64,000 nt of DNA from Takakia lepidozioides. Taxonomy: Eukaryota > Plantae > Bryophyta. How positions within the stretch are numbered: position 1 is the stretch's first letter; every line of letters starts with the position of its first letter. Below, one piece after another: positions 1 to 64,000 of the stretch. Below the pieces are notes generated by a model, which was not told the DNA's origin, did not search any database, and saw nothing but the letters and a program-made list of their open reading frames with translations. The translations under genes were made by a program, and so were the position numbers. Where the stretch lies: contig CM060733.1 in assembly GCA_030704615.1 (NCBI GenBank), positions 15,686,001 through 15,750,000 on the forward strand. The letters are read 5' to 3'.

Positions 1-223
1 TCACACATGCAGTGCTCATGCATATCAAGCATACCAAGAAAGAACTGCATGACAAAGCATCTAATAAAAGAGAGGAGGGGGACTGACACAGGAGAAGTGG
101 AATCTGTCTCTTTGAAGAACACTCTGTGAGCGGCGTGAGGACACTGTAAAGCAAAAGAAAAAGCTCACAAGGTCAAACTGGTCTGCTTGTCCGAAATCAA
201 AGTATGAGAGCTAGTGATTACCG

Positions 224-2251
224 TTATGTATCATTAGATTTGGCACGGGCAGCCATAGACATGTGACCACAGTAGCCCGCAAACACATTTGAGTAAGATT
301 TGGTAAGGTAAGCGAAGTTGGCGATGGGTGGTAAAGCAGCCACCCTCTCCCCTCTTTCTAGCAGAGATTGAAGGTCCAACCTCTGCAATGTCAACACAGC
401 TCCGGACTCCCGCCAAACAAAAGCCATAACTCCATTGCTGTCCACAAATAGATCACCTGGCTTTGAACCTGGATATCTGAACCCATACCCATTGGCAATG
501 CCTTCACCCTGAAAGGTTTGCACAATGTCAACAGCAGCTCCATCCTTGTTCGTTTCCCAAGGAAACTGCTCTGCTGAAGGCTCATTGATCTTTGCAGTGA
601 ACATGGCTGATCCATTTGGATGCAGCACATAATGAGTGCCTTCAAGTATTTTTGTGGCAATCAAAAGCCGGCCTTCAACTGTCTCATCATAAGATAGTAA
701 CAAAAAGAACAAAGCCTTCCCAGGTTTGTCTTCAGCAGGCTGACCAGGGGGCCAACCAAAGGTGCCACCCCAAAGTCCAGCATGCTCCCTACCCTCTTCT
801 GGCTTCTGCTCAGGTATTTTGTAGAGAGCAAAGCGATTATCATGCATGATGGGCCATGCACGATAGAAATTCAACTTCCAGCTTGTGGCATGTAAGCGCA
901 GACCAATGGCATCTCCTTGCTTTAAAAACTCCTGCAGCTGCAAGCGCTTAATCTCTGCGTTGCTTGCTGCACCTCCCTTTCCACAGTCTTGCACTGTATT
1001 CTTGCTCAATATCTGCTTCATCTTTGCTCTTACAAAGCGTGCAAATCCTAGTTTCTTTAAAGAATCACTCTGGCCTTTTAAATCTGATGCTGGCAAGGCA
1101 GGGGCAGAGATAGAGGCCGTCTTCCCTTTGAGTGTGGAGTCAACAGTGGCAGAGCTAGAGGGCGTCTTCCCTTTGTGTGTAGAATCGACAGTCTTCGACT
1201 CATCACCTGTCTTGCTAGCATCAGATGATTCCAGAGGGCTGCACAACTTTTTCAGAAGATCTGCAGAGTAGACACCTTTACATTGGGAGCCTGGCTGGGT
1301 GGCATTAGTATACATGCACATCAAAAGTGAGCGCCTTTCTGACATGAGCAACAATTCTTTTTTATGTATGTCATTGCTAGTGATAGTTTGCAGTTTACCA
1401 CAATGTAAATTATCTCTGGCAACGGGAAACAGGGGCCCGCTGGCAGCTTGGAGTACTTTAAGCCGGACTTGAGGAGCTAGCACCTCCAGCAGTCGCCTCC
1501 TATCCCCAAATGCTAAGCGGTGGAATGGAACAGGATCAGTAGGAGCAGCCTTAATTTTCCCTTTGCTTGCTTTAGGTGTGGCCTTGAGCTCTTCTCTTGA
1601 GGAATCATCACCGTGATCCGCCATAGCCACCAGCGGACTATTCGGGGTATCGGGAGACCCTACATAGTGTGTGAGTGGCTCTGCTTCCAAAAGTAGCACA
1701 TTGGGATCCTCCTTTGCAGCTTTAAATCGACCTGGATAACAATAGTCTTTCTCACACTCCCTGCCATGCAAAAAAAAGGCAAGGGACCCATCGCAGTGAC
1801 CAATAATCTCAAACACAGGTGCCCACAACAGACCTTTGTCCAGGCCACGCGATCCCAACTCCTGCGGGATGATGCGGCAAGCCACTACAGAAACAAAGCC
1901 CCACGTCACATACACCATGTTTCCCAGCTCTGGATTTTGATGCACCCAAATGCCCACTAGAGACCTTACCGAGTATAGGAAGCGGAACAACGCCTTGCAC
2001 GAGGCCATGGTGGTGCGCCATGCTGTGAGGTCGACAGCCCATGATTCCACTATTCGCTTACAATGTGGCATCCATAGCTTGTCAGAATCGCACAGAGAGC
2101 GAAACTTTTTACAAGTGAAGCTCAGATTGAACAGATCCCGGTGTTGCATAGCCCCTGACAACAATGCTAGCACATCATCAGGCAACTCCTGTAACAGGCA
2201 CCCAGCTCCCTTGCTGGCCATTCTAACGGGGCCAGGATCATTCACCCTCAT
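224..2251 (-). CDS. F-box protein, At5g39450-like, single exon (~675 aa)
   Basis: Long ORF with an N-terminal F-box (LQELPDDVLALLSGAMQHRDLFNLSFTCKKFR) and C-terminal motifs GLWGGTFGWPPG and ATKILEGTHYVLHPNGSAMF typical of this plant family. The first ATG is at 2251; the ORF-track start at 2317 is TTG, and an alternative ATG lies at 2221. Confidence 0.88.
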   Translation of the reverse strand: MRVNDPGPVRMASKGAGCLLQELPDDVLALLSGAMQHRDLFNLSFTCKKFRSLCDSDKLWMPHCKRIVESWAVDLTAWRTTMASCKALFRFLYSVRSLVGIWVHQNPELGNMVYVTWGFVSVVACRIIPQELGSRGLDKGLLWAPVFEIIGHCDGSLAFFLHGRECEKDYCYPGRFKAAKEDPNVLLLEAEPLTHYVGSPDTPNSPLVAMADHGDDSSREELKATPKASKGKIKAAPTDPVPFHRLAFGDRRRLLEVLAPQVRLKVLQAASGPLFPVARDNLHCGKLQTITSNDIHKKELLLMSERRSLLMCMYTNATQPGSQCKGVYSADLLKKLCSPLESSDASKTGDESKTVDSTHKGKTPSSSATVDSTLKGKTASISAPALPASDLKGQSDSLKKLGFARFVRAKMKQILSKNTVQDCGKGGAASNAEIKRLQLQEFLKQGDAIGLRLHATSWKLNFYRAWPIMHDNRFALYKIPEQKPEEGREHAGLWGGTFGWPPGQPAEDKPGKALFFLLLSYDETVEGRLLIATKILEGTHYVLHPNGSAMFTAKINEPSAEQFPWETNKDGAAVDIVQTFQGEGIANGYGFRYPGSKPGDLFVDSNGVMAFVWRESGAVLTLQRLDLQSLLERGERVAALPPIANFAYLTKSYSNVFAGYCGHMSMAARAKSNDT
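1103..1192 (-). repeat. In-frame 45-bp tandem duplication in the F-box CDS
   Basis: Units 1103-1147 and 1148-1192 encode TVDSTHKGKTPSSSA / TVDSTLKGKTASISA. Confidence 0.85.
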
Positions 2252-3305
2252 GACCTCCTCCTCCCCGCTCCTCCGGCTCAAGGATTTACATACTTCGCTC
2301 CACCCTTGTTTCCACAAACGCCTTCAGAGCAGAAAACATCCACCGACTACAAATCTTAAACCAAATTTAGAGGAGACCCACCTCCGGGAAAAGTCTGTGT
2401 AACAAGGTAGAAAGAGATCTGGAGCTCTTTGACCAGCGTACATTCTTACGCTACCCTCTTGACCCTACATAATTTTGGTCAGGCAGACCACCTACGTGTG
2501 GAGTGTGGACACATGGAAACCTGTCCCCAACTATAGTGTATTATTATGTCTCATTCTCTTACTCTACACGGCTAGACTCATCCTCTTCCCGTGATGTAAA
2601 TTTGCCGGATTTCCTTCAAAAGGGAGGCCTTGATGGAAACAACAGTTTGTCCACGAGCATTCACAGCAGCTTTTTTAGAGCTTCGAGTTTGGATGGGAAA
2701 GAAGATCCAGGTAAGGCTGATACGGCCGGCTGGCTGATACTTGTCCATGTGCATGAAAAGGAGCAAGGACCTATAGAAATTGTTGGGGTCCACCAAATGA
2801 CTCTGCAACTGTGAACGTACCGCAGTCTGCTAGCATATTGTCTGTTCACGAGGTACCCTCAACTAATAAAACCAAGTCCAAACATGAAGTTATGCTTGGG
2901 GCCAGTTTGGACCCACCTCAGAACTTGCAGTCGCTTCAACTGTTGCACTACCAAGTAGACTACCGAGTTGTTAGATACAAGAGGAGACAAAATATACGCC
3001 ACCATCTCGATCGGCTATCCGTTGATCTCTGTGAGCACGACAACGCGGCTTGAAGAGTACCCTCCTTTTATGAATGTATGGACATGATCTCATTCCAAAA
3101 CCTGTTGTAGTTATTGCTAAGTTGAAGTGACACTTTGTAGAAACAAGCTGAATCTTAACGAGTACTCCATACATCAACGTTATACTTGATACCAGAACAT
3201 TTGTACATTGGAATCATATGAACACACTAAACAATAACTGAACCCACAGTTGATTCCTATTGACCTAAACAATAATCTTGTACGACAGCTAATGAAGCTG
3301 CTAGG

Positions 3306-3356
3306 GAGACACCTTCAGTCACTACATTCATTTATAGTGACTGAAGGTGATGTCTC
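3306..3356. repeat. Inverted repeat / hairpin with 15-bp perfect arms
   Basis: caccttcagtcacta (3310-3324) and tagtgactgaaggtg (3335-3349) around a 10-nt loop, extendable by gagac/gtctc. Confidence 0.8.
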
Positions 3357-3971
3357 AAGCTCGGAAAGCATGGCGTGTTCTTTGTGCAGATGTTTTCCAC
3401 ATGTGGTGAAAGAAGTAGATCCCAACTTTTCGCGAGCTTTGAGAATTCCTCTGGGGAAAGGGGGGTTTCATTTGTTGAAGAACAAGTTCCAGAATTGATT
3501 GGCAAAGGGAAATCCAAGGCCCAGTTTTCATTCGAGCCGTGCTTTCTTTGTGATTCTTGGCCTGTTTTGGCTCTTGTCTCTTGCATTTTTCAGTCTTAGT
3601 CAGTCCTCTTGCTTCTTGTTTCTCAGTGCAGACTGCAGACCTAGTATTCCGGGGCCCTCTACTAACTAAGCCTTCAAGGTTATTTTTCCTTGCTAGTTGA
3701 TTTATTTCAGGGCTTGGGTGATCTGTCCCTTTTTTTCAAATTAAAAAAGGGAAAAACAAATCTCAACCCCAAAAGTTATAGGAAGGTAAAAAAGTGAACC
3801 AAATTCATCAAAGCAAAGATCACAGACAATCCGACAAACCCTTGCTGAAAACCCTGCGTGTATGAGACGCCCTTGTATTCGTGTCTCGCACTGCTGCTTT
3901 ATCGCCTCACTGTGCATTCCATTCTCCATCTCGTCTTGAATCCAGAATTCGAAAGCTCTCTGGCTGCAAAA

Positions 3972-5751
3972 ATGGTCACGGATGATGTTTGGGAGTCCGA
4001 TGGGGAAGAGGACAGGGAGAATGGGTTGGATGTTCGAACGGCATCAGATCTAGACCGCGAGTGGCAGGCTCGGCAGACCCAGTTTCACACTGTATCTTTT
4101 CCCAATGACATCAGCGTCGATGTGCAAGAACCCAATTTGGGTTGTTTCTATCTTGATTGAATTGTTTGGCAGCTGTGTGTTTGTGTAGAATTCTTCCTGG
4201 TATTGTTCTTGTTGTGCATCGGTTACCAGGCTCAACAGTTATCAGGTAGTTTTCATTTTCACTTCGGAAGGATTTGAAAAAGGTGCAACTTGACTGGAGA
4301 AAAGCTGGGGTATAGGGATGGCATAGAAGCAGGCAAGAATTCATCGGTGCAGGAAGGATTCAATGGTGGATATCGCGAAGCTATCCTTGCTGGCTGCGAC
4401 TGGGGCCGTGCCCGTGGAATCACGAGGTCCATGAATCCACCACCTTTCCCATATGCAGTTGGTTGTGTGATGGTTATTCCGCATTTGATCAAGTGAACAG
4501 AGAAAGATAATACATTTCCACAAACGAGAGATGTGTGGGTCCTGGGGTGTTCTGGGAGGTGAGTCGTGGAAAAGGAGAAAACGAAGTGAAGTTGAGGAGG
4601 CTCCTGTGTGGCCCTGTGGCTGCAACGGACATTACACATCTAGGTTGGGTAAGACCTACCTAACATGTATGACGGTTCCTTGTCCACAGCGCCTTTGCAG
4701 CATTTCCACCATCATTGAAGGAGTTTCTGCTGAAAGAGAATAGCGCAGTAGCTCGCTTGGACGCCCTACATAAGACTGTCTCTGCCCTCTCTTCGGGAGA
4801 AGCGTTGCGGTCCTACTATCGACACTCAATTCTACCTGGTGCACCGAGGCCTGTGGTACCTGCCTCAGCCCAGCGGTCTTTGACAAGTGAGGAGGATGAG
4901 ATAGTCCCTGAGGATGTCCCCTTTGCAAGTAAGCTGTCTTGTTTGGAGTCTTTGGCCCTCCGTTTGTCTGTATGTCTCTCCATCTCTCGTTGCCCTATTC
5001 TGCCAAGTGTGGGGAGTTTTGGGATCCACGAGGTCCTGCCAAGTGATCTCTCTGTCTGTTGCTGGGATCTTGGGAGTCCTTGGAAGAGAGGAGCAATCTA
5101 ACTTCAGAATTGCCCCCCTTGTCTGAAGAACAAATTTTCTTTGTTTCAGAGGTTGCTATTGGACTCTGGATGAGGTCACACCAACTGGTATGTTGTTCTC
5201 AATGAGAATTTCTTGTCTGTGCAGCACCATCAGTGTCGACAAGCTCTGCAAGCTCTCTTTCCATCCCTGGAGTGGATAGGCTTCCAGAAATGTACGGTGG
5301 GAGCGATATCCGAGTAGGAGAGAGTGATGGGTTGGACAACTTTCCGCGAACCAACTCGGAGCACCAAATACAGGGGACTGTCAACTTGATCAATAGGCCG
5401 TCGCTGCCTGTCATGGGACTGATAGATTCGGCGGCAACAGACTCTGAGGCACAAAGAGCCGATGGAAATGCACTTGCATGTAGTGCCCAGGGATGTGCAT
5501 GCACCACAAGTATTTCTGAAAATGTTGACCAGACTAGCTGTGATGAAGCATCTAATGAAAGAACAGATTGGGCTGCAGGGGAAGGGGACATAGACTCTGA
5601 ACGGCTTAGATCAGAGGTGCTCGAAGAGCTTGCTCCCTTGACAGTCCCATCCACCCCCATCACTAGTGAACTAATTGACTTGCAAAGGAAAGTATGTGCA
5701 GAGCTTGAACTTGCTTGTATCAAGTTAAGCTATATAGCTCCATCCCCGTGA
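3972..5751 (+). CDS. YAE1: Yae1-domain protein; proposed exons 3972-4091, 4305-4426, 4690-4928, 5225-5751
   Basis: The spliced translation DLDREWQARQTQFHT|LGYRDGIEAGKNSSVQEGFNGGYREAILAGCDWGRARGITS|AFAAFP contains the deca-GX3 pattern of Yae1. GT-AG boundaries keep the frame. The last exon and C-terminal extension are less certain. Confidence 0.8.
4092..4304 (+). other. Probable U12-type (minor spliceosome) GT-AG intron
   Basis: 5' splice site GTATCTTTT; branch-like CTTGAC at 4289-4294 with the A 11 nt from the 3' end; purine-rich 3' end (GGAGAAAAG) with no polypyrimidine tract. Confidence 0.65.
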
Positions 5752-6437
5752 GTAGTGGTCTGGGCCTGCCTTCAAGGCTCAACTGAACAGCAAATGCAGA
5801 TTTTCGTATTAATGGGGATATCTGTAGCACACCCTTGATGGTGATCATTGGCATTGCAACTTTGAAGTGATGAAGATATACAGTTTGCTAGTATAATTTG
5901 CCAGTAATGTATGTTCACAGTAAGCTAACTATGAAAGACACTTTCAATGTATCTCTCAGTTCAATCCTGGCTGCCTACGACATTGCCCTCCCTTTTGCAT
6001 CCTCCTTCGGTTGTCAAAGTTAAGAAGTTTTTGTGGACTAGCTTGGAGATAGTACATTAACATAAAAAAATACAAAAACACCTAAGTTTGTTGCCCATGT
6101 TCTTCAAGTGGTGGGTGTTGCCGTGCGGCTCCTTTTTTAACTCAGTTAAGTTATTATCTACTAAGCATCCAGGTATGATGATGTTGACTTGTATAAGGAG
6201 GAATGCAAAGGTCATGATTCCAACATGCTAGTATTAAGACTTAATCACACTTTGATGATGCACTCAAGTTCATAGACTGGAACTGTACGGGGGAAACTCT
6301 TATGTACATTAAGGCCATAACTGATACAGCCTACGCCGCTGTGAAGAATGAAAAACCCCGACCTAACCGAAACCCAAATGGTAACAACTTGTGACCACCT
6401 CCAAAGCCCTGCCTACAGTCTCTGCAGATGTTGGGCA

Positions 6438-6467
6438 TCAAGAAGTCTGTTGCATCAGCTCAAACCA
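6438..6467 (-). CDS. MDN1: MDN1 last coding exon (WFELMQQTS*)
   Basis: ctgcag acceptor followed by TGGTTTGAGCTGATGCAACAGACTTCTTGA; joins in phase 0 to the exon ending LLRQ (~6669). Confidence 0.85.
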   Translation of the reverse strand, partial: WFELMQQTS

Positions 6468-9400
6468 CTGCAGACCACCCAGACATCCACAGAAATCCAG
6501 ACTGGTTAGAAAAAAGGAACAAATCCATGCTGAGGAAATTCAATTGCTTCTTATCACCAAAGATATGGGAAGTTGCATGTCCTATGAAGTTCAATCAGAA
6601 TTTTAAAGACCTACAGATGTACTTCTCCTCTCTTTGTAAAAGGACAGCGAGAAAGACAACCGGCCCACCTGTCGCAGCAGATCTGCAAGAGTGCGAGGAA
6701 GTGCCTCAATGTCTTGGAGGACGATGTAGTATGGAAATGGGAACCCATCCAAATACTTTGAAAATGATGGAGGTCCATTTGAGAATGAGACAGACTGCAG
6801 CCACCACATATCCAGTTCAACTCTGTCCGCAAGTCTCATGTAGAATGTCATATAGACAGGCAGGAAATTTCCAGTAATGCAACCACATGTTTATATTGAC
6901 TGGTGTGTACAATCTAATGCCCTTTGCATCATAACCAACCAAGAAACTCCTCAAGAAAGGCCTTGGAGGAAAATTCAGTCTAGCAATGTCACTATACAGC
7001 ACATTACTTGCAGACAACGGACCTGCATATCGAGGATGGACTCTTGGGGGTTATCCAGCACCAGAAAGGCCAACAGTTGTCTCCGGTTCATTGCATCCCT
7101 GACACATCTCCGCAAACTCTCCTGCAATTATCAAGGAAGCCAGTTCATGCACATTAAGATTGTGGCCTGCCTAACAATAGTCGTGGTTCCTCTCCAAAAA
7201 CGAAAGCTGACAGTCCAGGGCAATGAGTAGATTCGATTTCTGAACAAAATGAGAAACCATACCTACTTTTAAACCTCACTTCAAGCGCTGTGTGACTGTC
7301 GGTCAGCAACCAGTAACATGGCTAACATGGCAAAAGGTAAAAAAGAGGGTACCTTCTCATGAAAACGGCCATCAGCAATGATGAGCACAAGCTGCTGCAA
7401 GTTGTTCTGGCCTGATGGCGCTGCAGCATGCCTTGCCACTGTCTCCAGCATGCGTGTGAGGTAGTGCAGCAGATCCACCATTGGCTCATCATCTATCTTG
7501 TTATCTTGATTGAATGTGAAACTGGACACCATCTGTAAACACCCGCGGAAATATATTCAGCGGGCAAGCAGACTGCCATGTAGACACATCTTTCAACAAT
7601 TGCAACCTAACCAAATGAAGTTACATTGCAGAATACACCATCAGTGACTAACAATCTCTCATATTTGCATCAACAGAGTTCCCATGGTTCAGGGATGCTC
7701 AGGAGCCTTGCCCAACGCTTGAGCACCCTGGCAGAATCCGACATCCAACTCTCTCAATTAGGGCAGATGATGACTCACATTGACACCAGCTTCACTGGAA
7801 AATGGTTGGTCAAAGTCATGTAGAAGATGCACGTTCCCTTTCGCCCCAAAACTGGCTACTGCCATCTGCCCTATCTCCAGTTGCGACATAGCTCTGGAGA
7901 TTGTGATGAGGGCTTCCAATGCCAGGTGACCACAGTGGCTTTCTGACATACTGCGGGAGTCGTCAATGGCCAACACAACTTGATATTGCCGTTTGCTTGC
8001 CTTTGTACGTCGCAGCCATATCTTGTCCTTACGGAACTGGCTTGCAACATAGGGTATAACCTGCAGAAGGATTGTGAGAGGTAAGGTGTGATAACTATGT
8101 CAAATGTCCAGGGGAGACCATTGATCAGTAAACTATGTTGCCAACAATTGAAGAGCCCTACACCTTGACAATTAAGAGGGTGTGCCACCAGTGCACTCAA
8201 ACAGTGTCACCAGCCTACCCACCAAATATTGCCTACATTTGGGCAATGGTTGCTGTGGTTCTATGGTGGCCCTTTAGAATGGTGATTCTGGTGCTCCTGG
8301 AAGATATTTCTGATCATTAGAACTTCGATGATCTGAACCGGCTGACAACTCTCAAAGAAAGATCTAATAAATTCTGGAAAGAAACTCCAGGATTACCTTC
8401 TTCATGTTGATGCGTTTACCCGACCGGTAGTCCCCCTGCAGCTTAGCGGCCAAGGTCGGTTCGAGAATCAAGCGCAGCTGCTCAGCCAACTCTTGCGAGA
8501 GTCGCGCTGTTAGTTGCTCATACTTTTGCCACATCACTCTCGCTGCATCTGCACTGCCGTCCCCCTCTCTCAACTCCTGTTCCAAGTCTTTCCTGACATC
8601 TCTCAACTCCTCTTCGCTCCATGGTTGGACATCTACATGTCCATTTGACCCTGTTCTTTTCTCGTCATCAGAATAGCCTTGTTTCCAAGGTTGCTGTGAC
8701 CTGAGTGAGACAAGGCTCACATCCCCTTTACTCCGTTGCTCCAGCTCAAAACTGAAGTCGAGATCTTGAGGGATAGTATGCAAGTTATTATCTTCCAAAC
8801 GGTCCCCAGCATGTGACCTTGCCTGTTTGGCATCAAGGGACCTCTGTTTCTTCATACTTGTGTTCAGCTGTGTGCTCTCAACCTCCAAGGATTCCTCTTC
8901 CTTTCTCTCCATCATTGACTCTTCCAGACCAGGTGGCAAATTATCCTCCCCAGCCTCTTCCTGTGTGGTCGCTTCCTGAAGATCCTGTCTCTGAGCTAGC
9001 TGTTCATCTGTAGCTGCCCCCAATGCTTGCGCATTGCCCTTTACCTCCTGCTTTGAATTGCATAAAAACAACTGTAAGAACATTGGTGTCATTCTCATGA
9101 GCCATTATAGACCTGAAACAGTCATAAATTTCAGGTCTAAGGGTCATGACTATGCTGGTGTGATGGGTTGGCTCCTTGTACCCAAAAGCAGTGGTACCTG
9201 GGCCACTATTGACACAGCAGCCTGCAATTATTTGCAGTCTGGAGAACCCCAGAGAAACACTGAAGTTCCTGCAGCCCACCCAGTGAGATTACTATTACGT
9301 GCACTTTCAGGGAATAGGGGACTAGAATGAAATATACATGAGCATTGAATTAAGGCAAGTCATGCAGATCATGGTGTGTTGGTTGGACCGTACCTCCTTT

Positions 9401-12400
9401 GAGACATACTCATACTGCACTCCCCTATCTTCGTCCATGGCCTCTGGCTCTCCTTCCTCAGATACCATCTCCACTTCAGGAGCAGAGCTATTGTCCACTA
9501 ATTGCACCCTCTCCTTCCACTTCTTTAAAGCATCACCGAGGCTTCTGTAAGGGTTTGCATCCAGTCTGTCCAAGCTGGGAGTTCCATTGGAGTCACGGTC
9601 AGGGTCTAATACAGAGCTTCTCTTGTCCCCTGTGATATTTTCCAAGGCTGATTGTTGGATTTGTGAAGGATTGTTGGATTTGGGCAGGACCTCTGCAGTC
9701 CCCATCTGCTCAGCTTCAGCCTCATCAATGCCATCATTTAATGGATCCCCATGCACACCGGAGATTGCGCCAGAAGTCCCTGTGCCACCAGATGCTCTAG
9801 CATCTTCATTTAATTTTGGATGCATTCCAGGATCCATCACTGGTGCCTCCTGCGATTCTGTCATTGGTTGATCATGTATGTGACCTTCATCCTGTTGTTC
9901 ACTACCATTTGCCTCGTCCTCTTCACTTCTGTTCTCTTCTCGGCCCTGCATCTCTCTGTCGATATGAGTGTTATCATTCTCTGTCTTTGTTTCTTTTTCT
10001 GCCTCTTCACTTTCATCCAGAGACTTCCCTTTCTGCTCCTCTAAATGGATTCCCTCATCAATGTCTGACAGCCCTTTAGACTCTTCATCGATATTCATGG
10101 CCTCAGACTGCTCTTCAGCACCACATTCTGGAGCTTCATCAGGTCCAGGTTCATTGTTCTCTCCTCCCATATCCTCCCCAGCTTCCTTATTCTCCCCTTC
10201 GCCGTCTAGATTCAAATCATCAGGGAGCTGAAGCTCTTCTTCAAAGCAAGGTTTGATCCCACTTGGATCCTCATACGATTCGTCTCTATCCATTCCTGAT
10301 TCTTCCATCTCCTCCACCTGGTCACTGTCATCTTGTGGTCCTGCAGGGGCTTCCGGGTCTTTAACACCTCCCTCGTTTTCTTCAGGGTCACCGTCCTTAC
10401 CACCACTGTCTTCCTGGTCCTCCTTGGCCCGTAGCTCCAGGTTGTCTTGGCTTGCACCTAAAGCCATTTACCCTTTCATGTCAGATATAGCATTTGAGTT
10501 GTTGCATTGCACCAGACTGATTTCCTGGATGGCGATATGGGGCAATCCCCACTGTGTAGATGTTTATGCCTAAGTTCTTGAGGAGGCCAAAGGACTGTTG
10601 CTCTGGCAGTTAGAATGTACTGATAAGTTGCCGCAGCCTTGTGGCCACTCTGGCAGTTGGAGAGTGTACTCATAAGACATTGTTTGCCATATCTGGCAGT
10701 TAGAGAAAGAGAGAGAGACAGAATTTACTTACAAGACATTGTTTGCCGTAGCCTTGCGGCCACAGACTCTGTACCCAGTTTGGGTGGAACAAAGAGAGAG
10801 AGATGTACTCATAAGACATTGTTTGCCATTGACTTGTGGCCATAGACCCCACGCCCAATTTGGGCAGAAGAGAGGAAGAGAGAATGTACTCATAGACTTT
10901 GTTTGCCGTAGCCTTGTGGCCATTGACACCACGCCCAGTTTGAGCGGAACACAAAGGGACAGAACCTACCTTCGTCAGGGGCAGATGCCGGCAGTAAGAC
11001 TTACCAAAAGGGCCTGGGCTTTTGTCTCAGCCTCGAGACTTGCAAAGTTGGTAAACGGGAGGTACAGGCACAATTCCATTGATAGATTTGAAGAGAGCGT
11101 CTCTCTGGTGAGAGAAGCCCGGACAATGAATCAGAAAGTGACTCAACGGACAATTGCACTCTCCCTTTCCTCTCTGTTCTGTTTGCTGTTCAAAGGTAGG
11201 CTTCCCCCCCTGAGTTTAGATTTCATTGTAGGGCCGAGAGTGGGTAGACACAGAGAGAGAGAGAGAGAGTCCAGCAACAGTGTACCTTACAGACTGGATG
11301 ACATTCCATGTCTGCTGGACGTGTGACCTTACCTGAAATGGGGGCATCCTTCTCATACTTTTCTTTCCCATCTTCCTGTCCTTCATGGTCATCGTCATTA
11401 TCATTCCACAGCTGTTCATCGATAATTTCGCTCTTGTCACCAACATCTCCCATTTTCGAATCAAGTTTTCCATCTTCATCCTGAGTGTCTCCCTCCTCCT
11501 CGGACTCATCCTCGCTAATGTCAAGCATATCTCCTTCAAAGTCTTGTTCCATCTCTATACCCTTCTCGCCCTTCTTTCCTACATCTTCAGTCGCAGGGGC
11601 TTCTTCATTCTGTACAAAAGAACCCTGAAATTTAGTGGAACCAGAAGTGAAGGACAGTGAGCTGTGAACAAGCAGACATGTTGCAAGACCCATCCATAGA
11701 CACTGATGACCAGAATCATGTGTAGGTAATAAGTAGCCATAGGCTTCCATGTCTATGGCTGAAATGTTGCCAGGATCTCACAAACTTCAGGCGGCATGCA
11801 TGCAGCCACTAGAGTTTCCTCAGACCGTACAATCATATTACCTTTTCTGTGCTCCCGAGAAGCTGGTCCTCATCCTCAATTTGGTCGCTGACATCTTTCT
11901 TTCCTTCCCCTTCTCCCATGCCTGTGCCATCTGCATCCTCAAACTTGGTGCCTCCCTCTTCACCCTCTTCTTCCTTCGTAACGCAAAAACCATCTGTGTA
12001 TAAAGCGCTGAACAAATTTGACAGAATGTAGCCCAGTTTTGACACCTGCCAGTCACAAATATTCCAAGGGCAAACCAGTTCAGCAAGTGGACAGCTACGT
12101 TTGTTGTGTGTATTGAGATATATTGCATGTGTGTCTCTACATCACCATCCCAATTGGCTAATTGCATGGATCCATTAGGAAAAGCCTCAATAACACGATA
12201 AGGACCCAACCAACGCATTTTTAATTTGCCCGGAAATTTTTGGAAACGACTATCATATAAAAGAACCAAATCGTGAGCTTTAAAGGCCTTTGGTTTTAAG
12301 TGGTTGTCATATTAGTCCTTGCGCCATAATTGAGTAAAGGAAAAAATCCTGAAGGAACTGAAAAGGAATCCAATAAGGTCGACAAAAGCAAAAGGAGCAT

Positions 12401-15400
12401 GAGAATGATGACTAAAAGAAAGCACGAGATAGCAAAGCATTTGTGATCTTCTGAACCTCTGTCAGGGATGAGCAGCCTCTGAAGAGACAATGTATCTCTA
12501 TATCGATGCCAGAGCTGAATGAACTCTAGACTCACATCAGAATGTACTGATAAGACGTTGTTTGCCGTAGCCTTGTGGCCATTGACCCCGCGCTCAGTTT
12601 GAGGGGAACACAAAGGGACAGAAACTACCTTTGTCAGGGGCTGACGCCGGTAGTATGACTTACCTTGGAACAGACAATTAATCCGAGTTTTCCAGATATC
12701 CTCTAGAAATCCCTTCACACAAGCACCAATCTGCTGTGTGTGGTTTGCCCAATAACTAGGCCCCAAAAGGGCCTGGGCTTTTGGCTCAGCCTCGAGACTT
12801 TCAAAGTTGGTAAACAGAGGATCAGGCACAATTCCCTTGATGGATTTGAAGAGGGCATCACTCTCGTGAGAGTACCCAGGACAATGAATCAGAAAATGAA
12901 TGTCTTCAGGTTGCCCACACAACGGGCAATTGCAATCCCTCTTTCTTCTCTGCATCTGTTTCCTGTTCAAAGGCGGGCTTACCCCCCCTGAGTTTAAATT
13001 TCAGTCTCGTGCCGAGGGTGGGTGAACAAACTCAGATCAGAGAGGTAACCAAAATGAAATAGATACGTCCAAGATAAAGAAGAGCTGTCAAAGTGAAGCC
13101 AACACACCACGACAAAAATCTTGGAAAGTGCAAAAATAAGAAATGGTGACCGTGAAGGGCTACTACTGCCTTCCGATGGGAAGGTGGACACCATTATGAC
13201 ATCCAACACACATGTGTGGTTTAGAACCCACAAGCACTAGTGAGAAGGTAGTATGCCCTGACCACTGGGCTATGTATTGGATTACTACTGACAATCTTAT
13301 TATTACTCCCCACTGACTTCATCAGTTCCCCGCAGTGGGTGCAGACGTTCCGACTTTCTGCCTCAACAGGGGAAGACTCAGCCAAGACATAGTCTTAGCA
13401 TTCGAATCAGAGAAACTCCAGACCTAAACACCCAACGAATGTACTCAATAAGACTTATTTGCCGTAGCCTTGTGGCCGCAGACCCTGCGCCCAGTTTGGA
13501 CGGACAAGAGGGAGCATCTACTTCTGTCAAGGGCTCACTCCAATAGTGGGACTTACCTTCATATCAACAATTAGTTCAGACTTTCCAGATTCCCTCTAGA
13601 AAGCACTTCACACAAGTATCAATCTGCTGTGTGGGCTGCCCAGCAATTAGACCCCAACAGGGCCAGGCCTTGACCTCAGCGTCGAGTTTTTGAAAGTTGG
13701 TGAACAGAGGTGCAGGGACTACGTTCTTGATGGTCCTGAAGAGGGACACACAGAGATGGAGAGAGAGAATGTACTCACAAGACACTGTTTGTAGCCTTGC
13801 GGCCACGGACCCTGCACTTAGTTTGGTTGGAACAAAAGGGAACAAACTCTAACTAGGGAGAATCCAACTAACACAGTGGGCTGAAGAAAGCTCCTCACTT
13901 TAAAAGTTTTTTCACTTTAATTTTCAATAGACCTAAGGCTGAAAGGCCATATATGCACTTGAGTATGGCAAACAGTTCTTGTTGTCTTCAAATGGAGATA
14001 AATCTCTAATATCTCCGAAAGAAATGAAATGGTACTTTATAACGTTTGCGGGAAGCTCAAAGAGCTTATGGGACACGAGGAAGAAAGAAAGAGAAAGACT
14101 GTACTCATAAGACGTTGTTTGCCGTAGCCTTGTGGCCATTGACCCTGCGCCCAGTTTGAGCGGAAACCAAAGGGACAGAACCTACCTCTGTCAGGGGCTG
14201 ACGTTGGTAGTAAGACTTACCTTGATACATAAAATTGATGTGGGTTTTCCAGATATCCTCTAGAAATCCCTTCACACAAGCATCAATCTGCTGTGTGTGA
14301 TTTGCCCAAAAACTAGGCCTCAGAAGGGCCTGGGCTTTTGGCTCAGCCTTGAGACTTTCGAAGTTGGTAAACAGATGTAGAGGCACAATTCCCTTGATAG
14401 ATTTGAAGAGAGCGTCTCTTTGGTGAGAGAACCCCAGACAGTGTCTCAGAAAATGAACACTGTCTTCAGGTTGCCCACACAACGGGCAATTGCACTCTCC
14501 CTTTCCTGTTTGCTGTTCAAAGGTAGGCTTCCTGCCCTGAGTTTAAATTTCAGTCTAGTGCCGAGAGTGGGTAGACCAAAGAAAGAAGAAAGAGAGGGGC
14601 CACAAGCAGCCCAAAAGAAAACTCTCCACGTCAAGGCCATTATGGCCCATGAACTTTATAACACCCACATAAAATGGAAATGAAAATGGTGCTTTATCGT
14701 CCGCGGAAAGCTCATAGAGTGTATGGGACAAAATGAAAGAAAACATGAGAGAGGAAACAAAACCGGAACCCAAGAATGAGAACTAATGTTCTAGTGATTG
14801 TCTAAGGGTGAAGGCCTCGTGCAGGTAAGCTGCCAAGCATTTCTGATCCTCATAGTGGAAGACCTCAGAGATTGGGTTCCACTGAATAAACAGTGGAATC
14901 TCCCACGGATCTCGTAGTATAGAGGGCAGTAGAAGAAGAAGTGTTCTTCAGTTTCAATTTCCTATGCGAGCTGGACAAATAGAAAGAAAGAATGTACTCA
15001 TAAGATGTTTGCCATAGCCTTGTGGCCATGGACCCCGCGCCCAGTTTGAGCGGAACACAGGGACATAAACCACCTTTGTCAGGGGCTGATGCCTGTTGTA
15101 TGACTTAGAGAGAAAACTCCGGCCGAGACCGGCGTAACTAAGAGCCACTTCGCCTCACGGCTACTGCCCCCTTTCGGGGGTGGGCCCTATTTTACCTTGG
15201 AACAGCTTTCCAGATATCCTCTAGAAATCCCTTGACACAAGCATCAATCTGCTGTGTGTGAATTGCCCAAATACTGGGGCCCAAAAGGGCCTGGGCTTTT
15301 GGCTCAGCCTCGAGAATTTCACGACATAGAAATGAAATGAAATGAAATGGTAATTTATAACGTCCGTGGAAAGCTCAAAGAGCTTATGGGACAAAAGAGA

Positions 15401-18400
15401 AAAACAAGAAAGAATAGACAAAACCACAGCCAAAAGTAGCCCAAAATCAACTCAAGGGATTGACTAAGGGTCAAGGCCTCATGTCAGATAAGCTGCCAAG
15501 CGTTTCTCATCCTCATAATGGAAGACTTCACTGAGAGATTGGGTTTCACGGAATAGACAGTTGAATCTCCCACGGATGTCATAGTCTAGGGGCCAATAAA
15601 AGAAGAAGTGTTCTTCAGTTTCGATTTCCCGGTTGCGGCCGGTGCACGCTGGGCATAGACGATCCTCCCATTGCAGGAAACAAAGAAATGAAATGACATG
15701 AATTGGTGAGAAAGAAAGAAATGAAATGCAATGGTGCTTCATACCGTCCGTGGAAAGCTCATAGAGCTTATGGGATGAAGGCCTTGTGCAGGTAGGCTGC
15801 CAAGCATTTTTGATCCTCATAGTGGAAGACATCAGTGAGAGTTTGGGTTCCACTGAATAAACAATGGAATCTCCCACGGATCTCGTAGTATAGAGGGCAG
15901 TAGAAGAAGAAGTGTTCTTCAGTTTCGATTTCCTGGCTGCCCCCTATGCAAGCTGACATAGGCGGTCCTCCCGTTGCAGGTTTTCCCATCTGCCAGTCTC
16001 TATCCATAGGTTGTGGGAACCCACCCTGAACCGCCCCAATGCCCTCAGGAGGGAAGGAGATAAGGATGCTGAAAGGTAATTTGGTCTCAAGATTCTATTG
16101 TCGCGGAGCACCAAGAATGTCTCTCGATAGAAGTGGAGCTTTGTTGTGAGATTGGGTAGCTTCCAAGTTCTTTGGACATGTAATTCCATAAGCTCTCTCC
16201 TAATGAGTCTGTTGCGGTCCTGTCTGGACGTGATGTCCACCTCATCTGGATTCATTGGTGATAGGAAAGCAGTAGAAAGTCCGTTACGTTGAAATAAACT
16301 GTCCACTCGAGCATACCAGGAGTTCCTGAAACCTGCAGCTTTGAGCCTCATAGATGTTGTGAGGGCCCTTGCCACGAGCCCCTTGGGTGGAAGGGCCTGT
16401 AATCTATGGAGAAAGATTGTAAGCCGGAAGAGGGCCTCGGATTGCAATGGTACACATGCGAACTCTGCCCCTAGGATCTGAGATGGAGTTGTGCTCCTGG
16501 CGCCAAGCATTGCTTGGAGAAAAGATGACTGTAATGGCTCCAAATTCTTTTCCCACCAGGAGACAGGGACACCAGGTGCCCAGAACTCACAACCATAGAT
16601 GGTAGCAGGGCTCACGACAGTGTCAAACAGCCACTTTTTGGTTGGGGGATGACGCAGATGTATTTGCTTGCATTTGGCCTGAAGGCGGACGGAGGCCGCC
16701 TTACCTTTAATCAATCTGTCCAAGGCAGTGGCTGCAGAGTGAAACTTGGGGGAGTGGATAACCAGACCCAGGTATCGGTATTTCACAATCTCAATTTCTT
16801 GCTGGTTGAAGATGAATCTACGATCAGCCTGGCCATTGAAGACCATGATCTTAGTCTTGCTAAGATTGACTTGCATCCCATAGTCTTTGCAGAACTGTTC
16901 CAAAATTTTGAGATGGCGTTGCAGGAAGACCGGGGATAGTGCCAAAAGGGCAACATCATCAGCGTAGAGGAGATCTGATTGCGTTGGTCCCCCATCCAAT
17001 GGTACCCCAACCCCATGGTTTTTTGATATGTAATTCTCCAAAGCGTTAATGTAGATCCCAAGAAATGAATGAAATGGTGCTTTATAACGTCCGCGGAAAG
17101 CTCGTAGAGCTTATGGGACAAAATGGAAGAAAACATGAGAGAGGACCAAATCGAGAAACCACAATTAATGTTCTAGCGATTGTCTAAGGGTGAAGGCCTC
17201 GTGTAGGTAGGCTGCCACGCATTTTTGATCCTCATAGTGAAAGACATCAGTGAGAGTTTGGGTTCCACTGAATAAACAGTGAAATCTCCCACGGATCTCG
17301 TAGTATAGAGGGCAGTAGTTCTTTCAATTTCCTTGCTGCGCCCTATGCAAGCTGGACATAGGCGGTCCTCCCGTTGCAGGTTTTCCCTTCTGCCAGTCTC
17401 TATCCGTAGGTTGTGGGAACCCACCCTGAACCGCCCCAATGCCCTCAAGAGGGAAGGAGATAAGGGTGCTGAGAGGTAATTTGGTCTCAAGATTCTATCA
17501 TCGCGGAGCACCAAGAATGTCTCTCGATAGAAATAAACTTCATAATGTCCACAGAAAGCTCAAGAAGCTTATGGGACAAAAGAAGGATATAAGAAAGAGT
17601 GGGAGGCCCAAAACAAGCAGCCCAAAAACCACTATCATCAGGAAACGAAATGGTAATTTAAAAAGAAATGAAATGAAAGGGTAGTATATACTGAGATCAG
17701 AAACTACAAGACAACAAAGATCACATCCAAAATTAAAGCAACATCGTAGAGGTGCCAAGAGCTAACCGTCCTCTGCATGTGGACATAATCAACCAAGATT
17801 TGCATCCCTGCAGCCTGTAGCATTGCCAATGGCACATGGATGCCACCCAGTAGCCTTGCTAATGTCATGGCGGTATTAGTTCCATCCTCCGCATCCACAA
17901 TTTCTTCCTGCAATAACCGGGCCAATAACATATTGAGGTTCCCCACTCCTTCAAGCCTCTCTTGCATTTCTATTCAAGAAGATTCACCTAATGCGTAGTC
18001 ATCAAAGGATTGTTGTCGAACCTCTGTTCACCCTCTCAATAGAAGTGGCATCTAAACACCTTTGCTGCCAGCATTACAAAAATTTCTTTCCTCTAACAGA
18101 TCACATGCTAAGAAACCAGTTTCTTCAACTTTTGCAGGTTGCGATTGAAGATTATTGAACTTACAGCAATAGAAAGGACCCTAACAACGGTGTTGTAGAC
18201 CCGGTCGAGGCGAAGAGCTGACATTTGCTCTGTAAGGCCCAAATCCCAACTCTGTATCGTCCCCACCAGTTTGGCAGTTCCCTCAACAGCTTCCGCAGAG
18301 TCGTTAGAAGTCCTTGAAATGTCTGTTCCCGGCTTCAGTTCACTGAGGTTTTGGACAGCCAAAAGTATCTCTGAAATCAGAGTGTCATAGAGTTCCATGA

Positions 18401-21400
18401 AAGGGATGAGCTTGCCTGTTGCCTCTGGATTTTGCTCTGTCGTTATCTCCGATTCAAAATTTCCTGACATGTCAAGCCCCTGAATACCATCCAGCATATT
18501 AACAGTCAATGACACTTTTAATCTGACTTTTAGTCTGACTACACGATCTCACCCTTTTCCGAGTGCGAAGAAGGAAAACCAAAGAAAACGTGATCAACAT
18601 ATCCGAAGGGAGAGGCAGAGAGAGGGAAGAGCCACCCATGCCATGGGTGTACATCACCTTGTGCAGCAGTTGTTGTAAGGTGTTCAGTCCAGGAACACAG
18701 TGACCGCTTGTCTGCTCACACATGCTCTGAACACTCTCTTCTGTGCTCTTGATTACAGAGAAATTGTCTTGCAGAGCCTGGTGCATGGCGGGGGTGATCA
18801 ACAAGGGCCAGCAGTCCTCTAGTGACTGTGAACCCACCATGTTGGTGCTGGGGATAAGGTGTCCATCAAGCACATTCTGCACAGGAAATAGGACAGCCAC
18901 TTCTAAATTTTGCTACAATACACCAAAACTCAGCTTGCAGTTAAATTTCTTGTCAATGGTTGTGACCTGCAAAGATCAGTCCTTGCAAGTACAGACCCAT
19001 AAACATCACCAAAATTTTATGTCATATACCTGCTACAAATATCTCAGCCAGAACCAACATATTATCATCTGAGCGGAAAGTCCCTATTCAACTGCTAGAG
19101 GCTGAATTTGTCGTAAATTTCAAAACCATTCAGCTAGTGCTGCGGAGTCTCTGTCCAAGCTCAAGTTGCTTACCAGCTGTGCACTCTCTTGCAGCAGACA
19201 ATATATACAGAAAATTACAAGTCAATCCATAGTTAACTACTGATGAAAACGTATGTAAAAGAAGCTTGAAACAGCTCTTCATCAGATGTAAAGATTGTCA
19301 AAATGACCGTGACTATACCTTGCAGCCTTCCAGATTGGCTAACAGTTTGGTAAGCGTAGTCTTGAGCAGACCTACTTCAGACTGCCCACTCTCAGAAGGA
19401 CACAGCAGTATTGAGTCTGATGTCTTGAAAAGCAGCAAAGCTTCTGCCATTACATGGCATAGCGAGTCAATGAGATCCTGCAAGCACCACACAATTAGCA
19501 TCCTTGAAAAGTCTCCATTGCCTCCAAATGTAAAGCAAACAGAAATGAAATGAAATGGTACTTTATAACAAAATGGAAAAAAAACAAGAGAAATGAAATG
19601 AAATGAAATAGTGCTTTATAACGTCCGCGGAAAGCTCAGAGAGGAGACAAAACCAAAGCCAGCAAGAAGCCCAAAAGCAACTACTGCGCGAGGACTTCAG
19701 TGAGAGATTCAGACCAACGGAATAGACAGTGAAATCTCCCACTGATCTCATTAAACAAAGGGCAATAAAAGAAGAGTTCTTCAGTTCCAATTTCCTGGTT
19801 GCGCCCGATGCAAGCTGGGCATAGGTGGTCCTCCCATTGCAGGTTTTCCCATCTGCGAGTCTCTATCCGTAGATCCGTAGAAAGAGAAATGAAATGAAAT
19901 GAAATGGTGCTTTATAACGTCCGCGGAAAGCTCGTAGAGCTTATGGGACAAAATGGAAGAAAACATGAGAGAGGAACAAACCAGAAACCACAATTAATGT
20001 TCTAGCGATTGTCTAAGGGTGAAGGCCTCGTGTAGGTAGGCTGCCACGCAAAGAGAGCAAGAAATGAAACGAAATGAAATGGAACTTTATAACGTGCGCA
20101 GAAAGCCTAAGTAAGGAACTTTATGACGTCCATAGGAAGCTCAGAGCTTAGAAAACAGAAAACAGACAGAAATGTGGGGACCCCACTAACTAGAGAAAGT
20201 TTACCTTCTGCTGCCACATCCACTTCCGTACCCCTCTTTGCCTAGGAAATGATGTTTCACCATTCCCTGCTACAAACACACAGTTTACTGGTCACAGACA
20301 GCCATGGTCACTGACATGGTGCATGATTCTCCAACTAAGAACAAATTCTTTCAGAGAAATGGTGCAACCTCAGCCTCAGAAGCAAATGTTAGATATTCTG
20401 TGGAACTCAAGTTGGACAAAACTAAGTTTGAACCTTTGATGTTTGGCACAGTTGATGTTTAAAACTAAAGTTTTTAGAAAGAGCAATGAGAGGAAAAAGG
20501 GGCAAAGGACTGACGGCTTACCAAAGGTGGCCAGAAGGCTTGTCAAGTTGGCAAGCGTGCCTAGCTTTGCAGTGAATTCATGAGCTGAGCGGCGCTGCTT
20601 CCGCTGGAAATAAAGCAGATGCTCCATGTACTTTTGAGACACCTCAACCTAGCACCAGAAAAACCAGATGCATGAATGAAAACATTACAAATGCCAGCCA
20701 CCATGACAATATGAAACTTCTTACATTGACTAGAGACACCAATATAGGAAAAGCTGCAAAGACAAAGTCTTGAGTTGTTACCTCCCGCAAGCTTAGAGCC
20801 TTGTTAAAATCCCGGGCATTCAGATGGAGACGGCGAACGAGTGTGATGTTCTTAAAGTAGTAGTCACTGGCCGCCTTCCAGCTGGTTTCAATCAATCTCA
20901 AGCTCAAACCTCTGTTCGCCTCTCCTTCCCCTTCCAAGTCTTGTTTCGTCTTTTGCCCCTTCCAGAAATTGAGCAATGTGCCTACTTCTGAAGGCGGCTG
21001 CCGAAACCAACTTCTGGGATCACGCTCATCCTGCAGATTGTATCGTCCAGATGGATCAAATACTTCATAAACCATTGTCATGCTTAGCAGCAACAAGGAG
21101 TAGTGGAAGTTGAGACACACTGCGGTACAAAAACATTTGTATAGACCAACCCTTTGACAGCAAAAAATTCAAAATATGAACCCTAGTCCAAAGGCTACAT
21201 AATCACACACCCAGAGCACAACAAGAGAAGATTCCTTGCTTTCACACCTTGGGCACAGCTGACTTGTTGTATGACAAACCAATCTGTCGCAATGCTTTCA
21301 GCAGATCGACCAGGGCCTTCTTCTTTACTGCTAGCCTCTTCTCCCCTTTCCGTAACTCAGCTGAACGTACAATTACAGCAGTGGCGATTGTTTCCAACAC

Positions 21401-24400
21401 ATTGGTCTCTTCTTCTTGAGCCTGGCGACCAGCGGACGAGAACAGCCAAGTGCCAAGCAAACGGCCCATCTTTGAAGTCAACAAGGGCAGCCTCTTCTGA
21501 TACATACCTGTCACATCTGCTCCCATTCCCATAAAGGTCAATTAGCATCTCACTTCCTACCAACTGTGCACAGGATATCCCTAAAAGATTGCCAGAGGTG
21601 AATGCCCTCAGATCCTACGGCCGATGTTCTCTACTGGAACAGGCAGTCGAGGGCCTTACCCAACCCCCTGCATCAATTTGTGGAGAATATGATCCACAAC
21701 CTTTTGCCTTGAAGAAATCTGTTCAAACCTCAATTCGAGATAGCCACTCAGTCATCTGCAGCCTGATGAAGACTGTTTGAAATCTCTCGTGACATTTTTA
21801 AGTTCCACAGAGTCTATAGGACTCTGCATTTCTGGTAAGGCCTTAATTGTCATCCTTCACATAATCGGAATGTAAGCCTTCAAAACAATAGGCCCTGAAC
21901 AGCAGAAAGAAGAAAGATAGCAAGACTTTATAATATCCAGCGTACGACACACTGAATTGTCTGATCCATTTCCTAAAGTGAGTTGAGGGGACAACCTTGT
22001 GGGACTGCCCCTGCTAATTTGGTCATCTGGGACACTTTGGCTTCACAAAACTGAGCCCAATCATCAGCCTGAGATGCCCTGCAGAATTAGATAAACCCAT
22101 CACACAATGTAGACGTAAGAAATAAAGTGATACAGTTATTGGAGAAATCTCCATAAGATTTACTCACATGAGGTTGCTGAGTGCATAGACGAGCATCACA
22201 TTTGCATCCAATTTAATCTTGCAGCACAAGGCTTCTATACATCTTAATGAGTAACTTTCCATACGAAAAATGCTTACATGCTTTGTTGTGCTCTTTCAAC
22301 TCCGTAATCCGAGCTGGCAAGGTTTCCTTGAGAGGGTTTGAGATCTGACACCTCTCGGAGAGACAATTCACTGGTTTCAGAGGATGAAGTCAATGAAGCC
22401 AGAGTCTGACTGCCCATGCGCAAAGCTTGCTTGCTCAACATCTGTATTAAGGGTTGCTTGAGAAGTTCCTGCTCCACCGAGGAACAAAACAGAGAATTGA
22501 GAACTGATACAAGCATACAAGACACGGGTATGTTCAGCTGTCCTTGCAATAGCTTCAAATAACTCGCACCTACAGAGAATAAACTTGATAACACTCTGGG
22601 AGGAAGATCAACCCACATCATATTTGCGGATAAGTTTGTGAAGCTCCCGATGGGTCTTTTCCGCAGAATGTGCAAGGGCATAATAACCGCGGTTCTCCCA
22701 TTTGGATTTTTTAACCAGGCCTTCTAAATTCTTCTCGATGGGGCCCCTACCCATTGACAATGTCTCTTCCACCCTGTAGATACACGTGACTCTGTAGTGG
22801 TTAGCAATCCAAGGCATGGTCTTGTTGGTAATCAGTATACCTCATAAAGGGTGCACTTTATGTGGGGGACTTGTAGCTTCCCCATTGCCACCTCCACAAG
22901 GGATTGATGGGCTCAGACTCCTCTCAGAAGAGAGTGCAGCCTTGATCTCCTCATGATGGGGAAGAAACGGTAATCAAACAACAAAGAGCACTACACCAGA
23001 GAAACTTGAAGAGAAGACACATCATGCAACTACGGGTTAAGCTAATGTCTCCTTCTAAGTAGGCTTGAATGTACGAGGACTTACGCAGGTAGAAACTGAG
23101 AGTAGTATTTGAATAAGTTGTAAAGGATGTTAGCCTTTTGAATCATCGCATCTCTGCAACGCCAACAGCAGGAACTCTATCATGATCTCTTTCTGTCCTC
23201 AGCAGAGCACCTCTAGAAGACAAGGCTGTAAATTAAATAAACAAAAAACAACAGTATCTATAATATAGTTCACTGAGAGCTACTGGATGTGTCCTCCGTC
23301 CAAGCAGATCTTCTGCCAAGCAACCAAGCTGTTTTCTTAATCAAAACAATTTGTCTTCAGGCAAACTTTATGGAATGGAAACACTGGTTTCTCAAGCACT
23401 ACCTTGGGACACCAGCTAAGGGGACATTGCAACGATCCTGAAGGGAGAACTGGCCATAAAACGCAATAACCATGTCCAGATGTTTCCCAAAACCCCCAAG
23501 AGTTGATGCTAGCAGGAATTGGTCGATGCTGCAAAACATGTTACAGGGTTATAAAGAACTGCAAGACATTATAACGATTCCTAGACTGGATAATTTACCA
23601 AAAAAGGACCATTTTACCATGGCCAGAGAACAGAAGATAATGTTCCTTGGCTTCTCGCATTGATCAGACAGCTACTAATGTCAAAAGGATGTTCCACTCC
23701 TAGTTAACCCAAAAAGTACATCAAAATACACTGCACTTTCATTCAATGTGGACATCTACATATGGTACAAGCCATACAATTGAAATTGTTCTAGACGAAG
23801 TTCCTACTGAGCTGAGGTTCACTAAAGGTGGAGCACACCTGTCAGTGGTCTCTTGAATGTCACTGTCCAAACTATCCCCATGTTGTTGGTGTAGGAGTCC
23901 ACGAAGGGAGAACCACATCTGTGAGAGAGAAAGCAAATTGTTTCAACTCCAAATAAATAAACCAAAAACGTTGCAGAATACTCCTGATAGGAACACAAGA
24001 GGGACCAGAACAGACCTCTTCTGCTTTGAATTCATGCTGGCGTTGAGTACTCTCCAGAAGTGCAGGCCAACTTTTCAGCTCCAGATCCTGCCATCTCCTG
24101 ACCAACTGCATCAATTCGTCCATCTCTCCTGCAAATGGCACATGTGAAGGGAAAGGGATGTTATCTTGGATAAGGAAGAGACCTCTGCTCAGAAATTTTG
24201 ACATCTGAGATGAGAAAATCTCCCACCATTTCAACACTAGGTTAGAAGAGCATTCTCAAGTAGCTCTAGGACACGAACACCTACACCACAAGCCCCACAA
24301 GTGGTGCCAGCTTATAGTGATCCACACTCTGCTCTCCTTGTATCTCCCCACTCCACTAAAACCCCCTTTCCTGCTCCATCAGAACTGGGTGAAAGATATA

Positions 24401-27400
24401 TGGCCGCAAGTCTATGGCAATGAATGAGTACACCCTCTATTATCCGTTCCCGTGACAAACAGTCATTCACGTACCTGCGATGGAAACATGCTTCGCAGCA
24501 CTCTCCTCCCAAAGTTGAGCCTTCGCCAGCAGTAACTTCAGTCCTGTCAGTGCCTACTTGTCACAACAGCCACACTATACCTTCAGTACACCTAGCTTGA
24601 GATAACCTACAGCCCAACAGAAATATTGCAAGGGCCAAAGTCAACCTTCATGACTGGTGCATCCAGAGAGATGGACAGAAGAGCTTTTAAAATAGTCAAA
24701 AGCTGTTGCAATATTGGGTGCTCTGGCCACTCCTCCAGTAGCTTGCCAACACGCTCCAGGAAGCAGGCCAATGGATTCAGGATCAATGCCATTTCTGGTG
24801 CATTGGACTGCAACAACCATAACAAATAAGTTCACCTCAGAAAAATTTGTACGACCCAACAAAAGGACTCAAACTTCAAAGAAAAGGGGGAAACACAACC
24901 AAGCAGCACCACCTAACAGTGGCCGGACTTCAGACATAGATAGTACGTGTTCATGTCCCGATATCCTTCACTCTAAGAGAGCCTGCTGTGAGGAGAGGTT
25001 ATGGTACCACTGGGACCATGCTTGGAACAATTAAAAAAAATCACACAGAAAGATCAGAAGTAACACTGGGCCTGCAAAATTTCAACTGTGGCATTCCATC
25101 TTTGGCTGCTGACGCTCTCAACATCTTACTGCTCTCATGTTGATCATTGGATGGAGTAATGTGTAAACCTTCAGCGACGTAGGACTGTGGTATCTGAGTT
25201 GGGGGCTGCGATGCACTTCACTCTCTATGGACAAGAGGTTAATAATGGACAAAAGATGGATAATGTTCCCAGATATTATGTCACCTCGTAAATAGTGCAC
25301 TTGGCTGTTTGATTGTCTGCAGATTTAGAAAGTTCTTCAAGCTTTTGGTGCTCCAGAGTGACTCTCATAAGATGCGCTGCCATGACTCGCTCCTCCAGTC
25401 TTGCAGGCACGGAGTGCCCTACAGCTGCAATATCCAACCAACACCCTAAGTTTAAGCCATATAACGTGACCCTCTGATGGACAGCATGCTGCCTACATAT
25501 TGATAATATCTACAAGTTAACCTCTTGCAATCCATACCATGAATATTGCCATACAATGTGACACAGCTCAGAAAGGTGAAATACCTTTGATCAAGTGCAT
25601 TCCAGTCTCATAGGCAAGTGTAAAGACATGTGTCCTCTCCTTGTCCGACACCTAGGTCATAAAATGAATGGAAAGATTAAACCCACATTCATGAAGGTGA
25701 TGAGAGGTGATGTGAGGTGCAAGAAGAGCAATCAATCTCTGTTCTGACATAAAGAATCACACAAATCCTCACCATTTCTGAAAGGTTGGAACATCCAAAC
25801 ATGTTGTGGACTCTGACAACATCCTCAAGCAGAGACTCCTTGATCGCAAGCCAAGCTTTTTCGACCATCTGTCTCCCCTCGTCCTTTAAACCTGCTGCAA
25901 GTGCTGCTTGGGCTTGCCTCTGACGAAAGAAGGAAAAAGAATAACACGAAAATCAAATCAGCAAGGACTATAAACACTAAATCTACTGACAAATTGGAGT
26001 GCGAGGGAGAGGGAAAGATCTACTGTGGAGGTACAGCATACAGAATACTTGCACATCTCTTTGGTAATGTCCAAGGCCATTGAATACAGCAAAAAAAAAT
26101 CTCTTATCAAGGCATTGTTGGATAGTTGACTACCAAAAGTGATTCAAGAACAAGACACCACGCACATTCTTTGTGCTTAATATGTGACGGCATTCTGCAT
26201 TATTCTGCAGGTATAAAAGAATCTGGGACCACGCCCCCAAGCTCCACTACTGGAGGAAGAGAAGATCCTCTCACAAACTAAGAGTCCTAACAATAGTAGC
26301 TGGATGGCACCATGGATCACTGCAAAGTGAGCCTGGGTTATCGTGCAAACAAGGGCTTGCTCTGTCAACCCCATGACACATAGGGTGGATCTGAAGAAGG
26401 GCTCTACTGTTTCCAGTTTGTTCTCAAACAAGTGTAGTTTAGTTTCTGCTCATCATAGGCCCCACTTGTGACTTTGATTTCACATACTTAGTCGTACCTG
26501 GCTGGACCAGCATGCTCTGGCTGCATCTGCTTTCCCATGCTTTATCAGGCAGTCCGTACTAAGGGAAGGTGTTCTGGGGCATTTTCCTTGTCAGTACCTT
26601 GGTGTGGCTAGGTAATGCTTGGAAGGTAGTCATGCAACAACTTTCCCCTCGCTAGGAGTCAGTGCTGTTGTACTCTGGTTGCTGATTTTATCTGGGATAG
26701 CCTTTCTCTACTGGCTCTGGGACCTTCTGCACAAAATTATACATAGTTGTACATATCAAGGCAAACAGATCTTCATCTTTTGACTGCAGTGGTTGAGAAA
26801 AAGGCACTTACATCATCTTCCTGTGCACTGGCAAAGGCAGGGCCATCATCACTGTGAGGAAATTCAGATGCAAAGTCTGGAAACATTTCCAGGAAGGAGG
26901 CCTCATCAAGCTCAGCTTCAGTGTCCATTGCGTGGGTGCGACTGGTGAAGCGCACTAACTCGGCATCTTTATCTTTTCTAGCATTTTGTTGGTCATGAAT
27001 TTCCGCCCACAATGCTGTAAAGGAGCTCAAGATTTCGTCCAGCGCCTAACAGCAAGGCCAAAATAAGACAAACATCAGACATCAAGCTCCTTGAAACTTA
27101 CAGGCCATGTTGTACAAGAAAAGAAAGTCCAGTAATTTTCTAAGAGCCAGCTGAAAACAACAACTAGAGCTTGAGACTATATGCACTAATAAACAACTCA
27201 GTGAAGTGTACTAGAGAAACCACACTGCAGTCAACCCAAGAGTATTAAGCAATTATGGCATCAAGTGGACACCTTCATAGCAGCTTTGCCTTTAAATCTG
27301 GCCTGTTGAATGTCAAGGCCAATCCGCAAAAGGGCAACTCGTAACACCATGACTTTAAGCTCCACGTCTAAAGCCTAGTTTACATCAAGCCCACAGCATT

Positions 27401-30400
27401 GTCAATCCAGAAACTTCTGCATGGCTCATTCCCATAGATAAAACAAAATGTGCTCTCACCTCTGGTTCTGTAATAGCAGAGATGGAAAGCAAACGAAACC
27501 AGGCTTTCAAAAGTAAAATATGCTCCCTATCCAGAAAGTACCTCTGGTGTGCAGAAGGCCTCTCAAGTAAGTATAAGAAAGAGGCTTACTCATTGACACT
27601 AAAGGAGAAATACCCAGGAAGCCAGGTACTAATAGAAACACACAAGGATTTCCATGAAAACAAGCCACAAACCTCGGTGCCAACATAGGACGAATTCTGT
27701 GATCGTGCCACCTGAGACACGATTTTCTCGACAGAATCCGTCACCAAGTCCATTGAAGTAGCCCAAGTCACTTTCTCTTCACCATTAGTATCCTTTCCAG
27801 ATGGGCATAAAGCCCTGCCCATAGGATACTCCATAAGAATACATAGAAGCTCCTGCAAGTGACAAGTGCAATAGGAGGTCACAATTTCCCTCGATCAACA
27901 CACAATCAGAATGTCCATCTAGAGTGCAGTTGAGAATGAACATAGGAGATTAATACAAAACGTCATGCATCCTTGAACAAAGCTCCATAAATTGTACAGA
28001 GCATCAGTTATAGCCTCACCACAAAGGCATCCTCTCCCTGATTGACACCTCCTTCTCCAAAAGTAACAGATTGCATGTGAGCAGCCAATACAAGAGATAA
28101 GCCAAACTTGAGCTCATAGACCGCGAGCTGGATGGGCTGCACTACGTCTCTGTAGGCTGGAAACTCAGATGTGAGCCGGCTTATAAAATGTGCTGCATTC
28201 TCCTGAAAAGCAACACAAGATTCTCAACATAAATGTTCATTTTGGGGTAGTGTACTTTTCAGAATATACCAGACTGTGATCCTCCATCCTCCATCCTCCA
28301 TCCTCCATCCTTGGTAGCTTTTAATCCCAAATGGTCCACAACTGTGATTATGTCCCAAACTTTCTGGTCTCCAAACCCACTTCTTAGCTCAAATTACAAT
28401 CTTTTACTTTGCAATAAATGCTACAACCAGAGCTTCACCTCTATCACCCTCCATCCATCAGTACACTAGAAAACAGGGAATAATAAGAAGACATTCTTAC
28501 CTGCCAATTGGTGACCTCTTGAAGAGTGCGAGTAAAGTCAGGCTTGCGTTGGTGTTTTTCTTCCTGCAGGGCTCCTACCAGAGCGGCCAGCCTCACTGTA
28601 CTTGCTGATGATTGCAGGAAGTGGAGGACTTCATTTACTAAGTCCCGAAATTGAGGCGGATTTGGGCGAGGTATAACCTGCAAGGAGTTGCAGTTCAAAC
28701 CGTGAGGGGAATAGGCTTAAATTATCAAAACTTCCTCTTTCAGAAATTTGTTGGGGATCTTTCTTACCTTCAAAGACAATGCATCCAACTCCTGTTTCAT
28801 CCCCTTCAGTTTTGAGAGAAGCTCCCTAATTTCGGGTGTGTACATCTTGCCTCTAACAAGAAACTCGCTCTCTTTCTTTACCTGCAACTCCAACACAGAG
28901 ATCCCACTTGAACATTAAGTGGAATGTCCAGAGAGGACAAATAACAAGGACATTCCAAATGCATCAAATTGGTAACATGATTGTTGCAACAACTGAAGTT
29001 ATCCAATCCAAGTAAAAGGCCGATGTCGAAGATAGAAAGGGGAGGAAGAACTACTGGGTATAAGGAGAACAACTATCCACCTCTCCTGACAAGACACCAT
29101 TTGCCGTTTCTACAAGTGCGGAAAACTCTAAATTAAACAACTTAAATGGTTCACCTTGATTTCGAGCTCCAGATTGGAGTGGTTGGTCAAAATGTGGGTA
29201 TACTTGTGACTATATTTGGCTACTGGGTCACGACCATCAGCAGGCAATAACATTCGCAGCCGAAGGGATCCAAGTAGCAGCCAGACCTGTCCAAACTTGC
29301 TCATTTTCTCTGCAAGAAGAGAAACAACCATTTCATCTGAACAACCATGTGACAATGTGCATCGTCATCAGAGATGACAGGGATTTCTAGCAATCATTTC
29401 TGCCTTCTTGACCGGCAAATGTGAGGAGAGGAGTACTGAACTGCTAGACTGACATTCCATATAAATATATACACAACCCATGGTGATGCAGACAAATAAA
29501 ACAGCTGGTGATCCCTACTAGCAAACATAGACACAATGGGCACTGCAAAAGCTGAAAGCTACAAAAAAATTCATAGGTCTCCATTGTAACCTGCTGATAC
29601 TTCACAGAGATGAGATCACATGTGATCACTGTGATCGCTGATTCAACCCTAGATTAGCCAGCTAAGGGGGCCAACTTACAATATAAGAGCAAAAAGAGCA
29701 TCTACCTGTAGAGCACAAGGTTCTCCACGGGATGAAGTACAAAGCTTCCAAACAGGGCAGCACCAATGAGTTGACAACTGAGAGAAGCTCCACATGACGT
29801 GAGCGTTCTAACAATATAGCCAGATCCTTTAAAATCTTATCATGATTTCTAAATTCACCCTGGTTCTCCTGCCAAACCACCTCACACTGTCAGTGTACAC
29901 ATTCATGCCTCTCAAAGATTCTCTCTGTGGAACCTCTTGTTCATAATTCTGCACACTGAGCAAGCAGAGAAATCCTGAATAAACACCAGCAAAGCAAGTT
30001 AGCAAACCCTGTGAAAGGGTCATGTAAGCATATAGGATTGCATGAAAAGCACCATTTCTGACTCAAGCCCACCTGCAGTACTCCTTCGTGCAAGGCAAAG
30101 AGAGCAGTCCGAATGTCTTCTACATCACCAGTGCTAAAGGACTTGCAATGAGCATATATGATCTGCACCAAAGAGATTGTTTAACAAAGATTTGAATGCA
30201 TGGGAATTAGGGCTTTATCCATGTTGCAGCTGATGTTTTCCAAATCCAAACCTCACAAATAAGCCAGAGTCTAGCAGGGGAGGATCTCAGTTCAAAAAAT
30301 CTCCTCTGTCACAAACCAAATCTATCAACATACATCGGACCTTCTTCGACCTTCTTCTTCATTAACATTCCGTAATATCCAGTGCAACCATAACATATCA

Positions 30401-33400
30401 AAAACAGCACAAAGAACTGGGAGGATATAACCAACTTCAAGCTCTGCTTTCAAAGTACTATACCCTTTTGTGCTTCCCATGTGACAGAAAAAAAGAGCAG
30501 CTTGAGGAGAAATCTCAAACAGATTGATACCTGCTGGAAAAGCCCACTGGCACTACAGAAAAGTGATTTAAATAGGTCAAAGCTCCAATGCTTTGAAAAC
30601 CTCCAGAGGTGCAAAGCTGCCACCCTGAGCTGGACTACTCTTGCTCGATGGTCCCTCACGAGGCCTGGCTGCCCACTACAACCAGTAAGGAAAACCTGTT
30701 AGTCAACATATAAATATGCAGAGGCACCTTCAAAGCCTCTGCAATAGTTGTAGGTTACTTAAGAACTCTAAAAGAGAAATCCTTTGAAGAAAAGTGAGTT
30801 CAACCTTGATGTCCATCTAGTAACTGCCAGCACTAACAGCGTTGGAAGGCTATCTCTGAAGCTGGAAAATGCCCAGTAGAGGCCTAACTTAGACGCAATG
30901 ACTGAAGTGGGCTTGAATAAGTATGACGAAGACATTGAGAAGTCTTTGAGATTGGTCACGCACAGTAAGTTGGATAAAATCACTGTCTGAGCACCCTGAA
31001 ACAGTCGAGGAGGCCCAGATGTTGACGTCCAGTTCAGAGATAAATCGCTCTGCCAATGAACCATCCCCCTCAGACAACATACCTTCCTGAACGGTACTAT
31101 GACATAGCCTGGGTTTCAGCTGGATTTACCTCCTTGCCTTGCCCCTTAAAAAATCAACGAGCATTACAGAAAAACTGCAACAGTAAGAGCTTGGACATCT
31201 TTGTCAGGTCCTTGGTGCTGCCCTTTCCTGTACTACTCTGGGAAACAATGTGTTATTCTTGGCAAGCAAGTGTTATTCTTCACAAGCAGTGATAGCACCG
31301 GCAGGGTCAGATGAGGTCAGAGTACAGGAGACCACTTACAGATCCTGAGGGTTTATTCCAAAGTGCCGAATGCCAACGAACCCACATCTCATGGGCCATA
31401 TCTCGGAAGCCCGCCATCATGTCTTGCAAAGCATGAACTGACAAGAGCCATTAACCATATTAACGTATTTAGGTTCAAAGTCTAGGAACACCAAAAGTCT
31501 GCAATGGTGGTCTTCCTTACTTTTAAGAACCAGACAAACAGATCCACTAGGAAGAACCACATCAAGATCATCATCGTTAAAGCCATGGTCCAAAACTCAT
31601 CTGGCAGTTTCCCCAAAATTGAAGGAAAAAGCAAACCAGCTGCAAAAAGGAAGAAAAAGCAAAGGGATTTACAAACCAACCTGTTTCTGTAGGATGAGCT
31701 GCATCCAGGAACCAAAGAAGGTGTTGATGGGGGACAAAATCAGCTGGTGATCTGGACGAGCAAGCCAATCCGAATTCTAGCATCTCCTTCACAGTGTCAA
31801 CTCGTATCCTCTGCACCCAAAATAGGCAATCCATATCTCAATCTATAATGACCAGCTGTGCTGCTCTCTCCTTTCTGAATCAATATATTAACTTGTCTGA
31901 CCCTGTGCACACATGCTGCATGATCACCAAACACAACCCACCTTTTCAATAATCCTCAGTGCTCCATCATCGTCAAAGTTATTTGCTGCTAAAGGTGACA
32001 ATTCACCAAGCAATGCTGTATCCATACAAAGACTTGAATGGTCCAGCCATGGGAGCAGCTCAGACCAGAGAGTCCAAGCAGTAGGCCACTGGAGCATACG
32101 TGCTGGGAAAGAAGGCTGTGGGCCATGCCAAGGGGTGCATCTGCAACCACTGTGATCACCACCCTTGGATGCAAGTTCTGGGGCTGAACTCTTTGCCAGT
32201 GGGATAATATCATAGCTGCGCAATTGAGAAAGTTGAGTCTCTTCAGACTCCAATCTCTTCGCAAGCATCTGCAGCAGAAGTTGCGACGGTACACATTGTA
32301 GTTAATAAATAGAACATACTTGGTCAAAATAACATATGTGAAAAAGGTAGTTATAGGAGCACACCTAGGCAGAGAGCAAAGTTGACCAGCTGCCTGCATA
32401 AGAGAGCCCCAATCAGAGTTCAATGTCACTTTCAATGAAAATGGGCAGACAGAGAACCTCAAATATCTCTTGAGACTCATAACAGGCATTATTGGCAGAG
32501 ATAGTGAAGACATTGTTGCCATTCAAAGGATTCATGTCACGGCTGCCAAATCCTTCCTTGGAAGTCTCCTGTCCAAGCCATCTTATGATACTCAGTCCTG
32601 CACACTCCACTTCACTTGCGTAAGTCACCAGCTAGGCTTAGGCTCTTTGGCAACAGGGCTATGTTACTCACAACCAAGATTGACCACTCTTGAATTAGGA
32701 TAGCATTGTGGATGCTGCCGTGTACATCTGGGCATCACAGATGCCCACCATCTTTTTGAAAATGCATAACTAAGTACTGTGTAGAAGCCAAAATCAGCAG
32801 AAAAGGGCACGGAATAACCTGTCATGACCAATCGCCGCACATTGCAATCAGCCCGGATCACCTGTTTGACTCCTGCTGCTGAGCCTAGACAGATAAAAAC
32901 AATAATTGACATAATGATGGCACTGCAGGAAATAATCCACGAGTGTCTATGAATATGCAAATCAAGCACCACAGCTGTAGTGTTAGATTGTACTCATAAG
33001 ACGTTGTTTGCCGTAGCCTTGTGGCCATTGACCCAGCTGTAGTGTTAGAGCCAGAGTAGAAGATGACACTTACATCTGCTGCGACAGAATCCATCTGGAT
33101 GTACTAGCCAAAAGCAAATAGTTTACAGAACTTATGCCAGAAACTTACAGAACTTACAGAACTACATAACTGCAGCCCTTGCTAAAAGATTTAGCTAATG
33201 CCTGAAAGGTTAATTGTAACATCATTTGTTTTGAGGATTATGAGAGGTCATTAGTGATCCAGATTAAGGAAGACTTGCACCCTGGAGAAGGCACCCTACA
33301 TTCACAAATGAACAAAAACCATGTCTACACAGAAACAAAGGAATTGCGTCCAAGTGGGCCAGAACACCAATGGGACAGAGAAGAACTTAAGTATCCTTCA

Positions 33401-36400
33401 AATCTTCTTGGCATTTGTTGTTTCTTCCAAGGCCACAAACATGTGTTATAGTTCATCCATCAAACCAGAATTATTTATTCAATCTGAAATTGATTCCTTA
33501 CCTTCTGACACTGGACTCCAATATGACTCACATAGACCTGAGACCTGACGTTCCTGGTCTTGGAGCTCCTTGGTATGAGCCAGCTGTGGGTGGCCTGCAA
33601 ACTTCCATAGCAATGGTTTTGAAAGAGGGTTCTGCCCAAGTGAAAATGGTTTATCAATCATTTCCACAAGATGTTGGAGAAAATCTGCTACCTGCCATCG
33701 CCACAACAGATGAACTTCAATGCTGTGGATGGCTGTTACACGGTCGCCTACCAAAAGCAGAGGCCCCACAACTGGAAACATTCTAGAGACTCAGTTAAAT
33801 ATATACAGCAAACTTTGACAAAAGACTTCAGTTCTTTAATGTCCTCTGATTATACAACTACATCTTTTCAACGCACAAATGACTGCCCCATCGCATAGGG
33901 CAGAACCAGCCCAAGGTATAGGTCTAACACCCCAATGAAAGAATCAGTAATTTCGGCCTGTTACTTCTCAAATCAAAGACCTGCTGGCTCGACAACTGAA
34001 TTCAAAAACAGAATGTCCTGCTATGAAGATACCTTCGTCACTCCAGATCCAGCAATGCCTGGCAACTCCATCAGATGCTGCAGGCTACGCTTACCCCAGC
34101 TCCAGCAAAACAGAAATGATTCAACATCAAACTTCGAGACACTCACATTTCTCCAAAGAGCTTCATGCCATTCTTGTAGTTTTCGAAAAGTAGCATCAAT
34201 TGAAGAGTCCCACACCAAGATATCCGCTAAAGTTAGGACCTCATCCTCCAACTTTCTCAAGGAAGTAAAGAAAGTATATAAATACTTCAAAGTTAACTTA
34301 GAGACTTGATGGGTATAGCTGTGAGATCTCTCTGCAGGATGAGTATATTGCCAATAAGATTGCACAATGGGGCTAGCTGACGAATTGAGACCCCATTTCT
34401 CCACCATCTCATATACCTCATCCTCTGACTCCCACTGTAGAAGGCTACGCCGCAGAGCTTGTAACTTGGAACAAAAAGAAACCACCTGACTCCAAGCTTC
34501 CCTAGCATCAACCATCTCCAGAGCCCTAGAATCATCAATGGGGGGAAATATCTGTAGAAAAAACTTTGGAGCAATTCCGTGGTCCATGCTCGGTCCCAGG
34601 CACTTTCTCCATGCTGCTAACCATTGACCTCTGACTGGGTGATCCAATTCCTTTTCTAGAGCAGTGGCAAGGCGCCTAAGCACTTGGGCATCCAGCATTT
34701 TCCCAAAAGTGTGGAGCCACTCTATGCGAAGCTTCAAATCAAGAAAGCTGGCTTGCTCTATCATCCAAAGGCCAGCAAACCACAAAGTTTGATCAAGTGC
34801 TAATGCATCCAGAGGAGCCACTGTTTGGTCCTTTGTCTCCCTTAGCACTCCCTCCACAGGATTGAGGAAATAGCGCAGAAGGGTAGCCGGGAAGTATGCT
34901 GCCATGGTTCCCTTACTCTGGAGCCACTCCAGAGGTTCTCTGGCCTGGATGAGTGAATGCCACTCCACACTAGTTTTAAAGGCAAAAAACTGTGCCCCTA
35001 GAAACCGCACAAACATACTATCACGTAAAACCATCGTCTCCTTGGAGTTCAGACAGTAGTGAGCCAGGGTCAAGGGGTTGGGCCAACCCCCTGGTAAGGG
35101 CAATGCCACTTTTCGCCAACTACTGACATCCACAAGTCCCACTGCACCAAGCGTTGTGTGAAACTTCTCCATGGCTGCTTTTCTTGCATCTGCACTACCA
35201 AGGCGATGGGCATAAGTTTGCTCCCAACTGCACTGCAGACTCCAGCCCAAGCTCGCACCCCTTTCAAGTAGCTGCTGCATCAAAGAAACCCACTGCCAAA
35301 CCTCTCGTAGAGACACCCGAGACCCACTATGTGACACATCCAGGAGCCCTTGAATGTCAACATGAGCTTTGCACATTGCCTGAACAAGGGAAGGGCCTGG
35401 TATTCCTGCATGTATTAACAGTTTCAGACTATCAAGATCCGCACTAGAGGCACCTCCCTGAAGTTCCTCCAAGATACCACTTTCCGGTGTCCCTGATTCC
35501 AACCAATCAGGTTGCAGCATGTAGACTTCGACCCCTCGGTTACGCATAGCCCTGGACACTTCCCCGTGGCTTGGGTCAACAGTGAGGAATAGACGAAAAT
35601 TTGGGTGGGCTCGTACAACCATGGCTTCTCCATTGACCAGCCCTCGCTCGTTGATCATGATTGTACCCCCTGGTTCCAGAAGCGGGTTCAACCTATCAAG
35701 AACCTGGAAAGACACAAGCACGTTCAGTATGCACAACTTGCCCACAAATTCATGCTTCATAGAACTCCAAAAATTAAATGTGGACTAGGCTAGTTCTGCT
35801 CTGTGATGTACAATGTTTGATGAATTGGATTCCTACCAATAGGTTGTGTAAATGACAGGAACACCACAATTCAATCATCCACACTGCACATACCCGGGAC
35901 TCCTAGTGCCTCAAAATCAAATAACTCATCCTTGAGTAAAGATCCTGGATGCTGTGATGACAGGACATGAAATAAAATGAAACGATACTTTATAATGTCC
36001 ACGGAGAGTCCAAAAGAGCTATGGGAAGAAAGAAGAAAAGGAGGAGCCAAGAAGACACATAATTTAAATCCCCAGCAAGCCTGCACTAGCAGTCCAATCC
36101 CAGTAGCGAACATAGGCCTATGCAACTATTCCAATATGAGGAGCTTCTCTGTGATTAGAGGAAAAATATCCCACAGAGACAGTACAGTTGTGGACCACAA
36201 GAAGTTGCAGAAGGCACCAAATATTGATCACCACAAGAACCATGCCACTTCATAATCGCTAAAGCAGGTCATCATACCGTTGGGTTGCAGAAATTGGCAT
36301 TGTCGAGTACCACCCAGTCGCCTCTTTCCAGTGCCTTCAAAAGGTCCCCTTCCACCCATTCAAACTGCCCTGCCTTCCCAAACTGCCCAAGGCTGCCCTT

Positions 36401-39400
36401 GATGTCTCTCAATCTCTGGAGCAAATGCCTGGGGTCCAGAGCACTATCTTCCACGACCATCCCAGAGATCACGACAGCCTGTCGCAGCTGCTCCACAGTG
36501 TGTAGTAACATGTCCACCGCTAAGGAGTCTACGACCCCTTGGTCAAGTTGTTGATCTAAGCTAAGTACATCCAAACTAGATTGTGTTCCACGGGTGACAA
36601 TACACTTGTGAAAGGCAGCCCAAGAGCCCAGTAAGTTCTTCACAAGATTCACCTTCAAATCTGCCCTCAATGTGTCCCCAGACACAGTAAAACAAAAGCT
36701 AGAGATTGTCTTCAAAGAATCATAGGCACACCTTACAGTCTCTTGCCAGCGGCGAAACAGATCATATTGCTCAAAGCAGCCGAGTAATTCGGTTGTATCA
36801 GTTGCACTAGAGAGGGAAAACTCGCGCACGGGGTTACCAGTCAGTGCTGCTAATAGGCGAACAAGGGAGGTCTTGCCAGAGGCAGGGGGTCCTACCAATA
36901 TGCACATCCAACCCTGTGCCACACAGTGCATAACTGCTTCTAATCTGTTTACCAAACCAGGAAGAAGCTGCAGCTGTTTACCAATGCTGCCTTGTAATAA
37001 TGGTTCCTCCGTACGTGGGAGGCTTGCCAGCCCCACATGGAGTATATCAGGGTGGACCGAGACCATTGGACATGTGTCAATCTCCACAGATGTCCCAAAC
37101 ACATGCTGGAAAAGACTTAGCACACGACGCCGATCTTCTGTGGTGCGCATACGTTGTAAGTAAATGACATCCAGAAAGTTCTCTGGAGCGTCACAACGCA
37201 CTTGACACCCAGACGATCCATCTCGTGCTGCTGCAGAAGTATTTCATTCATATAAGCTTTACAAGGAGATACAAAAGACCAGCATGGATCAGAAGGGAAG
37301 ACCTCTCTGCTATGAATGACACAAAGGAAATCACCTCACCGTCGCCTGCTATGTAATGACTGTAATGAATGACTAACTATCCATCACAAGAGGTACATAT
37401 GACCTCCAACAACAACCACCCTCTACCTCCAAAATTTTCCAAAGAAGAGCATATGACCATTGGGAGACCCACCTTCAATAAGCTGACACCACCGTAGGAT
37501 GTCGCGGAGATTGAACTCCCACGGGACCCCCGAATGGCCATAGGCGTGGACCACCATGGTGTCATGGTGCAAGCGTGCATTGAACTCGATCATCTTAAGC
37601 AGCAAGGGCTCAGGGATGGATGGATGCAATGCATTCGCAATGAACATGAAGTCATCTTCTGATAAAGCGTCCATGTAAACCTGGAGAATTTGAAAAATCC
37701 ATAAGATTATGGTCAAACGGCCATATATGATACTGTGAAGATATATGCAAACCATATTACAGGAGAAAACTGTAGCAACTGATAGGTAACAGACAAAAAC
37801 CCAGCAAGATCACCTACTGTTAACCCCTACCAAGTTTTACTGACTGATGTTTGGATCTGAAGTAACCTTCTGCACAAGTTTGTGTTGCTTGGAGCTCGGA
37901 AACTCACCTTGGTAAAACGGTTGAGGAATGACTTTGGAAGGCCCTTGCGGCCCCCTCCCTGTGACAGGGGATTCTGGCACGCAAAGACACGGAAAGTTGG
38001 GGGGCATTTAAAACTGCGGCCCAGTTCTGGTATGAAAACTTCCCCCCGGTGATCCAAGCATGCATTCAGTCCCTGCATTGTTTTACAAGCAATTGGCAAA
38101 TTGAATCATTATGATGACGAAAGTACTTTTTGGCACTTGCAATGTGCACCATCAAGACAATATCCACAGAGGATCAAAATGCATTTAACAAAGGTTCTGG
38201 AGCCTGTGGATGACTATTGCAACAGCAGTACAGACACGACTTCCATCATATAGCATTCAAAACATTCTTTGACATGGTATGATTTCATTCACAAAGAGGG
38301 TACCTCTAACACTGACTGTGATGCAAGATTCAGCTCATCCAGAAGCACCCAATTGCCTGCTTTCAAAGCCTGCCATACAAACACGTTGGAATACATAAAC
38401 ATGTTGAAACTCCCTCACTATCAAGACGCACAAAATATTCCAGTACAAGGAGATCCACATCCTGACTACAACATGGAAAACTTCAATTCAAACAAAAAAC
38501 CTTCCTGTTAAACATCAAAACAAAAGAAACAGTCACCTGTAGAAAGACGCCATCAGACCAGCGGAACTCTGCACCTTTCCCTCCTTCAACTGGCAAATCT
38601 GACCCGAGCAAATCCATTATGTCGGTCTGCAATGACCATGACACAACCTCATATACTTACCAAGCAATTAGATCCTATACTCTGAGATCCTGTATGAAAG
38701 CACTATTTGCAGATGATTTGAAAGAACCTGAAGGATCCTGAAGGATCCAATTTTGATCAGCTTGTAAAGCATTTTCATTTGATATATTCTTTCATGACAA
38801 CAGAGAATAAATCTTTCTTACAGGCAACAGCCTTGTCTTAGCCACAAGTACCTTGAGCCAGAATTCAATCAGAGCTGTTGTCACAAGTACGGGCACTGTT
38901 GGCCAACTTGTCCTAGGGCCTTGAGTGAAAAACAACAGCTCATAAATTTCTTTTTAAAGTTCTAACAAGGAGAATATTCGAAGGAATGTGAGTAGAAATG
39001 ATGGGAAAAGTAAAAGAAAGATCATACCTGCTCAGACAGATTAATGCGGACAAGTGTGTGACCTGAGGATGAAGCCAAGGCTGCCACTAGACTAGTTTTG
39101 CCCACCCCTGGACTTCCCTCCAGCAGCACTGTCATCAAAACACCAGCAAATATTTGTTGTTAAATTGCAACAGAAGGATCCTTAACCTGGAATTGACCAA
39201 GTATGGAAAAGAGAAAGAAAGAACTTCAACTTATAACCTCCAGATGGGGCCATGAGCACACATTCGACAGCGTAGAGCAAACAAATGAGCATATCAGGAT
39301 AAAGTCAAAGGGCCTCAAGCAGGTGGGCCGCAAGGCACTTTGGATGTTGAAAGCTGAAGGCCTCTGCTAAGGAGTAGGAATCTCTAAGAAGACAATAGTA

Positions 39401-42400
39401 TCTCCCACGTATCTCGAAATATGCAGGACAAGAGCAGAAGTGCTGCTCTGATTCACTTCCTCCAACGCACAGATAGGGCAGATTTTAGTGTCTCGTTTTT
39501 CATCTCTGCTTTTGAGAAGTTTCCACTGTCGAATTTGAAACCGGTGGAGAGCTGTCTTTCTGGTCCCCATGTTTGTTGCACATAAAACTTCATAAGATAT
39601 TCTCACATCGGCCTGTTCCTCACATTCTTAGGAAGTATGGGCTTCTGGAGGTGGGTTGAAAGTAGGGACACTACTGGCATTGAGATTGTGGTATGCAAGG
39701 AACTTTCTCAAGAGGTACAACAGCATGTCTTGGATCCTTTCTCAAGTGCTGAGTTGTGCACAGTGCCCTCACCGGCAGCCAGTCTTGTGAAAGGGACCAG
39801 ATCCAAAGAGGAAGATGACAATTCAGAAAATGGCCTCATACTCCAGGGGTAAGGAGTAGAATTCCACCACAGTATATGGAATTTTTCAAACAAATTTCGT
39901 GGAAGAACATCAATTAAAAGAGCCTACTTGCCAGGCTTTGATAACTGCATGGCCCGCAAAATTCGCAAAGCATTCCGACTTGTTGTCGGTGCTGCCAACG
40001 TGAAACTACTCCTTTGCAAAACTTGATCGCCTGCCGGACCAACCATAGCAATGCATCAGCATTGGTTTGTGTAGAGAGTTGAGAGATACCAGCTTGCCAT
40101 GTAAATGAATGCCTTCTAGCCTTCTCCTTTCCATTCCAACTACATGTTTTACATGCAGTATCTGCTATCAGGAGGAGTCTTTGCAATACCTCTTCTTATG
40201 AAGAAAGGATGGATGCCAAACATGTTGTTGCTGTGGACGATTGGATGGGAGCTTACGTCAACCTCCATGGAATTAGGGCCACTTGCAGTTCCAGGTTCAA
40301 ACCTTTGGTCTTCAAGCGAAAGAGCCTCTGAAGCCACAACCCTTTCATCCTGTGCTCGGTAGAGTGGCATCAACAATGGACAACCTCAGTGAGTTAACAT
40401 CACAATCAAAAGCAATAAGTTCAACTGCTCTCACCCCAGGATCCCATTTTGAAAATACAGAAAGAATGTGAAGATGTACCAGATATGATTTACCGTTCAC
40501 GAGCAAACCAAAGGGGAGAACAGGATTGAGTAATAATTTCAGTAACAATTTGAGGACAAACCTTCTCCAAAAAACACACATATTTGTACCAAGCAACAAG
40601 TTCTGCCCAATAGTTTGCCTACATTTTATCTACGCATACTAAAAGATCAACATACTAAACAATCAACATGAGCACATACTTCTGGCAGTTGTTGCAACAG
40701 ATGGTTCAAGCAATCACTCTTCAGCTGTTGAGCTGCTGCATTAGACAATCCCATCCCTGTCCCAAAACCGCCCCCAGCATGTCATACCTCTGAATTAACC
40801 TCAGATTCAGTTCCATTACCTCCCTACCCATACATTCCAGGCAAAAGCCAGCAAAAACAACGATTTTCATAATCCGTTAGCAAGAGTACATAATTCATTT
40901 TGCATCATCCCAATTGTACCAAACCCAATGCCATCGAGGAGGACCACGAATGCGCCATGAACAAATGCGGCAAATTTGCCAATCTCCTTTTCTGCCACAT
41001 TGATGTATGTTATCCAGGCCAAAAGATCTCGCACAGACAGAATCCTTCCGCTTTCATGGTGATGTTGGAACCACTGTTCAGAACAGAAGGGAGCGCCACA
41101 ACAGTACCTCAACAATCCATACTCAATGATAAGTGAAAAGCCTACTCTTAAGACATTCAAGTCAGAAACAGTGCAGGAACTTGCAAATATTTGGCAAAAA
41201 CTGGCCAATACACTCTGCTCTGATCTTGAAAGCAAGATTGGAGGCATAAATCAAAGCATTAGCAAGAGTCATAATTTAAACTCAAATATGTGAAACTGAG
41301 ACTTCAGTAAGAGACAATTTAATGAGGTTAATACAAATCACCAAGTATCAGACAGATGTGCACCTGCCAGAACTGAAGCAGGGGATCTGCAAGACTAATA
41401 AGCTCCGGTTTTGAAAACCTGAAAAACATCAACCATCATTAAGCACACAGTAAACTAAGCTAAGATTTTCCATCTAAGGTACTTTCAAAAGATCTTGGAC
41501 AAGGTTTTGGAGGGTCAATATCTGCTCAGCTGTTGAAAGATTTTCTATACACAGGGATGCCAAGTATGGTGGGTGTGGGTTTTGACAAATAAGTTCCAAG
41601 CTCCACATATGGGTGGTAGATTTCCTCTGTAGTTAGCCCCCATACGCGTTCCAGAAAATGAGCATAAGCAAGTTGTGCAAAGCAAACCTGTCGCTGACAA
41701 TGCTCTTCAAGTCAAGTGGGTCACTGATAGGGGGGACCCAGATTTCAGTGAAGCGATTACGTAGTGCTGGGGAAAGCTCTTTCTTGCCAAAATCGCCCCC
41801 AGGGTTCATGGTGGCCAACAGACAAAAGTTTGGATGAGCAATAAGCTCCACCACAACAGGACCCCCTTTCTCTGCGAGAACCTGCCACAACATCAACCAA
41901 ACGAAATATGAAAATACAAAATTCGATGTTGATGAGGGACAACGACAACGTTTGCGTGATCTGGTTTATGTCGAAACAAAGATAAACCGTCTCGCCATTT
42001 CCCGAAGAAAAACACGTTCCTGTTCTATTCTTTCTTGCACTGGAAACAACAGGCAAATTGAAAGTGAAGAACATTTCTTGTTTGACTCTCCTCTCTACTA
42101 TGAGATTCATGTGAGATTAGTTTGTCTATTCTGAGATACCCTCTCACAGACATCTTTCATTACAAGGATCAGAAATGCATTGCAGCATATCTGCATGAGA
42201 TGTTGACTCTTAGACAACCCCTTGAGCAGTAGTTGTTTCTGGGCTGCTTGTGGAGGGACCCTCTCTTTCTTGTTTCTTTCTCTTGTCCCAGCCACTCTTT
42301 CAGCTTTCCTCGAATGTTAAAATGTATCTCTTCTTTTCGTTTCTTTGCTTTTCTTTTCCAAGAAGAACTTCTGAACCTGCCTCTCAACTTCCTGCCTTTC

Positions 42401-45400
42401 TACACAAATCATAGTGAAGGAATCCCTTTCCTAACATTGGTTACAGCAGCTCACTAACCAAGAGGCGTTTCGGTTCCAACACACTGTTCAGCCTTTCCAA
42501 CACACTGTCATCAGCAAGTGATATCTCATCAACGAGGAAAAAATCACCATCCCGCATGGCCTGAACTAATGGCCCATCATGCCAAACAAAGAGTGACTGC
42601 CACTCCTTTTGTAAACCTGAAAGCTCCTTCTCTAGTGCTTCCACCATCTCCACTTCTCCCTTGGACTTCTCATTCCAGTTTTGATTAAGTTTCTTCATGT
42701 TGGAAAGAGCCTGCCTGATCATTGTCAGAGCCACAGCAGCATCCTCAATCTTCGAAGGTAACTGCAAAGGAAAAAGCCAACATAGTCTTAGGATTGAAGA
42801 TAATAAGATAAAAATACTTACCTCACACACCTGCTGCAACACAACTTGTTCACATAGAATAACCCAAGACCCTTGTATCTCCAATTCATGTACTCAGTAT
42901 AGCAAAACAAGTATGACAACCTTGCCTATACAGTATTCCTACAGGCAATAAGAAAGTGCACAAGTAGACACCTTGTGAAACATATTTTAAGTCCATTCTA
43001 GAATGTTACTACATTTCACTACTTTTTACACTTGACCTCTTGAAGAAGACCCACACTTGATGTACATCACCTACCCAAGCCCTGGGTGTATGGATCCCAA
43101 CAATTTTTAGAGTGGACATCACAAACTGCAGAGGTACAAAAAGAACGAACTAGCTGATAAATGCAAACCTACCTCACCCTTGCAAACTTCCTGGAACAGG
43201 TTCAAAGAAGACACCTCCCTGAGGGCATTCTGGAATTTCACGCCAATACTATCCCTCTCCCGCACAGGTCGGAGACCCTACAGAGCAGCCCCAAATTAGT
43301 TCACACCAAGTTTCTCCTTGAAGCAGGTTCTCAAAAGACCATGGCCAAAACAGAGTCTTACAATTACTGCCTGTCCAACCTATTAGAACAATTGTACTCT
43401 GTAATCAGTGGCAATCCAATTTTATTTCTTTCAGAGACACAATTGATAGGGGAGAACACTTACACCGAGAAAGTCAGATGTCTCAGAGTATTGATGGCAA
43501 TTAAGAATATGAAGACGCTGCTGGAAGAGCAAAGCGAGGAGCTGACATATGGTGGTTTTCCCACACCCAGTTTCTCCAATCAGTAACACTGGTTCACAGT
43601 GCCGGATGCAGTGCTCCACCAAATTGAATAGCCGTTTCATGCTCTTAGTCCACACGATCCTGGGTAGCCAAAGTTCAAAAAATTATAAAGCATGGTCTCT
43701 AACCGAATGTTCTGCAGCCCACATGATTTCATTCTGTGCTTCTAGGTGGAAGATAAAAGTGCCGAGGACACTTAACCCAGAACACAACCCTAACTCATAA
43801 CTCGTCTGAAAATCACATCCATTGGCATTATAAATTTGTAAAGCAATGTCAAATGCAACAATAGAGCTATTCAACACTTTTTCTCCTAGAGGTGAAGGAC
43901 ACAGCATATAGGAGAGACTAGTCTGCCAAAGTTTCTCGAACATTACATTGACATCACCAGAAAAGTGAAAGGAGCCAGATCCAGGTTCGCGCAATCATCA
44001 AGCCAGGTTTGTCAAACTTACTTGCCAAATGATGTCAGGGACTCTGGAGACTTCAAGCATTCCTGAAGGGTTTCCAGCTTCTCTGAACCTGCAATCTGCT
44101 TAATACCAGAACCATGTCATTTCCAAATCTGTATACTGAAAGATGTTTTGTCGAATATCAACAACTCGACATGGGCCTTCATTTCTGAAAGCTGCATTAC
44201 CCTAATATAGAGGATCTAACCAAGAAACCGAAGCTATGATGAGCTCTGGCACATCTAACCTTGCCTCCCATGTCTGCCATACCTGGTAATACAAAGCAAG
44301 AAGAAATTCATAGTAAATGGGTAACAATTGCAGAACCCTTACTCACCTCATGAAGCTGGTTGACATCAATTTTCACACGCATGTGTTTCTCCAAGACTGT
44401 CTGCACAACCGCCTTCTCATTCCCATCACGCAACCGTTCAGCAAGGAGCATGTAGCCATCCCTGGCTAGTTCTTCGTAGCCATTTCCGTGCCGTTCAGCC
44501 CACCTGAAAAGATCACGAGAGGTGATGAATCCATGTTTCCCAGCAAACACTTTGCTGCTCTGACGATGCCGCTGTAAGTCCTTCATTACCTCAACCATCT
44601 TTCCAGCATAGCTCCCTGGAATCTGACAACGCTTTTCCAGTATCTGGCGGAGCTCATCATCTGGGATGTCATCAATATGAAGCTCCATGAAACGATTGCG
44701 GAAGGCACGCGATAGCACTTTTCGGCCACCATAAATGCCTGGGGGATTTTGTGTAGCAAAAAGCATGAAATGAGGGTGGGGTTTCACTGTGACCTGAAGC
44801 TCAGGCACAAAAAGCTCTCTGTTGTCATCCAGCAACCGATTTAGAGCCTCTAATACGTCCGAAGGAGCCAGATTCAACTCATCTAACACAATCCAATATC
44901 CCTTGCGTACAGCTTCCACCAGAATCCCTTCCTGGAAGACAAGTTTTCCTGAAGAATCAGTCACATACGACCCTAGGTACTCCTGCAAATCGGTGTGCTC
45001 ATGGTTGTTGATACGGACAAAACGGTGCCCTGTTATGGTAGCCAGGTATTCAACCAGGCTTGTCTTTCCGCTGGAGGTTGGGCCTTGCAATAGGACAGGG
45101 TACTTACGCACAAATACTGCCCTTGCCAAATTCTTTAGATGGTTACGAATTGTCTCGGTCAACACATAACGGTCCCGGGATTCCAGTGACGACCTGTGGA
45201 CAAGTGTCGTCAGTGTACATGGTGTTTCATGCAAGGAGCTATGAAGCGCAATCACCACAACAAGTAGCACGGAAATTAGCTTAACAAACTTTTGAAAATT
45301 CGAGCCATTATAGTAATTTGGAAGTCAAGGGGACCATTGACAGGTAAGAGAGGTAAGCCAATAGAAAGGTAAAATCACCTTCCCCCTCATGAAAGGGGCA

Positions 45401-46985
45401 CAATTTGACAAGCTTCATATATGCTAAAATGCTTCCAAATTTTTAAAAGGTAAATTGCAGGAAAATTTGAGACGAACCTGGAAGGGTATGCATGCCCACT
45501 CTCCACCCAGAAATGTTCAAATAAGACATGTTCAGGGCTTGGCTGGGGTGGAACCTTGAGGAGTGCTTTGAGGGCTTTAGCTGCCGCCAATCCCGTTTGC
45601 TTGAAAAGTGCGGCACTGATGAGCTGTTCCATGACCAAAGCACTCGGGCTGTCAAGAAGGGTCAAAAAGGACATGCAGATTCCATCATAAATGGCTCTCT
45701 GAAATCCATAGATGGGCATGGCAGCGCGGGTGTATTCAAGTGCTCGAGCAAGTGACCGCAGACTGTATTGTGGCTTTTGACCGGCTCCATCCAAGAGTCG
45801 AGTCTCAGCTTCCTTGCGCGCCTGGAGGTAAAAGTTGACAATCTCTTCTACTGGTGGGGATGGAAGGGCCCCCTCAAGGTACTTATAGACCAAGGCATGC
45901 AAGTCTTCTCTTCTTGTCAGTTCATCAATATAGAGTTCCGTGAACCGGTTTTTCAAGGCAATGGGAAGGTCATGTTTTCCAACATCTGTCGCAGGGTTCA
46001 TGCAGCCAAAGATGCGGAAATTAGGATGCCGAACCACACTTTCAACGTCGCCTCGTTCTGTCAGGCACAGGGAGCCTCCCTCACCTTCCAAAACTCCAGT
46101 TAATCTTTCTAGAGTCTCAACCGGGGCTAGATTCACCTCATCCAACAAGAGCCAGCGGCCCTCCCGTATAGCCTTAATTAGAACTCCCTCAACAAAGGAG
46201 AATGCAAAGCCTGTCTTTGCAGCCTCCACTTGGCGCTCAGCCTTGTGGAGATCGATCGAAAAAGCCCGCCACTTGTCATGCAACTGATCATTGAGAGGGC
46301 GCTTCCTCTTTGGGGTCTGCTCCTCATCCTTGTGTCCATTGTCGTCACGCATCACCATTTTTGTGGATGGAGGGCCAGGACCAAGTCCCATCCCGTTGGA
46401 TGGAAAGGATGCCCCCACCAGCTTGGCCACTGAAGCAACCACTGTGCGGAAGGCTTTGAGCAAACGTTCCCATTTCTTCCTCTCTGCCAAACGCTGTACT
46501 TGCTCCAGCAGCTCTGCATTCTTCTGTGGGTTTTACCCACAAAACATTGGTGAATTTGGAGCCAAGGACATGAGGAGAACCAACATGGCTACAGGAATTC
46601 TCTCTTCTCCAGAAAGCAGCATTCTCTCCCTCTACCTCCCTTCCGCTCCCCCTCCCCCTCCCCCTCCCGCTCCCTCTCCCCCCCCCCCCTCTCCCTCTCC
46701 CCCCTCCCCCCTCCCCTCCCCCCCTCCCCTCCTCCCCCTCTCTCTCTCTCTCTCTCTCCCTCCCTCCCTCTCCCTCCCTCCCGCTCCCGCTCCCCCCCCC
46801 CCCCCCCCGCTCCCCCCCTCTCCCCCCCTCGCCGCCCCTCCCCGCCCCGCCCGCCCCTCCCCCGCCCCCGCCACCTCCCTCTCCCCCGCCCCCTCCCCCG
46901 CCCCCTCCCCTGCCCTCTCCCTCTCCCCCGCCCCTCCCCCTCCCCCTCTCCCCGCTCCCCTCTCCCTCGCTCTCTCTCTCCCTCC

Positions 46986-47055
<70 letters not shown>

Positions 47056-50000
47056 GAATGTTGCTCTTTATAGACAGCATTCAAGAATTGCCTGATCCCG
47101 TTATTCTGTTCAGAATTTTCTTAACCTAAAGCTGCTGCCCTATATGGTTGGTAAGCTTGGACACTCTTCTCATTTGGGAGAGGAGCAGGGCAAGAGCTGA
47201 AGGGGCTGACTACACTATGGCTACAAGCAAGGTATCCATTCAGTCTCCTTCAACAGTGTGATGGGCTGCTTAGTATGGCAACACAAAGGGAGTTGACACT
47301 ATGAGGAACTTAAATGGACTTGACTAAGCTCTATTCTCAATCTAGGAATACTTGTGCAAAACCAAGGGCTTCTCTATGGGTCCTTGCTTGAGTACTTGGT
47401 CTACCTTTTGGGAATAGGTACTTCATTAAGCTATACTCTGATTCTATGAATACTTTTGCAAACCAAAGACCTCTATGTGTCACCTTGCTTGAGTACTTCG
47501 CTCTAGTGACACCTTCCTTTCGGGAATGGGTGCTCTCAAAATCCTTCCTGAAAGCAGGATTTTGAGAGCTAAAATTGATTCACTGATGTTTGGGCAGTAC
47601 CTAATAAGGGAGCATGGAGTCAAACGGCCGTACAATACTAAACCTGCATGAGAGCTTGGCGGAACTAACCTTCTTCGGGAATGTGTCTTTGAAAAGGTGA
47701 TTGAATGTCTCAAATAGAGGAATGCATATGCCTTGAGCTTCCACAGGCTTGAAACCTCCCAGGAAGTCAGAGCTATCGGTCTGTTGGCTCATATTCTGTT
47801 GAGGCAGCAACACCCCCATCAACACACAACAAACAATCAGCGCAGCATTATTAAACGTGATTGTTGTGTGGAAAGAAAACAGCAATGCTCAGTCCCTTAC
47901 TACCGCATCCAAATAAGAAACTGCTGCTCCAAGATCAAAGGGATTCAGTAAGCACCAGCACAACTGCACAACTGCACAACAGAATAAGTGCTCAAAAATA
48001 TATCTTGTGCCACATTTACTCTCAAGGCTTGTTTCAGTGTTTGCTCACCAACACAATCAAAGGCATCCCAATCTGGTGGGCAAGATATTGCACCAACGTT
48101 GTTTTGCCTGTGCCTGTTTCTCCAACAAGAAGAACTGGCTCCTGCTGCTGGACACACATAGCTATTGCCTCCAAAGTGCGCATGGCATAGCCTGTGTTGG
48201 CAAAAACTCGAGTTGCAGGAGCCTTACCCTGCAAGTCCGATAACGGGAAATAACAAACTGCTCATACAACCTACAACAAGATTTACTCATGGCTGAATAA
48301 GTCCAACCACAAAGAGGAAGTCCCAATACATGCACTCAACCATGAACCCATCTGCCACTAGTACCACACATGACAAACTGAATCTTTGAAATATACCAGT
48401 CAGCACATCTCAAAACTTGCACATTTTTTACTAAAGGATGTAGCCACAGGGGAAAGCTAAGTGCTCTCTTTCTTATTAAATTGACCAAATGGCCAAAAGA
48501 TGGTACCTTCTTCAGCTGTGTGGTCAAGGTGGCCCGTCCCACTTGAAGGCTGGATGGCGACATCTGAAAAAAGAGAGAAACATCAATAAAGAGTATCCAA
48601 GTAAGCCCAATTTATAATTCATAACTTCAAACACGCCAAGGGGAAACTCCGTGAAGCTGACATAGCAACATATTCATTCTCTTCTACTTTGGTTCTCTCA
48701 AAGTACATTCTTCCTCTTGCACATAAGCACTTTGAGCTTCCCATGGACATTATCAAGTTCCTTCCTTTCTTAACATTATAAAGTTTCTGTCTACAATTCA
48801 AAGTTGTAGAGTTGTGGTTGTACTAGCTGGTTGGTTTTGCCCCATTATTCTCTCTTCTTTCCTTTTCCTTTCTCCCATAAGCTCTTTAAGGCGCCATTTC
48901 ATCTCCCATAAGCTCTTTGAGCTTCCCGTGGACATTATACACTTTCCATCTTTATAAAGCACCATTTCATTTCATTTCATTTTTAATTTCTGGCAGCTCT
49001 ACTGCCTCCCTGTCAACCTCACCTGGATGTAATGAATTTCTTCATTGTTTCTTTCTCCAACTATATGGTGACCCAAAGTTATTGGCAGCTCACCTGCATG
49101 CGCCACTCCAGCTCTGAACAACATTTGAGATTTCTACGGCAAGCTAGTTTGGTTTTATCTTGTTGTCTTACATTGTCCCATTGTTCTTGAGCTCTTCTTG
49201 CTGCCCATACATACTGTGAAGCTCCTTTCGCATGGGCCCTTGCAGCCTCTGTGGATGATTTGAAGTTTCTTCTTCCCTTGAGCAGTAGTTGCTTTTCGGC
49301 TGCTTTTCGGCTTTGGTTTCATGTCTTTTTCCATTTTGTCCAATAAGCTCTTTGAGTTTTCCGCGGACTTTATAAAGTACCATTTCATTTCATTGCTTTC
49401 TTATTCTCTCTTTCGTTTTTCTACAGTGTCTCGTGGGCTGAGAGACCCCCTGGACCTTACTAACTTCCTTTTATTCCTTGCTTTCCCTCCCTTTCTCTCT
49501 TGCAGAGCAGGAATCTTCCAGGAAATGCAATCCAAAAAAACTGCCTAAACATTTGTGCCTGCCGAGTGGAGGCCTGAGTTCAACCCAAGCCCCACAACAC
49601 TACAACCCAAGTTCAACCCAAGTCCCACAGTACTTAATTTGCTCGGGGTAAACACTAACCCCTACCAGATTGACCATTCTAAGTTCATCACACCAACTTA
49701 TGCATGAGACCAGGGGGTTGATTCACCTGCAACGTCGGCTTATTGAGCATAGAGAGATATTCAACACTCTCTAAGGGTACATCCCAGTATCCCGCGATCG
49801 CTCTCATCACCACTTGCCGGTCAGTCACACTGGCTATTGACCCAGCAAAGCAATCTACTGCCTGCATGCACACCCAAGGCACACCCATTTAGGCTCACTA
49901 CCAACACCTTCCGAGATATCTCCATTATTCTGAACTTTTACAGTGACAAAGTACAAATGGTTTCGAATAATTCAGCCTACTGCTCAGCCTCTGGATAGTC

Positions 50001-53000
50001 ATGCATAGGTCCGGGAAAATACTTTCAATGATTTTAATCCAACTGAGATAGTTTGCAGCAAGAGGGGTTGCTCCTGAACGAGCTTGGATTCAGTGCTGCC
50101 CAGAGGCCTTCCATCGAAAACACACGACAATTCCAGCATATCCCCTTGTATTACATCCTTGGTTGTCAGGTTACCATTACATACACTCGTTTTCATTTGT
50201 GTCTGGTACATCCCTATGTGTTGTTGGGTTGCAGGAAGAGGCTCGATTCCCTGTCCTTATTGACCAATGCAGTTGGCTAACAAGCATTACAGCACACTGA
50301 ACTCCTTCAATATTGAAACGAGTTTATTGTGTGCACACCCGAATATGCATAGAGCATAAGCCAGAGACAATGGGGCAAAAGAGACTGACACATAAGATGA
50401 CAAATTAAGACTTCAAACGCAGGGAGGAGTGATGGCAACCATGGAAGGCCAAATACACTGAAAAGACCAGTCAGTGAGGAAAGAGGGAACCCCATCACAT
50501 TAAAAAAGCAGACATGCTTCACTTTCTGCAGAAAGTGAAGCACGGTCAATCTTCAACATACAAAGACTGAGTTAGCCACAGCTCACATTCTCTCTCTTCA
50601 CAGGCCTTCACCCTTAGACAATCACTCGAGCAATAGCTTTTATTCTTGGCTCTGGTTTTGTTTCCTCTCTCATGTTTTCTTCCATTTTGTCCCATAAGCT
50701 CTATGAGCTTTCCGCGGACATTATAAAGCACCGTTTCATTTCATTTCTCTTCACAGAAATAATGTAAAGTAAAGAGTTGGAAGAGAGACTAACTTCGCTA
50801 TAAATACGATCCCGTACATAGCTGGAGAGAACAGTCCCTGCAACAATTGGAAATTCCAGGGCTGCAATCCTCATACCCCACTTCAACAGATCCCTGGAGA
50901 TCAGACAAGCCATATCTACTTGTCAATCATCCCCCTCACCTTCAACAAACACTTGGGACATTCACTGACAAATCCATCCATATTCTCAGATAAGTTCTCT
51001 CAATGAGGCCCCTCTGTTATTCAGCTCCTACTCTAGCTGGGCCTGAAGTGCACACCTGGTTGAAAACTGGCGACCAATATATACAGAGATTTCCTGATTC
51101 CCCTCCACTTGTACCATTGACTGAAAGGCAAACGCTTTCAATAGCTTCAACGTTCCTGATGCACCACATAGAAAATTAGACCTACCTATCCCACACATGC
51201 AAACTTTTACAGTTGTTTCTCTGAGATTTTAGATAAAACACAACACTGAGACCATATCACAGCAGGAGCCACAAATTTCAGCAGTCAGCAGACTACCAAG
51301 GCAAACAATTGTCTGCTTTTATTCATCGATTAAATGTGTGATTACAGGCTTATAAGCAAACAACCCTACGTTGCAAATCTGGTAGCAGAGGCATTTCACC
51401 CAACTTATGCTCACTTTCATGATATTGCAAAACTGAAGTACACAGCCCTTGGCATGCATCCAAACATTAAGAGAATTTGCATAGCTCCAGAAAACTGTGC
51501 TCTTCCTCAGAGATGAAATGGAATGGAGGAGGCAAGTAGGTGCGACAAAATAAGCACACAGAATACTCAAGATATGGCATTTTAATAAACGGAATGGTCC
51601 TTTGAAAGAACCTTCTATAAACATACCGATCAACTTGGGGACTAATGGGACAAGTGAAGGGAGATGAGCCCGCATAATGATTGCAAGTTCTTCATTACTT
51701 GGAGAATCCACCACCACTCTTCTCCACAGATTACTTAACATCTCCTTTCCTGCACAAAATCAAAGTTTCACCATTGCTCTTGCTTTAGATGTCAACTGTC
51801 ATAGAGCTTGTTTGATTTACTTCCAATAAGAAGAGAGTCACTTCCATTGAATGAAATTAGCGATTCAGCAACACTTACTCCCCCCAGATGCACTGTGCAT
51901 GGAACCAATCTTCGTCTGAGTGACCGTAGAAAACAACCGAAAATTCTCAGCTGCATGAATCATCTGGTTGGACACAAAACGTCAGATTAACCCCATTCCT
52001 TCATTAGTATTGACTGTGACTACAAATCTTCGTTTCCTCAGAAAGGAAACTGCATGCACTTATCCAGTTGATAAGGAAAAATAGTAGGATATTCAATGTA
52101 ATAGTCATCTACAAATGATTAGTAAGAAACATACCAACAAAACAGCACTACAAACTGATTAATATTCCCTCATTACAATGAACAGATTCGCCTTTCACAC
52201 TCCCTATAAAAGCATCAGATGACCAAGAGCTACTCTTCCGATAAAGTTCCTTTCCTTCTCCCACCCCAAAAAGACTAGGTCTCTTTTCTGGACACTGAAA
52301 TTCTCACTAGAGAATTGCCTTAACACAACCGATACCTCTCCACGGCCTGGAATATACAGCTTCCGGTCTTCAAGTATTGGAATGAGTGTGGAGAAGATCT
52401 CAAAGGGAGCCCTGTCGATGTCCTCAAATACAACCCACATTCCTTGTAAGACTGCCTGTATACAGCAAACAAAGAAAATTGAGACTCACTCTATCTCCCA
52501 CCTGCCGAATCTCAGAAGACCTGGCGTTTTGGGACGAACATTCTCAAGCCCAACTCCAACCACAGGAAGTGCACTTCAACACAGTTATAAAAGGGGGTCG
52601 TTGGGTCAACATACTGTGTAGGTACCTAGGGTCCTTTTTGAGTCCTTGCAGGAGGTTTGGGTAACCATATTGGCCCAGTTACGACCGTTAGAAGGTGTCC
52701 ACCTTCCAAACGGAATGCAGTAGCCCTTCGGGATGAAGTGACACCATAATTCACACTTGCTTCAGCAAGAGTCAGCCTATCTTTCTTTTTTCTGTTTTCT
52801 TCTCCCATTTCCACAATGAAATTTGATGGGAATACAAGATAGCTGACTGCATCAACTATCCAAACCAAAAGTTACCTGGGTAAGAGCACCAGGCTGCCAC
52901 TTGAATTCTCCAGGTATTTCTGTACATATATAGTTCCCCAGCAATGTCTTGCTATCCATTTGGTCATCCAAGTGAAGGAATATCACATCTGCATAAGAAA

Positions 53001-56000
53001 GTCAGCCACCAACATTGAGACCCTCCCTTCCGCCAACTAACATAGTTCCCAGATCAAGAGAAAAACAATCTTGTCTAGCATTTCCTCACCTGAATTTCCT
53101 GTAATGTTGGCGAGCTCCTGAATCAACGATGACTTTCCTGCTCCCAAAGGGCCTTCCAGAAGCACAGGATGACGTTGGCTCAGCGCCAAGACCACCGCCT
53201 CCAGGTTCTTTTTCACCGTTGGCGTCAGAACCAGCAACTTACTTGGAAATGGAAGCTCTCTACAAACAAAGAGTGGCCAGTCAATTAAGAAGTGCCACAA
53301 GCTAATGACTAAACTCGGTAATGGAGAGTCACAGCAAACAGAAGGAAGTCCCAAAGACTAGTAAACAACTCAGTACAGGTCAGTGCACCTTCAACAACAA
53401 ATTCAATACATTGTTAACTAGTACTACCATTCACCAACACCAAGACTGAAAATGGCAAATCTGGAGACTTTGTTGCAAATCAGCATGACACCCATTTCCA
53501 TCTGATTGGTTCCAAGACATGGACAATCCACAAGCTACAACAATCATAACACAAACTTCATGCAGAATCCAATGACAATCATCCTTCTACAAGGAGGGAT
53601 GGCAGGGCTGAACTGCAGATACTTGAAACGTCTTTCAGCATTCATTGTCAATCATTCTTCCCAAAAAATAATCATCTCGATGTGTACCTATCATGGAATG
53701 AGCCCCTCATCAACCGCAGATAGGGACAAAGGGAATTCGAAGCCATTGGTGATGCCATACCTGCCGTCTCGTAAATCTTGGCGGACAGGAAGTTCAATCC
53801 CAAATATTTCAACATGTGAAAATTTAGTGCCTTCATCACTCTTCCACTTCACCGCTGTTTGATACTCACCCAGGAAGCTCGAATCCCCCTTTTCTTCCAC
53901 TCTGTCCAACACTGAGGTTCCCAGTCCAAGTGTAGAATCAAGGTACATGCCTGCTTTTTCTACAGCTATATCCTGACAACAAGACTCCCACCGTAGCCGA
54001 CAAGCGAAAGCCGCCTCCTCGGTCAAATTTGAGACAGTGGAGCTCAGGGCCCATGTCGCAGCATCGCTCATATTGAAATAAAGCACAACAACTTGGATGG
54101 CACACCATCGAACATCTGAGCTGATTTGTGTTGTCAAATCTTCCTCCATAGAAATGGGCGTCCATTGCAACAGATCAAGGAATGGGCTCCAATCCCAGAG
54201 CTCCCGGAATATCTTTGGCTCAAGTTGCAAGAACCGGTATGATGCCCGTACCACATCAAGCAGAAGCAAAGCACTCTGAGAAGGAAATTAAACCACCAAT
54301 TTCAGATGTATACAAAGAAACTTGTCAAGATTAGAGAAGAAACAAACCCTATGTGGTTCACACTAGAGCCAAGCCACCATCCCTACATACAAGGACAATG
54401 CCATTAAAACTCGATGCAGGGCACTTTCCTGCAGGTTTAATCATCCCAAATAGCCAGCCATCACCGTTCATCCAGTAACCACCCCTGCAGTGCAGAGTTC
54501 ACATGGGCCTATGCGAATATATATCAGCACCCCTAAAAGTGTTTGAACCTCTATGCTTAAACCTGGGGCTAAAAAAAATAATAGACTTGTTGCCCAGAAG
54601 TCTCTTGATCAGTTTATTAGGAGTGATCCCTGATTATATTAAACCCTGGGTATGGTGAGGACCAGAATATGTGGTGGCAAGGAGATGAGGTGGCAGAAGC
54701 ATCCAGAAAACATTAATAGTCATATGTAGCACAAACTAGTTCAAATTCCTTAGAGGCAGCAATTCATTGAGAGGATTTTGCATATCTACCTTACGTGAAG
54801 CCCCAGGCTTTTGAACACCACTAAGCAGCAAACGCTCGAATGGGGGAGGTGCAAAAGTAAAGTATTGCAACAAGGAGCTGATGACCCACAAACAAAGGCA
54901 CAAACATAGCAATGTCAATACTCCACTTAAACCTTAAATTGGCTACTCTTAGAGGTTTAACCAAAGAGATAGAGTAGATGTTAGTAGACTACAAGAACCA
55001 CACAAACTCATCGTAGCCAAACATTGGTAGACAGCTTATGCTCTAGTTGTACATCCTATTCTCCCAACAAACGAAGGACCCGCCAATTGACCAATGTCAA
55101 AATATTTGGAACCTTCCCCATTGTCAAGTAGCTACCTAAAACAAAAGCAACCCAACAATGATCCATTCTACAAATGGCTGAATATAACACTTTCAAAAAC
55201 CAAACCAAAGTGCAATTCCCACCCAACTACGTCAAAAATCTAGGACTCCTAAGAAACTTGTGTAGCAAGTATAGTCAAACCAATCGAGATTGAGGTATAC
55301 CTTAGCAAGTAGGGTGCCAGCTCCAATATGAGACTGAATGCAATAACTGCATATTCATGTATTGTCAAATCCCACCCACCCATTGATGGCCTTGTCACAG
55401 ATCCCAAGTGAAGTTGTGTCAAAGAGGTCAACATCCCAGATCCATCTGCAGACGTAGTTCTTCCTTGCCTCCATAGCTGCCGAAGAGACTGCACCAAGTT
55501 GTCCACCAAGCGGGAAAGACGGGGTCGAAAGCAGCCAACCGTGGCTACTGTGAGGCCCGGGCGCACAAGCAACTCTTGGACCACCTCCAGCACGTCAATC
55601 TCTTTCACTGCATCACCCTGGTGGCCAACCACATGGAGAACACCAGATGAGTTGTCAAAACATCTGACAATTTGTGTCCAGCTCTCCCTTTTGATCATTT
55701 CACACTTCGAATAGGTGCACAATTCAATTGGTCTTCATTTGGAATCCCCTTTCTGCATTCCTCACCAAGACGTTGGGAAGCCTCAGAGTCGATTGAATAA
55801 TCTTCAGATTGAAAAGGCAGATGCTTTAATTATGTCATTAGCATAGAATTTTCTGAGTATGCTGCTTGCATAAACTGGAGACAGATAAACAGATGAGAGA
55901 ACCACGCTCAAAACCTGCTAATCCTTACCAGAGGCATTGAGCTATTAAGATAAGAAGACTAGGCCACTTACGCTCTCAAGGCACTCCATCTTCAAAACGC

Positions 56001-57073
56001 CATTTAAGCATGTTAATAGTTTCTTCATTTGATGCATTCTAGGGTGTTTGTGAACGTCTTGAAGTTTCCCTCTCTAATTCCCCTGCCCTGTTTACTAAAA
56101 CGCAGGGGAACTTACTGGCGTCTTACACATTCCTCTTGGCAGAGTAGAATGTGGTTGGCACCATCCTTGCATCAGGTAATCCGTCTGTCTACAATGGTTG
56201 GGTTTTCTCTTTATTTTCAAACTCGGTTGTTCTCACGTGGGCTCTCCGGACCACTCGTGGCCATAATAATTTGTAAATCTCCCTCTCACCAGTCTAATTA
56301 AAATCTCCTCTGGAGCTTTCTTTAGACCATAAGTATCCTGTACAAGCCACCAATTGTCTTCTTCCTCTCATTTCAACTGGGTGCGCCCCACTCCAACACG
56401 AGACCTGTGCCTCCCACCGATTCCATTTCGGGGCGACAACAGACTATGGAAAAGTCCACTCAATTACTACCGGTTGGCAAATCAAGTTGCCAATAAGCGG
56501 GTACCGCTTCACATGCAAAACTTCCTAACACTGCGTAAGGACTTTCGTTGCATCCACTTACTACTTTTACACCATGCAAATGTACTCAGGAATGTGCCGA
56601 GTCTGAGAAATTCTTCAGTGTGGATTGTTATGCGCAGATACTAACACTAGTAACACTAGTGGCAGAGCATGCTTAAGTGAATAAACCTTCCCTGGAAAAC
56701 AGGGAGCCCCTTGTGAGCTCGGACACATTGTTTCAAAATCAAGGAGACTAGAAATCAAGCGCTTGCAGCTTGCAGACTCCACAATCAGAGCCCAACGTAG
56801 TGTAGCTGAAAGATTGGACTCTCAAGATTGGACTCTCTCTCTCTCTCTCTCTCAAACCTTCTTGGTTTCTCTCTGGAGTTAACGCAGCTACCGGACCCCT
56901 GGGGAATTCATATCATTTTCCTTTACATTCTGTACACTGACTTTGGATTGTGGAGAATTCAATTACACCTGAGAAAGAAGGGCGGAAACAGATGGATCAC
57001 TCCTCAGAGACGGGTTCCGAGCAATCAATCTTTCGAATGCAGCGCGGAAATCGAACGCTTTCAACTCCTCCAT
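6438..57073 (-). CDS. MDN1: Midasin (MDN1/Rea1) AAA+ ATPase for 60S ribosome biogenesis; full multi-exon gene span
   Basis: Six Walker A motifs in order: GPLGAGKS (~53140), GETGTGKT (~48110), GPTSSGKT (~45070), GETGCGKT (~43565), GSPGVGKT (~39105), GPPASGKT (~36880). Then a long linker, D/E-rich region, MIDAS motif DDSRSMS (~7955) and the C-terminus LPRTLADLLRQ|WFELMQQTS*. Splice phases were checked by eye for a subset of exons only. Confidence 0.96.
7779..8060 (-). CDS. MDN1: MDN1 exon with the VWA/MIDAS motif
   Basis: VIPYVASQFRKDKIWLRRTKASKRQYQVVLAIDDSRSMSESHCG, bounded by AG/GT. Confidence 0.9.
8397..9047 (-). CDS. MDN1: MDN1 exon preceding the VWA domain
   Basis: LSQELAEQLRLILEPTLAAKLQGDYRSGKRINMKK, with a GT donor at 8396. 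Confidence 0.88.
9394..10457 (-). CDS. MDN1: MDN1 D/E-rich region exon
   Basis: Acidic ORF with LPDDLNLDG and DANPYRSLGDALKKWKER, bounded by AG/GT. Confidence 0.88.
10612..11250 (-). mobile_element. Head-to-tail stack of ~5 truncated 3' ends of LINE family A (RTE/RTEX-like)
   Basis: Repeated gaatgtactcataagac(a/g)ttgtttgccgtagccttgtggcc units near 10613, 10664, 10721, 10802 and 10882; the longest runs to ~11250. Confidence 0.85.
12140..12345 (-). mobile_element. Ty3/Gypsy integrase C-terminal relic (GPY/F module)
   Basis: Translation DLVLLYDSRFQKFPGKLKMRWLGPYRVIEAFPNGSMQL. No LTRs seen. Confidence 0.8.
12541..13029 (-). mobile_element. LINE family A 3' fragment (~490 bp) with TSD
   Basis: Encodes a CPLCGQPEDIHFLIHC zinc-knuckle C-terminus ending ANNVL. 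Flanked by actcacatcaga / actcagatcaga (12-bp TSD, 1 mismatch). Confidence 0.85.
13143..13275 (-). mobile_element. tRNA-derived SINE-like element with structured 3' module
   Basis: Minus strand TAGCCCAGTGG (A-box-like) ... GGTTCTAAACC (B-box-like), then GGTGTCCACCTTCC-CATC-GGAAGGCAGTA. Homologs at 52.7, 59.9 and 61.9 kb. Confidence 0.65.
13437..13840 (-). mobile_element. Two diverged LINE family A fragments in tandem
   Basis: gaatgtactca...gccgtagccttgtggcc tails near 13437 and 13767; translation PLFTNFQKLDAEVKA. Confidence 0.75.
14098..14577 (-). mobile_element. LINE family A fragment nested in the 3' UTR of a family B copy (14020-14630)
   Basis: ORF CGQPEDSVHFLRHC...ANNVL*. Family B 3' UTR sequence resumes on the other side (gaaagagaggggccacaagcagccc). 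Confidence 0.85.
14672..15680 (-). mobile_element. Chain of LINE family B (14672-14980), family A (14990-15315) and family B (15328-15680) fragments
   Basis: Family B tail (TTTCA)n with AAGCTC-NNN-GAGCTT hairpin and EIETEEHFFFY motif; family A tail at 14990. Confidence 0.8.
15108..15191 (-). other. 84-bp GC-rich structured insertion inside a family A copy, TTA duplication
   Basis: Interrupts tatgactta|ccttggaacag (intact at 12654-12672), with TTA at 15105-15107 and 15192-15194. Folds like the SINE 3' module. Confidence 0.75.
15717..17045 (-). mobile_element. 5'-truncated non-LTR retrotransposon family B (RTE/RTEX-like), RT C-terminal half plus CCHC domain
   Basis: LLYADDVALLA ... GMQVNLSKTKIMVF ... 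YRYLGL RT motifs and RFRVGSHNLWIETGRW...RLC...EIETEEHFFFYC C-terminus. A 1-nt deletion near 15955 (vs the copy at 17351) shifts the frame. (TTTCA)n tail. Confidence 0.92.
17062..17685 (-). mobile_element. LINE family B 3' fragments (young copy 17062-17531 plus older tails)
   Basis: Near-identical to 15790-16130 over ~330 bp, with the same 3' UTR and tail. Confidence 0.88.
19541..20150 (-). mobile_element. Stack of LINE family B 3' fragments
   Basis: Repeated gaaatgaaatgaaatggtgctttataacgtccgcggaaagctc units near 19545, 19590, 19886 and 20061. Confidence 0.85.
28280..28311. repeat. (ATCCTCC)4 minisatellite in an MDN1 intron
   Basis: atcctccatcctccatcctccatcctccatcct read directly. Confidence 0.8.
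32988..33033 (-). mobile_element. 46-bp LINE family A tail with perfect 16-bp TSD
   Basis: cagctgtagtgttaga at 32972-32987 and 33034-33049 flanks ttgtactcataagacgttgtttgccgtagccttgtggccattgacc. Confidence 0.92.
34033..35703 (-). CDS. MDN1: MDN1 large exon (end of AAA6, start of linker)
   Basis: VLDRLNPLLEPGG...HPNFRLFLTVDPSHGEVSRAMRNRGVE, bounded by AG/GT. Confidence 0.9.
35968..36070 (-). mobile_element. Degraded LINE family B 3' tail
   Basis: aaatgaaacgatactttataatgtccacggagagtccaaaagagctatggga matches the family B tail. Confidence 0.65.
36278..37230 (-). CDS. MDN1: MDN1 exon containing AAA6 Walker A/B
   Basis: ILVGPPASGKTSL and WVVLDNANFCNPT. Confidence 0.9.
39200..39700 (-). mobile_element. 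Old LINE fragment, family C (distant relative of B)
   Basis: Frameshifted KICPICALEEV..EQHF..CPAYFEIRGRYYCL..KCLAAHL parallels the family B C-terminus but has a different 3' UTR. Confidence 0.65.
41950..42345 (+). mobile_element. Diverged LINE family B 3' fragment, antisense to MDN1
   Basis: QIESEEHFLFDSPLYYEIH followed by a family B-like 3' UTR. Confidence 0.75.
44347..45193 (-). CDS. MDN1: MDN1 exon encoding AAA3
   Basis: PVLLQGPTSSGKTS, WIVLDELNLA, LSRAFRNRF. Confidence 0.93.
45478..46523 (-). CDS. MDN1: MDN1 exon encoding the AAA2 C-terminal part
   Basis: FSFVEGVLIKAIREGRWLLLDEVNLA, HPNFRIFGCMNPATDVGK. Confidence 0.92.
46622..47055. repeat. ~430-bp polypyrimidine tract: (CT)n grading into C-rich degenerate sequence
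   Basis: Almost exclusively C/T with occasional G; pure (CT)n at ~46994-47052; intronic. Confidence 0.9.
47347..47537. repeat. Degenerate ~100-bp tandem duplication
   Basis: aatactt..gcaaa(a)ccaa...ccttgcttgagtactt...gggaat occurs twice, from ~47347 and ~47449. Confidence 0.6.
48860..49395 (+). mobile_element. LINE family B tails (48860-48980 and 49272-49393), antisense to MDN1
   Basis: cataagctctttgagct...ttataaagcaccatttcatttcatttc and a second similar tail. Confidence 0.75.
50604..50745 (+). mobile_element. LINE family B 3' fragment with 11-bp TSD
   Basis: tctcttcacag at 50593-50603 and 50746-50756 flanks a family B 3' UTR and (TTTCA)n tail. Confidence 0.88.
52600..52810 (+). mobile_element. 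SINE-like element with structured 3' module and CT-rich tail
   Basis: GGTGTCCA-CCTTCC-AAAC-GGAATG-CAGTA-GCCC-TTCG-GGAT-GAA-GTGACACC at 52694-52745. The 5' boundary is uncertain. Confidence 0.6.
53090..53259 (-). CDS. MDN1: MDN1 exon with AAA1 Walker A
   Basis: PVLLEGPLGAGKSSLI, bounded by AG/GT. Confidence 0.9.
56969..57073 (-). CDS. MDN1: MDN1 first coding exon (MEELKAFDFRAAFERLIARNPSLRSDPSVSALLSQ)
   Basis: 35 codons ending CAG|GT, joining in phase 0 to the exon at 55617 (GDAVKEID). Resembles my recollection of the plant MDN1 N-terminus. Absent from the ORF track. Confidence 0.78.
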
Positions 57074-57274
57074 ATCCACCTTGGCTCTCCCTTCTGGCCT
57101 TCCTCAGCCCCTCAGAACATTGGTATAAAAATTCCACCGTGACATAATCCTCATGCGAGAAACCGCACCTGCAAGTCAAATCTGAGGCAGGTTCAGAGAT
57201 TCACAGACTGGGAGAGAGCTGTGGTCCTAGTTACTAGAGACTTCTCGGGTGGTGCAGGGTTTAAGACGACCCAT

Positions 57275-57288
57275 AAACCCTAACCCTA
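57275..57288. promoter_or_regulatory. Telo-box (AAACCCTAA) upstream of MDN1
   Basis: aaaccctaacccta ~200 bp upstream of the ATG. Telo-boxes are enriched in plant ribosome-biogenesis gene promoters and 5' UTRs. Confidence 0.65.
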
Positions 57289-57746
57289 GCCGAGCCAAAT
57301 ATTAGATGGATGAAAACATGGTCCCTCAAGAGCTTTAAGCAACAGTTCAAGAGTTACTCTACATTGGAAATCTGTAAATTTGCTTAAATTTTTAATTTTG
57401 TCACTCCCCTGTTCTCTTTGAAGCAGAGAGATCAAATAGTCATGGACCAACTCCACTATTCCTCTTCTAAAAGTTAGAAGCCTTTGGCCCTGTGCCACAG
57501 CTTATTTTCTCTGGAAGAAGGTGTGCTGAATATAACATTCTCTACAGAAAGCTGCCACAATTTATTTGAAACTGTTGGTATATGCGAGCAAGAAAAATTT
57601 AACTAGTCTCGGGTCCATGAACTCCATGCAAACTCACACACGACACAACAACTTAGTCTTCCTGAGCGAGAGGGCTTCTTCAGGACTGTGAAGGACTGTG
57701 AACAAAATGTACAACTGTTTTCAGGCTATACACTGACATATTGGCT

Positions 57747-58190
57747 TCACCAACGGACGCGACCGTAACAAAAATACCAGGCTAGTCTGGTTCTCTTTGC
57801 CTTCATTCGAAGGGGAAGCAAGTGGTGGAGAGAGTAATTTATGCAAAGATAGTCTATCTCCAGTGGATTATATGCACTCAATGCTTGAATACTCTTTGGG
57901 AAATTGGGTGCAGGCAGATCAAGCAAGATCGGTATTGGGGTTAGCTCAAAATTCTTCTTCCGCGTACAATTTTCATAGTTTTTGGCAAAGGCAGCTTTGC
58001 GTTGTCTGCGCAATTCAGCCTCCTCCTTTGCAAACTGCACGATTTCTTCATCGTGTGCACGTTTGGATTCTTCAACCATCTTAGTCATCTCCTCATTTGT
58101 CAATGTGATGCTTCCTCTAGAGGCTCTGTACTCATCCTCCCACGATTTCCTTATGCTCTGCACCTCAGCATGCGTCAACAGCACAGCCAT
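57747..58190 (-). CDS. Hypothetical 147-aa protein with a charged helical N-half
   Basis: ATG at 58190 lies just after a tttactgcag acceptor; upstream GTAAGC donor at 58751 and TATATAAA at 58947-58954. No recognisable domain. Confidence 0.4.
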   Translation of the reverse strand: MAVLLTHAEVQSIRKSWEDEYRASRGSITLTNEEMTKMVEESKRAHDEEIVQFAKEEAELRRQRKAAFAKNYENCTRKKNFELTPIPILLDLPAPNFPKSIQALSAYNPLEIDYLCINYSLHHLLPLRMKAKRTRLAWYFCYGRVRW

Positions 58191-59849
58191 GTATCTGCAG
58201 TAAATTATAGTCCTCCTTCTGAACAAGGCTCACCTGCATATCCCATCGAAAGACTTTAATTAGGTGTTGAAATGAGACATCTCTGGCCACTTATGGACTA
58301 GCATGGCTGGAAAGTGACAAAGCGATGATAATTAACTTCATATCTATCATCTTCATGACTGTATTATAATGCCCAGTATTATGCAAGGGCCGTAATTGCA
58401 AGACATGCAGATCAGATCGTATAATCAGGAATCTATTTGCTCGCAAACTAGAAAACTACAGTGCATACTATATGTTTTGCCCAGACAGTCAAGAAAGTTC
58501 TGATCTAGAGGAAAGGTGTGAGTATGTGAATGAGCTAGGAGTAGTACAGCTACTTGTACATGATCATCATTATAGAGTTGCAGTCAACAGCAATCCAAAT
58601 CTACTGCAGGTAAAGTTGTTAAGTTGATATCAAAACTAGATGCCAAATCATCCTTGCAGTGATCATGCATGGGGGAGCACAATTGTGTTGAGAGAAACTA
58701 CCTTTCAAGCGGTTAAATCCTCCGCTATCGATCAGTTTGACCCACGCTTACTGTAGGTGAACGAAGACAAGCTGGACTGTGAGACCAATGCCTCTAGTAT
58801 GCAGGTGTGTAAGATGAGCACCATGAGAGACCTCGTGAGAGTCTGACCTGAGCTTGCTGCTCCCGCAAGAGCAGCGTAAAGAGCTCGCTTGGGTAAGTCG
58901 AGCGCCAAGCAGGGAGCCTTTGGCAGCAGCATGAACTGGGAGCAGGTTTATATATTCTTTGTTAAGAAGTCTCGAGATAAGATGACCTCCTCTCGAAGAC
59001 GAGAGCGAGCGCTACAGCGCCTCGAGCGGATCGGATCCCCGTATCTCGGCCATGCGAATATTGCCATCACTATATTTGTAATATGCAGCCCTCACGGTGT
59101 CATTTATCAAACGCATTGCAAGTCTCTGATAGCGATGGTTTCTTTTTATGTGGTTTTCGACCATGGGAGGTACATCATTGCGCTCCTTGGTCCATGTACC
59201 TGTGATCATGTCACAGGTACATGTCACAGGTACATCCAAGTTTAGAAACTGCTCGTTAGAAAGATATGATTAAGTGGCAACTGTGGGCCCATTCCTGACC
59301 CCACTTTTTGGGGGCTGAGAATGCGGGATTTGTGAAGGAGTAAAAGGAACCCTATAGCAACGTCCATCACTACACCTACCACCACCAAGCCTTTCACCAT
59401 TATCCACTGTAAATCCGCTCATTTGATGGTGGGTCAAAGTCAAAACGTTTTCCTGTCCTTCTTTTTCTTTTTTTTTCTTTTTTTTGGGCAACAGGGGACC
59501 GGACAGGGACTTTTTATTTTATTTTTTATGAGAAACAGGGGACAGAGGCCCTGTAAAATTTTATTGATAAAATCGAGGAAAAAATAACCTCTGAGAAACA
59601 ACACCATGAGGATGAGAAAGGGAACACTGCCCCTGACCAAAAACCAAGAACGCTGCTGGAGCTATGGATGAGTAGGACCGCAGCAAAGGTAAGCTAGAAA
59701 CTAGAGTCTAGCGCCTAGAGGAGTCAAAGGAAAGGTGGGCTTTTGATTTGCCCTGCCTAAGGCTTCTAAGAAAACCACCAAATTTTATAAATAAGGAGGG
59801 AAAGGATAAAAACCCTCAAAAGAGCTGTGGAGGCAAGACGTTTTTGGTG

Positions 59850-60010
59850 TATGTTATGGTAAAGGCATATACCCTCTTATGAGTGGTTGTGGGTTCAAAC
59901 CACCCTGTTGGTTGTTACAAACGTGTCCACCTTCCTACCTGAAGGCAGGAGCCTTTCTTGGTCAAGTGACACCATAAGTTACGCCTCCTTCGGAATCGCG
60001 TCCACCTTTG
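59850..60010 (+). mobile_element. tRNA-derived SINE-like element with structured 3' module
   Basis: B-box-like GGTTCAAACC (~59892) followed by gtgtccaccttcc...gaaggcaggagcc...aagtgacaccataagttacgcc. Confidence 0.6.
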
Positions 60011-60040
60011 GTATATGTTATCAACAAACTGCTATCGAAT

Positions 60041-60880
60041 GGCTGAGGACTACGCTTACCCAACGAGCTTAAGGCAAGCATTGTGGGCCCGGTGGCCGGA
60101 GCTCCCGTAGGCTCCCAGAGACTGCCAATCAAATCTCATCCCCCATTTGGAAGGTGGGGAGCACTCCACACTTCCTATTCCCCTCGTGCTCCCCACCGTT
60201 AGGACCATGTTCCCAAACATTCTTCAATTTTGCTCCCCTATTCTCGATCCCCGATACCTGCTCCCCATAGTGGGACTGGAGAGCGAGGAGATGAGCGGAG
60301 CAAGCCGCGTTCCAGGGGGGCGAGGAGGGGAGCAGGGACCGGGAACAGGGGAGCAAGCCGCGTTCCACATGGCGAGGGCGAGCGGGGACTAGGAAGGAAC
60401 AAGGGAGCAAGTCGCGTTCCATAGGGCAAGGAATGGAGCATGGACCAAGAACAAGGGAGCGAGGACAAGGGACAGGGATAGAGAAGCGGGACTTGGAACA
60501 AGGAGGGGAGCATGGAAGCAGACATTTGGAACAAGGACCGGAGGGGGGATCTTAGACTTGGAATTATTTTGGAGATGAAAAAGTACATTAATTAGTTGTA
60601 TATGCAGCCAATCACTCAATGTTTTGATAGCCTTGAATTGAATCTCAAACCTTGTCACTGTAATGCATGTCACCTAATCACCACTTCTTGCCGAACTTTC
60701 ATTTTGTAAGGTTTTATTCTACAATACAGGGCTAGCATGTGAGAGGAGGGGGGGGGGGGTTGGGGATTTGATAGCACGCCCTGCCGGAACCTCTCCGGTA
60801 CGCCATCCGTGGCTACCATAGGGGCAAGGCTCCCACGCTTGCATTCAACTCATTGGGTCGTTATAGTCGAAGTCTTCTCC
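60041..60880. mobile_element. Non-autonomous Mutator-like element/MITE (840 bp) with 9-bp TSD
   Basis: Termini GGCTGAGGACTACGCTTACCCAACGAG ... AGTCTTCTCC (imperfect TIRs, GG..CC). Flanks ctatcgaat / gtatcgaat. Internal ~54-bp repeats containing gagcaagccgcgttcca. Confidence 0.75.
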
Positions 60881-60940
60881 GTATCGAATTACTTTTTCTA
60901 TTGTTTTTTCCTGGGTTTTGTCAATATGTACCCAAGTCAC

Positions 60941-61472
60941 TCAAAAAAACAAGCCACAAACCGGGAGAGGCTCTATCCATTGAAGCAACAATTTTGACAA
61001 GTTGCCACGCGGTTTATACATAAGAATTTTTTTAGACCAATCATACTCTTGACACGGTGTAAGGTCTGTTGACCACATTTTCTCCATTGACTTCAACATG
61101 ATGCAAAATCTCTCCCCCCAAGGGACAAAGCCAATAAAATCATCCAAAGAGGTAGGGCATCTAGCAGCTATTGCATGCTTTAAGAAGGTGGCTATTGCAT
61201 GGTGGGGCTCCATGTGCCAAGAGTTGGCAAAGGAGGTTCTAGAATAGAGGGAGGGAGGCTGTTGTAGAGGTGCAGTGGGAGTCGGCGGCGAGGTCAACCT
61301 GGCAGCCAGGCTATAGCGCAAGAGTGAGCGTGAGTAGACTTCATTCAAGAATCCGCAGGGTGGAAGCGGCAAGGGGTTGGCGGCAAGCCGCGGCATGATG
61401 CACCAAAGTTAGCGAGCTGCAAAGGGGTTGGTAGCAGGGCAACAACAAAGGATCCACCTTGATTGGCGACCA
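60941..61472 (-). pseudogene. Degraded F-box/kelch-associated (FBA-like) fragment
   Basis: Frame-disrupted VANQGGSFVV..NPFAAR*LW..MPRL, EVYS and FVPWGERFCIM...MWSTDL resemble plant F-box C-terminal repeats. Weak, by-eye similarity. Confidence 0.3.
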
Positions 61473-61860
61473 TGTCTTTTAGGTGCTGCTCTCTACATTA
61501 TCCTTGTCTCTCAATGGCCCAATGACGAATTTCATGGCTTGGTTGAATTTTTATTTTGTGAATGTGTCATTTGGGAAGTATTGTTTGAAGTTTCATTGTA
61601 GAGTTGGATTTGGTAATCTCAACCTGATGATCTTTCAAGCATCAAGATGTCACTTTTCTTTTCTTTTTTCTTTTTTACTTTTTTTTAAAAGGAAACCTGG
61701 GAGCAGCAGCCCACAATTCAGGCTCTTGAGGAGAAGGAAAAATTAACCCCCTTTCATTTATGGGCCATGAGGCCTACAGGACGACCAACGCCCAGATAGC
61801 TACCAGCCAATGTGCATCACTTGTTATCATACAAATTTTATGAGGACGGACAATTTATAT

Positions 61861-62010
61861 GTGGACCAAGTGGGAATGGGCACATACCACTTTGGAAATG
61901 GTTGTGGGTTCAATCGATTGGTGTCGCAAAGGTGTCCACCTTCCGGTAGAAAGGTAGTAGCCCTTCGGCATCAAATGACACCATTATTTCCGCTTCCTTG
62001 TCGAGGCGTT
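61861..62010 (+). mobile_element. tRNA-derived SINE-like element with structured 3' module
   Basis: TGGACCAAGTGG (A-box-like), GGGTTCAATC (B-box-like), module at 61931-61982, followed by (TA)n(TG)n. Confidence 0.6.
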
Positions 62011-62319
62011 ATATATTATATATATGTGTGTGTGTGTGTAGCTAAATTTTTAGTATGTGGCACTACCTGCATTCAATGTTGAATTTTTTGCTCAAAATTA
62101 CATCTTCCTTTATGGTGCCGAATGGCTCTACACCAATTTTATACAGAATTGGAGTGAATGCTTATCTGAGCTGGTCACCACCCTCCTTCCAATTTTCAGT
62201 ATTTTCTGAATGCTTCTCCTTTGCATGTCCTGACTAGGAAGGTAGGTCAATTGGGACTTCCAATTTCTGGGCAGCCCAAAATGTTCCTCAAAAAATGATG
62301 AATTGAGTTGTTTTCTTTT

Positions 62320-63762
62320 GGAGAAGACTACGCTTATCCAACGAGTTGAATGCAAGCATGGGAGCCTTGATGTTGCCGGGGATGGCCATACCGGCAATGT
62401 TTCGGCGGGGCGCATTGTCAAATCTCCAACCCCCATTGCTCCCCTCTCACCTGCGACGGTGTTGTAGAGTAAAGGATTAAAAATCAAAGGCAAGAAGTGG
62501 ATGGTAGTGTGGTGGCTAGGCGATATGTGTTATGTATAGTTACAAGATCCTAGTATCAAATCGTGGCGGTCAAAGTACATTGAGTGATAGGTTGCACATG
62601 CGATTAATTGTTTAAAATTTCATCTCCAACATAACTCAAGTCCAAGATCCTTGTTCCAAGTGTCCGCTCATCTGTCCCCTCCTTGTTCCCAGTCACGCTC
62701 CCCTATCAATGTCTTGTGTCCCCGCTTCCCTCCTCATCCTATGGAATGGCTTGCTCCCCTGTTCCCGCTCCCCGCTCCCCTCCTCGCCTTGTGGGATGGC
62801 TTGCTCCCATGTCCTAGTCCCCGCTCTTTTCCTCGTCCTTTGGAATGTGGCTTGTTCCGCTGTTCCCGGTCCCGCTCATTTCCTCGCCCTTTGGAACGTG
62901 GCTTGCTCCTCTGTTCCCAATCCCCGCTCCCCTGTCCCACTATGGGGAGCAGAGATCCGGCAGCAGGAACTGGGGAGCAGAATTGGAGAATGTTTGGGAA
63001 CATGGTCCCAAAGGTGGGGAGCATGAGGAGCGTACAGGAGGTGTGGAGTGCTCCCCATCTTCTGAATGGGGGATGAGATTTGACTTGTAGTCTCACTAAG
63101 CCTCCAGAGTTTTGGCGAGACCCCAGAACCTCACACACTTGCCTTAAACTCGTAACACCTTTTGCTATGTCGCTCTTTGTATTTTGACCATGTCTCCCAA
63201 GTGTGAATATCAGGGCATCCTGACAGTCAGCCCTTCCGCTAAAACCTTCCGGCTTGGAGTGCCTGTGGACCTCCACATGTGGGACCTTCGCGTAAAGCAT
63301 TGCCAAAAATATCTGTTTGTATTTACCGTGTCATTAAAAAGCAGAATTCGTAGGGGCGCATTCCACCTGGTGGAATGCACCCCATCGGCTCCCTCGAGTG
63401 CATTCCGAAAGATGTCAGCCTTACAAGACTCCCTATCTAAATTTGGCCAATTTAATACATCTCGCGTTGGACCCCTTGATCTCATTCCTTAATACACGTG
63501 GCCTTACTACATAAGCCCCACTCTAATTCATGGCCACGGTAATTCCTGGACCACTCTAGAATGAACAGGCCCGAATGAAACTGCTCTACATATTAGATTT
63601 GTTTTTGGCATTTCTTTACACAGGTAATGCCCCTCCTGTGGGCATTCCCAGATTTTCGGGCCTTTCCCCTGGGGCTACCGCCCGAGGCGTCAGGCCCTTA
63701 AATCCGGGAATGCCCTCCACTGAGGGCATTACCCTATAGGTAAAGGAAGCGTAGTCCTAGCC
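62320..63762. mobile_element. Second, inverted copy of the Mutator-like MITE, interrupted by a ~590-bp insertion (~63153-63740)
   Basis: 62320-63152 is the diverged reverse complement of 60060-60880. The missing terminus reappears at ~63748-63762 (aagcgtagtcctagcc). Both flanks are T-rich. Confidence 0.7.
63623..63733. repeat. 111-bp foldback / MITE-like element with ~40-bp imperfect inverted arms
   Basis: ggtaatgccc...gggcattcccagattt..gggcct and aggccc..aaatccgggaatgccc...gggcattacc. Confidence 0.65.
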
Positions 63763-64000
63763 CCCCTTTTTTTTTTTTTTTTCTAAGCAAAGGGGAGGTG
63801 TTTGTTTCACAATACAATCCAGGTTAATCTGCTGCATTGCAATTTTTCATAGGGTGACCATGCATATGCAGCCACGTGGACCCTCAATATCCTCGGAAGG
63901 ACTCAGAGCTCTAGAGTGACCCAGGAAGAGGGAGAGTGGAGTATGACCAGACAGGCAGATGGTTCTAGATGGCGGGTTGAGAGTCCGTAATAATTGAAAG

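Follow-up and report, generated by a model that had tools for sequence, protein, structure and literature searches.

What is the short minus-strand insertion at 15108-15191 of the analysed DNA (the window, a single stretch of 64 kb), and what does the RNA that it would encode do for the retroposons in which it occurs? A sequence-only reading had described the insertion as one of five retroposed copies of an undescribed RNA module, a three-way junction with an AGUA/GAA S-turn, and had implied selection on its structure. The same reading had proposed a functional 3' module common to different retroposons, either borrowed from a partner LINE or acting as a self-processing RNA. These proposals were followed up computationally.

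Copies of the module in the window

A covariance model, R1, was built from copies B, D and E alone, using the fold given in the sequence-only reading, and was run over the window with filters off. Five module copies were found in the 64 kb, on both strands, and the next-best match after these reached 11 bits. A broader model, R2, to which copies A and C were added, returned the same five copies and nothing more. Alignment of the copies and the search of the window with the resulting covariance model therefore yielded exactly five matches, each at the place where a copy had been noted by eye. The degraded copy C carries a deletion that spans P3 and the 3' junction. The coordinates of all copies and of their parts are given in Table 1.

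In the fold, P1 is the closing stem, P2 branches from it without a linker, and the P3 arm has AGUA/GAA at its base. The 3' part is formed by a single-stranded conserved linker (AUAAGUUACG), the P4 hairpin, AGU and a short simple-repeat tail.

Table 1. Positions of the module copies, of the parts of copy A and of the associated SINEs within the 64-kb window
Feature	Position	Strand	Remarks
Copy A, whole insertion	15108-15191	-	84 nt, module alone
Copy A, module	15116-15188 (R1 match)	-	R1 41.8 bits, E 5e-8
Copy A, core three-way junction	15141-15188	-	MFE fold is the proposed structure
Copy A, P1	15183-15188 with 15141-15146; bulged C15182; A15181-U15147	-	Strands AGGGCC / GGCUCU
Copy A, P2	15176-15180 with 15167-15171	-	CCCCC-GAAA-GGGGG, GAAA loop
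Copy A, closing pair	C15166-G15148	-	
Copy A, AGUA/GAA internal loop	AGUA 15162-15165 opposite GAA 15149-15151	-	
Copy A, P3	15159-15161 with 15152-15154	-	GCC-GUGA-GGC, GUGA loop
Copy A, linker UAGUUACG	15133-15140	-	Conserved; aligned by R1 with its counterparts in B, D and E
Copy A, P4 hairpin	15119-15132	-	CCGGU-CUCG-GCCGG; aligned by R1 to B, D and E
Copy A, AGU after P4	15116-15118	-	Aligned by R1 to B, D and E
Copy A, U/C-rich short tail UUUCUCUC	15108-15115	-	
Copy B, module	52694-52772	+	R1 101 bits
Copy B, SINE	Head-like sequence roughly 52590-52693, module 52694-52772	+	Diverged; sequence before the module alignable to the C, D and E heads
Copy C, module	13117-13192	-	R1 32 bits; R2 57.8 bits; degraded
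Copy C, SINE	13117-13278; tRNA-Arg(TCT)-like head 13206-13278	-	Head by ARAGORN at 85% default threshold
Copy D, module	59922-60001	+	R1 89 bits (88.8)
Copy D, SINE, complete, ~149 bp	59858-60006	+	15-nt target-site duplication, 59843-59857 and 60007-60021, one mismatch
Copy E, module	61931-62009	+	R1 94 bits (93.8)
Copy E, SINE	61864-62012, boundaries approximate	+	Followed by (TA)n(TG)n

The tRNA-headed SINE

Copies B-E share sequence upstream of the module, which makes up the 3' half of a SINE of ~150 bp. The shared upstream sequence and the complete copy D together define the element as a head of ~70 nt, a short linker and the module of ~80 nt. An A box (TAGCCCAGTGG) and a B box of the form GGTTC(T/A)AA(A)CC were present in C, D and E, the B box of copy C reading GGTTCTAAACC; at default thresholds the tRNA head was missed by both ARAGORN and the Rfam tRNA model. 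No target-site duplication was found for B or C, and that of copy E (TATATGTG) is ambiguous, as it sits in a microsatellite. SINE D terminates 5 nt past the module, directly before its target-site duplication, and the 3' end of the SINE lies within a few bases of P4. The module thus occupies the extreme 3' end and is followed by a short simple repeat, (CT)n in the A-type copies described below, with no poly(A). In copy A, P4 is directly followed by UUUU, a U run which is absent in D and E.

Copy A and the A-type lineage

Copy A is located within another repeat, repeat U, which spans 14981-15107 plus 15205-15321. In the window, repeat U has three or four paralogues that are without the 84-87 nt and read ...CCAAGG/TAAGTC..., and in the DNA runs of the organism at least 10 contigs per run link 15107 to 15207, with ~26 letters between them and the module absent. 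The paralogues and the contigs without the module show that copy A is a discrete insertion of 84 nt, for which TAA at 15192-15194 and 15105-15107 is a possible target-site duplication. An insertion consisting of the module alone is as expected of a retrocopy for which priming took place at the 3' end and synthesis broke off early.

Hundreds of contigs in the DNA runs carried an A-type module at 80% identity or more, an abundance counted in contigs and not a copy number. The A-type is a second, very abundant lineage with the same fold and different stem sequences. Read in the sense direction, its genomic copies contain the module, then (CT)n and then unrelated flanks (the loose ends at 15107), and on the 5' side of the module there is a T-rich run of ~10 nt (the loose ends at 15190), before which the sequences agree poorly. 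Variants other than those in the P3 loop were CpG transitions, and two of these convert a G-C pair to G-U. Since Pol III would be halted by ~10 nt of T, most of the A-type copies are unlikely to be read-throughs from a tRNA head; a LINE 3' UTR is a reasonable guess for their source.

Covariation and selection on the fold

The minimum free energy (MFE) fold of the copy A core was the three-way junction (-22.1 kcal/mol, z -2.2), and the MFE fold of the SINE core gave the same junction when P3 was entered in its inferred undecayed form, GCCC-UUCG-GGGU. Folding the decayed copies B, D and E unmodified did not reproduce P2 and P3. RNAalifold independently predicted P1, P2 and an extended P4; P3, at which the decayed copies disagree, was absent from its prediction. 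The junction is ambiguous in detail, as it can be drawn with a bulged C plus A-U and C-G pairs or with a C7-G52 pair.

Of the cells in the five-copy, model-fitted alignment, 86.5% are paired, and changes on both sides affect nine pairs, three of them in P4. None of 500 column shuffles reached the observed covariation, and sliding the pairing partners by 1-3 columns left between 0 and 4 double-changed pairs. When copy A was compared with the SINE majority, columns that pair were 52% identical and those that do not were 78% identical; there were seven double-changed and two single-changed pairs, all of which remain paired. Two apparent pair breaks were merely shorter helices in A. At the junction, the A-type and SINE lineages share all of the letters C-A, C-AGUA and AA-G-U. 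The covariation is essentially one comparison, of lineage A with the SINE lineage, plus one swap in copy E, in which the loop-closing pair changed from C-G to U-A.

The contribution of pairing was also apparent in the scores. A model made from the same alignment with no base pairs gave copy A 8.0 bits (E 0.2), compared with 41.8 bits when the pairs were included, and ~34 bits are therefore due to base pairing. At the P3 loop, copy A has GUGA and the SINE has UUCG, and GCAA predominates among genomic A-type copies. The exchange between GNRA and UUCG loops was accordingly confirmed at P3, and the tetraloops are exchanged only for others of stable classes (GNRA for GNRA, GNRA for UUCG). The gain of bits with pairing and the failure of all 500 shuffles to match the alignment agree with the earlier suggestion of selection on RNA structure, and these comparative data support the module being a structured RNA under selection for its fold.

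The AGUA/GAA internal loop was less constant than the sequence-only reading had stated. The AGUA/GAA letters are intact in two of the five copies, A and B; copy D reads AGGA/CAA, copy E reads AGUA/CAA and copy C has its deletion there, and the claim of the motif in all five copies was therefore overstated. Among genomic A-type copies no variant at these letters reached 5% except G15151 to A, at 5%. As D and E read CAA for GAA, the S-turn is perhaps dispensable in the SINE lineage, and judged from these few copies it may not be required there. In its orientation, with the AGUA strand 5' and the GAA strand 3', the motif matches the sarcin-ricin loop and eukaryotic 5S loop E.

The LINE in the window

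The window holds fragments of one LINE. The C-terminal part of its reverse transcriptase (RT) lies at 15947-17110 on the minus strand (Pfam RVT_1, E 4e-9); a CX2CX11HX4C knuckle comes next, then a stop ~42 residues on, and there is no room for a C-terminal restriction-like endonuclease. The nearest database proteins were 23-30% identical, no solved structure was matched by the RT sequence, and the other open reading frames in the window showed no further LINE domains. Six independent tails of this LINE end in ...TTATAAAGCACC(ATTTC)n, then unrelated flanks, and contain no module. This LINE was rejected as the partner on the grounds that all six tails are (ATTTC)n and module-free. As the one LINE in the window is without the module, the partner LINE is not in this window. 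The proposal that the module is borrowed from a partner LINE is therefore favoured in kind by known LINE/SINE pairs, and the LINE at hand, with its six tails, does not provide the example.

Searches for known families and relatives

No Rfam family was matched in the whole window at gathering thresholds, nor when the limit was relaxed to E 10 around copies A, C, D and E, including tRNA, 5S rRNA and the ribozyme families; copy B was covered by the scan at gathering thresholds alone. The description of the module as absent from Rfam held on both scans, with copy B counted at the gathering threshold. The models for hammerhead, twister, twister-sister, pistol, hatchet, hairpin and HDV-like ribozymes gave no match at E up to 10, in agreement with the view, formed by eye, that the core does not resemble hammerhead, HDV-like or twister cores. 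The 5S_rRNA model likewise gave no match at E up to 10.

The junction pattern matched 8 times in JGI metagenomes, twice in IMG/VR and 12 times in prokaryote genomes (596 Gb), and all of these matches were attributable to chance; pattern matches outside the genome scored at most 17.6 bits with R2, compared with 58-96 bits for true copies. The nearest available plant contig, a Logan contig of 14 kb which carries the best F-box homologue (62% identity), contained no module. The F-box gene of the organism is about equally distant (57-59%) from those of moss, liverwort, lycophyte, fern and Ginkgo. By these sequence searches no relative of the module was found outside this genome in metagenome, viral and prokaryote DNA or in the one plant contig. 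Literature searches found nothing on LINE tails containing loop E, nor on SINEs of seed-free plants, and short motif strings gave only chance matches to primers.

Discussion

Folded 3' tails of stringent LINEs that have been borrowed by SINEs are described for eel UnaL2/UnaSINE1 (PMC1636434) and zebrafish ZfL2 (PMC4176376). Like the module, the UnaL2 and ZfL2 tails are conserved folded elements located at the very 3' end, after which comes a short simple repeat and no poly(A); they are common to otherwise different elements and are kept by 5'-truncated copies. They are, however, single stem-loops, some of which contain an internal loop, whereas the module is a three-way junction with a loop-E-like loop and a separate terminal hairpin. 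Among plants and green algae, comparable pairs are formed by TS SINE and RTE-1_Stu, by ZmSINE2/3 and LINE1-1_ZM, and in Chlamydomonas by SINEX and RandI/Dualen (table in PMC3747384). These also consist of tRNA-headed SINEs whose simple-repeat, non-poly(A) tails derive from the tail of a LINE, and they differ in that the host is here a seed-free plant and the tail is (CT)n-like. No sequence relation of the plant and green-algal pairs to the module was found, the Chlamydomonas tails being compared by description. A further short conserved 3' domain of tRNA-derived plant SINEs is the Angio-domain, which, as far as its account in a later article goes, is 37 bp long and lies at the 3' end of angiosperm SINEs with T- or A-rich ends (Seibt et al., 2020, via PMC9033089). 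Going by that summary description, both the length of 37 bp and the occurrence in angiosperm SINEs with T- or A-rich ends would distinguish it from a module of ~80 nt in the SINE of a seed-free plant. The arrangement of a SINE with a LINE tail is thus a known one, and the present case is set apart by its elaborate architecture and its host lineage.

The 3' UTR of R2 has a multi-helix fold to which the R2 protein, of a restriction-like-endonuclease LINE, binds specifically, leading to target-primed reverse transcription. The R2 3' UTR is longer than the module and has a different fold; the likeness matters should the partner LINE be of the restriction-like-endonuclease type.

The module is probably the folded 3'-terminal domain of a non-LTR retroposon family and the element by which the RT of a partner LINE recognizes its template. 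The copies, the conservation of the fold, its 3'-terminal position, the insertion of copy A and the abundance of the A-type are shown by the data; binding by the RT and the identity of the partner LINE are what we infer. According to this mechanism, the RT of a 'stringent' partner LINE would bind the fold of the module and target-primed reverse transcription would start at the tail, so that any RNA with the module at its 3' end could be copied into the genome, and an early stop of copying would leave module-only insertions such as copy A. Of the functions proposed in the sequence-only reading, a 3' module common to different retroposons is the best supported, the fold being kept and 3'-terminal in both the SINE and the A-type.

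A different role, as a domain of the SINE body that serves the RNA itself through stability, through 3'-end formation or Pol III termination, or through recruitment of a host protein by the loop-E-like motif, would also account for the conserved fold, and could draw on the UUUU directly after P4 in copy A. The layout is also like a miniature 5S rRNA, with a closing helix, a hairpin arm and a loop-E arm near the junction, a likeness which serves as a lead only. In 5S rRNA a hairpin arm has AGUA/GAA between Watson-Crick pairs beside a three-way junction, and the module, known by its sequence, is compared with it on that basis; but 5S rRNA is ~120 nt long as against 52 nt for the module core, its Rfam model gave no match, and the motif is intact in two of five copies. 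Such a role appears unlikely, as 5S rRNA and all other Rfam models fail at E up to 10, the U run past P4 is missing in D and E, and a module-only copy A together with a strict 3' position is predicted by a priming signal and not by a stability element. It is more doubtful still that the structure was inherited by both lineages from one structured ancestor and is now inert, the pairing being left over or due to chance. Only two lineages are compared, and neutral decay after insertion, with most of the variants read being CpG transitions, would suit such inertness. However, pairing survives in all seven double changes, the letters of the junction do not differ, none of the 500 shuffles matches the alignment and slid controls fall far lower, and the tetraloops move only within or between stable classes.

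That the module is a small self-cleaving ribozyme which processes the retroposon transcript is hardly credible. A three-way junction with conserved junction letters does, on our own reading, have a topology superficially like that of a type III hammerhead. Its strands, CA / CAGUA / GAAGU, are nevertheless unlike the hammerhead core (CUGANGA, GAAA, UH), no model of a self-cleaving family matches around copies A, C, D and E at an E limit of 10, and the SINE copies retain both the joint between head and module and that between module, P4 and tail. As copies B-E keep the tRNA-like head on the module, cleavage 5' of the module is not obligatory. The alternative of a self-processing RNA was therefore not borne out, there being no ribozyme family at E 10 and the head remaining joined to the module in B-E.

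If the module is indeed the recognition element of a partner LINE, it is conceivable, and put forward tentatively, that a three-way junction with a sarcin-ricin-like loop represents a new structural class of RT handle, belonging to a dual-endonuclease (Dualen/RandI-like) LINE that persists in a seed-free land plant and captured by a SINE derived from tRNA-Arg. If this is true, a compact RNA tag of ~50-80 nt, defined by covariation, would be sufficient for mobilisation. The module is a small, delimited RNA from which clear mutational predictions follow (compensatory changes in stems, junction letters, the S-turn) for the choice of template by a plant LINE RT. Its covariance model could also mask thousands of short insertions which are missed by searches with sequence only, as the scores of copy A, 42 as against 8 bits, would indicate. 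Reviews describe the SINEs of land plants as mostly poly(A)- or T-tailed elements that rely on L1 or RTE (PMC9033089). With a tail that is structured and is not poly(A), the SINE of this seed-free plant suggests that a LINE/SINE partnership of the 'stringent' kind exists in it.

Genes and repeats in the window

The locations of the host genes, repeats and other features of the window are listed in the table. The fragments of the unclassified LINE include the C-terminal part of a reverse transcriptase and a CX2CX11HX4C knuckle, and the 3' terminus of the element reads ...TTATAAAGCACC(ATTTC)n. When compared with the database, this LINE showed just 23-30% identity to its best relatives, one of which was from a mollusc. 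The GC-rich hairpin was assigned a score of 21 bits against the MIR1023 precursor model (gathering score 90; E 0.19), a likeness that is probably due to chance.

Features located in the window
Feature	Position	Strand	Remarks
F-box gene, At5g39450-like, intron-less	224-2317	-	host gene
Midasin gene, several exons (AAA_5 / AAA lid)	36272-47080	-	host gene
Unclassified LINE, fragments	15330-17110, 17060-17560, 19540-20050, 14669-14962	-	fragments of one LINE
Unclassified LINE, fragments	42036-42349, 49287-49401, 50602-50747	+	same LINE as minus-strand fragments
Tandem block	10870-15400		units ~1.5 kb
Repeat U around insertion A	14981-15107 + 15205-15321	-	host of A
Repeat U paralogues	12539-12855, 14084-14410, 13434-13745, 10867-11005		
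GC-rich hairpin	60216-60368	-	weak, sub-threshold likeness to MIR1023 precursor model

Every unit of the tandem block contains a LINE tail fragment and repeat U, the host repeat that is interrupted by insertion A, and the block encloses both this insertion and the SINE with the degraded module (copy C). The block looks like a local segmental amplification. Repeat U was much commoner than the module in the DNA runs. It contains a perfect splice-donor look-alike (CCAAG/GTAAGT) and a 3' hairpin, CCATGGCC-ACAA-GGCTATGG, and is terminated by a T/C-rich simple repeat.

End point of copy A

Loose ends of reads at 15190/15191 showed that, elsewhere in the genome, a run of ~10 T nucleotides lies upstream (sense orientation) of A-type modules, the abundant lineage of copy A. 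Copy A, which consists of the module alone, ends exactly at the position of this run. Either reverse transcription is prone to stop at the U run, or the stop of copy A at this position is a coincidence.
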